Positions 1 through 64,000 of a DNA stretch of 64,000 nucleotides are shown here, one piece after another. Positions within the stretch are counted from its first letter, which is position 1. Each line of letters opens with the position of its first letter. The notes below the pieces were generated by a model that did not search any database, was not told where the DNA came from, and saw only the letters and a list, made by a program, of their open reading frames with translations. Source of the stretch: an uncultured Holophagales bacterium. GTDB taxonomy: Bacteria; Acidobacteriota; Thermoanaerobaculia; Multivoradales; UBA5704. The stretch spans positions 384,001-448,000 of the forward strand of contig CAWJGT010000001.1 of assembly GCA_963842525.1 (NCBI GenBank). Reading direction: 5' to 3'. Position numbers and translations under genes: made by a program.

Positions 1-2
1 TG

Positions 3-569
3 GTGGGGAGCAGCCAGGCCAACCTGTTCGCCTCCATCTCGGCCGGCATCTGCGCCCTCTGGGGGCCGCTCCACGGCGGCGCCAACCAGGCGGTGATCGA
101 GATGCTGGAGCGCATCCGCCACGACGGCGGCGACTACAAGAAGTACGTGGACATGGCGAAGAGCAAGGACTCAGGCTTCCGCCTCATGGGCTTCGGGCAC
201 CGGGTCTACAAGAACTTCGACCCGCGGGCGCGCATCCTCAAGGAGACCGCCGACGAGGTGCTCGGCGAGCTCGGCATCCAGGACCCGCTGCTCGACATCG
301 CCAAGGCGCTGGAGGAGGTCGCACTGCGCGACGAGTTCTTCATCTCCCGCAAGCTCTACCCGAACGTCGACTTCTACAGCGGCATCATCTACCGGGCCAT
401 GGGCATCCCGACCAACATGTTCACGGTGATGTTCGCGCTCGGCCGGCTGCCGGGCTGGATCGCCCACTGGAAGGAGATGCGGGAAGATCCCAAGACCCGC
501 ATCAACCGCCCGCGCCAGATCTACGTCGGCGAGAGGCAGCGGCGGTTCGTGCCGCTCGAGGAACGGTAA
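3..569 (+). CDS. gltA: Citrate synthase, C-terminal part (5' truncated by window edge)
   Basis: Motifs [30 protein letters not shown] and [11 protein letters not shown]. Confidence 0.97.
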
Positions 570-575
570 AGCGCC

Positions 576-962
576 CTATCCTCGGTGCACCATTCGGTGC
601 AGCTTGTCGTGGATCTTGTCGCGGAAGCCCTCGACGCGGTCCCAGATCCGGGGCCAGCGTTGCAGGAGCTGGCGCATCCAGCGGTGGGCGAGCTCGCTCG
701 CGACGGAGAGGATGGCGGCCCCGAGAAGGATGGTGACCACCCCTTGGATGCCGGGGAGCACCAGGCCGGCGACGCCCACCAGCAGCACCACCCAGCCCAC
801 CACCAGCACGATCATCCGCAGCCAGAAGGGCAAGGGGCGGTGCGGCTGCCGATCTTGCAGGCACAGTGCGCCTGCATCGAGGTCCGGCGCGGCTGCCGGG
901 AGCTGAGTCGAGGGCTCGGGGCGGCTTTCCTGTGCAGGCTCGGGGTACATAAGTCCAGGCAT
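576..962 (-). CDS. Small membrane protein, PGPGW-domain-like
   Basis: Hydrophobic hairpin GWVVLLVGVAGLVLPGIQGVVTILLGAAILS followed by a basic helix; start could be 950. Confidence 0.6.
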   Translation of the reverse strand: MPGLMYPEPAQESRPEPSTQLPAAAPDLDAGALCLQDRQPHRPLPFWLRMIVLVVGWVVLLVGVAGLVLPGIQGVVTILLGAAILSVASELAHRWMRQLLQRWPRIWDRVEGFRDKIHDKLHRMVHRG

Positions 963-1022
963 CGACAGGCCCTCTTTCTACGCTCTGAAACCTCTGCAGG
1001 TTCCATTCCTCTTCCCGGTCAG

Positions 1023-1052
1023 TTGACAAACAGGACCGAGGCGGTCCAGAAT
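1023..1052 (+). promoter_or_regulatory. Putative sigma70 promoter of the fur operon
   Basis: TTGACA (1023-1028), 18-nt spacer, CAGAAT (1047-1052). Confidence 0.55.
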
Positions 1053-1062
1053 ATCTCTCGAT

Positions 1063-1079
1063 TTGAGATTACTTCTCAA
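1063..1079. promoter_or_regulatory. Putative Fur box
   Basis: AT-rich inverted repeat TTGAGA-TTACT-TCTCAA resembling the 7-1-7 TGAGAATnATTCTCA Fur operator, between the promoter and the fur start. Confidence 0.7.
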
Positions 1080-1106
1080 TAAAGGCTCCCGTGCCCGAGG
1101 GACATC

Positions 1107-1604
1107 ATGGCAGATGATCGCGAGAAGCAGAAGTTCCTCCAGTACCTCAGGGAAAGAGGCCATCGCGTCACCTCCGAGCGCCTGGTCCTCTTCGACGAGA
1201 TCTTCTCGCAACACGGCCATATCGATGCCGAAGAGCTGCTGCGCGGCATGAGGTCGCGCTCCCTGAAGATCTCGCGTGCCACCGTCTACCGCAACCTGGA
1301 CCTGCTGGTCGCGTGCGGCCTCGTCCGCAAGCAGCGCCTGGGCCGCGACCGCTATCTCTACGAGCATGTCCACACCGGACAGCGGCACGACCATCTCGTG
1401 TGCACCGGATGCGGGCGTGTGGTGGAGTTCGTGAGCCCGGGGATCGCCGCGCTCCAGGTGGAGATCTGCCGAGCGCACGGGTTCCTCCCTGCCCGTTCAA
1501 CCCTGCAGATCAGCGGCCTCTGCAACGAATGTGCGAAGGAGCCGAGCGTGACCGGACAGACCACTGCGGCAAGAGAGGCGAGAGAGCGGGTGGCGCATGT
1601 TTGA
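1107..1604 (+). CDS. fur: Fur-family transcriptional regulator
   Basis: ISRATVYRNLDLL helix-turn-helix, HDHLVCTGCG, C-terminal GLCNEC. Confidence 0.93.
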   Translation: MADDREKQKFLQYLRERGHRVTSERLVLFDEIFSQHGHIDAEELLRGMRSRSLKISRATVYRNLDLLVACGLVRKQRLGRDRYLYEHVHTGQRHDHLVCTGCGRVVEFVSPGIAALQVEICRAHGFLPARSTLQISGLCNECAKEPSVTGQTTAAREARERVAHV

Positions 1605-2892
1605 AGCTCTGGTGGTGACGCTCCGCGAGGGTGTCGAAGCGGCCCTGGTGGTGGGCATCATCGTGGCCTTTCTGCGCCGGGAGGGGGGCGACCGCTACCT
1701 GGGCGCCGTCTGGTCCGGCATCGCCGTCGCGACCGTGGCGAGCCTGGCCGGCGCATGGCTCCTCTACCGGTGGGCGGTCAACGAGGAGGCCTTCGAGGGG
1801 ATCCTCTACATGGGCTCGGCGGTCATCGTCGGCTCGATGATGATCTGGATGTGGCGGCATGCCCGTTCGCTGTCCGGCGAGATGAAGGGCTCCCTCGGTC
1901 GCATCCTCGGCCGCGAGCGGGCCGGCTCGGTCTGTGCAGGCCTCTTTCTCTTCACCTTCCTCATGGTCTTCCGCGAGGGCGTGGAGACGGTGCTCTTCCT
2001 CGCCGCCCTGTCGCTCACGACCTCGGGCCTGCTGGCCAGCCTGGGCGTGCTGATCGGTCTGGCGGCGGCCGTGGCGTTCGGCGTCTTCTTCGTGCGTGGG
2101 AGCCTGCGGATCGACCTCGGGCGTTTCTTCAAGATCACCGGCATCGCGCTGGCGATCTTCCTCGTCCAGCTCCTGGTCAACGGCTATCACGAGCTCTCCG
2201 AGGCGGGCTGGCTGCCGGCCAACGAGACGACCATGGCCACGGTCGGCCCGCTGGTGCGCAACCAGGTCTTCTTCATCGCCGCCGTCCTGATCCTGCCGCT
2301 GCTGCTCCTCCTCGTCCCCGGTACGGCGCGGCCGGCTTCGATCAAGCCGGACGGTACGGCGCAGGTCCGGCTGGACCGGGCGCTCGCCCAGCGCCAGGCG
2401 CGTGCCCGGATGCTGGGCGGTGTGCTCGGGGTCATCATCCTGGCGATCCTCGGCTTCGGGTTCGTCTATGCCCGGCCGCCGGCGACGCTCTCGCCTGCGC
2501 AGCCGGTCGCGGTCGGTGCGGACGGCCGGGTGCGCATCCCTCTCTCGACCTTCCAGGGGGCGCGGCTCCAGCGGTTCTCGGCCCTGGTGGACGGCCACCC
2601 GGTGCGCTTCATCGCCGTTCCGGTGGAGGAGGGCGGACCGATCGCCACCGCGTTCGACGCCTGCGACATCTGCGGGCCGCGCGGGTACTACCAGGACGGC
2701 CCTTCGATCACATGTTTCCACTGCGGCTCGGCCATCTTTCCGCCCAGCATCGGCCAGATGGGGGGCTGCAACCCGGCGCCGCTGCCCTCGCGCATCGAGG
2801 GGGACGCGCTCGTCATCACGGCCTCGGACCTGGCGGCAGGAGCGCCGCGGTTCGCGGACGGGGCGGCCGACCATACGGGGCACTCCGGGTAG
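1597..2892 (+). CDS. FTR1-family iron permease fused to a C-terminal DUF2318 (Cys-rich, putative Fe-S) domain
   Basis: Two RExxE motifs (LREGVEA, FREGVET), multiple TM helices; C-terminal FDACDICG...CFHCG...GGCNP. Confidence 0.88.
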   Translation: MFEALVVTLREGVEAALVVGIIVAFLRREGGDRYLGAVWSGIAVATVASLAGAWLLYRWAVNEEAFEGILYMGSAVIVGSMMIWMWRHARSLSGEMKGSLGRILGRERAGSVCAGLFLFTFLMVFREGVETVLFLAALSLTTSGLLASLGVLIGLAAAVAFGVFFVRGSLRIDLGRFFKITGIALAIFLVQLLVNGYHELSEAGWLPANETTMATVGPLVRNQVFFIAAVLILPLLLLLVPGTARPASIKPDGTAQVRLDRALAQRQARARMLGGVLGVIILAILGFGFVYARPPATLSPAQPVAVGADGRVRIPLSTFQGARLQRFSALVDGHPVRFIAVPVEEGGPIATAFDACDICGPRGYYQDGPSITCFHCGSAIFPPSIGQMGGCNPAPLPSRIEGDALVITASDLAAGAPRFADGAADHTGHSG

Positions 2893-2899
2893 GTCCGCC

Positions 2900-4123
2900 A
2901 TGTATGCCCGCCTGCTGCTCGAATCGTTGCGCCGCGGCACCCGCCGGAAGCTCCTGGCCGTTTCCGCTGTAGCGCTCGGCACGCTGGGCGCGACGGCTCT
3001 GGCCGAGGTGATGCTCTCTTCGGGAGACCGGATGGCGGCCGAGTTGAGCTCCTACGGGGCCAACCTGGAGGTCCTCCCCGCCGACGGCCGCGGCACGCTG
3101 GCGGTCGCGGACCTCGGCCGCCTCCGTAAAATCTTCTGGCGCAACAACATCGTCGCGTTCGCGCCGCTCTATCCGTTGCGTGTGCGGCTGGCTCCCGAAG
3201 GGCTCGTGGCCCCGCTGGTCGGCACCTGGTTCGACCGCGAGGTGGAATCAGGCTGGCGCACGGGCCTGCCGCGGGTGAGGCCGACCCTGCGGCTCGAGGG
3301 GCGCTGGCCATCCGATGACCGGGACGAGCGGGCCGAGGTGGTGCTGGGGCGCCGCCTCGCCGAGCGGCTCGGGCTGAAGACGGGCGACGAGCTGACGGCG
3401 GCCCTGGGGTCCACGGAGGAGCGGCTGCGGGTGGTCGGGATCGTGGCGAGCGGCGGCGAGGAGGACGAGCAGGCCTTCGCGCCGATCGAGCGCGTGCAGC
3501 GGCTTGCCGGGCGGCCGGGGCGCTTCGTCCGCGGCGAGGTCTTCGCCTTGACCAACCCCGAGGCGGCGAACAGGCGCGATCCGCGGCGGATGAGCCCTGA
3601 GGAGTACGAGGCCTGGTATTGCACGGCCTATCCATCCTCGATCGCGTTCCAGATCGACGAGGCCGTCCCCGGCGGGCGGACGCGGATCGTCTACGGCATC
3701 ACCACGGCCACGGCGGAGGTCCTCGGCCGCCTGCAAGGCGTGCTGCTCGCCCTGGCCGCGGTGGCGCTGCTGGGAGCCGCGGTCGGAGTCACGGCCGCCA
3801 TGACGGCCACGGTCCTGGAGCGGCGGCTGGAGGCGGGCCTGATGGTCGCCCTCGGGGCGCCGCGCGCCCACGTGGTGCTGTTCTTCCTCAGCGAGGCCGC
3901 GGCGCTCGGGCTGCTCGGCGGCCTCGCCGGCGGCGCGGCCGGCCTGGTCGGCGGCCGGCTGCTGGGCAGCGGGGCCCTGGGCATCGCCGTGCCCTGGATG
4001 CCGCAGCTCCTGCCGTTCGCCGCGCTGCTCGGTCTGGCGGTGGCCGTCCTGTCCAGTATCGCTCCCGTGCTGCGCGCCCTGGAACGCTATCCCGCGGACA
4101 TCCTCAAGAGGGCCGCGGCCTGA
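2900..4123 (+). CDS. ABC transporter permease, FtsX/MacB family
   Basis: ATG at 2900 (MYARLLLESLRR); ELSSYGANL; periplasmic domain; ERRLEAGLMVALGA followed by three TM helices. Confidence 0.88.
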   Translation: MYARLLLESLRRGTRRKLLAVSAVALGTLGATALAEVMLSSGDRMAAELSSYGANLEVLPADGRGTLAVADLGRLRKIFWRNNIVAFAPLYPLRVRLAPEGLVAPLVGTWFDREVESGWRTGLPRVRPTLRLEGRWPSDDRDERAEVVLGRRLAERLGLKTGDELTAALGSTEERLRVVGIVASGGEEDEQAFAPIERVQRLAGRPGRFVRGEVFALTNPEAANRRDPRRMSPEEYEAWYCTAYPSSIAFQIDEAVPGGRTRIVYGITTATAEVLGRLQGVLLALAAVALLGAAVGVTAAMTATVLERRLEAGLMVALGAPRAHVVLFFLSEAAALGLLGGLAGGAAGLVGGRLLGSGALGIAVPWMPQLLPFAALLGLAVAVLSSIAPVLRALERYPADILKRAAA

Positions 4124-4938
4124 TGGTCGCCCGGCTCGTCTTCGCCAGCCTGCGCCGGCGGTTCCGCCAGCTCGCGCTGATCCTCGCCGCGGTCGCGGTG
4201 GCCGCGGCCACCGTCGCCGCTCTGGCCGGCTTCTCGGCCCGGGCCCACGGTCGGTTCGGCGAGAGCCTGTCGGCCTTCGGAGCCAATCTGATGGTCCGGC
4301 CGCAGATCGGGGGTCTGGAGAAGATCCCGCGCGAAGTGGTCGAGAGGGTGCGGGCCGTCCCGGGGGTGCAGACGGCGACGGGCTCCCCGGAGGCGAGGAA
4401 CGTCCAGGGCTTCGATCGCATCGAGGTGCGGGCCGCGCCGGACCGGCTGGAAGAGATCGAGCGCGCCATCGAGAGCAAGGTCGAAGGGGTCGAGGCCCGG
4501 CGAATCCTGCGGGTCAGTGAATCGGACGCCCGCGTGACCCGGAGGCTGATGCTGCTGCTGGTCGCGGTGAGCGCCGTCTCCCTGCTGCTTGCGCTCCTCT
4601 CCGTGGGCGCCGCGACCACGGCCCTGGTGGGGGAGCGGCGCGTCGAAATCGGCCTGCTGATGGCGCTCGGATACACGGGCCGCAGGGTGGCGCAGCTGTT
4701 CGCGGCCGAGCTGCTCGTAGCGGCCCTCGTGGCGGGGCTTGCGGGGCAGCTCCTGGGAGAGCTCGCGGCGAGCGGCCTGGCGCGCCGGGTGCTCGGCACG
4801 ACCGGCTCCCTCTCGCTCACCTGGAGCGGCTTCGCGGCGGCGGCCACGGTGGCCGTGCTGGTCGTCGGCACGTCGATGCTCCTCGCGCTCCGCCGGGTCG
4901 AGCGGCTGGACGCGGCCCGGGTGCTGCGAGGGGAGTGA
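4123..4938 (+). CDS. Second FtsX/MacB-family permease with shortened periplasmic domain
   Basis: TGATG overlap with upstream stop; SLSAFGANL; ERRVEIGLLMALG; ends VLRGE. Confidence 0.85.
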   Translation: MVARLVFASLRRRFRQLALILAAVAVAAATVAALAGFSARAHGRFGESLSAFGANLMVRPQIGGLEKIPREVVERVRAVPGVQTATGSPEARNVQGFDRIEVRAAPDRLEEIERAIESKVEGVEARRILRVSESDARVTRRLMLLLVAVSAVSLLLALLSVGAATTALVGERRVEIGLLMALGYTGRRVAQLFAAELLVAALVAGLAGQLLGELAASGLARRVLGTTGSLSLTWSGFAAAATVAVLVVGTSMLLALRRVERLDAARVLRGE

Positions 4939-4945
4939 GGCCGCC

Positions 4946-6000
<1,055 letters not shown>

Positions 6001-6004
<4 letters not shown>

Positions 6005-7074
6005 GGACCTCACCATTCCTCGCTGCCACGCTTCTCCTGGCCGCCTGCGCCTCGCCTCCGCTCCCGCGGCTGGACGAGAGTGCGGGCCTCGTCGAGCGCC
6101 GTCTCTCAATGATGGGCACCTCGCTCGACGTAGCCGTCGAGGCAAGGGACCGGGAGACGGCCCTGGCGGCGAGCGAGCGGGCGGTTGCGGCCCTCGAGGC
6201 TGCCGAGGCGCGGCTGTCCACATGGCGGGACGATACGGAGCTGGCCCGTCTCAACCGGGCCCCGGCCGGGGAGCGGGTCGCGCTCTCGCCGGAGCTGGCG
6301 GCCGATCTCACCGCGGCCCGGAGCTGCTGGATGGAGACGGACGGCGCCTTCGATCCCGCGGTCGGTCCCCTGGTCCGTGCCTGGGGGCTGCGCACCGGGG
6401 GCCGGCTGCCCGATCCCGAGGAGCTGCGCCGCGCCTTGGCCGCGACCGGGCTGGACGGGCTCCGCCTGGAACCGGGGGCCGCGGTCCGCGAACGGCCTGG
6501 CCTGGTCCTGGAGGAGGGAGGCTTCGGCAAGGGGGCGGGCCTCGCCGCGGCGCTCGCGGCGCTCGCGGGAACTCCTGGAATCTCGCGGGTTGCGCTCGAC
6601 CTGGGCGGACAGGTCGCGGTCCTCTCCCAGACGGGCGAGCCCTGGGCGGTCCCGGTGGCCGATCCGCGGCGCCGCGACCTCTCCGTGATCGAGCTGTCGA
6701 TCGGCCGCGGCTCGGTCTCGACCTCGGGCAACAGCGAGCGGGGGATCGTGGCCGGCGGCGAGCGCCTCGGCCACCTCCTCGACCCGCGGACCGGCCGGCC
6801 GGCCCCCGACTTCGGGAGCCTCACGGTCTGGGCGGTCGATCCCCTGCTGGCGGACTGCCTGTCGACCGGCCTCTATGTGATGGGCCCGGAGGCGGCGCTC
6901 GCCTGGGCGGCCCGGCATCCGGGCATCGAGGTGCTGGTGCTCCGTCCCCGGGGCGAGCGGCTCGAAGCGCTGGCCACCCCGGGCCTGGAAGGAAAGATGC
7001 GGGCCTTGGCCACGGAGGTCGACGTCCGATTCTGGAGCAGGGAGGAGCCCTCGCCGGAACGCCTGGGAGGGTGA
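6001..7074 (+). CDS. apbE: FAD:protein FMN transferase (ApbE/Ftp), lipoprotein
   Basis: Lipobox LAAC; MMGT; TDGAFDPAVGPLVRAWG; GGFGKG; VSTSGNSER; HLLDPRTG; ADCLSTGLYVMG. Confidence 0.92.
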
Positions 7075-7172
7075 ATGACAACCGAGGGCGGCGGGTCGCG
7101 GCGCCAACCGGATCGGCCCGCCGTCCTCTCGACCGCGTGGCGCGTCAACGCCGCGCAGCAAGGAGACTGTAC

Positions 7173-8531
7173 ATGACTTCGTCCCGATGGGGGGTCGTCT
7201 GGGTGTTGGTGCTGCTGTTCTGCCTGCCGGCCATGCCGGTGCTCGGGCAGTCGCAGGAGGAGCGGATCCAGCAGCTCGAGCGGGAGGTCGAGGCCCTGCG
7301 GGGCCAGGTAGCCGCCATGAAGAGCGGAGGAGGCCAGGAGGACGATGCCCGGCTCACCGAGCTCGAGCGCCGGATCGAGGTCCTCGCCGGCGAGATCGAG
7401 CGTCTGCGGATCGGCGAGGCGGCGGCGACCGCCGACACCAGCCAGTACGGTTTCGGCCCGGCGGCCTCCAAGGTCTACCGGACCGAGCGGGGCCTGTCGA
7501 TCGGCGGCTACGGCGAGCTGCTCTACCAGAATTTCGACGACGAGCGCGACGACGGGGCGCCCTCCGGCAAAACTGACACCTTCGATCTCCTGCGCGGGGT
7601 CGTCTACTTCGGTTACAAGTTCGACGACCGCTGGCTGCTCAACACGGAGGTCGAGTACGAGCACGCCGGCAGCGAGGTGTCGGTCGAGTTCGCCTATGTC
7701 GACTTCCTCTGGCGCCCGCAGGCGGGCTTCCGGGCCGGCCTGCTGCTGGTGCCCATGGGCTTCCTCAACGAGCTCCACGAGCCCACCGTCTTCCTCGGGG
7801 CCATGCGCCCCGACATCGAGAACGTCATCCTGCCGACCACCTGGAGGGAGAACGGCCTCGGGCTCTTCGGAGACTTGGGTCCCTTCACGTACCGCACCTA
7901 TATCGTCAACGGCTTCCGGGGCGCTGGCTTTACGGCCGGCGGCCTGCGCGGGGGGCGGCAGAAGGGCAATCAGGCCAAGGCCGAGGACTTCGCCTGGGTC
8001 GGCCGGCTCGATTTCACCGGGATGCCCGGCCTGCTGGCCGGCGGCTCGGCCTACGTGGGCGACTCGGGGCAGGATCTGAAGACGCCGGCGGGGCGCGATG
8101 TTGCGGTCGGGACCAAAATCCTCGAAGGGCATCTCGAATATCGATGGCGCGGGCTGGAATTCCGCGCTCTGGGCGTCCAGGCCGAGCTCGACGACGTCGC
8201 GGACCTGAACGCGGCGCTCGGGCTGACCGGGAGCGCCTCCGTGGGCGAGCGGCTTTCGGGCTGGTACCTGCAGCTCGGCTACGACCTGCTCGCCGGCCGC
8301 GGTGGACAGACGTCGTTCATCCCTTATGCGCGCTGGGAGAGCTACAACACCCAGCACGAAGTACCTGCGGGCTTCCGCGCCAACCGCGCCAACGACGTCG
8401 AGAGCCTCACCCTCGGCCTCGCCTTCAAACCGATCGACCAGCTCATCCTGAAAGTCGATCATCAGAATTACGACAACATGGCGGGGACCGGGACCGATCA
8501 ATTCAATGTCCTGTTCGGCTTCATCTTCTGA
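7173..8531 (+). CDS. Outer-membrane beta-barrel porin-like protein with N-terminal coiled coil
   Basis: Signal peptide, coiled coil, SIGGYGEL...YFGYKF...EVEYEH...VEFAYVDF, C-terminal Phe (FGFIF). Confidence 0.8.
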   Translation: MTSSRWGVVWVLVLLFCLPAMPVLGQSQEERIQQLEREVEALRGQVAAMKSGGGQEDDARLTELERRIEVLAGEIERLRIGEAAATADTSQYGFGPAASKVYRTERGLSIGGYGELLYQNFDDERDDGAPSGKTDTFDLLRGVVYFGYKFDDRWLLNTEVEYEHAGSEVSVEFAYVDFLWRPQAGFRAGLLLVPMGFLNELHEPTVFLGAMRPDIENVILPTTWRENGLGLFGDLGPFTYRTYIVNGFRGAGFTAGGLRGGRQKGNQAKAEDFAWVGRLDFTGMPGLLAGGSAYVGDSGQDLKTPAGRDVAVGTKILEGHLEYRWRGLEFRALGVQAELDDVADLNAALGLTGSASVGERLSGWYLQLGYDLLAGRGGQTSFIPYARWESYNTQHEVPAGFRANRANDVESLTLGLAFKPIDQLILKVDHQNYDNMAGTGTDQFNVLFGFIF

Positions 8532-9096
8532 GGCTTCCGAGCGTGGGGGTAGGGGCGCCTTCGGGCGCCTCTCCCTGCTGCTTGCCCTGCTCGGCTCGCT
8601 CGCCGTTCCCGGTGCAGCCAAGGTCTTCCTGTCCGTCGACGAGGCGCTGCGGCTCGCCTTTCCGGGGGCGAAGGTCGAGCGGCGCACCGCCTACCTCACG
8701 GCCGAGCAACTGCGGCGCGCCCGCGAGCTGGCGGGCGTCGAGGTGCCGAGCGCGCTGGCCACCTACTACGCCGCCGTGCGCGACGGCAAGCCCGCCGGCA
8801 CGGCCTGGTTCAACACCCACCGCGTGCGCACCCTGCCGGAGAACCTGATGATCGTCGTCGACCCCCAGGGCCGGGTGGCGCGCGTCGAGGTCATCTCCTT
8901 CCGGGAGCCCGAGGAGTACATGCCGCGGGGGGCCTGGTACGACCAGTTCCGGGGCAAGGGTCTGGAGCCGGACCTGCGGCTCAAGCGGGCCATCCGGCCG
9001 GTGACCGGAGCCACCTTGACGGCCCGGGCCACGACGGACGCCGTCCGGCGCGTGCTCGCGCTCCACCGAACGGTCCTGGGGACGGGAGTCCCGTGA
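8506..9096 (+). CDS. Periplasmic FMN-binding (flavinylated) protein
   Basis: Signal-like N-terminus; flavinylation motif VTGATLTA near the C-terminus; close to apbE. Confidence 0.85.
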   Translation: MSCSASSSEASERGGRGAFGRLSLLLALLGSLAVPGAAKVFLSVDEALRLAFPGAKVERRTAYLTAEQLRRARELAGVEVPSALATYYAAVRDGKPAGTAWFNTHRVRTLPENLMIVVDPQGRVARVEVISFREPEEYMPRGAWYDQFRGKGLEPDLRLKRAIRPVTGATLTARATTDAVRRVLALHRTVLGTGVP

Positions 9097-9524
9097 GCCG
9101 TTTCGAGGCCCTGCTCCTCCACCTTTCGACCGCGTTGGTCGGCGGCACCGGCCTGGTCTACGCCTGGATGATCTATCTCGTCCGTCCGTCCGATCCGTAC
9201 GCAGTGGTCAACCACGCGTGGCAGCCTCATCTCCAGCACCTGCACATCCTCGTCGCGCCGCTGCTGGTGTTCGCCGCCGGCCTCGTCTGGAAACGGCACA
9301 TCTGGGCCGGCGTGACGTCGGGAGCCGGGCAGAGCCGCCGCACCGGCCTGGCCCTTGCCCTGGCATTCGTGCCGATGGCGGCCTCCGGCTACCTCCTCCA
9401 GACTGCGGTGGAGCCGGGCTGGAGGAAGGCCTGGATGATCGTCCACCTGGCGGCGTCCACGCTCTGGCTGCTCGGCTATCTCGCCCACGGCATCCAGGCG
9501 TGGTGGGGGCGGGAGACGCCCTGA
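9093..9524 (+). CDS. His-rich multi-TM protein, putative b-type cytochrome
   Basis: TM helices with spaced His residues (LHIL...RHIW; VHLAAS...LAHG); coupled to the FMN-binding gene. Confidence 0.6.
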   Translation: MSRFEALLLHLSTALVGGTGLVYAWMIYLVRPSDPYAVVNHAWQPHLQHLHILVAPLLVFAAGLVWKRHIWAGVTSGAGQSRRTGLALALAFVPMAASGYLLQTAVEPGWRKAWMIVHLAASTLWLLGYLAHGIQAWWGRETP

Positions 9525-9555
9525 CGGCTGTGGCGGGTGGTGGACCAGGGCGTCT

Positions 9556-10569
9556 TTATTTTTTCGGCACCTCGCCCCAGCGGTGCTCCACCTGGAGCGG
9601 CTCGCCGGTGCCGGTGCCGAGGAACCAGAGGACCGAGGGGTTCGGCCGCACCGACCCGATCCGCAGCTCTCCTTCGCCGGGTCCGGTGATCGTGAGCGTG
9701 GCGGCCAGGCCTTGGGCGTCGGCGGCCATGTCGGTGACCGCGAGCGTGGCCACAACTCCCTGTGCGGGCTTGCCGGTCCGCTGGCTCACGTAGGGTGCGA
9801 AGGTTTCGCCCGCCACCCGCAGCGGACGCTCCGCCGCGACCGCGATGGCGAGGGCGCGGTCGCGCAGCAGGACACGGCCCGGAGGCTGGGTCATCCCGGG
9901 CAGCTTCGGCAGGTTGACGCGCCACCCCTTCCCGTCGAGCCCGGCGCCGATGCCCCGGTAGACGTTTCCCAACTGCACGAAGGCGTTGCCGGCTCCTTGC
10001 CGGCGCAGGATCTCGACGGCCCGGTCGACCGCCAGCCCCTCGGCGAACCCCCAGAGGTCCAGAGCGCTCCCGGCAGCCAGAGCTGCGGTGCGATTGCCGG
10101 GGTCCAGCCGCAGCCGGCCGCACGCGGCCGCATCCACGGCGCGCTGGAGGGCCTCGGGGTCCTGGAGCGGCGGTTTCTCGACAGAGGACCGCAGGCCCCA
10201 CAGGCGGTAGAGGTCCCGGCCGAGCGGACCGTGCGCCTGCTCCGACCACTGGCAGAAGCCGAGCGTGCGCTCGAGCGCCGCGAACAGGAGAGGATCGACC
10301 TCTGTGGGCCTTGGCCGGCGGCGGCGTTCAGGGCGGCCAGGCCGGCGCCGGCACGGTGCGGGTCGGCCTCCGGGTCGATCAGGGTCTCGTACGCGGTTAC
10401 TTCGTCAAGGGCCGCCTGGACGGCTTCGCTGGCCCTGTCACGGGAGAGGTCGCGGACCTCGATTTCGAGGGGCTGTTGGAATGCGGAACCGGCAATGCGG
10501 AGCGGCTCGACGGCGGAAGGCCGCCGCGGTTTCCGCCGCGAGCAGGAGCGTGACAACGAGGTGGAGCAT
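9556..10569 (-). CDS. apbE: Second ApbE-family flavin transferase, split by frameshifts
   Basis: Joined ORFs 10438-10626 (signal MLHLVVTLLLAA), 9891-10556 and 9556-10137; LDLWGFAEGLAVDRA; ADAQGLAATL. Confidence 0.7.
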
Positions 10570-10704
10570 GGAGGAATGATAAAGGGTCAGCCCCGGCCCG
10601 TGCCGCCGTCGCGCACCAGGAAACACTCAATGACGGCGCAATCGCAGAGCAACAGCTCCCTCCAGGCTGCCCGAAGGGTCTTCCCCCAAGGCAGCTTCTT
10701 TTTT

Positions 10705-11928
10705 TCAGCGGAGCCGCACGCGGGCGAAGCGGCGTTTGCCGACCTTGAGCAGGTAGGGCTCCGGCCGCACCGCGACCTCGAAGAACGGGTCGTCGACGCG
10801 TGTGCCGTCGATCGCGACCGCTCCCTGCTCGATCAGCCGGCGGGCTTCGGCGTTGCTCGCGGCGAGCTCGGCGGCGGCGAGCAGCTTGACCAGGGGCCAG
10901 GCGCCGTCGAGCTCCCGCTCGGGTACCTCGTCCGGCACGCCGCCGGCGCGGAAGACCTTCTCGAACTCTGCTTCCGCCTGCCGGGCCGCCTCTTCGCCGT
11001 GATAATCGGCGACCAGCCGCCGGGCCAGCTCCTGCTTGACCGCCTTGGGGTGGAGCTCGCCCGCCTCGACCCCGCGGCGGCGGCCGGCGATCTCCTCCTG
11101 GGGGAGATCGGTGAGCAGCAGATACCAATCCCAGAGCAGGGAGTCGGGGATCGACATGGTCTTGCCGTAGACGTCGGTGGGCGTGTCCTCGACGGCGATG
11201 GCGTTGCCCAGGCTCTTGGACATCTTGTCGGCGCCGTCGGTCCCGACGAGGAGCGGCACGGTGAGGACGACCTGCGGCTCCAGCCCCTCCTCCTTCATCA
11301 GGTCGCGCCCGACCAGGAGGTTGAAGATCTGGTCGTGCCCGCCGAGCTCCACGTCCGCCTTGAGGGCGATCGAATCGTAGGCCTGGGCCAGGGGGTAGAG
11401 CAGCTCGTGCAGGTGGATCGGCCGGTTCTCCTGGAAGCGGGTGCGGAAGTCCTCCCGCTCCATCATGCGGGCCAGCGTATAGCGCCCGGCGAGCCGGACG
11501 ATGCCGTCGGCGCCGAGCGCCAGGAGCCAGCGGTTGTTGTTGTCGATCACCGTCTCGCGCTCGTCGAGGATGCGGAAGACCTGCCGCAGGTAGGTGCGGG
11601 CGTTGGCCTCCACCTCCTCCTCGCTGAGCTGGGGCCGGGTCACCTTCTTGCCGGTGGGGTCGCCGATCCGGGCCGTGAAGCCGCCGATGAGGAAGACCAC
11701 GCGGTGGCCGAGCTGCTGGAAGTGCCGCATCTTGCGGATCAGCACGGTATGGCCGAGATGGAGGTCCGGCGACGACGGGTCGAAGCCGGTCTTGACCGTC
11801 AGCGGCTCGCCGGTGCGGCGCGACCGCTCGAGCTTGGCGCGGAGCTGCCCGCGGTCGACGAGGTCGACGGCGCCGCGCTGGAGCAGCTCCATCTGCTCGT
11901 CGGCGGGGGGGAAATCCTGGCGGGGCAT
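10705..11928 (-). CDS. tyrS: Tyrosine--tRNA ligase
   Basis: GFDPSSPDLHLGH (HIGH), KMSKSLGN, C-terminal S4 domain. Confidence 0.97.
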   Translation of the reverse strand: MPRQDFPPADEQMELLQRGAVDLVDRGQLRAKLERSRRTGEPLTVKTGFDPSSPDLHLGHTVLIRKMRHFQQLGHRVVFLIGGFTARIGDPTGKKVTRPQLSEEEVEANARTYLRQVFRILDERETVIDNNNRWLLALGADGIVRLAGRYTLARMMEREDFRTRFQENRPIHLHELLYPLAQAYDSIALKADVELGGHDQIFNLLVGRDLMKEEGLEPQVVLTVPLLVGTDGADKMSKSLGNAIAVEDTPTDVYGKTMSIPDSLLWDWYLLLTDLPQEEIAGRRRGVEAGELHPKAVKQELARRLVADYHGEEAARQAEAEFEKVFRAGGVPDEVPERELDGAWPLVKLLAAAELAASNAEARRLIEQGAVAIDGTRVDDPFFEVAVRPEPYLLKVGKRRFARVRLR

Positions 11929-11938
11929 TCGGAGATGA

Positions 11939-12670
11939 TCAGAAGTTGATGTATTCGAGCTCGGGCTTGAGCACCGGAACGTCGGCGGGAGGCCGGCTGC
12001 GCAGCTCGGGCCGCTTGAAGTGGAGGGCCAGCCAGGCGCCGAACACCGCGCCGAACATCCGGAAGCGGGCCTCGACGCCGGGCAGGAAGCCGCGCTTCTT
12101 CTCTTTGACCACGTGCTTCAGGTTGTACAGCACGAACGTGGTGATGCGGCAGCCGAGCCGGCGGCACGACCAGTTGAGGCCGGTCTCGATGGCGAACCCT
12201 TCGAGGTGGCTCTCCGGGACCGCCTCGAAGACCTCGCGCCGCAGGCAGCGGATGCCCGACAGCAGCGGCCCCGTGCGGCGGTGGAGCGCATCGACCACAC
12301 TGCCACGGTGGCGGATGCCGATGTTCATGTCCGACCGGCCGGAGAGGACCGGCTCGATGAGCTGGGTCAGCACCGACTCGGTCAGATTGAGGATGTCGCC
12401 GTCGACGAACAGCAGGATCGGAGCGTTCGTGTGCTCGACCCCGACGGCCATGGCCATCCCCTTGCCGTGGTTCTCCCGCAGATGGATGGTGCGCACGCCG
12501 AGGTCGCGCGCGACGCCGACGGTGCCGTCGGTGGAGCCGTCGGAGATCACCAGGATCTCCTGGATGACGGGCGTGGTCTTGAGGACCTTGACGACCTCGG
12601 CCAGGGTCACCTGCTCGTTGTACGCCGGTACGATGGCCGCGATGCGCCGGTGGCTCGGGACGGTGCTCAT
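11939..12670 (-). CDS. Glycosyltransferase family 2
   Basis: ATG at 12670; IVPAYNE, VISDGSTD, NHGKG, LFVDGD. Confidence 0.88.
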   Translation of the reverse strand: MSTVPSHRRIAAIVPAYNEQVTLAEVVKVLKTTPVIQEILVISDGSTDGTVGVARDLGVRTIHLRENHGKGMAMAVGVEHTNAPILLFVDGDILNLTESVLTQLIEPVLSGRSDMNIGIRHRGSVVDALHRRTGPLLSGIRCLRREVFEAVPESHLEGFAIETGLNWSCRRLGCRITTFVLYNLKHVVKEKKRGFLPGVEARFRMFGAVFGAWLALHFKRPELRSRPPADVPVLKPELEYINF

Positions 12671-12711
12671 TCGTCGACCTCTCGATCCGGCACCATATAA
12701 TGAAATCGTCC

Positions 12712-13578
12712 TCAGGCAGTGTTTCGAGCATCCTGCGCCGGCTCCCAGGACGGCGGAGCGGGCTCGACCTCGGCCGCCGGGAGCAGCTCTCCCCGGGCGA
12801 CGATGCGGGCGTCGCCGGCGAGGAGCCAGCGGCCGGTCTGCCGGTCCGCATCCACCTCCAGCTCGAACCCCCCCTGGGTCGCCGCCCGCAGCGGCAGCGC
12901 CACGCTCCCGAGCGCGAGGCCCACGGCCGACCCGGCCAGCACACCGGACCCGCAGGAGAGCGTCTCGTCCTCCACGCCGCGCTCGAAGGTCCGGATCTCC
13001 ATTCGATCCCTGCCGGGAAAGCGGACGAAATTCACGTTGGTCCCCTCCTCGCCGAAGGCCGCATGCGACCGGAGCGCCGGTCCCAGGGTGCGGACCGGGG
13101 CGCGGTCGAGACCCTCCGGCCAGACCAGCACGAAGTGGGGAACCCCGACCCGCAGCGCGTATCCTGCATGAGCGATGCCGTCCACCTCGACCGTGAGCTC
13201 CCGCGGCGTCTCCACGGCCTCCACCTCCAAGGCGACCCGGGTCGCATCGAGGCGGCGCGCCGCCACGGCGCCGGCCCCGGTCTCGATCCGCACGGCGCCG
13301 TCGGCCCATCCCAGATGAAAGGCGAGCTGGGCGGCGCACCGGGTGCCGTTCAGGCAGAGGTCGGCGGGCAGGCCGTCGGCGTTGAAGTAGTCCATGGCCA
13401 CGCCGTCACGGGTCCGGTGGAGGAGGAAGAGGCCGTCGGCGCCGAGGGAGAGGCCACGGCGGCACCAGGCGCGGATGCGCTCCGGCGGTGGTGTCGCGGC
13501 CGGCTCGGCCGCTTCGGCCGTTTCAGCAAGGGCCAGGAAGTCGTTGCCGCTGCCGGAGAGCTTGAAGAAGCCGGTCAT
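12712..13578 (-). CDS. dapF: Diaminopimelate epimerase
   Basis: FFKLSGSGNDF, GADG, LCLNGTRC, GVPH, NVNF, ERGVEDETLSCGSG. Confidence 0.95.
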   Translation of the reverse strand: MTGFFKLSGSGNDFLALAETAEAAEPAATPPPERIRAWCRRGLSLGADGLFLLHRTRDGVAMDYFNADGLPADLCLNGTRCAAQLAFHLGWADGAVRIETGAGAVAARRLDATRVALEVEAVETPRELTVEVDGIAHAGYALRVGVPHFVLVWPEGLDRAPVRTLGPALRSHAAFGEEGTNVNFVRFPGRDRMEIRTFERGVEDETLSCGSGVLAGSAVGLALGSVALPLRAATQGGFELEVDADRQTGRWLLAGDARIVARGELLPAAEVEPAPPSWEPAQDARNTA

Positions 13579-13584
13579 GGCAAT

Positions 13585-14832
13585 TTATGGAACGACCGCC
13601 CGGACCTCCCCTCCGGGCGCGCTCTCGTTGCCTGCCTGGTCCACCGCCGTGACGCGGTAGGCGTAGGTGGCGCCGGAGGCGACGCCGGTGTCGACTCCGG
13701 TGTCGACGCCGGTGTCGATATACTCGGTCGTCTGGACCGGCTGCTCGGTGATCCGGCGGAATGTGCCGCTGTCCCCGTCCCGGCGGTAGACGACATAGCC
13801 GGCCAGGTCCTCGGCTTCGCTCGAGCGCCAGACCAGGCGGACCCGTGCGGCTTCGGCGAGGGCGACCAGGTCGGTTGGCACCGGCGGCGGGAAGCGGTCC
13901 GTGTACACCACCTCGTCCACGGCGCCGATGGCGCTCTCCACCAGCGGCTCGCTCTGACCCACCGCGGTCACGGTATAGATGTAGTTGCCGAAGGGGACGC
14001 CGGGGTCCAGGTAGCTCGTCTCCCCGGACGCCGCGGTATGGACCGGCGAGCGCCATGCCTGTTCCTGCGCATCCCGCCGGTAGATGTTGTAGCCCACCGC
14101 TCCGGCCACCGGCGTCCACTGCACGGACACGCCCTCGGGCCGCCCCGTGGCAGTGACCTGTTGCGGAGAAGCCGGCGGGGCCTTGGTCACCAGGACCGCC
14201 AGGTTGGACAGCTCGGAGCGGTCGCCGGACTTGCCCACGGTCCGTACGCCGTAGTAGCGCGTTTTTCCCGGCGTGGCGGCGGCGCTGTCCGCCTCCGGCA
14301 GCGGCAGGGCGAGGAGGATGCGGTCGCCGTAGGTGGCGGCGCCGACGTCCGCGTCCTCCAGCGTCTGCTTCAGCGTCGCGGTCGCGCCGAAGGCGCGCGG
14401 GTCGAGGGCCGGCGGCGCCATGCCCTCCCGCGGCGCGGGCTGCTCCGCCTCGTAGACCTCGACCTTGGAGATCCCGTCGAGAGCCATGCCGGCCGGCGTG
14501 GTCTTGGGATAGGTGAAGTCGAGGAGGATCCGCGTCCCCTGCTGGCGCGCCTTCAAGTCCTGGGTCTTCGCCGGGACGTTGCGCAGGGGAGGCAGGGGAT
14601 CGCCCTGCTTGCCGCAGGCGGTCAGAGCGCCCAGCAGCAGGAGCACGAGGACGGCGGCGTACCGAGCCCTCTCCCCCGACCCCTCTCCCGCGCGGCCACC
14701 ACCCCGCCCCCCGAGCGGGAGAGGGGCGCCGCCACCCAGCCCTCTCCTTTTCCCCCTCTCCCGTTCGGCGTGGGGGGACGGGGGACGCACGGGAGAGGGG
14801 GCCAGGGGGAGAGGGCTCTGGTCAGAGCACAT
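13585..14832 (-). CDS. Lipoprotein with fibronectin type III repeats; N-terminus carries an in-frame palindromic repeat
   Basis: Lipobox [13 protein letters not shown]; FN3 motifs W...GYNIYRR and [13 protein letters not shown]; start overlaps the hslU stop. Confidence 0.8.
13681..13716. repeat. 12-bp tandem repeat x3 (encodes DTGV x3)
   Basis: GACGCCGGTGTC GACTCCGGTGTC GACGCCGGTGTC. Confidence 0.85.
14664..14818. repeat. GC-rich palindromic REP/MITE-like element, copy 1
   Basis: Terminal inverted arms GAGCCCTCTCCCCC...GGGGGAGAGGGCTC with two internal CCCTCTCCC/GGGAGAGGG hairpins. Confidence 0.85.
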
Positions 14833-16231
14833 AGCGTGAGAGGTCCTGGTCCTTGACGATGTCGGAAAGAACCCGGCGGACGTACTCGCCGTCCACCTTG
14901 ACGTGCACCCCGGCCATGTCGGGCGCCTCGAAGGAGACCTCGTCGAGCAGGCGCTCCATCAGGGTGGAGAGCCGGCGCGCGCCGATGTTCTCGGTCGTGG
15001 CGTTGACCTCGACGGCGAGGCGGGCGATCTCGGCCACGGAGTCGGACGTGAACTCGACGCCGACCCCCTCGGTCGAGAGGAGCGCCGAGTACTGCTTGGT
15101 GAGAGCGGTCTCGGGCTCGGTCAGGATGCGCACGAAGTCCTGCTCGGTCAGCGCGTCGAGCTCGACCCGGATCGGGAAACGGCCCTGCAGCTCCGGGATC
15201 AGGTCGGACGGCTTGCTGACGTGGAACGCCCCGGCGGCGATGAACAGGACGTGATCGGTCTTGACCATGCCGTACTTGGTCGAGACGTTCGTCCCCTCGA
15301 CGATGGGCAGCAGGTCGCGCTGCACGCCTTCGCGCGAGACGTCGGGGCCGCGGCTCCCTTCGCGGCCGGCGATCTTGTCGATCTCGTCGAGAAAGATCAT
15401 GCCCCCCTGCTCGACCCGCTCGCGCGCCTCGCGGGCGACCTGCGTGCGGTCGATCAGCTTCTCGGCCTCCTGCTGTTGCAGGATCTCGCGCGCCTCGGCC
15501 ACCGTGACCTGCTGCTTCTTCTTGCGGCCGAAGAGGCCCGGCAGCATGTCCTTGATGTTGAGACCGACCTCCTCGACCCCTTGCGGCGTGAACATCTCGA
15601 GGCTCGGGTAGGACGACTCGTCCACCTCGACCTCCACCCGCCGGCCGTCGAGGCTGCCGGCCTTGAGCTTGCTGCGGAACTTCTCGCGGGTGGCGGCGAG
15701 GTCGTCCTCCTCGTCCTCCTCCTCCTTGCGCAGGTAGCTGCTGATCGGCCGCGGCGGCACGAGGAGCTGGAGCAGGCGGTCCTCGGCACGGATCGCGGCG
15801 GCCTCGCGCACCGATTCGCGCTTCTCCTCCTTGACCATGGTGACCGCGATTTCGACGAGATCGCGCACCATGGACTCGACGTCGCGCCCGACGTAGCCCA
15901 CCTCGGTGAACTTGCTCGCCTCGACCTTGAGGAACGGCGCCTTGGCGAGGCGCGCCAGGCGGCGGGCGATCTCGGTCTTGCCGACGCCCGTCGAGCCGAT
16001 CATCAGGATGTTCTTGGGCGCGATCTCTTCGGCGATGTCGGCCGGGAGCTGCTGGCGCCGCCAGCGGTTGCGCAGGGCGATCGCCACGGCGCGCTTGGCC
16101 AGGTTCTGGCCGACGACGTATTTGTCGAGCTCCGTGACGATCTGCCGCGGAGTCATGTTGTCGATGACGACACCGGCGGGGGTGGGGACAGGGGCGGCAA
16201 CCTCGCCGGCTATGGATTTGGCCTTGGCCAT
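14822..16231 (-). CDS. hslU: ATP-dependent protease ATPase subunit HslU
   Basis: [49 protein letters not shown]. Confidence 0.97.
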
Positions 16232-16237
16232 TTCTGC

Positions 16238-16781
16238 TCAGAGCTCCTCAAGGGTCAAGCGGTCGTTGGTGAAGATGCAGATCTCGCAAGCGATCTTCAT
16301 CGACTCCCGCACGATCTCGGCGGCGGACATGTCGGTATTGCGCAGCAACGCGCGGGCGGCGGCCAGAGCGTAGTTCGAACCCGGAGCCGATCGCAAGGAC
16401 GCCGTCCTCGTCGTCCGGCTGCAGCAGCTCGCCGGCGCCGGAGACGAAGAAGCTCTTCTCGATGTCGGTGACGACGATCACCGCCTGGAGCTGCCGCAGC
16501 GCCCGGTCCAGCCGCCACTCCTTGGCGAGCTCGACGACCGACCGCTCCAGGTTGTTGTTGAACTCCTCCAGCTTGGCTTCGAGCCGCGTGAGGAGAGCCA
16601 GGCCGTCGGCGCCGCCGCCGGCGAAGCCGACGAGCACCTTGCCCTTGCCGATCCGCCGGACCTTCTTGGCACCGCTCTTGACGATGGTGCTCTGATTCAT
16701 CGTGACCTGGCCGTCGCTCGCCATGCAGACCTTGCCATGCCGGCGGACGAGCAGGACCGTCGTCGAGGAAAATGCGTCCAT
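16238..16781 (-). CDS. hslV: ATP-dependent protease subunit HslV (one frameshift near 16380)
   Basis: [27 protein letters not shown], then [10 protein letters not shown]...ICIFTN in another frame. Confidence 0.92.
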
Positions 16782-16803
16782 GGGGACGGGATTGTATATC
16801 AGC

Positions 16804-16944
16804 GGACCCTCACCCCCGTCCCCTCTCCCATCCGGACTCACACCCTCCCGGGAGAGGGGCGCCACCAACCCACCCTCTTGATTCCCCCCTCTCCCGGGGG
16901 AAGGGAGTGCGGGTGGGAGAGGGGGGCCAGGGGGGTGAGGGTCC
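16804..16944. repeat. Palindromic REP/MITE-like element, copy 2
   Basis: GGACCCTCACCCCC...GGGGGTGAGGGTCC arms, double hairpin. Confidence 0.85.
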
Positions 16945-17448
16945 TCAGAGCGCCGCCAGGAACCCCTCCGGATCGTCCGGCGTGACCACCAGCCGGCTCT
17001 CGCCGAGGTCGACCAGGACTGCATGGCCGAGGTCGCTCGCATAGAGGTCGATCTCGCCCAGGCGGTGCGACTCGAAGCCGCCGCTCCCGGCCGTCACGCC
17101 GCCGGTCGTCGCCAGCCGTTCGAGGTACTCGGTCTCCTCCGGGTCGAGCCGCCGGGCCGCGGCGCCCGAGACGGGGAAGCGCTCGCGGCGCCGGCGCATC
17201 TGGACCGTGAGCCAGCCGCCGTCGAGGTCCAGCCAGAACGGGTCGAGGTCGCCGCTCATCCGCCAGGCCGTCCAGGGGATCGACGCCACCAGCAGGGCGA
17301 GGAGGCCCGGCCAGAACCGGCCCGCGATCCAGGTGGCCACGGCAACCCCCACCATTAATAAGGTCAAGCCGACGAGCAGCGCCCGCAGCTTGCGCCGGCC
17401 CCGGAGGATGGCCCCTCCGGGCGTACAGGGGAAACGGACCACGCTCAA
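16945..17448 (-). CDS. Two-TM membrane protein, possible bacterial PH-like domain
   Basis: TTG start overlapping the xerC stop; two TM helices; C-terminal LVVTPDDPEGFLAAL. Confidence 0.6.
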   Translation of the reverse strand: MSVVRFPCTPGGAILRGRRKLRALLVGLTLLMVGVAVATWIAGRFWPGLLALLVASIPWTAWRMSGDLDPFWLDLDGGWLTVQMRRRRERFPVSGAAARRLDPEETEYLERLATTGGVTAGSGGFESHRLGEIDLYASDLGHAVLVDLGESRLVVTPDDPEGFLAAL

Positions 17449-18383
17449 TCCGTGCCTCGCCGCGCGCGCGGATGGGCATCGCGATAGACCGCGAGCAGCC
17501 GCTCCACCTCCAGGTGGGTGTACTTCTGGGTGGTCGACAAAGAGCTGTGGCCGAGCAGCTCCTGGATCGTCCGCAGGTCGGCCCCGTTCTCCAGGAGATG
17601 GGTGGCGAACGTATGCCGCAGCGTGTGCGGGTGGACCCCGCGGGCCACCGCCGCCGCGTCGACCCACCGGTCGAGAATCCGCCGCACCGTGCGGTCCGTG
17701 AGCCGGCCGCCCGAGCGATTGAGGAAGATCGGCTCGCCGTCGCCGTCCAGGGAGCTTGGAGCACGGATCGCCTCCCACACCTCGAACCACTGCCGCAGAG
17801 CCTCGGCGGCCGGCTTTCCGAACGGCACCATCCGCTCCTTGCTCCCCTTGCCCACCACCCGCAAAACCCGGCCGGAGAGGTCGACCGCCCGCCAGTCGAG
17901 GCTGACCAGCTCGCCGACGCGCAGGCCGGTGGCATAGAGGAGCTCCAGGATGGCCCGGTCCCGCCGTGCCCAGGGATCGTCCGCGTCCGCCGCGGCCGGC
18001 GCCTCGATGAGGTTTTCGACCTCCCCCGGCCGCAGGTGGCGGGGGAGGGTCTTGGGGAACTTGGGAGTCCGCACCGCCTGCGCCGGGTTGGCCGCCAGGA
18101 TCCCCTCGCGGCACGCGTAGCGGAACAGGCTGCGCACGGCCGAGAGGGACCGTCCCTGGCTGCGCTTGCCGAGCCCCTGCCGGGTGAGCGCCGCAAGGAA
18201 CGACCGCACCGCCAGGGCGTCGACCTCCTCGGGTCCGACCTTCTCCGGCTCCTTGCCCAGGAAATCCCGCGAGAGAAACTGGAGGAAGCGGAGCAGGTCC
18301 CCTTCGTAGGCCGAAATCGTATGCGGAGACAGGTTCCGCTCGCCCTGCAGGTGCTCCAGGAAGCGGTGGATTAACCGGCGCAT
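17445..18383 (-). CDS. xerC: Tyrosine recombinase XerC
   Basis: RDRAILELLYATGLRVGEL, GKGSKER, HPHTLRHTFATHLL, LLGHSSLSTTQKYTH; trmFO-xerC-hslVU context. Confidence 0.93.
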   Translation of the reverse strand: MRRLIHRFLEHLQGERNLSPHTISAYEGDLLRFLQFLSRDFLGKEPEKVGPEEVDALAVRSFLAALTRQGLGKRSQGRSLSAVRSLFRYACREGILAANPAQAVRTPKFPKTLPRHLRPGEVENLIEAPAAADADDPWARRDRAILELLYATGLRVGELVSLDWRAVDLSGRVLRVVGKGSKERMVPFGKPAAEALRQWFEVWEAIRAPSSLDGDGEPIFLNRSGGRLTDRTVRRILDRWVDAAAVARGVHPHTLRHTFATHLLENGADLRTIQELLGHSSLSTTQKYTHLEVERLLAVYRDAHPRARRGTD

Positions 18384-18386
18384 GGA

Positions 18387-18535
18387 CCCCTCACCCCCGG
18401 CCCCTCTCCCATCCGCCCTCCCGAACCACCGGGAGAGGGGAGCGAAGAGCTTTGTTCCGGACGAGTCTTCTTTTCCTCTCCCCCTCTCCCGGGGGATGGG
18501 GGGGCGATTGGGAGAGGGGGTCGGGGGGTGAGGGG
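18387..18535. repeat. Palindromic REP/MITE-like element, copy 3
   Basis: CCCCTCACCCCCGGCCCCTCTCCC...GGGAGAGGGGGTCGGGGGGTGAGGGG filling the trmFO-xerC gap. Confidence 0.88.
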
Positions 18536-18536
18536 C

Positions 18537-19882
18537 TCACGGCGCCGCCACCTCGGCCTCGATCTGCGCTGGCACTCCATTCCGCTCCGCCCAGGCCACG
18601 AGCGCCGCCCGGGCCCGCTCGGCATAGGCCGCCCGCCGGTCGCCCCGGCGCACCCTCTCCGGCAGCTCTTCGAACAGACCATAGTTGATGTTGGCCGGCT
18701 GGAAGTGCTTCGGATCGGACTCGGTCAGATGCCGGGCGAGAGCCCCGAGCGCCGTGGTGGCCGGGAACGGCTCCGGCTCCCGCCCCTGCCGTCTCCAGGG
18801 ACAGATAGAGGCCGATCGCCGAGCCCCGTCGCCGCCGATTCGAGATAACCCTCGACCCCGGTGATCTGCCCGGCGAGCCGCACCCGCGGCGTCGGCCTTC
18901 ACCCGGTAGAGCTTGTCCAGGTGAGTCGGCGCGTTGATGAAGGTGTTGCGGTGGATCTGCCCGAAGCGGACGAAGCGGGCGTTCTCCAGGCCGGGGATGA
19001 GCCGCAGCACCCGCTCCTGCTCGCCCCACTTCATGCGCGACTGGAAGCCGACCAGGTTGAAATGGCTCTTCGCCAGGTTCTCCTGCCGGAGCTGAACGAC
19101 CGCCCAGGGCCGGCGGCCGTCCGGGGCTGTGAGCCCCACCGGCTTCATCGGACCGTAGCGCATGGTGTCCTCGCCGCGCCGGGCCAGCTCCTCGATCGGC
19201 AGACACCCCTCGAAGAAGACCGCCTTCTCGAACTCGTGAGGCGCCACCACCTCGGCCTCCAGCGACCGCCTGCCGGAAGGCCGCGGTACTCATCCTTATT
19301 CATAGGGGCGTTCAGGTAGTCGTCCCCTTCGCCCTTGCCCCACCGCGACTGCCAGAAGAGCTTCGACAGATCGAGGCTCTCCGCCTCCACGATGGGGGCG
19401 ATGGCGTCGTAGAAATAGAGGTACTCGCTCCCCAGGAGCTCCTGGAGCTGCCGCGACATGGCCTCGGATGTGAGAGGCCCCGTTCCGAGCACTACCTCTC
19501 CGTCAGGGATCGACGTGACCTCCTCCCGCCGCAGCTCGATCCGCGGATGGGAGCCGATCGCCGCCGTCACCCGTTCGGCGAACCGGTCGCGGTCCACCGC
19601 CAAAGCGGCCCCCGCCGGCACCGCCGCCGCCCGGGCCGAGCCGATGATCAGCGACCCGAAAGCCTCCATCTCCCGCTTGAGCAGCCCGGCAGCATGGAAA
19701 GGATCGTCGCTGCGCAGCGAGTTGCTGCACACCAGCTCCGCGAGGTCCCCCGTCTTGTGAGCCGGCGTCGACCGCACCGGCCGCATCTCGTGGAGTACCA
19801 CGTCCATCCCGCGCTCCGCGAGCTGCCAGGCGCACTCCGTCCCCGAAAGTCCGCCGCCGACGATATGGACCGGTCCTGCCAT
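18537..19882 (-). CDS. trmFO: Folate-dependent tRNA U54 methyltransferase TrmFO (frameshifted)
   Basis: IVGGGLSGTECAWQ, AELVCSNSL, YFYDAIAPIV, FFEGCLPIE, GPMKPVGL, QIHRNTFIN, FQPANINYGL across split ORFs. Confidence 0.93.
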
Positions 19883-19983
19883 GCGGGGGATTATAGGGGA
19901 GGGAGCCTTGGGCCTTTCCTGGGACCGCGGGCGTCTCGCCCGCTTCCGGGATCGATCCAGCATGACTCGGGATCGATTTCGTG

Positions 19984-20310
19984 TCAGGCGGCTTCAGAGA
20001 GGCGACGGTTCATCACCCGCCAGAAAGTCGCCACTGCCGCGGACTCGCCGTTGAAGTAATCCTCGAAAAACCCGCAGCCGTTGAGGAGGGGTGGATAGGC
20101 GTAGCGTTCGTTGTCTTCGCCAAGCTCGCTCACCCAGTCTTCCGGCTCGCGAGCATCGATGACCGTGAAGAGCTCGTGAGGGTAGAGATAAGGCCGTCCC
20201 TGGTCGTTCAGGATCCGGAAATCATCGGCCTCGATTCCGAGGACCACATACGGCTGGCCCGGCGTCAGGTCCGGATAGCGTGAGTCCCGTTCGTGCAGCT
20301 CGACGATCAT
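19984..20310 (-). CDS. Hypothetical protein
   Basis: 108-aa ORF with natural composition (LTPGQPYVVLGIE...RILNDQGRPYLY). Confidence 0.65.
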   Translation of the reverse strand: MIVELHERDSRYPDLTPGQPYVVLGIEADDFRILNDQGRPYLYPHELFTVIDAREPEDWVSELGEDNERYAYPPLLNGCGFFEDYFNGESAAVATFWRVMNRRLSEAA

Positions 20311-20675
20311 CGTTCGGTGACCTGTTTCCGCTTCAGCTCCACCCCGGCCGATCCCAGGATGTTCGTTCCAGTGAATCTCATATGCGCCATCGTCATCCTC
20401 CTGCCCGTGGGCTGCTCTTCTTCACCCATCGGGAGGCACGGCCGCTATATTCTGCCACCAGCCGCTCGACATCTCGAATGAGCCGCCCTTTCGCGATGAC
20501 TCGCGACTGGGAGATCATCGCTGGGGCTTAAGGTCGGAATGGTGAGCGGCGCCTCCGCCGGCTCGCGACCGGGCAGACAACCTTTCCCCAGCCCCTGGTG
20601 TCTAACTGAATGGCTCTTCCGGAGCGTCGTCCGCAGCCCTTCGGGTGATCGTTGCGGCAGAGCGCATATGCCAAT

Positions 20676-20705
20676 TTGACCATGATGGGCGGTCTGCCTC
20701 AGAAT
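20676..20705 (+). promoter_or_regulatory. Putative sigma70 promoter of the island signalling operon
   Basis: TTGACC-N18-CAGAAT, same architecture as the fur promoter. Confidence 0.4.
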
Positions 20706-20791
20706 CTGTACCTCATCCCGGAATCTGTGGGACGCCTGAACCAACAGAGGAAGTGCGCAGGACCGTCGTAGTCCCAAGGGCAGGGGGAGCC

Positions 20792-22726
20792 ATGCCAGGC
20801 GATTCGGTCAATGAGTCGGTCGATGTCCTTGTCTACCTGAACCGGGGTGGCCTTCGGGAGGATGCCGGGCCCGCGGCCGAGGAGCGGAAACGCTGGAAAT
20901 TCGAGTTCTCCTATACCGCCCTGCAGAGCCGGCATATCGGCAATGTCATCTTCTGCTTCGACCCCGGCAATCCCCGAGCCATGATCCGGGCGAACCGGGA
21001 TCTGCGGAAGGCCGTGATTTGTGTCCAGTCGTCCGGCTTCGAGCTCAGCCCGCAGTGGTTCCAGACCGAGCTTCAATCCGCGCTCCGGGCGAAGCCGGGG
21101 CACCTCTTCGAGCCCGAGGAGGCCGAGGGGAAGGCGCTCTTTGAAGCCACCAAGGCGTTCCTCCATTTCGCCGGCGGCCAGATCGCGAACATGAACCTGT
21201 CGTCGATGGAGAAGAAGAGCCGGTTTGGGCCGCGCATGCACAACGGCCACACCGAAGGGCAACTCAAGCTCGATCTCAGCCGCAACGGAAATCTGTCCCC
21301 AACGGACCACCTCGCATTGCTGCGGTTGTGGTGGCTCACACTGGACTGCTTTCATCGAGGGATCGAGGGTGCGCTGCGTCGACAGGTGCTACCGGATGAT
21401 CCGGAGAGCCGGGCGATCCGGGCCACCGTCCTGAAGCTGAGGGCCCACCTCGGCGCGAGCCTGCTGGATTTCCAGGTCTTCGATGACCCCAACCTCCTCG
21501 CCACTCTCCATGAATCGATGCTGGAATGGATCGATTTCAATCTGGGGAACCGCACCCGTGACGACGATATCGATTTCCTGGACAGCCGGCACGAGGAGTT
21601 GGGCGACCTGCTGTTCGAGGTCAAACGGGCGTCTCCACACCTGCTTTCGCCTTTTCGGGGATTGCAGAGCAACGGGGCACCGCCAGCGGTCGGCGATTGG
21701 CGAGAGTCCCGGCATATCGTAGTGCGCGAAGCCGTGCTGTCGGCCCAACGGCTGCCGGACGAACGGCGGTCCCGGGACATCATCGATCGTTATGCGGATT
21801 GTCTCCATCGGACCGGGGATCTGTTCTCGAAGCGGTATGACATCCGTGAGCTCGTGGCGATCAGCAATGCATGGCCGGAGATCCGGAAATCGCCAGCGCG
21901 ACGCCTGCCGCTACGCGAAAGGGCCACGGCATTCCTCAAGGGCACCTGGAGACATCTCCCGTGGCCCTATCCAGCCTTTCTCCTCCTGGGCTTGTTCGGC
22001 TGGCTTCTGTTTGCTTGGAATACATCTGGAACAACCATCCTCAGGCCTTTTACAGAGACTGCCTTTTCGATCGTATTCTCCGCCCAGTACTCGATTGTCT
22101 ATGCTATCCTGGCGTACTTCATCCTGTTCGCACCACTGGCAAGGAAGCTGCGTCTGTTTGCTCAGGCCATGCCGAAGATTCTTGGCAGCCTGATCGTCGG
22201 CTACGTTCCCCTCTGGCTTCCTCAGGAGACATGGACCTTTCCTTTCTACATGAGCTGGGAGGCCGTTCTCGTCTGCACGTTCGTCCTCCTCATCATTTCG
22301 TATCTCTACTTCGCGGTCGAGGTCTCAGGAAAGGTCAAGATGCGAGGAGAGGCCCTCCAGAAGGCAACGGCGGTCTTCCTCATTGCCGCCGCCCAGGCCT
22401 ATTGCATCGGGTTGCTGATCACCGATTTCTCGGCCCGGTATTTCACAGAGGCCTTGCCGGCCTCTCTCGTTGGAGATACGGGTGTTGGACGGAAAACATT
22501 TTCCAACTTGTATGTGATGCTCGACAGCCTGGGGCAAAGTTTTTATATCACGAATCCGCTCTCTCTGTTCGGCCACTTGATCCCGGGCGTCGATCTGTCG
22601 GGCTTCACGAGCCACGAGTTCTGGCTGCTTCCGAAGCTCCAGGTCTTTTGGTTCGGATTGGCGATGTTTATTGCCGTCTTCCTGCACATGCTGTGGGAAA
22701 AAGACGGGATCCTGGAGCGGCTCTGA
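20792..22726 (+). CDS. Uncharacterised protein: large soluble N-terminal region plus about six C-terminal TM helices
   Basis: ATG 20792 after GGGGAG; hydrophobic segments from WPYPAFLLLG to FLHMLWEK. Confidence 0.8.
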   Translation: MPGDSVNESVDVLVYLNRGGLREDAGPAAEERKRWKFEFSYTALQSRHIGNVIFCFDPGNPRAMIRANRDLRKAVICVQSSGFELSPQWFQTELQSALRAKPGHLFEPEEAEGKALFEATKAFLHFAGGQIANMNLSSMEKKSRFGPRMHNGHTEGQLKLDLSRNGNLSPTDHLALLRLWWLTLDCFHRGIEGALRRQVLPDDPESRAIRATVLKLRAHLGASLLDFQVFDDPNLLATLHESMLEWIDFNLGNRTRDDDIDFLDSRHEELGDLLFEVKRASPHLLSPFRGLQSNGAPPAVGDWRESRHIVVREAVLSAQRLPDERRSRDIIDRYADCLHRTGDLFSKRYDIRELVAISNAWPEIRKSPARRLPLRERATAFLKGTWRHLPWPYPAFLLLGLFGWLLFAWNTSGTTILRPFTETAFSIVFSAQYSIVYAILAYFILFAPLARKLRLFAQAMPKILGSLIVGYVPLWLPQETWTFPFYMSWEAVLVCTFVLLIISYLYFAVEVSGKVKMRGEALQKATAVFLIAAAQAYCIGLLITDFSARYFTEALPASLVGDTGVGRKTFSNLYVMLDSLGQSFYITNPLSLFGHLIPGVDLSGFTSHEFWLLPKLQVFWFGLAMFIAVFLHMLWEKDGILERL

Positions 22727-22742
22727 GGAGGCGAAGACGACC

Positions 22743-25700
22743 ATGCGACGGCCGGCAATCCTGAAGATGTTCTCCGGGCGCAAGGAGCGCTCCGAAGAGT
22801 CGGAGCTGCGGACTTACCTCGAAACCTATCGCTCCTTGCTGACCACGCAGCTCGACGTTCGCCGGTTCGCTGAGGAGGTCGAGGAGCTGAGGGACCGGAA
22901 CGATCAGCGCGTGCGGGCGTCCAAGAGGAACGAGCTCGCCTACATCTACCTCTATTTCTCTCGGCTGGTGCGCGGAGAGGTTGCGGGCGGGGCGGAAATC
23001 GAAGGGATCGACCGGATCTTCTTTTTACCCCTGGATCCGAACGAGCGCATCGCCTTTGTGTCCCACCGCAAAATGGACGAGGAGGAGCCTGCCGCCGAAA
23101 GAGACCAGACGGTGTTCGAGTTCTTCCAGTTGCCCGCGAAAGACCGCGGGTGGGGCGGCGCAGGTTCGGCCGGAAGTGACGTCGACGCCACCAGCCTGGA
23201 CCTCGATGGGGTTGACAGGGATTTTTCAGGGCTTCTGGCGGTGATCGAGAAGGAAGTCGGACGGCCGAGCGGGAGCCTGCTGATCATACGGCAGACGGTC
23301 CCCGATACGCCGGCCTGTCTTCTCGTGATCACTTCGCTGCGGGGTGGAAGCGGAGCTGAAAAGAGCTTCGGTGAGGACGATGAGAAGGACCTTTCGGCCT
23401 TGACCCGTATGTTCTTTCAGACATACCGCTCGGTCCGGCTGGCGAGCTTCACGGAGGCCTATCGGGAGCTCGTCAACGACAACCTGATCCTGCCGACGCA
23501 GTGGAGCGAAATCGAGGCCACGAAGGAGGAGAACCGGATCGATGCTCCGGAGGGCATGTCGATCCGTTCGTTCGCACCATTCCTCTGTTTCTTCTGCGAC
23601 TCGCTGTCGCGCGCCGACGTCCTCCCCGAGATGGACAACGCGTTCTTTTTCCCGCTCAACAGCCAAGTGTACTACCTGTATCACAACGTCGCCCCGGCGA
23701 TGCGTCCCAAGCTGAACGCAAGGCTCCAGGTCGGCCACCTGAAGATCGAGGACGAAGAACGCCGGGAGGTTTTCCAGAGCATCCGCAGCCACCTGGCGGA
23801 CACGAGGCCTCCAGCGCAGGAGGGGACGCGGGAGGATCGGTGTCGGGGGATGTACGCGGATACGCTCGAGCTCCTGTACACGGCCGCCTCGCCGGACGCC
23901 GGCACCAGGAAGCTTCAGGGAAGCCTGACAAGCGTCGAGAAGAGGATCAAGAGCTATCTGACGGCGCTCAAACAGCAGGATGAGCACAGGGCCTCGCCGC
24001 TCTTCACCGCCATCGAAGTGGCTCTCTTCGGAACGGTCCACTGGGATGAGTGGGGCCTGGACAAGATGGACGAGCGTTTCCTCACTTATCAGGAGGCCGC
24101 ATCCGTGCCGGCCGACCAGGGGGTCGCGTCCGTGCCGGCCGACGAGAGCGGGTCGTTCGGACGCACGGGCAGCCTTCTCGCCATCACCATTCTGGTTGAT
24201 CACCTGCCCCTGGGCATCCTGTTCATCAATTCGTTCTTGTCCGGAGCCTTTGGAGAAGAGGACCAGCGTGACATCCAGGCGATCAGCCGGGGTTATTTCC
24301 AGACCTTTCAGACACGTATGCTGGCGGACATCGTCAACGAGTATCAGAAGCTCGGATCGAGCCTTTCGGTCTCCGCCCTGAAGCGGGACAAGAGCCTGAT
24401 CCCCGAGGACGTCCGTGAGCCTCTCGCGCTCTACTTCGAGCGTATGTTCCAGGGATTTGAAGACCTCGAGGTCGGCGCCTTCCTCGCGGTGGACCGCGAC
24501 AGGCTCTCTGTCTATCAAAAGTCTGCCCGTGGTGGCGTGGCGGGCAGGCGCGTCGAGCTGCGCAGCGAGCCGAGAGGCTCAATACCGGCGGACAGGGCAC
24601 CTTGGGAGAGGTGCTCGCCAGGGAGATCCGAAGTGCCCCCACGGACGGGACGAACCGGCCCATGGGATGGTTTTACCGCTGGGCTCTCCTCCGCTCCCTC
24701 GCGCCGGAGCATGAGGTGCTCGCGGCGTATCCTCTGAACGACATCCCGGTCCGGCTCTTCGGGGCGGAGGAGTACGTGCAGAGCAGCAGCGAGCCGAAGC
24801 TGCGCTCGGTGCTTGTATCTGCATGTTTCGAGGCCAGCATCCTCGACGAGGACTTCCCCTTCCTGCGGCAACTGCTGCGCCAGGTCACAGGCGCCGATCT
24901 CCTGCGCTCCCATACGGGCTCCGTCATCGCTCTGGCGCTCTTCTACGATGCCCTGCCGGCAGGGTTGATCCTTCTCTGCTCCTCCAGTTTTCCTTGCCTT
25001 CACGACCCGGATCGAGGAACGCGACGCCTCCATGGCCACGCGTGCCTTCTTCCTGCCGCTGCAGATGGAAGCACGGGAAGAGGTGATTCATGCCTATCAG
25101 AACATCCTCGGCGAAGGGAGCGGGCAGCATCAGGAGTTCTTCGATCTGGTCCGGGACTTCCTCATCGCAATGGCAGAGTCCCTGCCCACGATGCAGGCCG
25201 GCCTCTTCTTCTCCCTGGACCGCGACGTCCTCGTCTCGGTGACCGTCGGTCCGGACAGGGTACCTGTTCCCGAACGGTGGACCGGCCGCGCGCTTCAGGA
25301 TTTCGGACAGGCGTCGGACCTTCTCGAGGATGAGTTGGAAGGCAAGATCGAGAAGATCGAAAGCAGGGCTCGCGGCCTGGAAGCTCCTGCGGAAAAGGGC
25401 GATCCGAAGGCACAATCCGAGCTCCGGGATGCCGATGTCCTGCACCTCTATCTGCGAGGGGTCCTTGACCTCTTCCAGGGGAGTCGAAAACCCAAGGACT
25501 ACGATCTGGGTCGCCTGGTCGAAAGGATTTTCGATCGGCCCCTGCCTGCGGAGCTGAAAGACGCGCAACGGTCGGACATCAACATCGGCCTGCGTTCCCA
25601 CATCCACGTCCGGGCCTGGTCGAAGTGCCGGTTCCGCGAGACCTTTTCCTATCTCCATCGGGTCTTCGCGTTGGAGGAGAGAGATCCGATGGCGCGCCGG

Positions 25701-27990
25701 GCCACGGAGATCTACGAGCAGCACTGGAAGGGCGGCGGCGCGCTCCTCGCGGTCCTGGTGCTCCAGGAAGGGTTGCCGATGGGCATTGCTCTCCTGGCTT
25801 CGCCGATCGAGGGCTCCTTCACGGAGCATGAGCGAATCGACGTCGACCGGAGCGCGCGGGCGTTCTTCTCGGAAGGCCAAGTCCACCTGCGCGACGAGAT
25901 CATCCTGGCCTACCGCAACATCGTCCGCGGAATGCTCTCCGAGGCGGGAGCCCAGGAGCACATCGAGAGGTTGAAGGACAGAAACGAGAAGCTTCGTGCT
26001 GCCCTGGAAGATGAGCTCGCGGGTTATCTGGCCGTTTTCATGGATGTGATGTTCAAGGCGTTTCGCGCCGATCCGCCATCGACGATCCTGTTCCTGCCGT
26101 TCACGGACCAGACGCTCTATGTCGGGCAAACAGGGGAAGAGTCCGCGTCCTGGCTGAACCGGCTGGAGAAGACGGGCATCGAGGGGATCGGGCAGGATCT
26201 GCCGGCAGGGACGGCATGGAGCGGTTTCATCGGCGATTGGCTGTATGATCTCTACAAGGACATCCAGGCGCAGAAACCCGGGCTGCCTTCCGAGCCTCCC
26301 AACAGCCCGTCGGAAATCCTTTCTGTGCTGCGTGCGGACACGGACACCGCGCTCGCCACCTTCATCTTCAGCGGGCAGAGATATGACGATCCTCTCCAGG
26401 AAGTGCACCGCCATGCCTACCTGGCTCCCTTCCAGAAAGTCCTGGTCGGCGAAGCTCCCGAACGGGAGGCCGCTTCCCTGCTGGTGACAGCCCTTCTCTA
26501 CGACAACCTGCCCGCAGCCGGCCTCCTCATCATCCATTCGCCGGTTCCCTGGCGCTTCCGGAGCAGGACCGGTTGGACGTCGAATCCGTATCCCGGGCCT
26601 TCTTCCTCACCTATCGCTCCGTCCGCCTGCGGCGCGAAGCCACCCGTGCCGCCCGGCTTAAGGGCATGCAGGACATGCTGCTTGGAGTGACGCACCGTTT
26701 GAAGAACGATCTCGAGCCCACTCTGGGTGTGATCGACTCGCTCCGCAAGATCGTCAATCTGGATTCGAGACAGATCCCGGGCGAGGTCCGGGAGCACGAG
26801 CGATTCGGGCTGCTCGAGGCGGGCGAGCTCGGCATCGCCCAGGTGAAGAAACGTTTCGAGCTCCTCCGTTCGGTCATCTCGGACTCGTCTCACGTCCGCA
26901 GGGCACGTCCGCTTCGCCATCTCGCAGAGCAGTTCGAGAAGCATGTCGGGGATTACAAAAGGCGTGTCCCCTTGCGCCAGGCGAGGTACAGGACCGAAAA
27001 GGTCCGGCTGTCTCTGAACGATGCGACGCCCGAGCCTTTGAGCCCGCTCGGGCTCTCTGCCGACCGCATCATCACGGATCTGGAAGAGACCTGGATCGAT
27101 GTGTCGGATGGCCTGGACGAGGTGCTGGCTATCTATGCCGAAAACGCTGTCAAGGCTGTCGCGGGACCCCTCCAGCGAGACAGACACGATCCATCTCTGG
27201 TGCCTGCGCAATCCGGAGAGCCCAGACCGGATCGATCTCCTCTTTTATGACCGGGTGCTCATACCCCAGGAGAAGATCAGATACATCCGCAACAAAGAAG
27301 TGATCCCCATGGAAGTCGGAGGCGGGAGTGGAACCGGGCTCTACAATGCGGGGAACCTCCTGAAGCTGAACGGAGACGGCGAGCAGAAGGTCGACTCGAG
27401 CGAGCAGATCCGCGGCACCGCCCTTTGGCTGACGGTTCGAACGGCTTCGGGTCGAGTCCGTGGAAGTCAGCTCGGACGAGCTCGTCGAGAACATCGAACG
27501 CTGGCGCGAAGCGGTCCAGCGCGTCGCTGGCGGAGACTCCATCGAATGGAGCCCACCGGAGCGGCTCGCACCCGCCCGGCAGGTGACGCTCTACGACGGC
27601 AGCTACATCTGGCGCGAAGAGCTGATGCCTATCCTGCTCCAGATCTTTTTGCAGAGGCACCAGAACCTGCGGCAGAAGAAAAAAGAACCCGCTCTCTATC
27701 AAGTTTCGATCCGGATCTTGCCGGCGGACGATGGAGGAGTTGTTGTCGAGCTCCACGACAACACCCGCTCAGGTTTCACCAGGGACTATGCTCCGGAGGA
27801 GCATCAGAAAGATCAGTTTGAACGCAACCACAATGCTCCCAGCAGGATGGGTCCGTCGGGTGCTGTGGGAAGCTGGTTCGTGGCGATGCAGGACCGTTTG
27901 TCCCGGCATCTCGGGGTCGATCTATCCTTCGGAAAGACCGCGGACCGGTATACATCGATTACCCTGAGAGTGCCGCCTGCGCCGCACTAA
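22743..27990 (+). CDS. Giant sensor histidine kinase (~1750 aa, several frameshifts): five GAF-like repeats, HisKA, HATPase and a second degenerate HATPase-like domain
   Basis: Joined ORFs 22671-24737, 24602-25333, 25032-26690, 26573-27250, 27099-27821, 27460-27990; H-box THRLKNDL, N-box AENAVKA, G-box GSGTGLY; the last domain may be a separate gene from 27460. Confidence 0.7.
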
Positions 27991-28012
27991 GTCGACCGGA
28001 AAGGAGAGTGCT

Positions 28013-28396
28013 GTGCGAGTACTGATCGTCGAGGATGGGAACGACGTAGCCCTGCGGTACAAAAGGGAGCTTGCGAGGCATGGATTCGAGTCCCAGGTGG
28101 CCGGGGATGTAGCGACTGCCAAGAGGCTGGTTGAGGAACTAACGTTCGACGCCGCTCTGGTCGATATGGGGCTTCCCCGCGATATCGCATCTCTCGATCC
28201 TGAGGAGACCCGGGACAATCCCGAGAACGGTCTCCGCTTGTTGGATTGGCTCTACGAGGAGATGGGGATTCCGGTCTTCGCCCTGACGGGAACTCTTGAT
28301 CCGGAAAAGATGAGGTATATTGAATGCCCCCTGATCCCGAAGCCGGTCAATGATTTCGAGAAAGAGGTCATTGCTCTTCTGAGGAGGCTGCAATGA
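28013..28396 (+). CDS. Single-domain response regulator
   Basis: VLIVED, AALVDMGLP, VFALTG, IPKP. Confidence 0.88.
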   Translation: MRVLIVEDGNDVALRYKRELARHGFESQVAGDVATAKRLVEELTFDAALVDMGLPRDIASLDPEETRDNPENGLRLLDWLYEEMGIPVFALTGTLDPEKMRYIECPLIPKPVNDFEKEVIALLRRLQ

Positions 28397-28414
28397 GCCG
28401 CCAGGGAGCAACCC

Positions 28415-29323
28415 ATGGATGGAGTCGTCATGACCGCGAGCCCTGACGAGCGCAAGCGCGCGGCGTTGCAACGTATCCGAGGAGAAGGCATGGACGAAGT
28501 ACGCGAGCACGCGTTCTTTATTGGAGAGGCCGCATCTGGCCTCGCGGAAGCGTACAGAGGCCGTCGCTACGCGGTCCAGACAGCTCCTGGCCTCATGGAG
28601 GGGCGCCAGCTCCTTTCCGAAACATTCCCGGCACAGGGGAAGTCGCCGAAAGTTCTCCTCGTCGTCGCCGTCGACTCTGGGCATGCAGGGAGTCTCGATC
28701 CACTGCGGCGTCTTGTCGAGCCGCTCGACCGGCTCCTGGGAGCCGACCCCCGGATGGTGTTGCTCGGTGAAGCGCGTCTCGGCGATTTCAGCTCGGTCCG
28801 CAGTCTACTGTGGTCCCATGTCGTGGACTGGTTCTCGGCGGATTTGGAGGAGGCGACGGCGCTACGGCGCCTGGACCGTGCGTGGCGGAGGAATAGCTTC
28901 CGGCACCGGCTGCTTGGCCTCGGGCTCGTGTCGGGGGCACCGGTGCACGTGGTGACGCATCACAAGACGCGGTTGCAGATGGCGAAGGACATGAGGCTGG
29001 ATCAGCTTTCGAAGGAACCGCTCTTCCGCTCCGCCGTCAAGGGGACCACAAACGGCCCTTCCTGGGACTCTTTCGCCGAAGATCTGTACTGGGAGCTCTG
29101 GGCATCCATTCAGGACAGCCCTGAGGAATGGGCGGAGTCCTTCGATCTGGGACAAGCGCGGCTCGAGGCTCTGAAAGCGTCAGGGCTGGGCAGTCAGGAA
29201 AGCCGGCTGTTGCTCCTTCGCTTCTGGTGTGCGCTCCTTGCGGAGCGGATGGAAGGGGTCATCGACATGACCCGCAAGGATCTGAGGGGAGCTCGAAGAG
29301 TATGTCGAGGCTCTCGAGTGTGA
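28415..29323 (+). CDS. Hypothetical protein, possible pseudo-receiver N-terminus
   Basis: 302-aa ORF inside the operon with alternating beta/alpha pattern but no canonical DD/D/K residues. Confidence 0.6.
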   Translation: MDGVVMTASPDERKRAALQRIRGEGMDEVREHAFFIGEAASGLAEAYRGRRYAVQTAPGLMEGRQLLSETFPAQGKSPKVLLVVAVDSGHAGSLDPLRRLVEPLDRLLGADPRMVLLGEARLGDFSSVRSLLWSHVVDWFSADLEEATALRRLDRAWRRNSFRHRLLGLGLVSGAPVHVVTHHKTRLQMAKDMRLDQLSKEPLFRSAVKGTTNGPSWDSFAEDLYWELWASIQDSPEEWAESFDLGQARLEALKASGLGSQESRLLLLRFWCALLAERMEGVIDMTRKDLRGARRVCRGSRV

Positions 29324-29346
29324 TTTTCTGCAGGAAGGGGAGGACA

Positions 29347-31022
29347 ATGAGTGACCCGCATGAGTACGAAGTGACCCCAGGGCTTCCGGAAGGCAAGCTC
29401 GTCCTGGTGATCGATGATGACAAAAACTTTCGGCAGCTCTGCATTGGCAAGCTCAGGAGGGCTCTGACGGAGCGCGCACCGGAAGAGAAGGATTTGAAGC
29501 TCCTCCCAGCGGGTTCTTTGGAGAAGTTCCAGGCCATTCTCAAGATGCTGGAGGCCGACAGCCGGAAAGGCGATCTCGTCTATGCGCTCGTCGACCTTAA
29601 GCTGCCGGCAACGGAACGGCGTGAGGAGCCGAATCAGGCGCCCGCGACCGAGAACGGCAGGGATGTCTGCCGGGCGCTGCGGGAGTGGAACGTTTTGCAT
29701 CTGCTGGTGTCCGGGGCCGGTCGTTCTGATATCGACGAGGTCGTCATCCCTGATCAGATGGACTTCCGGTCCAAGGACGACTTCAACGACCAGGAGACAG
29801 TCAAGGAGATTGCCGAGAGGGATCCTTTGCGCCAAACACAAGACACCGATCATCAGCCTGGATTACTGCGACGTCATCGCTTCTCCGGTCGAAGAACGGG
29901 GGCAGATGAGGCGCCTTCCCCTGGCCTTCAGGTCTTCGTCGATGCGAAGTCTGCGCAACCGCATCCTTGGCAGGGTGGCTCGCGAGGCGGCCTCGGTCCT
30001 GTTCCTCGGTGAGCCCGGTGTCGAATTCGAGCAACTGGCTTGGCTGCTCTTCCGGGAGATCACGCGGAACGGCACTGGACCAGAGCAGGCTCCCAGGTAC
30101 CAGTACCGCATGTTCAACTGCGAGGGTGGAGCATCTCCCATCGATCTGCTTAGGGAGAGTGAGAGACACCTCGATGACCCGCAGGGTCAGCGGCCGCCTA
30201 CATACTTCTTCATCAGAAACCTCCACGTTCTCGACAAGGCCAAGCTCGCGCAGTTTTGCGACGAGCTTGGGAGCTCCTCCAGAGTCCGTCTCGGCGGAGA
30301 CCGCGTTGTCCTGACCCTTTACAAGGGCAAGGGGGATGGAACAGAAAGGCTCCTCGACCTGTTCTGCCTGGCCGGTTTTGATGACTTCGTCCTCCTGGAT
30401 GTTCCTGGGCTTTCCGGGAAGCGGCGCGAGGACATTGAGGTCTATGCAGAATACTACCGGCGCCAACGTACGGATCAGCAGGACAAAACCGTCCGGTTTC
30501 ACCCCTTGGCGCTGAAGCTCATCAAGGACTTGGACTACAAGAGACACTTCAAGGACCTCTCCATCTTCCTGGATGGCCTTTTCCGGGCCGTGGGAGGAGG
30601 TATGATTACCGCGAAGGTCGTCCGCTCCGCTCTGCCAAGCCAGTTCGTGCAGACAGCGGTCCAGGAAATCCTGGACCATATCCTGACGACGGACGCCGAG
30701 GATGAGGAGGCGACCGCGTGGTCTCCAGGCCGTCTTCACGAGATCTGCTCGCAGACTCCTCGTACACCGCGGAGATCAGGAGTCCTCGATGGGCGAGGAC
30801 GAGGCACTGGATCAGTTCTACCAGGAGCTCGAGAGGATTGACGAGGCGCTCCAGCAGGCGAGCCGCCTGGGTACGGAAGGAAAAACGCTGATGGAGGAGC
30901 TCAAGAAACAGAGCCCTGGCTTCTGGCCGTGGAACCGGTACCCATTCTGTCCTCGCCTGATGAAGCATCTCCAACGGAACGGTCTCACGGTGGGCCTCGT
31001 CGAAGTCGAAGCCAAGCCGTGA
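29347..31022 (+). CDS. Receiver plus degenerate sigma54-activator AAA+ domain (frameshifted)
   Basis: VLVIDDD...ALVDLKLP; VLFLGEPGVEFEQLA in place of Walker A; MFNC; VPGL..RREDI; no GAFTGA loop. Confidence 0.7.
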
Positions 31023-32733
31023 AAGCGAATTCGCCCGCCAAGCCGCTGGTCCTCGTCGTGGACGACGATCCCGCCGTCCGTCTGGAGACCTTCTTCGATC
31101 CCGAGCGCTTCGAAGTGGTGCGCTGTTTCGATTGCGAGAGCGCGATCGACGAAATGATTCAGCGTCTGGAAGCTGGAGACGGGGAGGCGTGCTTCGCCTT
31201 CGTCGACATCGTGCTGCCGATCCATCGGGGCTCCAAGGAGATGGACCCCCGGGCCGGCCTCCTGCTCATGCAGGAGCTCAAGCAATTGCGGCCGGGCATC
31301 TTCCTCGTCCCGATTACAGGAAAAGGATGGGGGACGGAGGCCGCCTCGAAGCGTCGGGATCCTCGACGAGGCGAGGACGATCGGCATCTGGGAGTACATC
31401 TCGAAGCCCGTGACGCGGAACGAGGTGCTGGCGGTCGTCGAGAGGGCGATCCGGCAGCACGAGCCGGAAGACGGGGAGGGGAAGGATGCCCTCCTCAAGC
31501 GCTATGCCGTGAGCTTCGGCGGAGGAGAGGTCCGCTACATCGTCAGCGGCGACAAGGTCATGCAGGACGAGGTGATCGGACGGATCGCCATGGAGGGGCC
31601 GAGCGACACTCCCGTGCTGATCAATGGCGAGACCGGTACGGGCAAGGAGCTCGTGGCCCGGGCGATCCACCAGGCGAGCGGGAGGAGGCGCTTCCTCTCG
31701 GTCAACTGCGCCGCAATCCCGGATTCGTTGATCGAAAGCGAGCTCTTCGGGCACGAGAGGGGCGCCTTCTCGGGTGCTGACGGGCGGAGGACCGGGAAGT
31801 TCGAGCTCGCCGACGGCGGGACGATCTTCCTCGACGAGGTCGGCGATCTGAGCCCACCGGCTCAGGCGAAGCTGCTCAGGGTGCTGCAGGAGCAGGAGCT
31901 CGAACGTCTCGGAGGCACGGAGACGATCAAGGTCGACGCCCGCGTCGTGGCGGCGACCAACCAGGATCTGGAAAACATGATCCGGCAGGGACGTTTCCGC
32001 GAGGACCTGTACTACCGCCTCGAGGGAATTGTGATCCGCATTCCTCCCCTGCGCGAGCGCCGGGACGACATCCCGTTGATCGCGCGCTACTATCTCGAGC
32101 TCCTCAACGAGAGGCATTCGTGCGAATGCCGGTTGGCCGACGGCGCTCTCGCGAAGCTCTCCGGATACCACTGGCCGGGCAATGTGCGCGAAGCTCCAGA
32201 ACGCTGTGAGCTATGCATTTTCGAAATGTGGCCGCTCGATGATCTCGGCCGAAGACCTGCCCCCAAAGGTTGCCTCTCGCGATGGGCGGCAGGACCGGCG
32301 ATCCACTCTCTCCGATCTCGCGCGGGAGATCGTCACAGATCCTCTCCTCAGCCTGGGTGTGGCCAACATGCTGATCACCCAGGAGGTGTATCGACAGTGC
32401 AATGGGAGGTCGGAGGCCGCGTGCAAGGCGCTCGGAATCTCCCCCAACACGCTGAACAAGTACAGGCGCTCGATGGACGAGGTCTCGGAAGCATTGATCG
32501 CCGCCGGTTTCGACGAAGAGCGTGCGGCGAGGAGCTTGCCGGACTTCGGCTCCGCCTCCTTCCTGAGACGGCGGCTCCGCGCCTTCCTCTTCGGCCTGAG
32601 CGAATCTGCTCTCGTCCGGTACCAGGAGCAGAAGGGTTATTCCCGCCAGTGGCTCGACTATATGAAATGGGTCCAGAGTCTTCCGAGCGAAGACGCCGCC
32701 GCTCCTGGGAACGGCCGGGAGCCGGGAGCCTGA
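31019..32733 (+). CDS. NtrC-family sigma54-dependent response regulator (REC-AAA-HTH; frameshifts near 31355 and 32190)
   Basis: VLVVDDD; GETGTGKELVA; ESELFGHERGAFSGA; FLDEVG; FREDLYYRL; WPGNVRE; HTH AACKALGISPNTL. Confidence 0.9.
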
Positions 32734-32737
32734 GCAG

Positions 32738-33866
32738 CTACGAGGCGAGTTCCAAAATTCCTAACCTTTCCAGCTCTTCCACCGCGGCCTCGACCTGGGA
32801 TTCGACGGGACGGGCCGGAGCTGACAGGAGCTGCTTCCATTCCGCCAGACACTCGCACGTCAATCCGTCCAGGACCCGCGCGTCCTGTGTCAGGTTGAAA
32901 TTCTGGATGACCTCCAGGGCGGCCGGAGTGCATCGTTCACAGTTGCTCGGCTCTTTGGTGGATCGCGGATAGACGACGCTGCCCCCGGCGAGCACCTCGC
33001 CGGACGGCTGGAGAGATCGCAGGACTTCGATCAGGCTCCACAACCGTGGTGGCTGGTGGAGGTTCTGCCTCCAGAGGAGATGGGCCAGCGTACCCTCCTG
33101 GACCGTCAGCGGCTCGACAGATACGGCGTCCGTTCCGCAACTGAATGCGAATCGACCGGTATCGATCGCCTCCTGCACGGCGGTCCGCTCGTCCAGAAAA
33201 GGAGGCTTCAAGACGATGTAGGTCGAGCCCGGGCGCCCGTTTCGAGGATGACAAGAAAAATGCGATAGGTCGGCTGCGGCGTCGAGCTTGTTCAGACAGA
33301 GGGCCCTGACATTGGCGTCGACCGAATCGAAGCCCAGCCCAACTACGAGCTCGATCGAGCCGAGATCCTCCCGGGCGGACCGGATCGCATCCAGCCGGAT
33401 CAGCTCGGGGCGGCACTCCACCACCAACCGCTGGACGACCCCACACCGGGCGATCTCCTGAAGGACCTGGGACCGCACCCCGGCATCCAAGCTCCTGATC
33501 GTCGAAGAACGATCCCGCCACGTACAGGCAGAGGACCGGACACTCGCTCCGAGCCACGCGGTCGGAGCTGGGTCCGAAAGCTCGCGAGGGCCACCCCCCA
33601 GCTCAGCTTGCGGTCCCACAGGCCATCCTTGATGAGCCCGCAGTGCGTGCAGGTGTCGGTCGGCCGAAACCGGCGAGCAGCCCCACGTAGGGAGCGCCGC
33701 CGACTTCCCGCTGAGTCACTTCTCCTCGGAAACGGGTTGGAAGAATCGAGAACGTCTCGAGCTGCTGAAAATCCGGGGATGCCGACTTGGGCTCCAGCCG
33801 GACGGCTGTCGCAACCAGCCTGCGGACCCGCCCGAGGAGATCGCGGTTTACGCGCTTGTCAACCAC
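32738..33866 (-). CDS. Radical SAM enzyme related to archaeosine-synthesis RaSEA (TIGR01210 family), frameshifted
   Basis: Reconstructed LPTWGC...TCTHCG; YVAGSFFDDQE; VECRPE; YIVLKPPFLDE; VQEGTL..LW....PPRLWS; NCERC; CEC..EW. Confidence 0.78.
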
Positions 33867-34737
33867 GGGGGAGCCAGTCCCAACTCGACGAGGAAATATT
33901 TCTGCTCCTCCTGAAGACGATCGAAGATCACCTGGAACTTCACCTGACGCTGCGGATCGAAGTCCCTGATGAGGCCCGCGATGTAGCCCATCTCGTCCTC
34001 CAGATAGCCCTTCAGGATCTCGGACCCGCGGTTCATATCGCCGCCGATCTTCTGCAGGAAGATGACGGTGTTGAAATTGGCGATCTCGACGTCCTCGTAA
34101 TAATCCCGGATGTCGTCGAAGACCTCTCGTACCTGATCGATCCGCTTGAACACGGCCATCTCTTGTCGATATCCCGGGATCTCGAAGAGACGCAGGAGCA
34201 GCCGGCGCAGCATTCGAGGTCGGCCGATTTGAGCCCCAGGATCGAGAGGATCTCTTCCTTGGAATACTGTCCTTGCCCCGGAGACTCCCGCCGCTCCTTT
34301 TGCAGGTAGGTGACGACCTGGCTCACGCAACGGTGGATCTCAGGGTCGAGGAGATCGTGGTCCTCCAGAAAGCTGATGATCCTCTGGCCCACCCGGTCGA
34401 GGTCCGGTCCATTCGCAGGAGTGGGGCCGAGGCTCTCCTGCTCGACGTTGATGTCCATCTCGTACACGATCGTCTGCACGTAGGTCAGCCAGGTGAGCGC
34501 ACGCAGGAAGCGGTCGAGCTGGACCTCGTGGAAGTCGATGGCAAATTCCTTCATATCGAAGGCGAAGGTGTGGAAGATCTTGCGCAGGACGTAGAAGTGT
34601 TCCCGCAGGAAGGCGTCGTGGTACTGCTGAAACGACTCGGACGGGCTCTCGGGAGCCTCGGTGAGATACGGAAAAGACTCCGCCTTGCGGTCGATGAGGG
34701 TCGCCTCTCCCTTGCCGAAGATCTCCTTGTCGATCAT
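33848..34737 (-). CDS. Class I isoprenoid/terpene-synthase-fold protein (prenyltransferase-like), frameshift near 34215
   Basis: Helical acidic protein; YEMDINVE, LKSAD and FDDIRDYYEDVEIANFN (DDxxDxxED motif). Confidence 0.6.
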
Positions 34738-35545
34738 GGCTCGGTTCTCTCTCCCTGTCCTGCATCACGGATCATCCCGGCGATCTCGATCTCCAGCTTG
34801 ACGAACTCGGGGAGAGTCTTGGAGGCGAGCTTCCTCGGGCGGCCGAATGGCACGATGATTTGGTTCTTGAGGCGGCTTGGACGGGCGGTGGAGACGTAGA
34901 TCCGGTCGGCGAGGAAGAGCGCTTCCTCGATGTCGTGTGTCACGAAGATCACCGTGACGCGCATTCTCGCTCCAGACGTTCAACAGGAGCTCCTGCATGC
35001 GCCAGCACGTGTCCGCGTCGAGGGCGCCGAAAGGCTCATCCATGAGAAGGACTTCCGGTTGGTTAGCCATGGTCCTGGCAATGGCGACGCGCTGCTTCAT
35101 CCCCCCGGAGAGCTCTTTGGGGTACTTGTTCGAAAGGCGAGGAGGCCTGTGGCGCGAAGATAGCGCTCCACGGTCTCTCTGCGCTTTTCCTCGGGCTCTT
35201 CCCGGAGGCGCAGACCGAATTCAATGTTCTTCTCGACGGTGAGCCAGGGGAACGAAGTGTAGGATTGAAAGACCATGCCGCGATCGCGCCCTGGAGCGTC
35301 GACCCGGATGGCGTCGATGTAGACGTTGCCGCTCGTCGAGTTCCTCGAGCCCAGCTACGATGCGAAGGAGCGTGCTCTTGCCGCAGCCGGAAGGGCCAAG
35401 GATGACGAGGAACTCACCTTCCCGGACGACGAAATCGGCGTTCTCCACGGCGGCGACCGACTGGCCGTTGGGTCTGACGTACGTCTTAGTGACGTTGGTC
35501 GACCTTGATTTTGATCTCTTCGTGGATGTTCAAGGGATGGCTCAT
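34734..35545 (-). CDS. NitT/TauT-family ABC ATPase (frameshifted)
   Basis: [51 protein letters not shown]. Confidence 0.88.
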
Positions 35546-36763
35546 TCCTTCCACGGCGAGACGAGCCGGGTCAGGATTCGGAAGCCGAGATCGGTGAGCA
35601 CACCTATGATCCCGATGACAAGGATACCCGCGATCACCACGCCTGTCTGAAGGAATCTCTGCGCCTCGATGATGCGGAACCCGATCCCGACCTGGGCCGC
35701 CACGAGTTCCGCGGCAATAAGATAGGTCCAAGCGGCGCCGATCATGGCGCGCAGACTTTCGAGAATCCCGGGGAGCGCCGCCGGCGTGACCACTCGGAAG
35801 AGCACCTGCCTGCGGGTTGCCCCGAGTGTGTATGCCGTCTCGATGAGCTCGCTGCGTACCTCCGCGGCGCAGGCGGCAATGAGGACGAGCAGATAGAAGA
35901 ACACGCCCAGGAAGATGATGGCGATTTTTTGCGAGTGGCCGATCCCAAGCCAGAGGATGATGAGGGGAATGAAAGCCGACGCCGGCATGTAGCGAAGGAA
36001 GGCACAAAAAGGGTTCACGAAAGCCTCGATGGGTCCGAAGCTTCCCATGAGGATTCCCAGGGGAATGGCGACGGCTGACGCCAGCGCGAACGCGGTCATG
36101 ACTCGGAAGATGCTGGCACCGATATCGCTCCAGAACCTCGGTTCGGTGAGGAGGTCTGCCAGGACGTATAAGACGTCCTGTGGAGAAGGCAGGAAGATCT
36201 GGTTGATCATCCCAAATTCGGTCAGAGCCCACCAGAGGAACAGGGGGAGAGCGAAGGCCAGTGTACCCAGCAGGGACCCTTCTTCCGCGGGAGAGCCGGT
36301 GTCTAAACTCGAAGGTCGACGGTCCAAAGGACCGGGGCTGAAGGCAGCGGACGAGGCGTTCCACCTTCTCCTTGGAGGCGGGCTTGGTAATCCATCCCGC
36401 CATGCCGATCTCGCCGGAGCGCTCCAGCACGTCGTAAGTGTTCCCGTTCATTCCCCACCCATGCCCCGTGATCGGAACGGACTTCGTGGAGGGGCAGATC
36501 TTCCTGATCTCCTCCATGAGGCCCAACCCTGCCAGGGGCGTCGGGGTGGGATCGGACCGGTCGACGGGGAGGGCCATGTCGACGACCGCCGCCAGCGGAG
36601 CCGGGCGGCCCTTTTCGGTGGCCGCTAGCAGATAGTCGAGAGCGGACTCGCAGTCATAGACGCGAACGGGGCGCAGGCCGGCCTTCTCGAAAAGGCTCTC
36701 GAGGTCGAGGGTCCGGTCGTCGTCGACGATCAAGACTTCCTGCGATTTTCTCCGCAATCCCAT
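35542..36763 (-). CDS. Receiver domain fused to NitT/TauT ABC permease (one frameshift near 36278)
   Basis: REC (VLIVDDD, VVDMALP, PITG, ITKP) reads without a stop into FEFRHRLSRGRR, then LLGTLAF...FLPSP...ELIETAYTLGA...AWTYLIAAE. Confidence 0.78.
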
Positions 36764-36798
36764 CGGCTCTCCTCCCTAGGCGAGATGCGAGCTCTGGA

Positions 36799-37803
36799 TC
36801 ACTGAGGTTTCTGGCTCTCCGCCAAGAGGCTCGTGTCCACGAACTCCTCCGGGGCTACGGCAGTCTTCACCAGTCCTTCGGTTGTCCAGACCTTGCCGGC
36901 CGCGGTGAACACGCGCGCAAATTCACTCGGAGAACCTCCTACCCCGAAGTACTTCGTATTCTCCGGATAGTCCGCCAAGCGAATGCCGCCGAGGATGGCG
37001 TTCCAGTCGGCAAGAGGAAGGTTCAGGTTCTTTGCCATCAACTTGTTGGACTCGTCAGGATGCTCTTTCATATAGTCGAGAGCGGCAAACCACCCACGGA
37101 TGAATTTCTTGAAGTCTTCACGGCGGGTCTGGAGGGCCCTCTTGTTCGCCACCACGATGTCGGAGATCAGACCGGGAGCCATCTCCTTGGTCGTGAGCAG
37201 CACGTGCCCTCCCTCCCTCTCCGCCGCCTTGCTGAGCCAGGGCTCCCAGGTGACGGCCGCGTCCACTTTTCCGGCCACGAAAGCGGCTCCGGCCTCCCCC
37301 GCTTCCATGTAGTTGACTTGGAGGTCGCCGCTCTTGAGCCCGTTCTTTTCCAGGGCGTCGAGGAGGAGGAAATGGGAAGGCATGCCCTGGGGAAAGGCCA
37401 CCGACCTGCCCTTGAGGTCGGCAACGGTCTTGATGTCCTTGGCGGCGATGATCCCATCTCCCCCGAAGGAATCGTCGGTCTTCAGAATGGCGATCGCCGG
37501 AAGGCCGGCGGCGGCGGCATTGGCGAAATCGTCCACGGTCGCTGCCATCGCCTGAATCGAGCCCTGAGCAAGGGCGGCCCGGCGCCCCGCAGCATCGTCG
37601 AGGATCTGGATGTCGACCTGGAGACCATCGAACAGGCCCTTGTCGCGGGCGAGGAAGAATGGACCAGAGCCGACCCAGGTGACGACTCCGATGGTGAGCG
37701 GCTCCGGGTTCGGTTTGTCAGGTGTGGTGCAAGCGGCCAACCCGAGGAGACAAAGCAGGACGAGTGCTACCGAGGCGACGGCAAAAGTCATTACGCGTTT
37801 CAT
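36799..37803 (-). CDS. ABC substrate-binding lipoprotein, SsuA/THI5/NMT1 family
   Basis: Lipobox LAAC; TWVGSGPFFLARDKG; DDSFGGDGI; DLKGRSVA; VDAAVTWEPW. Confidence 0.92.
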   Translation of the reverse strand: MKRVMTFAVASVALVLLCLLGLAACTTPDKPNPEPLTIGVVTWVGSGPFFLARDKGLFDGLQVDIQILDDAAGRRAALAQGSIQAMAATVDDFANAAAAGLPAIAILKTDDSFGGDGIIAAKDIKTVADLKGRSVAFPQGMPSHFLLLDALEKNGLKSGDLQVNYMEAGEAGAAFVAGKVDAAVTWEPWLSKAAEREGGHVLLTTKEMAPGLISDIVVANKRALQTRREDFKKFIRGWFAALDYMKEHPDESNKLMAKNLNLPLADWNAILGGIRLADYPENTKYFGVGGSPSEFARVFTAAGKVWTTEGLVKTAVAPEEFVDTSLLAESQKPQ

Positions 37804-37874
37804 TGCATCCTCCCGGACAGTGTGCGTTCACGTCGTGGAGCTCGCTCTCTCGGAGTACTGCTGCCGTCGCCTGG

Positions 37875-37890
37875 AGCAAAGCAGGTGCCA
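37875..37890 (-). promoter_or_regulatory. Sigma54 (-24/-12) promoter
   Basis: Minus strand TGGCACCTGCTTTGCT (GG-N10-GC), about 70 nt upstream of the binding-protein ATG. Confidence 0.8.
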
Positions 37891-37945
37891 TGCCCGTCCT
37901 GGGGCCATTCTCGTAGGGAGACGGGGCCCCCGGTGACGCTTTCAT

Positions 37946-37979
37946 CTACAGATTTTGATCCAGGCACTACAGAATCTGA
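37946..37979. promoter_or_regulatory. Direct repeat, candidate upstream activator site
   Basis: CTACAGATTTTGA at 37946 and CTACAGAATCTGA at 37967, 21-bp periodicity. Confidence 0.4.
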
Positions 37980-37983
37980 GCCG

Positions 37984-38316
37984 CTACTCCTCCCACTCGA
38001 AGGCCTCGAAACCCTTCTCGTCCTCCCCGTCGGCCGGAAGCTTCACCTGCCAAGTCACCCGATAGAGCGGTTCAACCCGGAGGCGCTCCACGACGACCAG
38101 CTTGACCTCCCGAGCCGAGGGCGCCTCGGAGGCCCGACGCCCGAGGGCGAGAAAACCTTCCAGGTCGAATGGCTCCTTCGCACTCTGGCCGCCGTGTTCC
38201 ACATAGATAAGGACAGGGTCCGGCGAGAGCCAGCGCCCTTCGAGGGAGCGCAGGGCCTGCCAGAGGCCGGGGCCGGCGGCGGTGAGCTCTCCTTCCTTTC
38301 TTTGCTCACCTCGAAG
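37984..38316 (-). pseudogene. Orphan diverged duplicate of the 3' end of the 40116-41253 gene
   Basis: HGGQSAKEPFDLEGFLALGRRASEAPS matches the protein encoded at 40116-40446. Confidence 0.88.
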
Positions 38317-38531
38317 CTCCTGACACCCGCCCTCGGAGAAAGTCCAGTGCTTCCGGAATCTGAGGCCGGCTCGTGCTCGAGGGTATGAGGCCAGGTGAAG
38401 CCCAGAACGTCGGGTTCGAGAGCGCCCGTATGGTTGTATGTATCAGCGCTAGGACCTCGCGCCGATGCTTGACCCGATAGACAGTCACGGCACGGGCCTC
38501 TCCGAGGAATCGCATGCGCTCGACGAGAAGG

Positions 38532-38661
38532 TTGGAGACGGCTCTACCTGGATACGGAAACAGGGGAGCCCCACATCTACAGGCATGGCGTGACGGAGCA
38601 AGAGGTTGATCTGGCTGGTAAGGCCTTGGCTGCCTACCGGCGACGTAGGAGGCATCGATGA
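38532..38661 (+). pseudogene. Internally deleted toxin remnant (BrnT/DUF4258-like)
   Basis: LYLDTETGEPHIYRHGVTEQEV joined directly to DLAGKALAAYRRRRRHR; stop overlaps the next ATG. Confidence 0.55.
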
Positions 38662-38888
38662 AGACCAATGACTTTCCCGCTGGCTGGGATGAACAGCGCA
38701 TCCGGGAGCTGACTCAATACTACGAGAGCCAGACGGACGAGGAGGCCGCCGTCGAGCATGAGGCCGCCCTGTCCAGCCAGACCGGGACGCTCATGGAGGT
38801 TCCAACCGAGTTGGTACCACTCGTTCGGGACCTCATCGCCAGACACCGGCGAGTGCGCGAGAAACGGCCGCCAGCTTCGAATCGCTGA
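38658..38888 (+). CDS. Putative antitoxin
   Basis: FPAGWDEQRIREL..YYESQTDEEAAVE...MEVPTELVPLVRDLIA; AGGAGG RBS; coupled to toxin remnant. Confidence 0.65.
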   Translation: MKTNDFPAGWDEQRIRELTQYYESQTDEEAAVEHEAALSSQTGTLMEVPTELVPLVRDLIARHRRVREKRPPASNR

Positions 38889-38984
38889 AGCTCCCGATAG
38901 GCGCCCCAGAGGTGCCAGGCGTTTCCTCGGCACACCTGGCCATCCGAGGGACTCCGGCGGCCTCCGAAGACCTCGCGCTCAGGC

Positions 38985-39311
38985 TCAGCGGCGGTGTCGC
39001 AGCTCCTCCTCGATTCGTTCTGCAAGAAAGATCTTCAGGAGAGACTGGTAAGGGACATCCCGTTTGTTGGCAAGCATCTTCAAGCTCTCGAGCAGCGACT
39101 CCGGAAGGCGCAGAGAGATCGTCCGGGTTGACGGCTTGAGCCGGGAGAAGACAACGGGCCTGGCGCGGCTCCAGTCGACATGCTCAGTCGAATCGTGGGT
39201 CGCCCAGAACTCCCGCTCTTCGTCCTCCGTCTCAACTTCGGGATCGGCTTCAAACTCCTGCGCTCTGCCGCCATCCCACTCGAATTCCGTGGCCTCGGCC
39301 CCGTCACCCAT
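38985..39311 (-). CDS. BrnA/CopG-like antitoxin (N-terminus probably frameshifted)
   Basis: EDEEREFWATHDSTEHVDWS...TRTISLRLPESLL..LK.LANKRDVPYQSLLK. Confidence 0.75.
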   Translation of the reverse strand: MGDGAEATEFEWDGGRAQEFEADPEVETEDEEREFWATHDSTEHVDWSRARPVVFSRLKPSTRTISLRLPESLLESLKMLANKRDVPYQSLLKIFLAERIEEELRHRR

Positions 39312-39479
39312 GGCACCTCCTCACCTAGCATACGATGGTTATATACAGAGTCAAGGCAGAGTTGCAGAGCCATCCGAGCGCTTACGATACGAGCTTGGGA
39401 AGGAGGGCTCGGATGACCCAACAGGAGCTCGAGGCCGAGGAGCAGCTTCGGCAGGTGGCTTGGCAAGTCCTGATGATGC

Positions 39480-39614
39480 GCGAGTGCCTCGGAGCTTCTT
39501 GGAGTCGGATGGGCGCGGCTCCTGTGCGAGCCGGTCGATGTGCTGGCCGACGAGCCGCGCGTAGTCTTTGGGCAGAGCGCCTGCGCAGCTCCTCTCGTCC
39601 TCCCCCGGCTTCAC
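39480..39614 (-). pseudogene. RelE/ParE toxin N-terminal remnant
   Basis: LPKDYARLVGQHIDRLAQEPRPSDSKKLRG; a RelE-like C-terminal VYRVKHRREV lies near 38455-38500 on the same strand. Confidence 0.55.
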
Positions 39615-39745
39615 TTGGTTCCGCGGAGGGCCGTGCTATCCTGTGGTCGTCGGCAAGAGGGAATGGGAGGCTCGCTTTCTCCTTCCTTTTGCTGGCGATG
39701 CACGATAGGATTCTCTGCAGGAACGACTCCGAACGGGAGCACGCC

Positions 39746-40100
39746 ATGAGCCAGCCAGCCGTTGCGGCGCTTGCGCCTCTGCCCTTCGAGCTCGTCTACA
39801 GCGACGGGATACCCTTGGAGACCGAGTGGCACGCCACGCAGTTCCCCTTCCTCATAGAAGTGATCTGCCAGGCCATGGCAGAGCAGGGGAGGACCGACTT
39901 TTACGTCAGCGGGGACATGTTCGTGTACTACTCGGTGGAGCAGGCCTGGGCCGTCAAGAAGGGGCGGCGCTACTTCCGCGGCCCGGACGTCTTCTGGGTG
40001 GGCGGCGTCGACCGTCATCTGCGCAAGGCATGGGTGTCGTGGGAGGAGGGCGGCCGGCTTCCGGACGTCATCATCGAGCTGCTATCCCCTTCGACCGAGG
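39746..40100 (+). pseudogene. Uma2-family (DUF820) endonuclease, 3' truncated
   Basis: YSDGIPLETEWH, GDMFVYY, GPDVFWV, WEEGGRLPDVIIELLSPST, then similarity stops. Confidence 0.78.
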
Positions 40101-40115
40101 AGGGGCGGGGCTTCT

Positions 40116-41253
40116 CTATCCTTCCCAGTCAAAGCTCTCGAAGTCCTGATCCTCCCCGTCGGCCGGCGGCTTCACCCGGAAGGTGACCCGGTACATCGGC
40201 TCCACGCGCAGGTGCTCCTCGATGGCCAGCCTCACTTCCCGGTCCGAGGGCGCCTCGGAAGCCCGGCGCCCCAGGGCAAGGAAACCCTCCAGGTCGAAAG
40301 GCTCCTTCGCGCTCTGGCCGCCGTGGGCTACATAAATAAGGACGGGGTCCGGCGAGAGCCAGCGGCCTTGCAGGGAGCGCAGAGCCTGCCAGAGGCCGGG
40401 GCCGACGGCGGTCAGCTCTCCTTCCTTGTCTTTGCTCACCTCGAAGTCCTCCGGCGACTCCAGCGGAGCGTCCGGGAGGCGGATGGTCAGCGTGGCGGGG
40501 AAGGGGTCGTAGACGAGGTGCGAGATCTCGTCCGGCGAGTGGTCCGAGCCCTTGGGGACCAGGAGGACGTCCCAGACCTTCTCCATGGCGTCTTTCAGTC
40601 TGTTCACCCGCTCCTGCTCCTGATCGAACGGTCGCCGAGGCTCTCCCGCTCGTCGTCCGGCAACAGGTCCTTGAAGAGGGCGCCGAAGCACTCGCGGGCC
40701 CGGTCGGGCCGGTCGTCGAGGTAGCGGTAGAGGTCCTCTCCCGCGGCCAGGTAGTCGGATACGCGGCCGGTCCATTCGTCCAGGGTGCGCTGCATGTCCT
40801 GCCGTTGCCGCCGCGAGGCTCGGGACGGCGATCCGGGCGTCAGGACCAGCTCGGCGATGTCGCCGCGGATCTCGTAGGTGACGTTCAAGGAGGTGTCGTT
40901 GAAGAAGCGCCGGAGGCTCTCGGGCTCCACCAGGGCGGAGCGGGTCCCCTTGTGCAGCTCGCCCAGGCGCTTTTCCCAGGAGAACCGCTCGGCCGCGGGC
41001 TCCATGGTGGCGAAGCGCTGGCTCCAGGGGTCCCAACCCTCCAGCACGGCCTGCCGGGTCTGGGCGATCCGCCGCTCCAGGGCCGGGTTTTTCTCCGTCT
41101 CCCGCGCCGTGATCTCGACCGTGCTGGTCAGGAGCACCGCGCCGTTGGGCAGGAACCGGACCGCAGCGTTTCGGTGACCGGCGGCTCGAAGCAGGCAACG
41201 AGAACCAGAGCGACGGCCAGCGGGGCCAGGAAGCGCAGATGACGGGGGAGCAT
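40116..41253 (-). CDS. Hypothetical lipoprotein (frameshifted)
   Basis: MLPRHLRFLAPLAVALVLVAC lipobox; continues through ORF 40604-41137 and the C-terminus of the 40116 frame. Confidence 0.7.
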
Positions 41254-41268
41254 GGCGGGATTATAGGA

Positions 41269-41305
41269 GCCTCACCCCCTGGCCCCCTCTCCCATCGCCC
41301 CACCT
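41269..41305. repeat. Left arm only of the palindromic element
   Basis: GCCTCACCCCCTGGCCCCCTCTCCCATCGC. Confidence 0.75.
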
Positions 41306-41339
41306 TCCACCTCTCCGCGCCTATCCACGCCGCTTCGGC

Positions 41340-42581
41340 ATGACGGTCGGCGATTACGTTCGCGCTCTCCGTCTCGACTACGCCGCGCGCAATCCCTACG
41401 CGTTGCCTTCGCTCGCGCGCCTCGCGAAAACGGCCGATGTGATTCTCCTCGACCAGCGCGGCATCGGCATGTCTTCGCCGCGGCCGGTTTGTGCCGCGAA
41501 ACCTCTCGAGCCGCAGGCGCGCTTCGCTCCTTCCTCCGAGATGATGCCTCGCATCCTCGCCGAAACGCGTGCGTGCGTCGAGGAGTGGAAGGCGAAAGGC
41601 GTGGACGTTGCCGGTTTCACGGTCGCCGAAAGCGCTGCGGATGTCGACGACCTCCGCCGTGCTCTCGGAGCAGCGAGGATCAGCCTGATGGGCCACAGCT
41701 ACGGTACCCATCTCGCGCTTGCGGTGATCCGTGCGTACGGCGATACGGTGGAGCGCGCCGCTCTCCTCGGCACCGCGGGCCCGGCCGAGATGCGCAAGCT
41801 GCCTTTTGTGCTGGACACTCAACTGGCGAAGCTTTCCATGCTCGCACGCGAGGACCAGTCCATCGGTGCGGAAGTCCCCGACATGACCGCGCTGCTCCGC
41901 CGCGTCCTGGCGAAGCTGGAGCGGGAGCCGATGGCGGTGACGATTACCGATCGCTCGCGCCAGGAGAAGGTTCAGGTCCGCATTGGGCCACAGGCGCTGC
42001 AGCGCATCCTGGTGGCGGACATCGGCGATGGCAACGACTTTCCCGTCTTCCCGGCGCTGCTCTTGACCATCGAGCGCGGCGACCCGTCGATCCTCGCCTG
42101 GTTCGTGGACAAGCGATACAACCAGGTCTCTGGGCCGAACCTCATGGCGTATGGAATGCGCTGCTCGGCCGGCGCAACTGCGAGCCGTGATCGCGAAATC
42201 GACCGTCAGGCGCAGCTCTCGATTCTGGGCAACGCGCTGAATGGACCCTATCCTGCGGTTTGTGATGTGCTCCCCGGCATCGATCTGGGCGACGATGTCC
42301 GTAAGCCGTTCGTCTCGAACGTTCCCGTGCTGTTCATCTCCGGGACGCTGGACAGCAACACGCCGCCGTATCAGGCGGAGCAGGTGCGCTGGGGTATGCC
42401 GCGCTCTACGCACCTCATCGTGCCGAATGCGGGCCATGAGGACCTCGAGCCGAACGAAGAGGTGCAGGCGGCGATCGCCGATTACTTCGCAGGCAAGGAC
42501 ATCGCCTCGCGGCAGATCGCGCTGCCCGTGCCGGACTTCAGAAGCGTGGACGAGGCAAAGAGGGAGCGGCGTCTGGAGTAA
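41340..42581 (+). CDS. Alpha/beta hydrolase (TAP-like peptidase), N-terminus replaced by an AraC-like fragment
   Basis: LLDQRGIG, GHSYG nucleophile, ISGTLDSNTP, NAGH. Confidence 0.8.
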   Translation: MTVGDYVRALRLDYAARNPYALPSLARLAKTADVILLDQRGIGMSSPRPVCAAKPLEPQARFAPSSEMMPRILAETRACVEEWKAKGVDVAGFTVAESAADVDDLRRALGAARISLMGHSYGTHLALAVIRAYGDTVERAALLGTAGPAEMRKLPFVLDTQLAKLSMLAREDQSIGAEVPDMTALLRRVLAKLEREPMAVTITDRSRQEKVQVRIGPQALQRILVADIGDGNDFPVFPALLLTIERGDPSILAWFVDKRYNQVSGPNLMAYGMRCSAGATASRDREIDRQAQLSILGNALNGPYPAVCDVLPGIDLGDDVRKPFVSNVPVLFISGTLDSNTPPYQAEQVRWGMPRSTHLIVPNAGHEDLEPNEEVQAAIADYFAGKDIASRQIALPVPDFRSVDEAKRERRLE

Positions 42582-42643
42582 AAGGAGGCTACGCAAACGA
42601 AAAGGGCGTTTCGGGCGTATAAGGGGCTCAGGGAGGATGGAAC

Positions 42644-43171
42644 ATGCGCAGGTATTTTCTTGTCGCCGCGATCGCCGCAATCCTTGGCGCCCTGGTGATG
42701 TCGCAGCCGCCGGTGGTCGCGGACGGCCCGGATCAAGTTGCCGTGACGAACTTCCCCGAGGTCCAGCGGGTCGTGGTGAAGGACCAGACGCGGTTCGAAA
42801 CCAGGAAGGCGGTCGCTGCTCCCATCGACTTGTCGGACGTAAGCCACCTGACGGAGGCGGGGACTCTCGAGGCCTCCGGCTTCACGCACGTCACATTGAG
42901 TCTGTCCGGCAGTCTACAGGGGAGCGCCCAGGCTGGAGCCGTGGGCGTTGTCCTGGTGCCCGATGTCTCGGAAGTCACCACGGCGCTCCGGAATGGCGTC
43001 TTGCAGCTCGGCCTGCGCGCGGAGGCGACTGTGAGCCCGGCGCAGGGAGGGTATTTCAGCTCGGAATCGGTGACGCTCCGGCTCGGCTTCCCGCGATACA
43101 GAGTGCTCCTGTACAACTCGACGTCGAAATCGGCGGATGCAACGGTGTATGCCTACCTGAGCACGTCGTAG
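42644..43171 (+). CDS. Secreted hypothetical protein
   Basis: GGAGG RBS, signal peptide, beta-rich mature region (VAVTNFP). Confidence 0.7.
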   Translation: MRRYFLVAAIAAILGALVMSQPPVVADGPDQVAVTNFPEVQRVVVKDQTRFETRKAVAAPIDLSDVSHLTEAGTLEASGFTHVTLSLSGSLQGSAQAGAVGVVLVPDVSEVTTALRNGVLQLGLRAEATVSPAQGGYFSSESVTLRLGFPRYRVLLYNSTSKSADATVYAYLSTS

Positions 43172-43209
43172 CCTGAGCCGCCTGGCCGAGCCTGTGTAGA
43201 CTCCCTTCC

Positions 43210-44406
43210 GTGCCTGCGATCGATCCGCGCCTGTCGAGACGCTTTGCCTGGGAACATCCGTTGAACCGCCTGACGCAGGCAGTAGCGGAGCGATCGGCCA
43301 GCGGCCTGCCGACGATCGACCTCACGGAGACGAACCCGACGCGGGTCGGGCTTGCCTATCCGGAAGACGAGCTGGCCGAGCTCCTGCGCCGTGGCGCGGC
43401 CTCGGCCCATGACCCGCACCCCCGGGGGATCCTGGAGGCACGCGAGGCTGTTGCCGCCGCCCTCTCCCGGCCGGACGATCCGGTGTCGCCGGACGACCTC
43501 GTCCTGACCGCCTCGACGAGCGAGTCCTACTCCTATTTGTTCAAGCTTTTCGGCGACCCGGGAGACGAGGTGCTGACTGCCGCGCCGTCGTATCCGCTGC
43601 TCGACAGCCTCGCCGCTTTGGACTCGCTCGTCCTGCGCCATTTCCACCGGCGGCCGGGTTGGCCCATCGATCCGGAGACGGTCGAGCTCGCCTTGACGCC
43701 GCGGACGCGGCTCCTTGCCGTGGTCCATCCGGGGAATCCGACCGGCGCTTTCCTTTCGGCTGCGGAGCAGGCAGCTCTTGCCACCCTTTGCGCCGCGCGC
43801 GGCCTGCCGCTGATCTCGGACGAGGTCTTCGCCGACTACGTCCTCGGGGCCGTGTCGGGCCGTGCCGGTCCGGCGGCTGCGGCGTCCGGCGAGGCCCTCT
43901 CGTTTTCGCTCGGCGGGCTTTCCAAGAGCGCCGGCCTGCCCTCGTGGAAGCTGGGCTGGATCCGCGCCGGCGGCCCTCCCGGCCTCCGCCGCCGGACCTT
44001 GGCCGCCCTGGAAATGGTGGCTGACAGCTATCTCTCGGTGGCGACTCCGGTCCAGCGGGCCCTCCCGGGGGTGTTGGGCCTCGCTCCGCGCATCCGTGCA
44101 GCGATCCTCGAACGGCTGCGGGGCAACCTCACCGTGCTCCGCGCGGAGCTGGCCGGCCATCCAGGTGTCGAGCTGCTCGAGCCCGAGGGAGGGTGGTCGG
44201 CCGCGGTCCGGTTCTCCCGCCCGGTCTCCGATGAAGATCTGGTCCTTGAGCTGTTGGAGCGCGCCGGAGTCCTCGTCCATCCCGGCTACTTCTTCGACTT
44301 CGCGACGGACGACTTCCTCGTTCTCTCTCTCCTTCCCGAGCCGGATCGTTTTGCCGAGGGAATCCGCCGCCTCGCTGGCTGTCTTTTGACGGAGCCCTGC
44401 GCATGA
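43210..44406 (+). CDS. PLP-dependent aminotransferase class I/II
   Basis: HPGNPTG, ISDEVF, GGLSKSAGLPSWKLGW, GVLVHPGYFF. Confidence 0.92.
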   Translation: MPAIDPRLSRRFAWEHPLNRLTQAVAERSASGLPTIDLTETNPTRVGLAYPEDELAELLRRGAASAHDPHPRGILEAREAVAAALSRPDDPVSPDDLVLTASTSESYSYLFKLFGDPGDEVLTAAPSYPLLDSLAALDSLVLRHFHRRPGWPIDPETVELALTPRTRLLAVVHPGNPTGAFLSAAEQAALATLCAARGLPLISDEVFADYVLGAVSGRAGPAAAASGEALSFSLGGLSKSAGLPSWKLGWIRAGGPPGLRRRTLAALEMVADSYLSVATPVQRALPGVLGLAPRIRAAILERLRGNLTVLRAELAGHPGVELLEPEGGWSAAVRFSRPVSDEDLVLELLERAGVLVHPGYFFDFATDDFLVLSLLPEPDRFAEGIRRLAGCLLTEPCA

Positions 44407-45362
44407 CAAAGCTACGCTGTGCCATCCTGGACGACTACCAGCATGCCGCGCTGAGCCAGGCCGACTGGCCCTCGATCTCCGATGCGGTGGAGGTCCGGCC
44501 GTTCCATGAGCATTTCGCGAGCGAGGAGGACCTCGTCGCTGCGATCGGTGATTGCCAGATCGTCGTGATCATGCGCGAACGTACGCCGTTCCGCGCGTCG
44601 CTCTTCGCGCGTCTGCCCGAGCTGAGGCTGCTCGTCACCACGGGGATGCGGAACGCGTCGATCGACCTTGCCGCCGCGGCGGCGCACGGAGTGGTCGTCT
44701 GCGGCACGGCGAGCCGGTCCGAGCCTCCTGTGGAGCTCACCTGGGCTCTGATCCTGGGTCTCGCGCGGAGCCTCGTGCCGGAGAACGTCGCGTTCCGCGG
44801 CAAGGGTCCCTGGCAGAGCACGGTCGGGATGAACCTGCAGGGCAGCCGGCTCGGCCTCCTGGGGCTCGGGAAGATCGGCAGCCGGGTGGCACGCGTCGGG
44901 ATCGCCTTCGGCATGGAGGTGGCGGCCTGGAGCCAGAACCTGACCCGGGAGCGGACCGAGGCCGCCGGCGTGCATCTGGCGGCCTCGAAGGAGGAGCTGC
45001 TCGAGAGCAGCGATTTCGTCTCGATCCACCTCGTGCTCGGCGAACGGACGAGAGGCCTGATCGGCGCCGCGGAGCTCCGGCGCATGCGCCCGTCGGCCTA
45101 TCTGATCAACACCTCGCGCGCCCAGATCGTGGATCGGGACGCCCTCGTCGAAGCTCTACGGAATGAGTGGATCGCCGGTGCGGGTCTCGACGTCTTCGAG
45201 ATCGAGCCTCTGCCGGAGGACGACGTCCTCCGCTCCCTCCCCAACGTCCTCGCCACGCCGCACCTGGGGTATGTGACACAAGGGAACTACCGGACGTACT
45301 TTCGCGAAGCCGTGGAAGACATCCAGGCCTTCCTGGCCGGCTCGCCGATCCGGACGCTGTAG
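44403..45362 (+). CDS. D-2-hydroxyacid dehydrogenase family protein
   Basis: AILDDYQ, MRERT, GLGKIG, INTSRA, GLDVF, TPHLGY. Confidence 0.93.
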   Translation: MTKLRCAILDDYQHAALSQADWPSISDAVEVRPFHEHFASEEDLVAAIGDCQIVVIMRERTPFRASLFARLPELRLLVTTGMRNASIDLAAAAAHGVVVCGTASRSEPPVELTWALILGLARSLVPENVAFRGKGPWQSTVGMNLQGSRLGLLGLGKIGSRVARVGIAFGMEVAAWSQNLTRERTEAAGVHLAASKEELLESSDFVSIHLVLGERTRGLIGAAELRRMRPSAYLINTSRAQIVDRDALVEALRNEWIAGAGLDVFEIEPLPEDDVLRSLPNVLATPHLGYVTQGNYRTYFREAVEDIQAFLAGSPIRTL

Positions 45363-45363
45363 G

Positions 45364-45493
45364 CCCCCCTCCCCCGACCCCTCCCCCGCGCGGCCACCGC
45401 CCCCCACCCCGAGCGGGAGAGGGGCACCACCACCCGGTTTCCTTGTGCTTCCCCCTCTCCCGTTCTACGGGAGAGGGGGCCAGGGGGAGAGGG
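45364..45493. repeat. Palindromic element between convergent genes
   Basis: CCCCCTCCCCCGACCCCTCCCCCG...CGGGAGAGGGGGCCAGGGGGAGAGGG. Confidence 0.85.
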
Positions 45494-45494
45494 T

Positions 45495-45824
45495 CTACCC
45501 GACGTCTTCCAGCGGCTCGAGGTGACCGGTGCCCTGCAGGCTGGCGAGGTCGATCGTGCCGTGGAAACGGACCTTCGTGTAGTCCAGGGTCAGCTCTCCG
45601 ACGATTTTGACGCTCCCGGTCCCGTTCTCGAAGTCGGCGCCGCTCAGGTCGCTCCGCTCCTTGTCGAGCGGGATGCCGAGCTCGGTGCCGCCCCGGGTCT
45701 GGGTGAACTTGCAATGGACATAGCCACGGTCGATGGCGGCCTTGAACGCTGGGAGCGTCGGTTCCGGCCGCAGGCTCGCGATGATCTCCTGCTCCTGGGT
45801 CAGACGCTGGACGAGGTCATTCAT
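45495..45824 (-). CDS. Conserved small protein of the family often annotated as MbtH-domain-associated
   Basis: GYVHCKFTQTRGGTELG...LTLDYTKVR...IDLASLQGTGHL; AGGAGG RBS. Confidence 0.65.
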   Translation of the reverse strand: MNDLVQRLTQEQEIIASLRPEPTLPAFKAAIDRGYVHCKFTQTRGGTELGIPLDKERSDLSGADFENGTGSVKIVGELTLDYTKVRFHGTIDLASLQGTGHLEPLEDVG

Positions 45825-45870
45825 ACGCGCTCCTCCTGAAGGAGAGTTGACGGCGCGTCAGCTTAGCAGA

Positions 45871-45970
45871 GGAGAGGGCAGGGGGCGAACCTTGCCTCGA
45901 ACGCTCCGCCTGCGTCCCCCCTCTCCCGGGGGAAGGGAGAGCGATGGGAGAGGGGGACAGGGGGTGAGGC
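45871..45970. repeat. Palindromic element lacking its left arm
   Basis: CCCCCTCTCCC...GCGATGGGAGAGGGGGACAGGGGGTGAGGC. Confidence 0.75.
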
Positions 45971-46492
45971 TCAGATCCGGACCAGCTCGGAGCCGCTGTG
46001 CAGCGAGACGCCGTTCGGGCGGCGGGCGTCGAGCGGCGGGCTCAGGGGACGGCGGAGCTGCTCTTCGCCGAAGAGGCGGCGCAAGAATTTCATCGCCTCC
46101 TCCTCGACCAGCTCGGGCCGCAGCTCGGAGACAGGCACCTTCCGGCTCAGCAGCCCAAAGCCCACCCCCTCGTGGGTGATGCGGACCACCTGGGCTGCAT
46201 CGTCGCTATAGAAGAGCAGCGAGCGCTCGAAGTCCTCCCAGCGGTCCAGCTTGATGCGCAGCCCCGCGGCCGTCAGCCGGTGGAAGATGGAGGCCGACTC
46301 CACCTTGCCGACCATCAGGTCCTTGATCTCCTCGAGCACCGGGACGATCGTGGACCGCACGGCGCGGCTGAACAACTCGCGGAAAGGCTCGTTCTGCCGC
46401 AGGAAACCCTCCGGACGCATCCTCTTCTCCTCCAGCATCTCCTCATGGCGCCTGAGCAGTTGCTGAAGGCGTTCGGCATTGGCTTTGTTCAT
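45971..46492 (-). CDS. Hypothetical protein
   Basis: ATG 46492 after GGAGGAG; MNKANAERLQQLLRRHEE. Confidence 0.7.
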   Translation of the reverse strand: MNKANAERLQQLLRRHEEMLEEKRMRPEGFLRQNEPFRELFSRAVRSTIVPVLEEIKDLMVGKVESASIFHRLTAAGLRIKLDRWEDFERSLLFYSDDAAQVVRITHEGVGFGLLSRKVPVSELRPELVEEEAMKFLRRLFGEEQLRRPLSPPLDARRPNGVSLHSGSELVRI

Positions 46493-46563
46493 CGAGTGGC
46501 TCCTCCCCCCGGGAGCAGGCTTGAGAGCCTGTCTGGGGGCTAGTGGTCTCGGACATTCGGCAA

Positions 46564-46579
46564 TGCCAATCTCGTGCCA
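46564..46579 (-). promoter_or_regulatory. Possible sigma54 promoter
   Basis: Minus strand TGGCACGAGATTGGCA (GG-N10-GC), about 70 nt upstream of 46492. Confidence 0.5.
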
Positions 46580-46606
46580 CGAGGGATGGGGTAGACTCCC
46601 GGCCCG

Positions 46607-49855
<3,249 letters not shown>

Positions 49856-49925
49856 AGCAGGCGGGCCGCGCAATCCTTGCTGGTCCTGCCATCCGTCACT
49901 ACAATCGGCTCTGCCGAGATCAGAG

Positions 49926-50462
49926 ATGGATGCACTCAAGCTGAGGCAGATTTTCGAAAAGCTCGATCAGGCCCTCGAGCATCCGACCGAGCTGCTCATT
50001 CGAGGGGGGGCAGCCGCGCTCGCTCACGGGTTGGAGCAGCGAGTGACCATCGACATCGATGTCCTGCCGGCCTCCCGTTTCATCGAGGCGGATCTGCGTC
50101 GGGCCTGCGCCGCAGCAGGCCTCGGCTTCAACCCGTCGGATAAGGATTTCGCGGAGCAAGACTATCTCGAGGTCGTACCCGAGGAGACGCTGATCCTCCC
50201 GCGTCCGGACCCGGAGCGAGGCTATAACACGATCTTCCGCGGTCTGCGCCTCACCGTCAAGACGCCTCCTGCCGCCGACCTCGTGATTGGCAAGCTGAAG
50301 CGGCTCGATTCCGAGGATTTCGCAGACGTCGCGTTCCTGATCAAGAATTTCCGGTTGACCAGGGCCGACCTCGAGGAATCCTTCGACCGGTTGCCGGCAC
50401 GCTTCAAGGCCGATCCCGTGGTGCAGGACAACCTCCGCTTCGTCATGGAGGATCTCCGGTGA
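49926..50462 (+). CDS. Nucleotidyltransferase, DUF6036/AbiEii-like
   Basis: IRGGAAALA...RVTIDIDV; DLVIGKL.R...D..D. Confidence 0.72.
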   Translation: MDALKLRQIFEKLDQALEHPTELLIRGGAAALAHGLEQRVTIDIDVLPASRFIEADLRRACAAAGLGFNPSDKDFAEQDYLEVVPEETLILPRPDPERGYNTIFRGLRLTVKTPPAADLVIGKLKRLDSEDFADVAFLIKNFRLTRADLEESFDRLPARFKADPVVQDNLRFVMEDLR

Positions 50463-50898
50463 GCGAGGAAACGGATCGGCCTTCGCGCTGGCAGGCAGTT
50501 CTCGATCAGATGTTCGAGGAGCTCCGCTCCGGGGCGCCGCGGGCGGAGACGTATTGGGCGCAGCAGCTTGCGTTCGGGCCTGTGTTTTTCTATGCCGTCG
50601 TCCTCGCGGTCCGTAAGGTGCCATTCCGCCGGACGATCTGGCGCGCCTCCGGCTGGTGCTTCCTTTGGCGCTCTCGCTGCTCGGAGCGCTGCCCGACGGG
50701 AGCGACGGGGACCCTGCCAGTCTGCGCTTGCTGGCGCGCCGGCAGGCTCAGGCGCTGGAGCTCGGCCGCCGCCAACATCTCATCAGGCTCGCTGCGCGTC
50801 TCGGTCTGGAGATCTCGAGCCCGCCGTATGACCCAGTCCCCAGACGGTTGCAGCGGCCCTATGAGCTGATCGGCTGGCGGCCTCCTACCCGCACGTGA
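50459..50898 (+). CDS. Hypothetical partner of the nucleotidyltransferase (probably frameshifted)
   Basis: GTGA overlap; ORFs 50459-50869 and 50656-50898 appear to be one gene. Confidence 0.45.
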
Positions 50899-51316
50899 AC
50901 GGCTTCTGTGCCGTCGCCGATACCGCCGGATTCGAACAGGGCATGACCTCGGTCGCCGGGGAAGGGATGAGCTTGTTGCCGCCGGCCGAGTCTGCATCGT
51001 AGAGGACCTGCATCACCGGGGAGCCGGCTTTCCGGGCGAGGCCGATCATGACCCGTGAGTCGATGCCGCGGACTTCGAAGGCGACGCGGAAGGGCTTGCC
51101 GCCGCGTAGCGCCGCGTCGGTGCAAGCCACCGCAGCAGACCGGTCCTGACCGCGCCGGACCATGCCGCAATCGAGGGACTCGGGACCTGCAATCTGGGCC
51201 AGCTCCCGGCGCATCGGCCCATTCGAGCGGACGGAGAGCGTCCAGGTGGCGAAGAGCACGCCGGCCGCAACGGCCAAGCCGGTGAGCAGGGTCGACAGAT
51301 GGCGCGAAGCAGGCAT
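50885..51316 (-). CDS. Exported small Cys-containing protein
   Basis: N-terminal TM/signal; LDCG...VACTDAA...RGIDS. Confidence 0.6.
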   Translation of the reverse strand: MPASRHLSTLLTGLAVAAGVLFATWTLSVRSNGPMRRELAQIAGPESLDCGMVRRGQDRSAAVACTDAALRGGKPFRVAFEVRGIDSRVMIGLARKAGSPVMQVLYDADSAGGNKLIPSPATEVMPCSNPAVSATAQKPFTCG

Positions 51317-51403
51317 GGCGGGGTCTCTCCGCAGAGGAAACGCAGGAGACCCCGAAACCTTACCTCGCGCCATCCGGTGATCAACAGGGCGGTTTGCTCC
51401 ACC

Positions 51404-53428
51404 CTAGATCACCCGCGCCACCGCGGGAAGCCGCCTGAGGGCGGCGGTCGCAGCCCAGCTCAGGACCACTGCACCCAGGAACACGAGGGCCCCTTTCGTC
51501 AAGCCGGACAGCGGCGCCTTCAGAAGGAGATACTGCAGCCAGCTCACGAAAGCGTAGTGCAGGAGGTAGATCCCGAAGGCGTTCCTGCGGAGGCTTTCGA
51601 AGACCCGGCCGTTTCCCTTCCCGAACCGTACGAAGAGTGCGAGGAAAGCAAATCCGGACGCGGCGCAGGACAGCGCGAAGGAGAGCCCTCCGGCGATCTC
51701 CCAACCCCTTGACCCCACGTGAGACGTCGCGGTCACGACCATGGCGATGACCAGGACGAACGCGACCAGAGCGGCGGACAGCCACAGAAACCAGCGCCGC
51801 GCCAGTCTGCCGTCCGGCGCCAGCAGGCCCTTCTGAAGGCCGTAGGCGCCGACTCCGATGCCGGCCAGGAAATAGACCGCGTAGTGGAAGAAGCGGCTCG
51901 TCTGGAAAAAGAACGGTCCGACCGCGGTCCAAGCGATCGGATTGAAGGCGATCGCCATGGGGAGATAGGCGGCGGCCGAGACGGCGACCAGGAGCCCGAA
52001 GAAGAGGGCCGGACGGCGCCAAGCACCCGCCGCCAGCCGGCCGAGACGGTCGCCCCAGCGCGGCATCAGCAGGAACAGACCGGCGGCGACCGCGTCGAAC
52101 GCCAGCAGGACCCAGAGGAACCATGCGGGGCCGGCCGGCCAGTCGCCGAGGGACCGCCACTGCTGCCAGAAGGACGCGGAGCCGGGGCCGGCGCCCGTTT
52201 GCAGATACGCCGGAAAGTAGGCGAGCGGCGCGAGCACGGCCGCGGCCACGAGGAAGGGCAGGCCGAGACGGAGCGCACGGTCCTTCAGAAAGACCGCGCT
52301 CCCCTTGCGCTGCAGGCTGCTCCACACGAACAGCCCGGAGAGGAAGAACATCAGCGACATGAAGAAGACGTCGTTGAACCCCACGAGCAGGCTGAACCCC
52401 GACCACCGCTGGCTGTCGACGATCGGAAACGCCTGCCACCATCGCGGCTCTGCCACGAGAGAGGCCGGCGGCGGCGGGGCAAAGGGGTGATAGGCGAGCA
52501 CGGCATGGTGCGCCACCACCATCATGGTGATGACGGCCCGCAGATTGCCGACGGCCACGTTCGTGACCCTGGCAGTCCCGGGAGCCTCGACCACAGTCTC
52601 GCTCGCGGCCTCCACGGGCTCCGCGGGCTTTTCCGGGGCCAGCCGCCGGAGCGCGACGAAGCCGCACAGCACGGTCACGCCGGCAAGGACTGCCACATGG
52701 ATCAGCGCATTGCCCGGGCCACCCATGGCGGTGAACACGAGCTGTTGCAGGTGGTAGGCGGGCCAGGCGGGCGCCAAGGCCTGCAGGCCCTGCGGCAACG
52801 GGTAGAACAGACCCGAGAGATGCAGCATCGGAATGTAGATGAGGTTCACGAAAGCCGGCGCGCTCCGCAAGGAGGCCCAGGTCCCGATCAACAGCCCAAT
52901 CGCGCAGAACGGCACGGCTCCCAGGATGCCGATCAGCGCGACCCCCACGACCCGGCCGGCGGTCAGCGTCAGGTGGCCGAGCGTGAGCGCGGCGGGGATC
53001 AGGGTCGCCATGACGATCGCCGCGAACAGCATCGACATGAGCACCTTGGCGAGGAGATAGGCCGCGGCCGGCATCGGCAGCGCGCGCTTGAGCCGGAGGA
53101 GCCCCTGCTCGCGCTCGGTCGCCACGTAGATGCCGAACCCGAACATGCCCGGTCCGATGATGCCGAAGACGGCAAAACCGGTGAAGAAGAAGGCTGCGAC
53201 TGCCGGATCCTTGCGAGCGGCCTCGCCGGCGATGAGCACGGCGAACAGCAGGTAGAGGAGGACCGGCATGCCGAGGAAGGGGATCGCGAAGCCCGGCGCA
53301 CGGAGCATGCGCACGCATTCATACCGGGCCTCGGTGAGATAGGCGCGCAACAGCCGGCCGGCGGGGATGTCGGAGCTCAGCGCCTGCTCGGTGCCGAGGT
53401 TCAGAGAGGTCGAGGTCGCAGCGTTCAT
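51404..53428 (-). CDS. ABC-2 exporter permease fused to an acyltransferase-3 (OpgC/MdoC-like) domain
   Basis: Permease motifs EREQGLLRLKRALP and LSGLFYP; linker; NLRAVITMMVVAHH, FFMSLMFFLSG, RALRLGLP, GPAWFL, FGIYLLH. Confidence 0.85.
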   Translation of the reverse strand: MNAATSTSLNLGTEQALSSDIPAGRLLRAYLTEARYECVRMLRAPGFAIPFLGMPVLLYLLFAVLIAGEAARKDPAVAAFFFTGFAVFGIIGPGMFGFGIYVATEREQGLLRLKRALPMPAAAYLLAKVLMSMLFAAIVMATLIPAALTLGHLTLTAGRVVGVALIGILGAVPFCAIGLLIGTWASLRSAPAFVNLIYIPMLHLSGLFYPLPQGLQALAPAWPAYHLQQLVFTAMGGPGNALIHVAVLAGVTVLCGFVALRRLAPEKPAEPVEAASETVVEAPGTARVTNVAVGNLRAVITMMVVAHHAVLAYHPFAPPPPASLVAEPRWWQAFPIVDSQRWSGFSLLVGFNDVFFMSLMFFLSGLFVWSSLQRKGSAVFLKDRALRLGLPFLVAAAVLAPLAYFPAYLQTGAGPGSASFWQQWRSLGDWPAGPAWFLWVLLAFDAVAAGLFLLMPRWGDRLGRLAAGAWRRPALFFGLLVAVSAAAYLPMAIAFNPIAWTAVGPFFFQTSRFFHYAVYFLAGIGVGAYGLQKGLLAPDGRLARRWFLWLSAALVAFVLVIAMVVTATSHVGSRGWEIAGGLSFALSCAASGFAFLALFVRFGKGNGRVFESLRRNAFGIYLLHYAFVSWLQYLLLKAPLSGLTKGALVFLGAVVLSWAATAALRRLPAVARVI

Positions 53429-54319
53429 GACGGGTTCTCCTGGGTCAGCTCAGCAAAGGCTTCGGCGAGACCGGCGCGGCGGACCTCCAGCCTCGTCAGG
53501 TCCGGATCGGAGGCCAGCAGCCGCTCCACGACGGCTTCGCAATGGCGGGTCGTGACGTGCAGGCCGTGCCGGTCGCGGCTCACCTCGTCCACGTCGGGCC
53601 AGGTCCGGACCTCTTCCACCGTCAGGGTCGTGCGGCACGTGATCTGCTGGCACGCCACGAGAGCGCGCACCTCGTCCACGGTGCCGGACGCGATCAGGCG
53701 CCCCTTGCCGAGGACCGCCACCCGGTCGGCCAGCGCCTCGGCCTCTTCGAGGTAGTGGGTGGTGAGGACGATCGAGGCTCCCTGGTCGACGAGATCGCGC
53801 AGCGTCGTCCCACAGCAGCTCCCGCGCCTGCAGATCGAGCCCGACCGTGGGCTCGTCGAGGAACAGGAGCTGCGGCCGGCCGACGACCGCCATCGCAAGC
53901 TGCACCTGGCGCTTCTGCCCTCCCGAGAGCTTGCCGTAAGGGCGACGGGCCAGCGCCGTGATGTGGGTCTTCGCCAGGACGGCGTCGACGTCCAGCGGCG
54001 CCGGGTAATAGCTCGCGACGAGGTCGACCTGCTCGCGGACGCGCAGCTCCGGCGCCAGATAGACCTCCTGCATCATCACACCGGTCCGGCGCCGGGCCGC
54101 GAGGGTCGTCGGCGACTGGCCGAAGAGGCGTGCGGTGCCGGCGTCCGGATGCTGCAATCCCAGGAGCAGCGAGATCGCGGTCGTCTTGCCGGCGCCGTTC
54201 GGACCGAGGACGGCCAGCAGCTCCCGGTGCCCCACCTCCAGGTCGAGCCCGTCCAGCGCGACCGTGCTGCCATATCGCTTGTGTACGCCTGACAGCTCTG
54301 CCAAGCATGGATCGTTCAT
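53425..54319 (-). CDS. ABC exporter ATPase (frameshift near 53806)
   Basis: GPNGAGKTT, LSGGQKR, FLDEPTVGLD, then LTTHYLEEAEALADR. Confidence 0.9.
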
Positions 54320-54437
54320 GATGGATCTCCTTTTGGCCGGCCGTTGCAAGCCGTCCTGATCCGAGCATGACACCGGCGCGGGTCCTGCCGGAAGCGAAAT
54401 TTGACGAGCTGGCCCGGCGGAGTGACGAACGGGCAGA

Positions 54438-54589
54438 ACCCTCTCCCCCTACCCCCTCTCCCGTGCGTCCCCCTATCCTCCACCCCGAACGGGAGAGGGG
54501 GAATGGCTTTTTCTTTTCAGGGTGGAGGCGCCCTCTCCCGCTCGGGGTGGGTGGCTGGTGGACGCGCGGGGGAGGGAAGGGGAGGGGGT
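54438..54589. repeat. Palindromic element at the LytTR stop
   Basis: ACCCTCTCCCCCTACCCCCTCTCCCG...GGGGAGGGAAGGGGAGGGGGT. Confidence 0.8.
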
Positions 54590-55356
54590 CAGAACGGGTT
54601 GTCCGTCAGGGCCTTCAGCTTTTCGTTGTAGGTGCGGCCGGACCGCAGGCGGACGTCGTTGTGCAGGGTGACCACGTACTCGCCGTGCAGGGCCGGCTCG
54701 AGCTCCTTGATCCGGCCGACGTTGACCAGGATCGAGCGGTGGATGCGGACGAAGGTGTCGGGATCGAGGGATTTCTCCAGTGTGCTCAGGGCCACATGGA
54801 CCAGGTGCGACGCCCGGCCGATGTGCAGCTTGACGTAGTTCTCCGCGGCCTCGATCCAGTCCACGTCGCCGATGTCGACGAAAACGGTCTTGCCGGCCGA
54901 ACGGACCGCCAGCCGCTTCACGGAGCGGTGCGGCGCGGCGATCGTTTCAAGGAGCGACAGGATCTGCCGGCTGGCCTCTCCTCCGGGCTGCGCCTGCAGG
55001 CGCTCCTTGGCCCGGCCGAGCGCCTGGGCGAAACGCTCCCGGGTGACCGGTTTGAGCAGATAGTCGATGGCGTTGATCTCGAACGCCCGGATCGCGTATT
55101 TGTCGTGCGCCGTGACGAAGACGACCGCGGGCATCCGCTCGGCGCCGATCTCCTGGACCACCGAAAACCCGTCCATCTCCGGCATCTGTATGTCCAGGAA
55201 GACGAGGTCTGGCCGCGTCCTGCCGAGGGCCGCGACCGCCTCGCGGCCGTCCTTCGCCTCATGGATGACCGCAAAGTCCGGGTCTTCGGAGAGCAGCATG
55301 CGCAGGCCTTCGCGCGCCAGCGGCTCGTCATCGACGATCAGCGTGGTCCAGGGCAT
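54589..55356 (-). CDS. LytTR-family response regulator
   Basis: IVDDEPLAR, FLDIQMP, FVTAHD, DYLLKP, FVRIHRS. Confidence 0.95.
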   Translation of the reverse strand: MPWTTLIVDDEPLAREGLRMLLSEDPDFAVIHEAKDGREAVAALGRTRPDLVFLDIQMPEMDGFSVVQEIGAERMPAVVFVTAHDKYAIRAFEINAIDYLLKPVTRERFAQALGRAKERLQAQPGGEASRQILSLLETIAAPHRSVKRLAVRSAGKTVFVDIGDVDWIEAAENYVKLHIGRASHLVHVALSTLEKSLDPDTFVRIHRSILVNVGRIKELEPALHGEYVVTLHNDVRLRSGRTYNEKLKALTDNPF

Positions 55357-56519
55357 GGACTTCCATCACCTCCGTCGCCACGGTTGCCAGCCGGCCCGGG
55401 CTCGACGCGATAGGGGAGGACGAGGGTGGCCACGGCTCCGCCCTGGGCGCCGTTCTCCAGGGTCAGCTTCGCCGCGTCGCCGTAGAGCTGCCGCAGGCGC
55501 GCCCGCGTGTTCGCCAGGCCAATCCCCCGAATACCACGCGCCGCGTCGAGGCTCCCGGCGGAGAGGCCGGGCCCATCGTCGCGCACCTGGATCTCGAGGG
55601 AGCCGTTGACCCGCGCGGCATTGATCTCGATCCTGCCCGCCGCCGAGCGGCGTCCGATGCCGTGGCGGACGGCGTTTTCGACGATCGGCTGCAAGCCCAT
55701 GTAGGGGACCGCGGCATCGAGAGTCGCCGGCTCGGCGGAGATCTCGACGCGCAAGCGATCCTGGAAACGGACCTGCTCGATCGACAGATAGAGCTCCAGA
55801 TATTCGAGCTCGCGCCGGAGCGGTACTTCCTGCGCATCGACGTCCTCCAGGACACAGCGCAGGAGATCGCTGAGGCGGGCGAGCATCTCCTCCGCCTGCC
55901 GGCCTTTCTCCTGGCGCACCAGCACCATGATCGCGTTCAGCGTATTGAACAGGAAATGCGGCTGGAGCTGTCCCTTGAGCGCGCTCAATTGCGCCTGCAC
56001 GAGCTCGGATTGCAGCTTGGAGGTCTGGAGCTCCAACTGGAGCGCCTGCCGCCTGCGTTCCTGATACTGGTGGTAATAGTGGAAGGCGGCTTGAATGCCC
56101 AGCACGATCCAATAGCTGGAGATGTTGCCATGGAAGCCGAAGACCAGCAGGAAGCCCAACGTGGCGGAAAAACTGGTCATGATCGCGGGAAAGATCCCCA
56201 GGCTGGAGAGGATGGCGCTGTCCAGGACGAGAATGACGACGGAAAACACCATGCTGAACAGCAGATGCAGCATCACCCGCCGTAGCCACTTCCGCCGTTC
56301 GATGGGAAAGCGGCGGCCGAGCCAGAGGATGCCGGGAGTGAACGCGGCGCAGAGGTAGACCCCCGTCATCCAGGACAACAGGAAGTGCCACCAGGGCGTG
56401 GGATCACCGAAGACGAGCTTACGCGTGAGGTCCTGGGAGAGGTAGAAGAGGCCGGCCGCCGTCCACGCCAGGAAATATCCGGCGAGTCGCAGCAGCCCGC
56501 GTCGGTTGACCAGTCCCAT
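55338..56519 (-). CDS. LytS/YehU-family sensor histidine kinase
   Basis: TM helices; LKGQLQPHFLFNTLN; LQPIVENAVRHG; GIGLANTRARL. Confidence 0.94.
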   Translation of the reverse strand: MGLVNRRGLLRLAGYFLAWTAAGLFYLSQDLTRKLVFGDPTPWWHFLLSWMTGVYLCAAFTPGILWLGRRFPIERRKWLRRVMLHLLFSMVFSVVILVLDSAILSSLGIFPAIMTSFSATLGFLLVFGFHGNISSYWIVLGIQAAFHYYHQYQERRRQALQLELQTSKLQSELVQAQLSALKGQLQPHFLFNTLNAIMVLVRQEKGRQAEEMLARLSDLLRCVLEDVDAQEVPLRRELEYLELYLSIEQVRFQDRLRVEISAEPATLDAAVPYMGLQPIVENAVRHGIGRRSAAGRIEINAARVNGSLEIQVRDDGPGLSAGSLDAARGIRGIGLANTRARLRQLYGDAAKLTLENGAQGGAVATLVLPYRVEPGPAGNRGDGGDGSPCPGPR

Positions 56520-56566
56520 CAGAAGACCAGCTTAGCGCAGCCCATCCACCGATGGGCTGCGCCGTG

Positions 56567-57931
56567 CTACGGGGTCCGCAGAGGTGCGAACCGCGCGTCC
56601 AGGTCGTGCTCGGCCCGCCGCAGGAAGACGAGGACGTCTTCGAGGAAGGCGACCGTTCCCAGACCCAGCTCGAACGTCTCCCGCAGGAGCTGCACCGCGG
56701 CGAGGACCTCGCGCTGGATGCGGAGGGCCCGGAACACCTCGGCGGCGTTCAGGACCGTCTCGCGGGCCTCGCGGCTCCGTTGGAGGCGCAGCAGGACCGT
56801 CGCGAGGTCCAGGGCCGCCAGGGCCGCCTGATAGCCCAGCTCGGCCTGCTCGAAACCCTCCCGGACCTCCCGGAAGGTCTGCTCGGCCCGCGCGAGCTTC
56901 CCGAGGCCGGCGTCGATCCGCCCTTCCAGCCATTGCAGCTTGAGCTGGTTGATGCGGCCGCCCGCCTGCTCGTAGCGCCACCGGTTGAGGAAGAGCGTCT
57001 TGCGCGCCTCTTCGAACCGGCCGCAGTCCGCGAGGAACGCGAGCTGGTTGTGGACCGCCGAGAAGACCAGGTCGGGATCCCGGCGCTCGTCCACGAGCTC
57101 GAGCCCCTGTTGGAGGAGCCGGATCGCGCTCTCGGGCTCGCCGGAGTAGAAGGTGAAGATCCCCATGCTCAGGAGGGCGCGGCCCGCGAGGTGCTTCTGC
57201 CCGTGCTGGAGATAGAGGGTATAGACGAGGCAGAGGGTCGTCCGGGCCTGCTCGAACCGGCGCCGCGCCCGGTAGAGCGACGAGAGGAGGTCCAGCATGT
57301 GGGCCAGCAGCAGCTTGTCGCCGCTGCCTTGACGATAGAGCTCGTACGCCTTGTCGAAGTTCTCCTCGGCGCCGTCGAGGTCCTCGGAGACGCGGAGGGC
57401 ATTGGCCAGCTCGGCCCAGGCCCGGCACTGGATATCCGCGACCTGCTCCGCCCCGATCTCCGGGGCATCGAGGTCGCGGGCCGCCAGGGTGGCAAGCCGG
57501 GCGAAGTCCACCATCTGGGCTGGATCGTCGTGGCGGACGGCCCAGCTCCTCTCCAGGAGCGCCTCCACCAGCGGGAGGCCGCGGTCGTTCCGGGAGAGCC
57601 CTTCGAGGGCCAAGGGACCGCCGGCTTCGAGCCGCGCCACGATCTGGCGGCTCCTCTCGTCCTTTCGGCGCCAGCTCTTCTCGTACTTGAGCGCCTTTGC
57701 CGTGGCCCGATCGATCGCGGCGTCGTAGGCATCCTCCCCGTCGGGCCTTGTGCTCACGGCCGCAGGGTGGACCTCGAACGCCGCGGGAGCCGCGGCCAGG
57801 CAGATCTCACAGCCTCGCAAGAGGTGGCGCAGAACCTCGCTGGACAGCTTCAGCGGCAGCTCGCCACTGGCGAACGCCGACATCTCCGCCGGAGAGGGGT
57901 GGTCGGTCAATGCTTTCTCCTTTCGGGCCAC
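56567..57931 (-). CDS. TPR-repeat protein with N-terminal zinc-finger (zf-HC2-like) motif
   Basis: HPSPAEM...HLLRGCEIC; TPR-like helices (AWAELANALRV, ALLSMGIF, AVHNQLAFL). Confidence 0.78.
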   Translation of the reverse strand: MARKEKALTDHPSPAEMSAFASGELPLKLSSEVLRHLLRGCEICLAAAPAAFEVHPAAVSTRPDGEDAYDAAIDRATAKALKYEKSWRRKDERSRQIVARLEAGGPLALEGLSRNDRGLPLVEALLERSWAVRHDDPAQMVDFARLATLAARDLDAPEIGAEQVADIQCRAWAELANALRVSEDLDGAEENFDKAYELYRQGSGDKLLLAHMLDLLSSLYRARRRFEQARTTLCLVYTLYLQHGQKHLAGRALLSMGIFTFYSGEPESAIRLLQQGLELVDERRDPDLVFSAVHNQLAFLADCGRFEEARKTLFLNRWRYEQAGGRINQLKLQWLEGRIDAGLGKLARAEQTFREVREGFEQAELGYQAALAALDLATVLLRLQRSREARETVLNAAEVFRALRIQREVLAAVQLLRETFELGLGTVAFLEDVLVFLRRAEHDLDARFAPLRTP

Positions 57932-58009
57932 TATCTTGACATACGCAGAGCAAGCTCGTCAGGTTGTGACAGGGGCGTCGGGACGGACCACCCCCGGCGA
58001 GCCGATCTG

Positions 58010-58321
58010 CTAGCCGTTTGGATCGATGCAGATCCCATCCTCCCCCTGGATGCTGCCGGGGCTGCACGTCGTCGCGTGGACGGTCTGACATGGAACGCCG
58101 TTCGGGTCGATGCAGATCCCATCCTGCTGGTATACGTGCATCCCGCCGCTCGGCTCAGTCTCGCCAAAGAAGCCCAGGACCCAGGTCCAGGCCCTCTCGA
58201 AAAGGCCGGGAGATGTGTACTGCCAATCCCCCCGCCCGGCTGCCTCTGCGGGGCCCACCACCAGCAGGGCAGCCGCGAGGATCCCCGCAGCGATGATGCG
58301 CCGCGCCGTCCTCTGAGACAT
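58010..58321 (-). CDS. Small secreted peptide precursor with duplicated DGICIDPNG motif
   Basis: AGGAGG RBS, Sec signal ending AEA, two DGICIDPNG copies, the second at the C-terminus. Confidence 0.78.
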   Translation of the reverse strand: MSQRTARRIIAAGILAAALLVVGPAEAAGRGDWQYTSPGLFERAWTWVLGFFGETEPSGGMHVYQQDGICIDPNGVPCQTVHATTCSPGSIQGEDGICIDPNG

Positions 58322-58502
58322 CGCAATCCCTCCTTTGCCGCAGGTCGGGCCGGCCCGCCATGGTCCAGCCGCCCGCGGTCGAACATGCTCCGTTGCCGAT
58401 CCATCCCCTCTCGTACGCGGAACACCTTTTCTGCCTGATGCAGACCCCGTTGTCTTCGGCTTGAACATTATGGTACTCCAAGGACACCACGGATGGGAAC
58501 CC

Positions 58503-59291
58503 CTACCGGAGCTGTTGCCAGGCGAGGAGGGCCGTCACCAGCAGCCCGATGACGACCACCGCGGCGCGGGCCTTCTCCTGGCCGATCAGGCGGGAGAAGC
58601 GGGCTCCCGCATAGCCGCCCGCGGCAGCTCCCACCGCGAGCACCAGGGCCTCGGGCCAGGAGACGGCGCCGCGGAGGATGAAATAGGCCGCGGCCACGCT
58701 GTTGATGCACAGGTTGAAGAAGTTCTTGAGCCCGTTCATGGCATGGATGTCCGTCAGGCCCAGGAACCCGAGCAGGGCGAGCATCAGGATGCCGATGCCG
58801 GCGCCGAAATAACCGCCATAGACCGCGACGCCAAGCTGGAGGAGGACGGCGACGGCCCAGCGTCCCGGCCCGAGGTCGGACGGCGAGGGATCGCCCGCGC
58901 TCTCCCGGGCTGGAAAGAACCGGCGGGACAGGACCCCGCGCAGCATGAAGAGGACGGTGGCGAAGAGGATGAGGACCGGAGCGAGGGCCTTGAAGGTCTG
59001 CTCCGGGGTGCGCAGGAGCAGGACCGATCCGAGGGTCCCGCCCACGAGGCTGGGGAGGAAGAGGGTCTTGAGCCATGCCTTGTTGGCCGCGATTTCACGT
59101 CGAAAGCCGGCCATGCTCGTGACGGCGCCGGGCAGCAGGGCCACGGTCGACGTGGCATTTGCCGTGATCGCCGGCATGCCGAGGAACACCAGGGTGGGAA
59201 AGGTGAGGATCGTGCCGCCGCCGGCCATGGCGTTCATCGCTCCCGCACCGAAACCCGAGGCGGCGAGAGCGACGATCTGGCCGGGGGTCAT
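58503..59291 (-). CDS. TauE/SafE-family (TSUP) membrane transporter
   Basis: AGAMNAMAGGGTILTFP, ANATS, YGGYFGAGIG, MNGLKN. Confidence 0.9.
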   Translation of the reverse strand: MTPGQIVALAASGFGAGAMNAMAGGGTILTFPTLVFLGMPAITANATSTVALLPGAVTSMAGFRREIAANKAWLKTLFLPSLVGGTLGSVLLLRTPEQTFKALAPVLILFATVLFMLRGVLSRRFFPARESAGDPSPSDLGPGRWAVAVLLQLGVAVYGGYFGAGIGILMLALLGFLGLTDIHAMNGLKNFFNLCINSVAAAYFILRGAVSWPEALVLAVGAAAGGYAGARFSRLIGQEKARAAVVVIGLLVTALLAWQQLR

Positions 59292-59342
59292 GGGGTAGGG
59301 ATTATGGCATGGGGTACGATACCCCCCACCCAGGAGGAGAGC

Positions 59343-60761
<1,419 letters not shown>

Positions 60762-60765
60762 GCGC

Positions 60766-61188
60766 TCAGCCCCGCCGGCCCCAGAGCGCGCCGACCGCCA
60801 GCATGACGCTTGCGCTGCCGACGACGGCGGCGGCGAGCAGGAGGTCGGAGCGGGACAGGCTGGATCCGGCGGCGAGCAGAAGGGCCAGCAGCGCGGCGAC
60901 GTGGAGGCCCAGGGTCAGGAGGAGCGGAGCCCGCAGCGCCCTCTCGGTGGTCACGGCCCGGCGCATGACCGAGGGTTTGTCCTGTTGCTCCGGCGCCGGA
61001 CGCGGCGGCGGGGCCTGCGCGAGCGGAGGCGCCTGGACGGGGCGCGCCGGCGGTTCCGGCCCTGCGGTCAGGTTGGCTTTGCCCTCGTCCGGCACCGCGA
61101 GGGTGCGGTGGAGGGCGCGCCGGGGGCGTACCCGGATCGGCGGATGCGGGCGGGGCGGACTGACGGGCTGCCGGATCGGATCGGCCAT
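60766..61188 (-). CDS. Hypothetical protein, Pro-rich N-terminus and two C-terminal TM helices
   Basis: ORF composition only. Confidence 0.5.
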   Translation of the reverse strand: MADPIRQPVSPPRPHPPIRVRPRRALHRTLAVPDEGKANLTAGPEPPARPVQAPPLAQAPPPRPAPEQQDKPSVMRRAVTTERALRAPLLLTLGLHVAALLALLLAAGSSLSRSDLLLAAAVVGSASVMLAVGALWGRRG

Positions 61189-61307
61189 GGCGCAGAGTCC
61201 CTCACTTGTTTAGTGACGGACCACGTCAAAATGTTTCGCCGCCGGATGGAGAAATTTGACAGGCGGACCCGCGGCACTGTCCACGGGACCGCCTGCCGGT
61301 GGTGGAA

Positions 61308-61562
61308 TCAGACGGGCCTCACCTCGTAGCCGTTGCCGTTCCGGAACAGCTCGACGTGGATGTCCGGGTCGTCGACGTCGAAGAAGGCGACGACCTGGCC
61401 GTCGACCAGGAACTCGCAGCGTTGCCCGCGGGTCACATCCACGCTGTGGACCTTTCCCGGTGCGATCTTCCCGCTCTTGGGGATGGCACGGGCCATGCCC
61501 ATGCCTCCGCCGCTGGCCACCCGATAGTCCGTGTTCTGCCCTGTCGAATTGGAAACATTCAT
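61308..61562 (-). CDS. Small protein starting MNVSNSTGQNTDYRVASGGG
   Basis: AGGAGG RBS before ATG 61562; N-terminus shared with upstream ORF. Confidence 0.72.
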   Translation of the reverse strand: MNVSNSTGQNTDYRVASGGGMGMARAIPKSGKIAPGKVHSVDVTRGQRCEFLVDGQVVAFFDVDDPDIHVELFRNGNGYEVRPV

Positions 61563-61609
61563 CTCATCCCTCCTTTCGGCCCACCGTGCCGCCGGTGAGC
61601 ACACTCCTT

Positions 61610-62014
61610 TCAACCGGCCATCGGCGACCCCGGTTCTGCCGCCGAGCCGACGACCTTCTTTCCAGGGGGCTTCGAGGGCGGCTGCCGTGGCTTGACGGGC
61701 TCGCTGGGCTCGGCAGGCTTGGCGGGCTTGGAGACCATGACGCTGAACTTCCCCTTGGACGGCCCCATCAGGATGATGAGACAGGAGGAATCCTTGACCT
61801 TGGCTTCGGCCAGAAGGGTCTTGGTCCCTGGCTTGAAGAACCGGATATGCCAGGAAGTCCCGTCAGGCAGCTTCAGATTCTTGTGGTGGCTGTTCGGGCC
61901 GAGCTTGCTCGCGAGCTCTTTGTTGTTGCCCGGCTTGCCGGTCACGGGGGGCGGCCCCCCCCCGCTCGCGACTCGATAGTCGGTGTTCTGGCCCGTCGAG
62001 TTGGACACATCCAT
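61610..62014 (-). CDS. Small Lys/Pro-rich protein starting MDVSNSTGQNTDYRVASGGG
   Basis: AGGAG RBS before ATG 62014; N-terminus shared with downstream ORF. Confidence 0.72.
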   Translation of the reverse strand: MDVSNSTGQNTDYRVASGGGPPPVTGKPGNNKELASKLGPNSHHKNLKLPDGTSWHIRFFKPGTKTLLAEAKVKDSSCLIILMGPSKGKFSVMVSKPAKPAEPSEPVKPRQPPSKPPGKKVVGSAAEPGSPMAG

Positions 62015-62078
62015 GATTGGTTCTCCTGTTGAAGATCCCTCCACCGTCGGAGGTTCGATGGCGGGAGCGGGGTGGAAA

Positions 62079-63092
62079 TCAACGATCCATGGCACGGACC
62101 TCGAAGACGGGCGCGCCGAGGAGCTCGGGCTCACCGCCTGCATTGACACCGCGCAGCATGATCCTGTAACGGCCTGAGGATAGCTTATCAGCAGGTAGCG
62201 AGACGATCACAACCGGCACTCCCTCGATCGTCGCAGGCATGAGCGAATCCGGGGCGACCTCGTCTCCCGTGTCGGTCCGGCTCACGGTCGCGGTGAAGGA
62301 GTCGAAGCTTTCTTCCTCGTCCAGGAGGAGCTGGACCTTGACCTGCTTCGTCCCGGGACGAAGCTCGAAGACCGCGGTCTCCTGGCTGGATCGCACACCC
62401 ACGAGATCGAGCGAAAATTCCTGCACGGTCTGGATATCCGGCACCGGCTCGTTCTGCTCGGCGATCTGTTCCGGTGGTGGTGCAGGGGCCGGCTCCGGCG
62501 AGGCCTGCTCCCGCTCGACGGGCGTTTTCGCCTGCGGGGTCCCGGTTACCGGGGCCGGTGGGGTTGCCTCCGGCGGCGCGACGTGTGACCGGGGCTCTCC
62601 GGGAGAGGGGGTCTCCCTCTGGGCGATCGCCACGCCGCTCCTGGGATCTCCCGGATGTACGGTCTGCTGTGCCAGCCACAAGCCGGCGACGACCACGCTG
62701 AGGCTGGCGGCCAGGGCTGCTGCGCGGATCTCCGGCCGGTCGAGAGACAGCCACCTGCGGAAGGGGAGAACGGAGCCACGCGGCTTCGCCTCGTTCCGCT
62801 CGCCGGAGATGATGATCAGGCTCCGGCTCACTGCCAGTCGGGCACGGCCGCGTGGTGAGGAGGCCAGCCGCCGGCGGACCGCCGCGCGCTCGCCGGAGGA
62901 GAGCTCACCTCGCGCGTAGGCTGCCAGCAGGTCGCCCTCGATGGCCTCGGACAATTCGAACAGCTCGCCGTCGGCGAGCAGCTCCTGCTCCAGGGTCTCG
63001 GCCTCGCCGGCGCCGAGCTTGCCGAGGAGGTATTGGCGCAACATCGCTTCCTTGATTTCATCAGATTTCATGGGATCTCCCTCTTCCGTCAT
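62079..63092 (-). CDS. Putative membrane anti-sigma factor
   Basis: LRQYLLGKL...EGDLLAAYARGELS N-terminal domain, one TM helix, Pro-rich linker, C-terminal beta domain; follows ECF sigma. Confidence 0.72.
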   Translation of the reverse strand: MTEEGDPMKSDEIKEAMLRQYLLGKLGAGEAETLEQELLADGELFELSEAIEGDLLAAYARGELSSGERAAVRRRLASSPRGRARLAVSRSLIIISGERNEAKPRGSVLPFRRWLSLDRPEIRAAALAASLSVVVAGLWLAQQTVHPGDPRSGVAIAQRETPSPGEPRSHVAPPEATPPAPVTGTPQAKTPVEREQASPEPAPAPPPEQIAEQNEPVPDIQTVQEFSLDLVGVRSSQETAVFELRPGTKQVKVQLLLDEEESFDSFTATVSRTDTGDEVAPDSLMPATIEGVPVVIVSLPADKLSSGRYRIMLRGVNAGGEPELLGAPVFEVRAMDR

Positions 63093-63153
63093 TTTCAGCT
63101 CCCACTATGGATGTCAGGTTCGGGAGAATCGTTTCGCCGGTCTCCGGAACGGC

Positions 63154-63753
63154 TCAGTTCCGCAGGCGTTCCCGGACGCAATCCTCGAGCTTGCGGCGGA
63201 TGCGGTGGACGCGGATGCGCAGCGCGTTCATGGGGATCCCGAGCTGCTCGGAGAGGTCCTTGCGGCCCCGGATGTTGTTCTCCCCCCGGTGGTAGACGAG
63301 GACGAGATGGCGCTGCTCGGGGGGGACCTTCTCGAGGCACTGCTGGAGCGCGTCGAGCCGCTCGTCGTCGACCGGTTCCTCGGCCGGCTCCGGCAGCCAG
63401 GCGTCGCTCTCGAACGCCGTGCGTTCCCGGTTGGCGCGCCGCAGAACCTCCTTGTAGACCAGATGGGCGACGCCGCAGAAGTAGCCGTACGGATCGGCCG
63501 ACCGCAGCTCCACCCCCTCGGCCATCCGGCGGGCGACCCGGTTGATGGTCTCGTCGGTCAGGTCTTCGGGAGAGGGACAGCCCCGCCATTCGAAGAGGCG
63601 GACCAGCCGGCGGCGGATCTCCTCGTACTTCTCCCCCGCCTTGTTGCGGTCGGGGCCGAGGTGTGCGAGGAGTGCCTCCAGGCCTTCGCGCGTCAATCCC
63701 TCGGGCCTCTCCTTCGAGGCCTCCAGATCCCCTCCGGAAGGGCTCACTTCCAT
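63154..63753 (-). CDS. ECF RNA polymerase sigma factor
   Basis: YEEIRRRLVRLF...EDLTDETINR; CLEKVPPEQR; LSEQLGIPMNALRIRVHRIRRKLEDC. Confidence 0.85.
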   Translation of the reverse strand: MEVSPSGGDLEASKERPEGLTREGLEALLAHLGPDRNKAGEKYEEIRRRLVRLFEWRGCPSPEDLTDETINRVARRMAEGVELRSADPYGYFCGVAHLVYKEVLRRANRERTAFESDAWLPEPAEEPVDDERLDALQQCLEKVPPEQRHLVLVYHRGENNIRGRKDLSEQLGIPMNALRIRVHRIRRKLEDCVRERLRN

Positions 63754-64000
63754 TCCCCCTGCAGGGAGAAGCCGGCCCAGTAATAGGGGGAGCGGTACCG
63801 CGATTTGCTGGCCATGTCGGCCTGGGCCAGCCGCAGGGCCGCCGCGGGCGGCTTCTTCTGGACCAGCAGGTAGTCGTAGAAGCGCTGCATCAGCAGCGAG
63901 GTGGCCCTGTCCTCGACTTTCCAGAGGCTGGCAAGCACGCGGCTGCTGCCGGCATAGAGGAAGCCGCGCGTCAGCCCGACGAGGCCCTCGCCCCGGATCT
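63744..64000 (-). CDS. CHAT-domain (caspase-like) protein, C-terminal end
   Basis: GEGLVGLTRGFLYAG.SRVLASLWKVED; AAALRLAQ; PYYWAGFSLQGEW. Confidence 0.92.
   Translation of the reverse strand, partial: IRGEGLVGLTRGFLYAGSSRVLASLWKVEDRATSLLMQRFYDYLLVQKKPPAAALRLAQADMASKSRYRSPYYWAGFSLQGEWK

Follow-up and report, generated by a model that had tools for sequence, protein, structure and literature searches.

A putative prenyl-diphosphate/radical SAM module encoded by a RaSEA-like radical SAM gene and a terpene-synthase-like partner gene in an uncultured Holophagales bacterium

To our knowledge, all characterised relatives of the radical SAM (rSAM) clade described here, namely RaSEA, Elp3 and MnmL, act on tRNA. 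In the kainoid pathways an N-prenyltransferase (DabA or KabA) acts first, and a radical (alpha-ketoglutarate/Fe) cyclase then acts on its prenylated amine product. HpnH (adenosylhopane synthase) and MqnE are precedents for a 5'-deoxyadenosyl radical reacting at an isoprenoid or olefin double bond. RaSEA itself is described as working only in an obligatory complex with its transferase partner ArcS (PMC11298593).

The gene pair reported here is located in a 64,000-nucleotide stretch from an uncultured Holophagales bacterium (contig CAWJGT010000001.1, positions 384,001 to 448,000; hereafter the window). It consists of the following genes:

32738..33866, minus strand: rSAM gene, RaSEA-like, about 375 codons once its frames are followed, six one-base indels
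33859..34737, minus strand: partner gene of a terpene-synthase-like family, about 292 codons, two one-base indels

Frameshift-aware alignment against the nearest homologues (P0026 for the rSAM protein, P0007 for the partner) shows that neither gene is a single open frame in the window. Relative to P0026, the rSAM gene carries one surplus base near each of 33701, 33676, 33564, 33491 and 33283 and lacks one near 33224; relative to P0007, the partner gene lacks a base near 34214 and has a surplus one near 33880. All the motifs listed in a preliminary description of this DNA are present on the minus strand (WGC..C-THCG, GSFFD, ECRPE, LKPPFL, PPRLWS and NCERC for the rSAM protein, DDIRDYYED for the partner), but they are scattered over three frames, because the frame changes interrupt both genes. 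The claimed overlap between the start of the rSAM gene and the end of its neighbour was recovered on tracing the frames: the rSAM gene starts with GTG at 33866 and the partner gene ends with TGA at 33861-33859, an overlap of 8 nt. The overlap is also 8 nt in locus L023, and 4 nt in L015 (Calditrichia).

Five sequencing runs gave matches, each with 5-6% of sampled words, and none of the five is recorded as RNA. At each of the eight indel places in the pair, the opposite indel is found in contigs of other soil-metagenome runs. With the frames corrected, the partner retains 64 of 65 family-invariant residues and the rSAM protein 24 of 25, both without stops. The eight indels lie within a much longer region of the same kind:

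18793..36294, no strand: region rich in one-base indels, with 24 or more frame changes (evidence: trmFO, island, GC profile)

This stretch spans the border, visible in the GC profile, between the core genome (trmFO) and a low-GC, horizontally acquired island that carries the operon containing the pair. The island is absent from all five same-genus genomes, and the window holds no tRNA genes as island borders. Should the indels be real, the window copy of the pair is dead: the two genes would be decaying pseudogenes on a dying island, and the module would no longer work in this organism. The island genes do carry at least 19 frame changes in 13 kb, compared with one in about 21 kb of essential genes elsewhere; xerC and a 3.25-kb flank (46590-49843) have indels solely in multiples of three, with no frame change in the flank. 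The absence of the island from the same-genus genomes and the intact state of relatives from other samples at all eight sites also suit such decay. Against it, the adjacent core gene trmFO has five similar one-base insertions in 1.3 kb (compared with four same-genus genomes), and the essential gene rpoB is also divided between two frames by one frame change. Natural gene decay is biased toward deletions, whereas 11 of the 13 indels mapped in the pair and trmFO are insertions. The pair has no in-frame stops and keeps 88 of its 90 invariant residues, and the substrate-binding protein (SBP) and receiver genes inside the island have clean frames. We consider decay unlikely. Because the indels belong to a dense stretch that also strikes trmFO, those in the pair are very probably assembly errors, and the organism therefore likely has intact genes. 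The stretch of about 17.5 kb seems to resemble one poorly polished piece of a long-read assembly, in which one-base insertion errors break the gene calls for every gene.

Around the pair we found the following features:

34764..35511, minus strand: ABC transporter ATPase, frame broken once near 34963 (aligned by tblastn to the ATPases of G037 and L023)
35545..36763, minus strand: ABC permease carrying a receiver (REC)-like domain at its N terminus, frame broken once near 36240-36294
36799..37803, minus strand: periplasmic substrate-binding protein of NitT/TauT (SsuA/NMT1) type, intact ORF, 334 aa
37876..37890, minus strand: sigma-54 promoter-like site TGGCACCTGCTTTGC, located 73-87 nt before the start of the SBP gene
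31007..32679, plus strand: sigma-54-dependent response-regulator activator, two frame changes, convergent with the operon
24021..31001, plus strand: conserved regulatory block (tblastn synteny and frames versus L014 and L023; family scans)

The tblastn alignment of the ATPase passes from frame -2 to -3, and its L023 and L026 orthologues match PF00005. The permease is matched in frames -1 and -2 by a 465-residue open frame of L023 (L023:4591-5985); its orthologues match PF00528, and residues 19-148 of the activator's receiver domain also match 36736-36350 within the permease gene. The SBP orthologue of G037 scores 133.1 bits for SsuA_fam, below the cut-off of 163.5, and also matches PF13379/PF09084. 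For the activator, tblastn with the G037 and L023 proteins crosses frames 2, 3 and 1, and the G037 orthologue matches PF00158 at 219.8 bits. The regulatory block comprises a homologue of a 1399-aa protein without a family (at least five frame changes), an intact receiver-domain protein and a 546/597-aa degenerate AAA/sigma-54-like protein with two frame changes.

SBP, permease, ATPase, partner and rSAM genes are colinear in the window, G037 and L023, and L026 has the order permease, ATPase, partner, rSAM. The TGGCACCTGCTTTGC site is the sole mismatch-free sigma-54 match in the window, and L023 has a site with one mismatch in the same place. At the expected places, no site within two mismatches lies upstream of the G037 SBP gene or upstream of the partner in L015, L024, L025 and L026. 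In this lineage the pair thus appears to form the translationally coupled distal genes of a sigma-54-dependent ABC-importer operon. The operon begins with a NitT/TauT-type importer and lies on an acquired island, and therefore an imported small molecule may be a co-substrate. An ABC importer is present upstream of the pair in only four of the nine loci having upstream sequence. The preliminary description had mentioned neither this operon context (ABC importer, sigma-54 control) nor the frameshifts.

The one-frame C-terminal part of the window's rSAM gene (32738-33619) matches positions 86-304 (of 313) of TIGR01210, the NCBIfam equivalog for RaSEA (curated cut-off 212.15 bits), at 139.8 bits (E 1.1e-40). 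Cx9Cx2C, GSF, KPP, PxLW, NCxxC and CxC are invariant in the bacterial clade and in archaeal RaSEA; in an alignment of 22 sequences that takes in named archaeal RaSEA, C59, C69, C72, GSF, E146, P149, KPP, PxLW, NCxxC and CxC are invariant throughout. The match and these core residues bear out the proposed TIGR01210 likeness, but it falls short in two respects, as the window's clade scores below the cut-off and groups apart from archaeal RaSEA. A quick maximum-likelihood tree of 59 rows groups the 11 unfused partner-linked rSAM rows with each other and with two rows whose context is unknown (SH-aLRT 94), and puts all 11 archaeal-named RaSEA rows in a different group (SH-aLRT 80); the rSAM parts of two fusion proteins (see below) sit on long, unplaced branches. 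On sequence grounds, the window's rSAM clade appears to be the bacterial sister group to archaeal RaSEA.

It is conceivable that the protein is nevertheless a genuine RaSEA with which this bacterium completes an archaeosine-type pathway. TIGR01210 is the sole NCBIfam match of the window fragment, and the Calditrichota copies, alone among those scored, exceed the cut-off (233.1 and 227.7 bits); intact orthologues in the window's own subclade, however, lie below it (G037 197.9, L023 193.8 and L026 205.8 bits), and the group separate from archaeal RaSEA is invariably linked to a partner that is not ArcS. The genome (G000, 96.4% complete) has no match to the ArcS domain (PF17884, DUF5591), in a search whose control was positive in three archaea, and no QueC above the cut-off of 150.3, with two weak N-terminal matches at 25.6 and 23.3 bits. 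Its one TGT gene is on contig C6, far from the window, and the window itself, as had been noted, is free of tgt, arcS and que genes. The archaeosine pathway whose presence would have spoken against the preliminary description is missing from the genome. By its gene content the pair would not make archaeosine, and we regard the true-RaSEA interpretation as extremely improbable.

For the partner, we used an AF2 model of the intact G037 orthologue (pLDDT 82, pTM 0.81). All of the top 50 rows returned by VIA-align were prenyltransferases, terpene synthases or SQS-like proteins, at Z 15.2-11.8, where the background for helical bundles reaches 13-14 by the tool's own note; 203-257 residues were aligned, covering about 46-292 of 299. 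Foldseek listed almost exclusively the same fold (two rows named only 'Hyp' were not placed), with no match at E <= 0.001 and a best E of 7e-3. The isoprenoid-synthase fold that had been suggested from sequence is therefore upheld by structure prediction, although likeness between all-helical proteins is weak evidence. The profile search that had been proposed found nothing for the partner: it matched no polyprenyl-synthase, SQS/PSY or terpene-synthase HMM, Pfam and NCBIfam scans returned no family (with no PF00348 match at E <= 0.1), and 86 distant relatives returned no core-domain family, isoprenoid-synthase HMMs included. The partner profile searched against all PDB chains gave a best E of 0.08, to unrelated proteins.

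Across the 21 aligned sequences of the partner family, D215, D216, R218, D219, E222, D223, N228, N230, D102 and E106 are invariant. The signature reads FDDIRDYxED..NFNT, its FDDIRDYxED portion being invariant in all 21, and the consensus in the wider superfamily is DDLxDYxxD..FN. Among PDB chains the superfamily profile matches a single one, that of Sat1646, a class I diterpene synthase (E 0.0012), and places this consensus against the stretch NDLASYERD, which we take to be the NSE/DTE metal motif. The partner has no DDxxD; an invariant D102xxxE106 closes helix 81-109, and D/E is nearly invariant there in the wider family. The likeness to ComQ and other DDxxD enzymes that had been drawn from the sequence is loose, as the motif is of NSE/DTE type, the first Asp-rich motif is DxxxE and PF00348 is not matched. 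The family has 21 close members, and the wider superfamily 165 representative clusters, some of them apparently eukaryotic. The model and the alignments suggest that the partner has a class I terpenoid-synthase fold and represents a new family outside the curated models.

A likeness of the DYxED motif to squalene synthase is not supported, because hhalign against an SQS/PSY alignment (nine ORFs of relatives) gave a probability of 0.06.

The partner might instead be a helical scaffold or substrate-binding subunit rather than a prenyl-diphosphate enzyme, with the rSAM protein acting on a compound brought in by the ABC system, such as a sulfonate or an amine. Its resemblance to terpene synthases would then reflect no more than a common helical architecture. 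The absence of an isoprenoid HMM match, the non-canonical first Asp-rich motif, the high background Z of helical folds and the SsuA/TauA-type SBP would fit such a role, and so would the need of RaSEA for ArcS as a structural partner (PMC11298593). It accounts less well for invariant acidic and basic residues exactly at the NSE/DTE position, for the two separate links to IPP isomerases, each of a different type, for a superfamily member fused to a CrtC-type carotenoid-hydratase domain, and for the nearest named Atlas cluster, the terpene synthase YtpB (score 0.90, a lead only). We give this explanation only a slim chance.

The rSAM gene follows the partner gene in all eight loci having sequence downstream of the partner (the window, L014, L015, L023, L025, L026, L022 and L024), and the pair occurs intact and in synteny in metagenome contigs and in a genome of the same order. 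The two functions are also joined in single proteins. P0173 (617 aa) combines the rSAM protein with a partner-like domain; P0159 (750 aa) consists of an IPP-isomerase-type-1-like domain, the rSAM protein and a partner-like domain. Its isomerase domain falls just below both curated cut-offs (124.5 bits for NF002995, cut-off 127), and its rSAM domain scores 105 bits for TIGR01210. Within the superfamily, fusions involve rSAM, IPP isomerase, a CrtC-type carotenoid-hydratase-like domain (in one member) and methyltransferases. L026 has, after the pair, a membrane protein with about six transmembrane segments and then a type 2 IPP isomerase (TIGR02151 295.6 bits, cut-off 281.3). The IPP-isomerase link thus consists of one fusion representative and one locus; no isoprenoid gene lies near the pair in the other loci, this window included. 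Read from sequence, the fusions and the adjacent type 2 isomerase would tie the pair to prenyl diphosphates. A complex prediction for the rSAM protein and partner of G037 scored 0.00 in both runs, with controls not folded, and speaks neither for nor against binding.

Another possibility is that the module modifies a nucleic-acid base in tRNA or DNA, the partner replacing ArcS as the group-transferring subunit and attaching, for instance, a prenyl or other group for the rSAM protein to remodel. The closest families of the rSAM protein by HMM (RaSEA, Elp3 and MnmL/YtqA) are all named tRNA-modification enzymes, and RaSEA is active only when complexed with ArcS (PMC11298593). The Calditrichia locus has a nucleoside hydrolase about 3.4 kb upstream of the partner, and in G037 and L026 the neighbourhood of the pair includes CHAT-SAVED and CHAT/JAB genes; PADLOC, on the other hand, returned no hits for either protein of the pair, and family scans detected no RNA-binding domain. 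Neither tgt, ArcS nor QueC is linked to the pair, and the latter two were not found genome-wide. The distribution is extremely sparse, with no match of the partner profile in 400 other genomes of the phylum and none of the superfamily profile in 300, and translational coupling to an ABC importer, seen in four loci, would be unusual for tRNA enzymes. Base modification therefore strikes us as improbable.

With modest confidence, we favour a new, uncharacterised two-enzyme prenyl-diphosphate/radical SAM module that does not serve archaeosine synthesis. The observed gene linkage, fusions, fold and motif conservation stand beside the observed absence of ArcS and QueC. The partner's Mg-binding motif, DDxxDxxxD of NSE/DTE type, would bind a prenyl diphosphate, whose prenyl group the protein would ionise or transfer; a C5 unit, DMAPP or IPP, is the most likely substrate. 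The prenylated intermediate so formed would then undergo a 5'-deoxyadenosyl-radical reaction catalysed by the rSAM protein. If RaSEA is a guide, that reaction could consist of hydrogen abstraction and then rearrangement or the cleavage of a C-N or C-C bond. The importer suggests that an imported small molecule could take part as co-substrate. As to the radical chemistry on a prenylated or amino-acid-derived metabolite that the preliminary description had put forward, the independent IPP-isomerase links favour prenyl diphosphates over tRNA archaeosine, and the proposal holds up in large part.

A more specific scheme, to which we assign a low likelihood, would move the ArcS/RaSEA logic onto isoprenoids. 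Dedicated IPP isomerases would supply DMAPP in some lineages, the partner would ionise it, and an amine donor such as lysine or an imported compound would capture the allyl cation; the rSAM protein would then use the 5'-deoxyadenosyl radical to cleave the donor's C-N bond or to cyclise the adduct, giving a nitrogen-bearing hemiterpenoid without oxygen. If so, the pathway would count as a new biosynthetic class, kainoid-like in its chemistry but anaerobic, and the partner superfamily would add to the class I terpenoid synthases a large branch that had gone unrecognised.

If the favoured two-enzyme module is real, the RaSEA/Elp3/MnmL branch of rSAM proteins, known only from tRNA modification, has been recruited for isoprenoid-linked small-molecule chemistry, and a whole terpene-synthase-like family has been missed by every curated model. 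Study of the pair may uncover a new way of making modified hemiterpenoids or prenylated metabolites that needs no oxygen, and the fusions and intact orthologues are directly testable constructs. Our literature search found no paper naming TIGR01210 or the archaeosine synthase beta-subunit, and none on an uncharacterized radical SAM protein, terpene synthase and isopentenyl diphosphate isomerase together; papers on genome mining of radical SAM proteins and terpene synthases included none on this pair by title or abstract.

Compared with the ArcS-RaSEA system of Euryarchaeota, which makes archaeosine in tRNA, the window-type rSAM protein has the same TIGR01210-type architecture and invariant residues, including the C-terminal CxxC...CxC, and is likewise always encoded with a dedicated partner. 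That partner, however, is terpene-synthase-like and not ArcS (PUA/DUF5591); the rSAM proteins form a separate clade, with the window's subclade under the curated cut-off, in a genome without ArcS or QueC. The bacterial proteins also differ from archaeal RaSEA by an N-terminal extension of about 45 residues and by THCGL..DGLWD after the cluster motif.

On the partner's side, ComQ and the trans-polyprenyl synthetases (PF00348) have two DDxxD motifs, whereas the sole Asp-rich motif of this kind in the partner is of NSE/DTE type. The pimarane-type diterpene synthase Sat1646 (PDB 7e4n/7e4o) shares the alpha-helical fold (Z 13.2 for 7e4o), and its NDLASYERD aligns with the DD(I/L)xDYxxD..FN of the partner; the sequence relation is borderline, and the partner has D102xxxE106 in place of DDxxD. 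Unlike bacterial class I terpene synthases in general, the partner matches no terpene-synthase Pfam family and is always coupled to a radical SAM enzyme. HpnH and MqnE belong to other rSAM subfamilies and are not known to occur in pairs or fusions with an IPP isomerase or a protein resembling class I synthases. DabA (6vkz) and KabA (9m1w) are among the fold matches of the partner model, although the partner profile shows no sequence similarity to them among PDB chains. The order proposed here, a terpene-synthase-fold enzyme followed by a radical enzyme, would be the same as in the kainoid pathways, but the radical enzyme would be an oxygen-independent radical SAM protein of the RaSEA family.

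The locus is best read as a two-enzyme module: a terpene-synthase-like partner that would handle a prenyl diphosphate, and a radical SAM enzyme (rSAM) of the RaSEA family that would carry out a radical step on the partner's product. In Acidobacteriota the module would be coupled to an imported co-substrate.

Two genes, both without an open frame, occupy 32738-34737 on the minus strand. The motifs noted in the preliminary description are spread across all three frames of a three-frame translation. We mapped the frame changes by frameshift-aware DNA alignment to the nearest homologues (P0026 for the rSAM, P0007 for the partner), and found six in the rSAM and two in the partner:

32738-33866, minus strand: rSAM gene, GTG start at 33866; extra bases near 33701, 33676, 33564, 33491 and 33283, missing base near 33224
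33859-34737, minus strand: partner gene, TGA stop at 33861-33859; missing base near 34214, extra base near 33880

Once the frames are followed, the rSAM start and the partner stop overlap by 8 nt, as the preliminary description had it. The pair it described is real, yet it took as intact two genes that are both frameshifted. Its assignment of the rSAM to TIGR01210, the NCBIfam model of RaSEA, held below the cut-off of 212.15 bits (single-frame C-terminal 293 codons; E 1.1e-40, 139.8 bits), and the window's partner pieces matched no Pfam or NCBIfam model.

These frameshifts very probably stem from a local lack of polishing in a long-read assembly; that they are real decay, and the window's copy dead, is unlikely. 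Around the pair, in a low-GC island, a sigma-54 activator and a 546/597-aa homologue have two frame changes each, a 1399-aa homologue at least five, and an ABC ATPase and a permease one each, so that the pair and the broken island genes hold at least 19 within about 13 kb. The remaining assembly is far cleaner: rpoC, gyrA, ileS and several paralogues are each encoded in a single frame, and indels occur only in multiples of three in 46590-49843 and in xerC compared with same-genus genomes. Outside the window, the essential gene rpoB is divided between two frames near its N-terminus (G000:C9:670320-670723, in the source genome), and a core gene to the left of the island is also broken:

18576-19901, minus strand: trmFO, two overlapping ORFs; one-base insertions near 18793, 18821, 18892, 19264 and 19284 in comparison with four genomes of its genus

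The split rpoB and the five insertions in trmFO indicate a technical cause and, since trmFO is affected, the indel-dense stretch (~18.8-36.3 kb) spans the border between core genome and island; xerC, the neighbour of trmFO, is clean. At the base level 13 indels were mapped, and 11 of these are insertions. Contigs from other soil-metagenome runs aligned to the pair (one of 1242 nt about 90% identical to the window, shorter ones 95-99%) show the opposite indel at each of the eight positions, and these relatives are therefore intact. After frame correction, 64 of 65 family-invariant residues are retained in the partner and 24 of 25 in the rSAM, with zero stop codons. We named trmFO, xerC and hslVU from reading of translations, not from a family scan. 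The source genome's rpoB also has a CxxC-rich, zinc-ribbon-like insertion between conserved N-terminal blocks.

An intact syntenic locus is present in G037, a genome of the same order, where genes for a substrate-binding protein (SBP), a permease, an ATPase, the partner (299 aa) and the rSAM (366 aa) follow one another on one strand. Convergent with them are genes for a receiver protein, two further proteins of 305 and 597 aa, and a sigma-54 activator. Neither gene of the pair was found in five same-genus genomes or in 400 sampled genomes of the phylum. Public collections yielded eight further loci. The rSAM follows the partner in all eight loci with any sequence downstream of the partner (the window, L014, L015, L023, L025, L026 and the truncated L022 and L024); L016 and L027 end within the partner gene and fall outside this count. 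Shared contigs are also suggested, by identical lengths of their longest contigs, for the close rSAM homologues P0023, P0024, P0025 and P0027 and the partner homologues P0002, P0003, P0004 and P0011.

Close homologues of the partner are rare: a search of 5.8 billion clusters gave only 21, each unnamed or 'hypothetical' and lacking any Pfam domain. Invariant among them are FDDIRDYxED..NFNT, D102xxxE106, several Arg/Lys and an N-terminal FGKGE..IDR. The AlphaFold model is all-helical (pLDDT 82, pTM 0.81) and resembles prenyltransferases, terpene synthases and squalene-synthase-like proteins, in agreement with the isoprenoid-synthase fold originally proposed. These classes account for almost all Foldseek matches listed (best E 7e-3, none at E <= 0.001), and an independent fold search placed all 50 listed matches in the same fold, with Z of 15.2-11.8 against a background that is high for helical proteins. 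An exhaustive profile search extended the family to 165 representative clusters at E <= 0.001 (36 at <= 1e-10). From 150 listed representatives we aligned 86, which have the consensus ExxDDLxDYxxDxxxxxFN in common and, in a Pfam scan, no family for the core domain. Among PDB chains their profile hits only Sat1646, a class I diterpene synthase (E 0.0012), aligning the conserved motif with its NDLASYERD stretch, which we take to be the NSE/DTE metal-binding motif of that enzyme class. An hhalign comparison of the partner with an SQS/PSY alignment gave no match; the nearest named Atlas cluster is a YtpB-type terpene synthase (score 0.90, a lead only). That the partner is a scaffold with a non-prenyl role would sit with the high background Z of helical proteins, while the metal-binding-type motif speaks for an enzyme; we regard the scaffold as quite improbable. 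The wider superfamily (P0153, P0187, P0163, P0167, P0171, P0186, P0229) includes tandem duplications of the partner-like domain, and several long, serine-rich members look eukaryotic.

Two superfamily representatives are natural fusions: P0173 joins an rSAM (TIGR01210, 69.7 bits) to a following partner-like domain, and P0159 consists of an IPP-isomerase-type-1-like NUDIX domain (124.5 bits, cut-off 127), an rSAM (105 bits) and a partner-like domain. The L026 genes run permease, ATPase, partner, rSAM, ~6-TM membrane protein and then a type 2 IPP isomerase, which scores 295.6 bits (cut-off 281.3). Two settings, the operon neighbour in L026 and the wider-superfamily fusion P0159, thus tie the module to isomerases of two unrelated types. 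These ties, two cases only, are the strongest hint that the substrate derives from DMAPP or IPP. A further superfamily member fuses a CrtC-type lipocalin, a partner-like domain and a methyltransferase. A module that modifies nucleic acid, as the tRNA substrate of RaSEA would suggest, is in our view improbable. The preliminary description had proposed new radical chemistry on a prenylated or amino-acid-derived metabolite rather than on tRNA; as far as fold and pathway context go, this proposed chemistry is largely borne out.

The pair forms the distal end of a string of overlapping genes (SBP, permease, ATPase, partner, rSAM) in three loci, those of the window, G037 and L023. L026 has permease and ATPase without a recognisable SBP. 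ABC genes lie upstream of the pair in four of nine loci with upstream sequence, and three Calditrichota loci have a TPR protein in their place. A sigma-54 promoter consensus without mismatch occurs only once in the window, 73-87 nt upstream of the SBP start. The corresponding position in L023 holds a site with one mismatch, and none was found at the SBP of G037. The window, G037, L023 and L015 all have sigma-54 activators flanking the pair. The permease itself carries a further domain:

35545-36763, minus strand: ABC permease with N-terminal receiver (REC)-like domain

This domain shares 39% identity with the receiver domain found in the orthologue of the adjacent sigma-54 activator, and the L023 open frame covering the permease also aligns across it; a phosphorylation-controlled permease would be unusual. 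A ~1400-aa protein, possibly the sensor of the regulatory block, is conserved beside the receiver and sigma-54 regulators in three loci (window 24021-27972, L023:13461-17660, L014:1-3840) and lacks any Pfam or NCBIfam match.

Other neighbours vary. A CHAT-SAVED protein (G037; L014:14086-16101) and CHAT and JAB proteins (L026:15343-18697), typical of cyclic-nucleotide-sensing defence effectors, are encoded no more than a few kb from the pair; we found no functional tie to it, and PADLOC gave zero matches for the pair. To the right of the window's operon (38985-40186), small genes resemble a CopG/BrnA-type antitoxin and a Uma2-family endonuclease, from reading of translations. In the Calditrichia locus L015, a RihA/RihC-like nucleoside hydrolase (5578-6552) and a 1124-aa CotH-kinase/lamin-tail protein (12254-15628) flank the pair. 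Short elements of ~100 and 85 nt (window ~45365-45466 and ~45890-45975), with dozens of copies at 84-96% identity in contigs of the source and all five same-genus genomes, look like a REP/MITE-type dispersed repeat family.

The module appears undescribed: our search of the openly accessible literature found no publication on bacterial TIGR01210 homologues or on the pairing of an rSAM with a protein of terpene-synthase type. It can be approached experimentally by way of its intact orthologues and natural fusions.

Comparison with RaSEA gave TIGR01210 scores below the cut-off for the rSAMs of G037 (197.9 bits), L023 (193.8) and L026 (205.8), and above it for L015 (233.1) and L025 (227.7). A third TIGR01210-like clade, apart from archaeal RaSEA and the partner-linked clade (P0029, P0031, P0032, P0044, P0084, P0087, P0090, P0101), has members mostly of ~390-430 aa, one of 513 aa with a receiver domain. 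PMC11298593 reports that RaSEA converts preQ0-Lys15 to archaeosine and complexes with ArcS, free ArcS being inactive. Common to all aligned rSAM sequences, the named archaeal RaSEA among them, are Cx9Cx2C, GSF, KPP, PxLW and, at the C-terminus, NCxxC...CxC. An ArcS domain is absent from the genome, no QueC scores above cut-off, and the one TGT is on a contig other than the window's; a true archaeosine function is accordingly extremely improbable, and the archaeosine pathway that the preliminary description weighed against its own reading lacks ArcS and QueC here. A quick ML tree of 59 rows puts the 11 unfused partner-linked rows, along with two more rows of unknown context, in one group (SH-aLRT 94); all 11 archaeal-named RaSEA fall in another (SH-aLRT 80), and the two fusion proteins, on very long branches, are not placed. 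The window's rSAM is RaSEA-like, not RaSEA.
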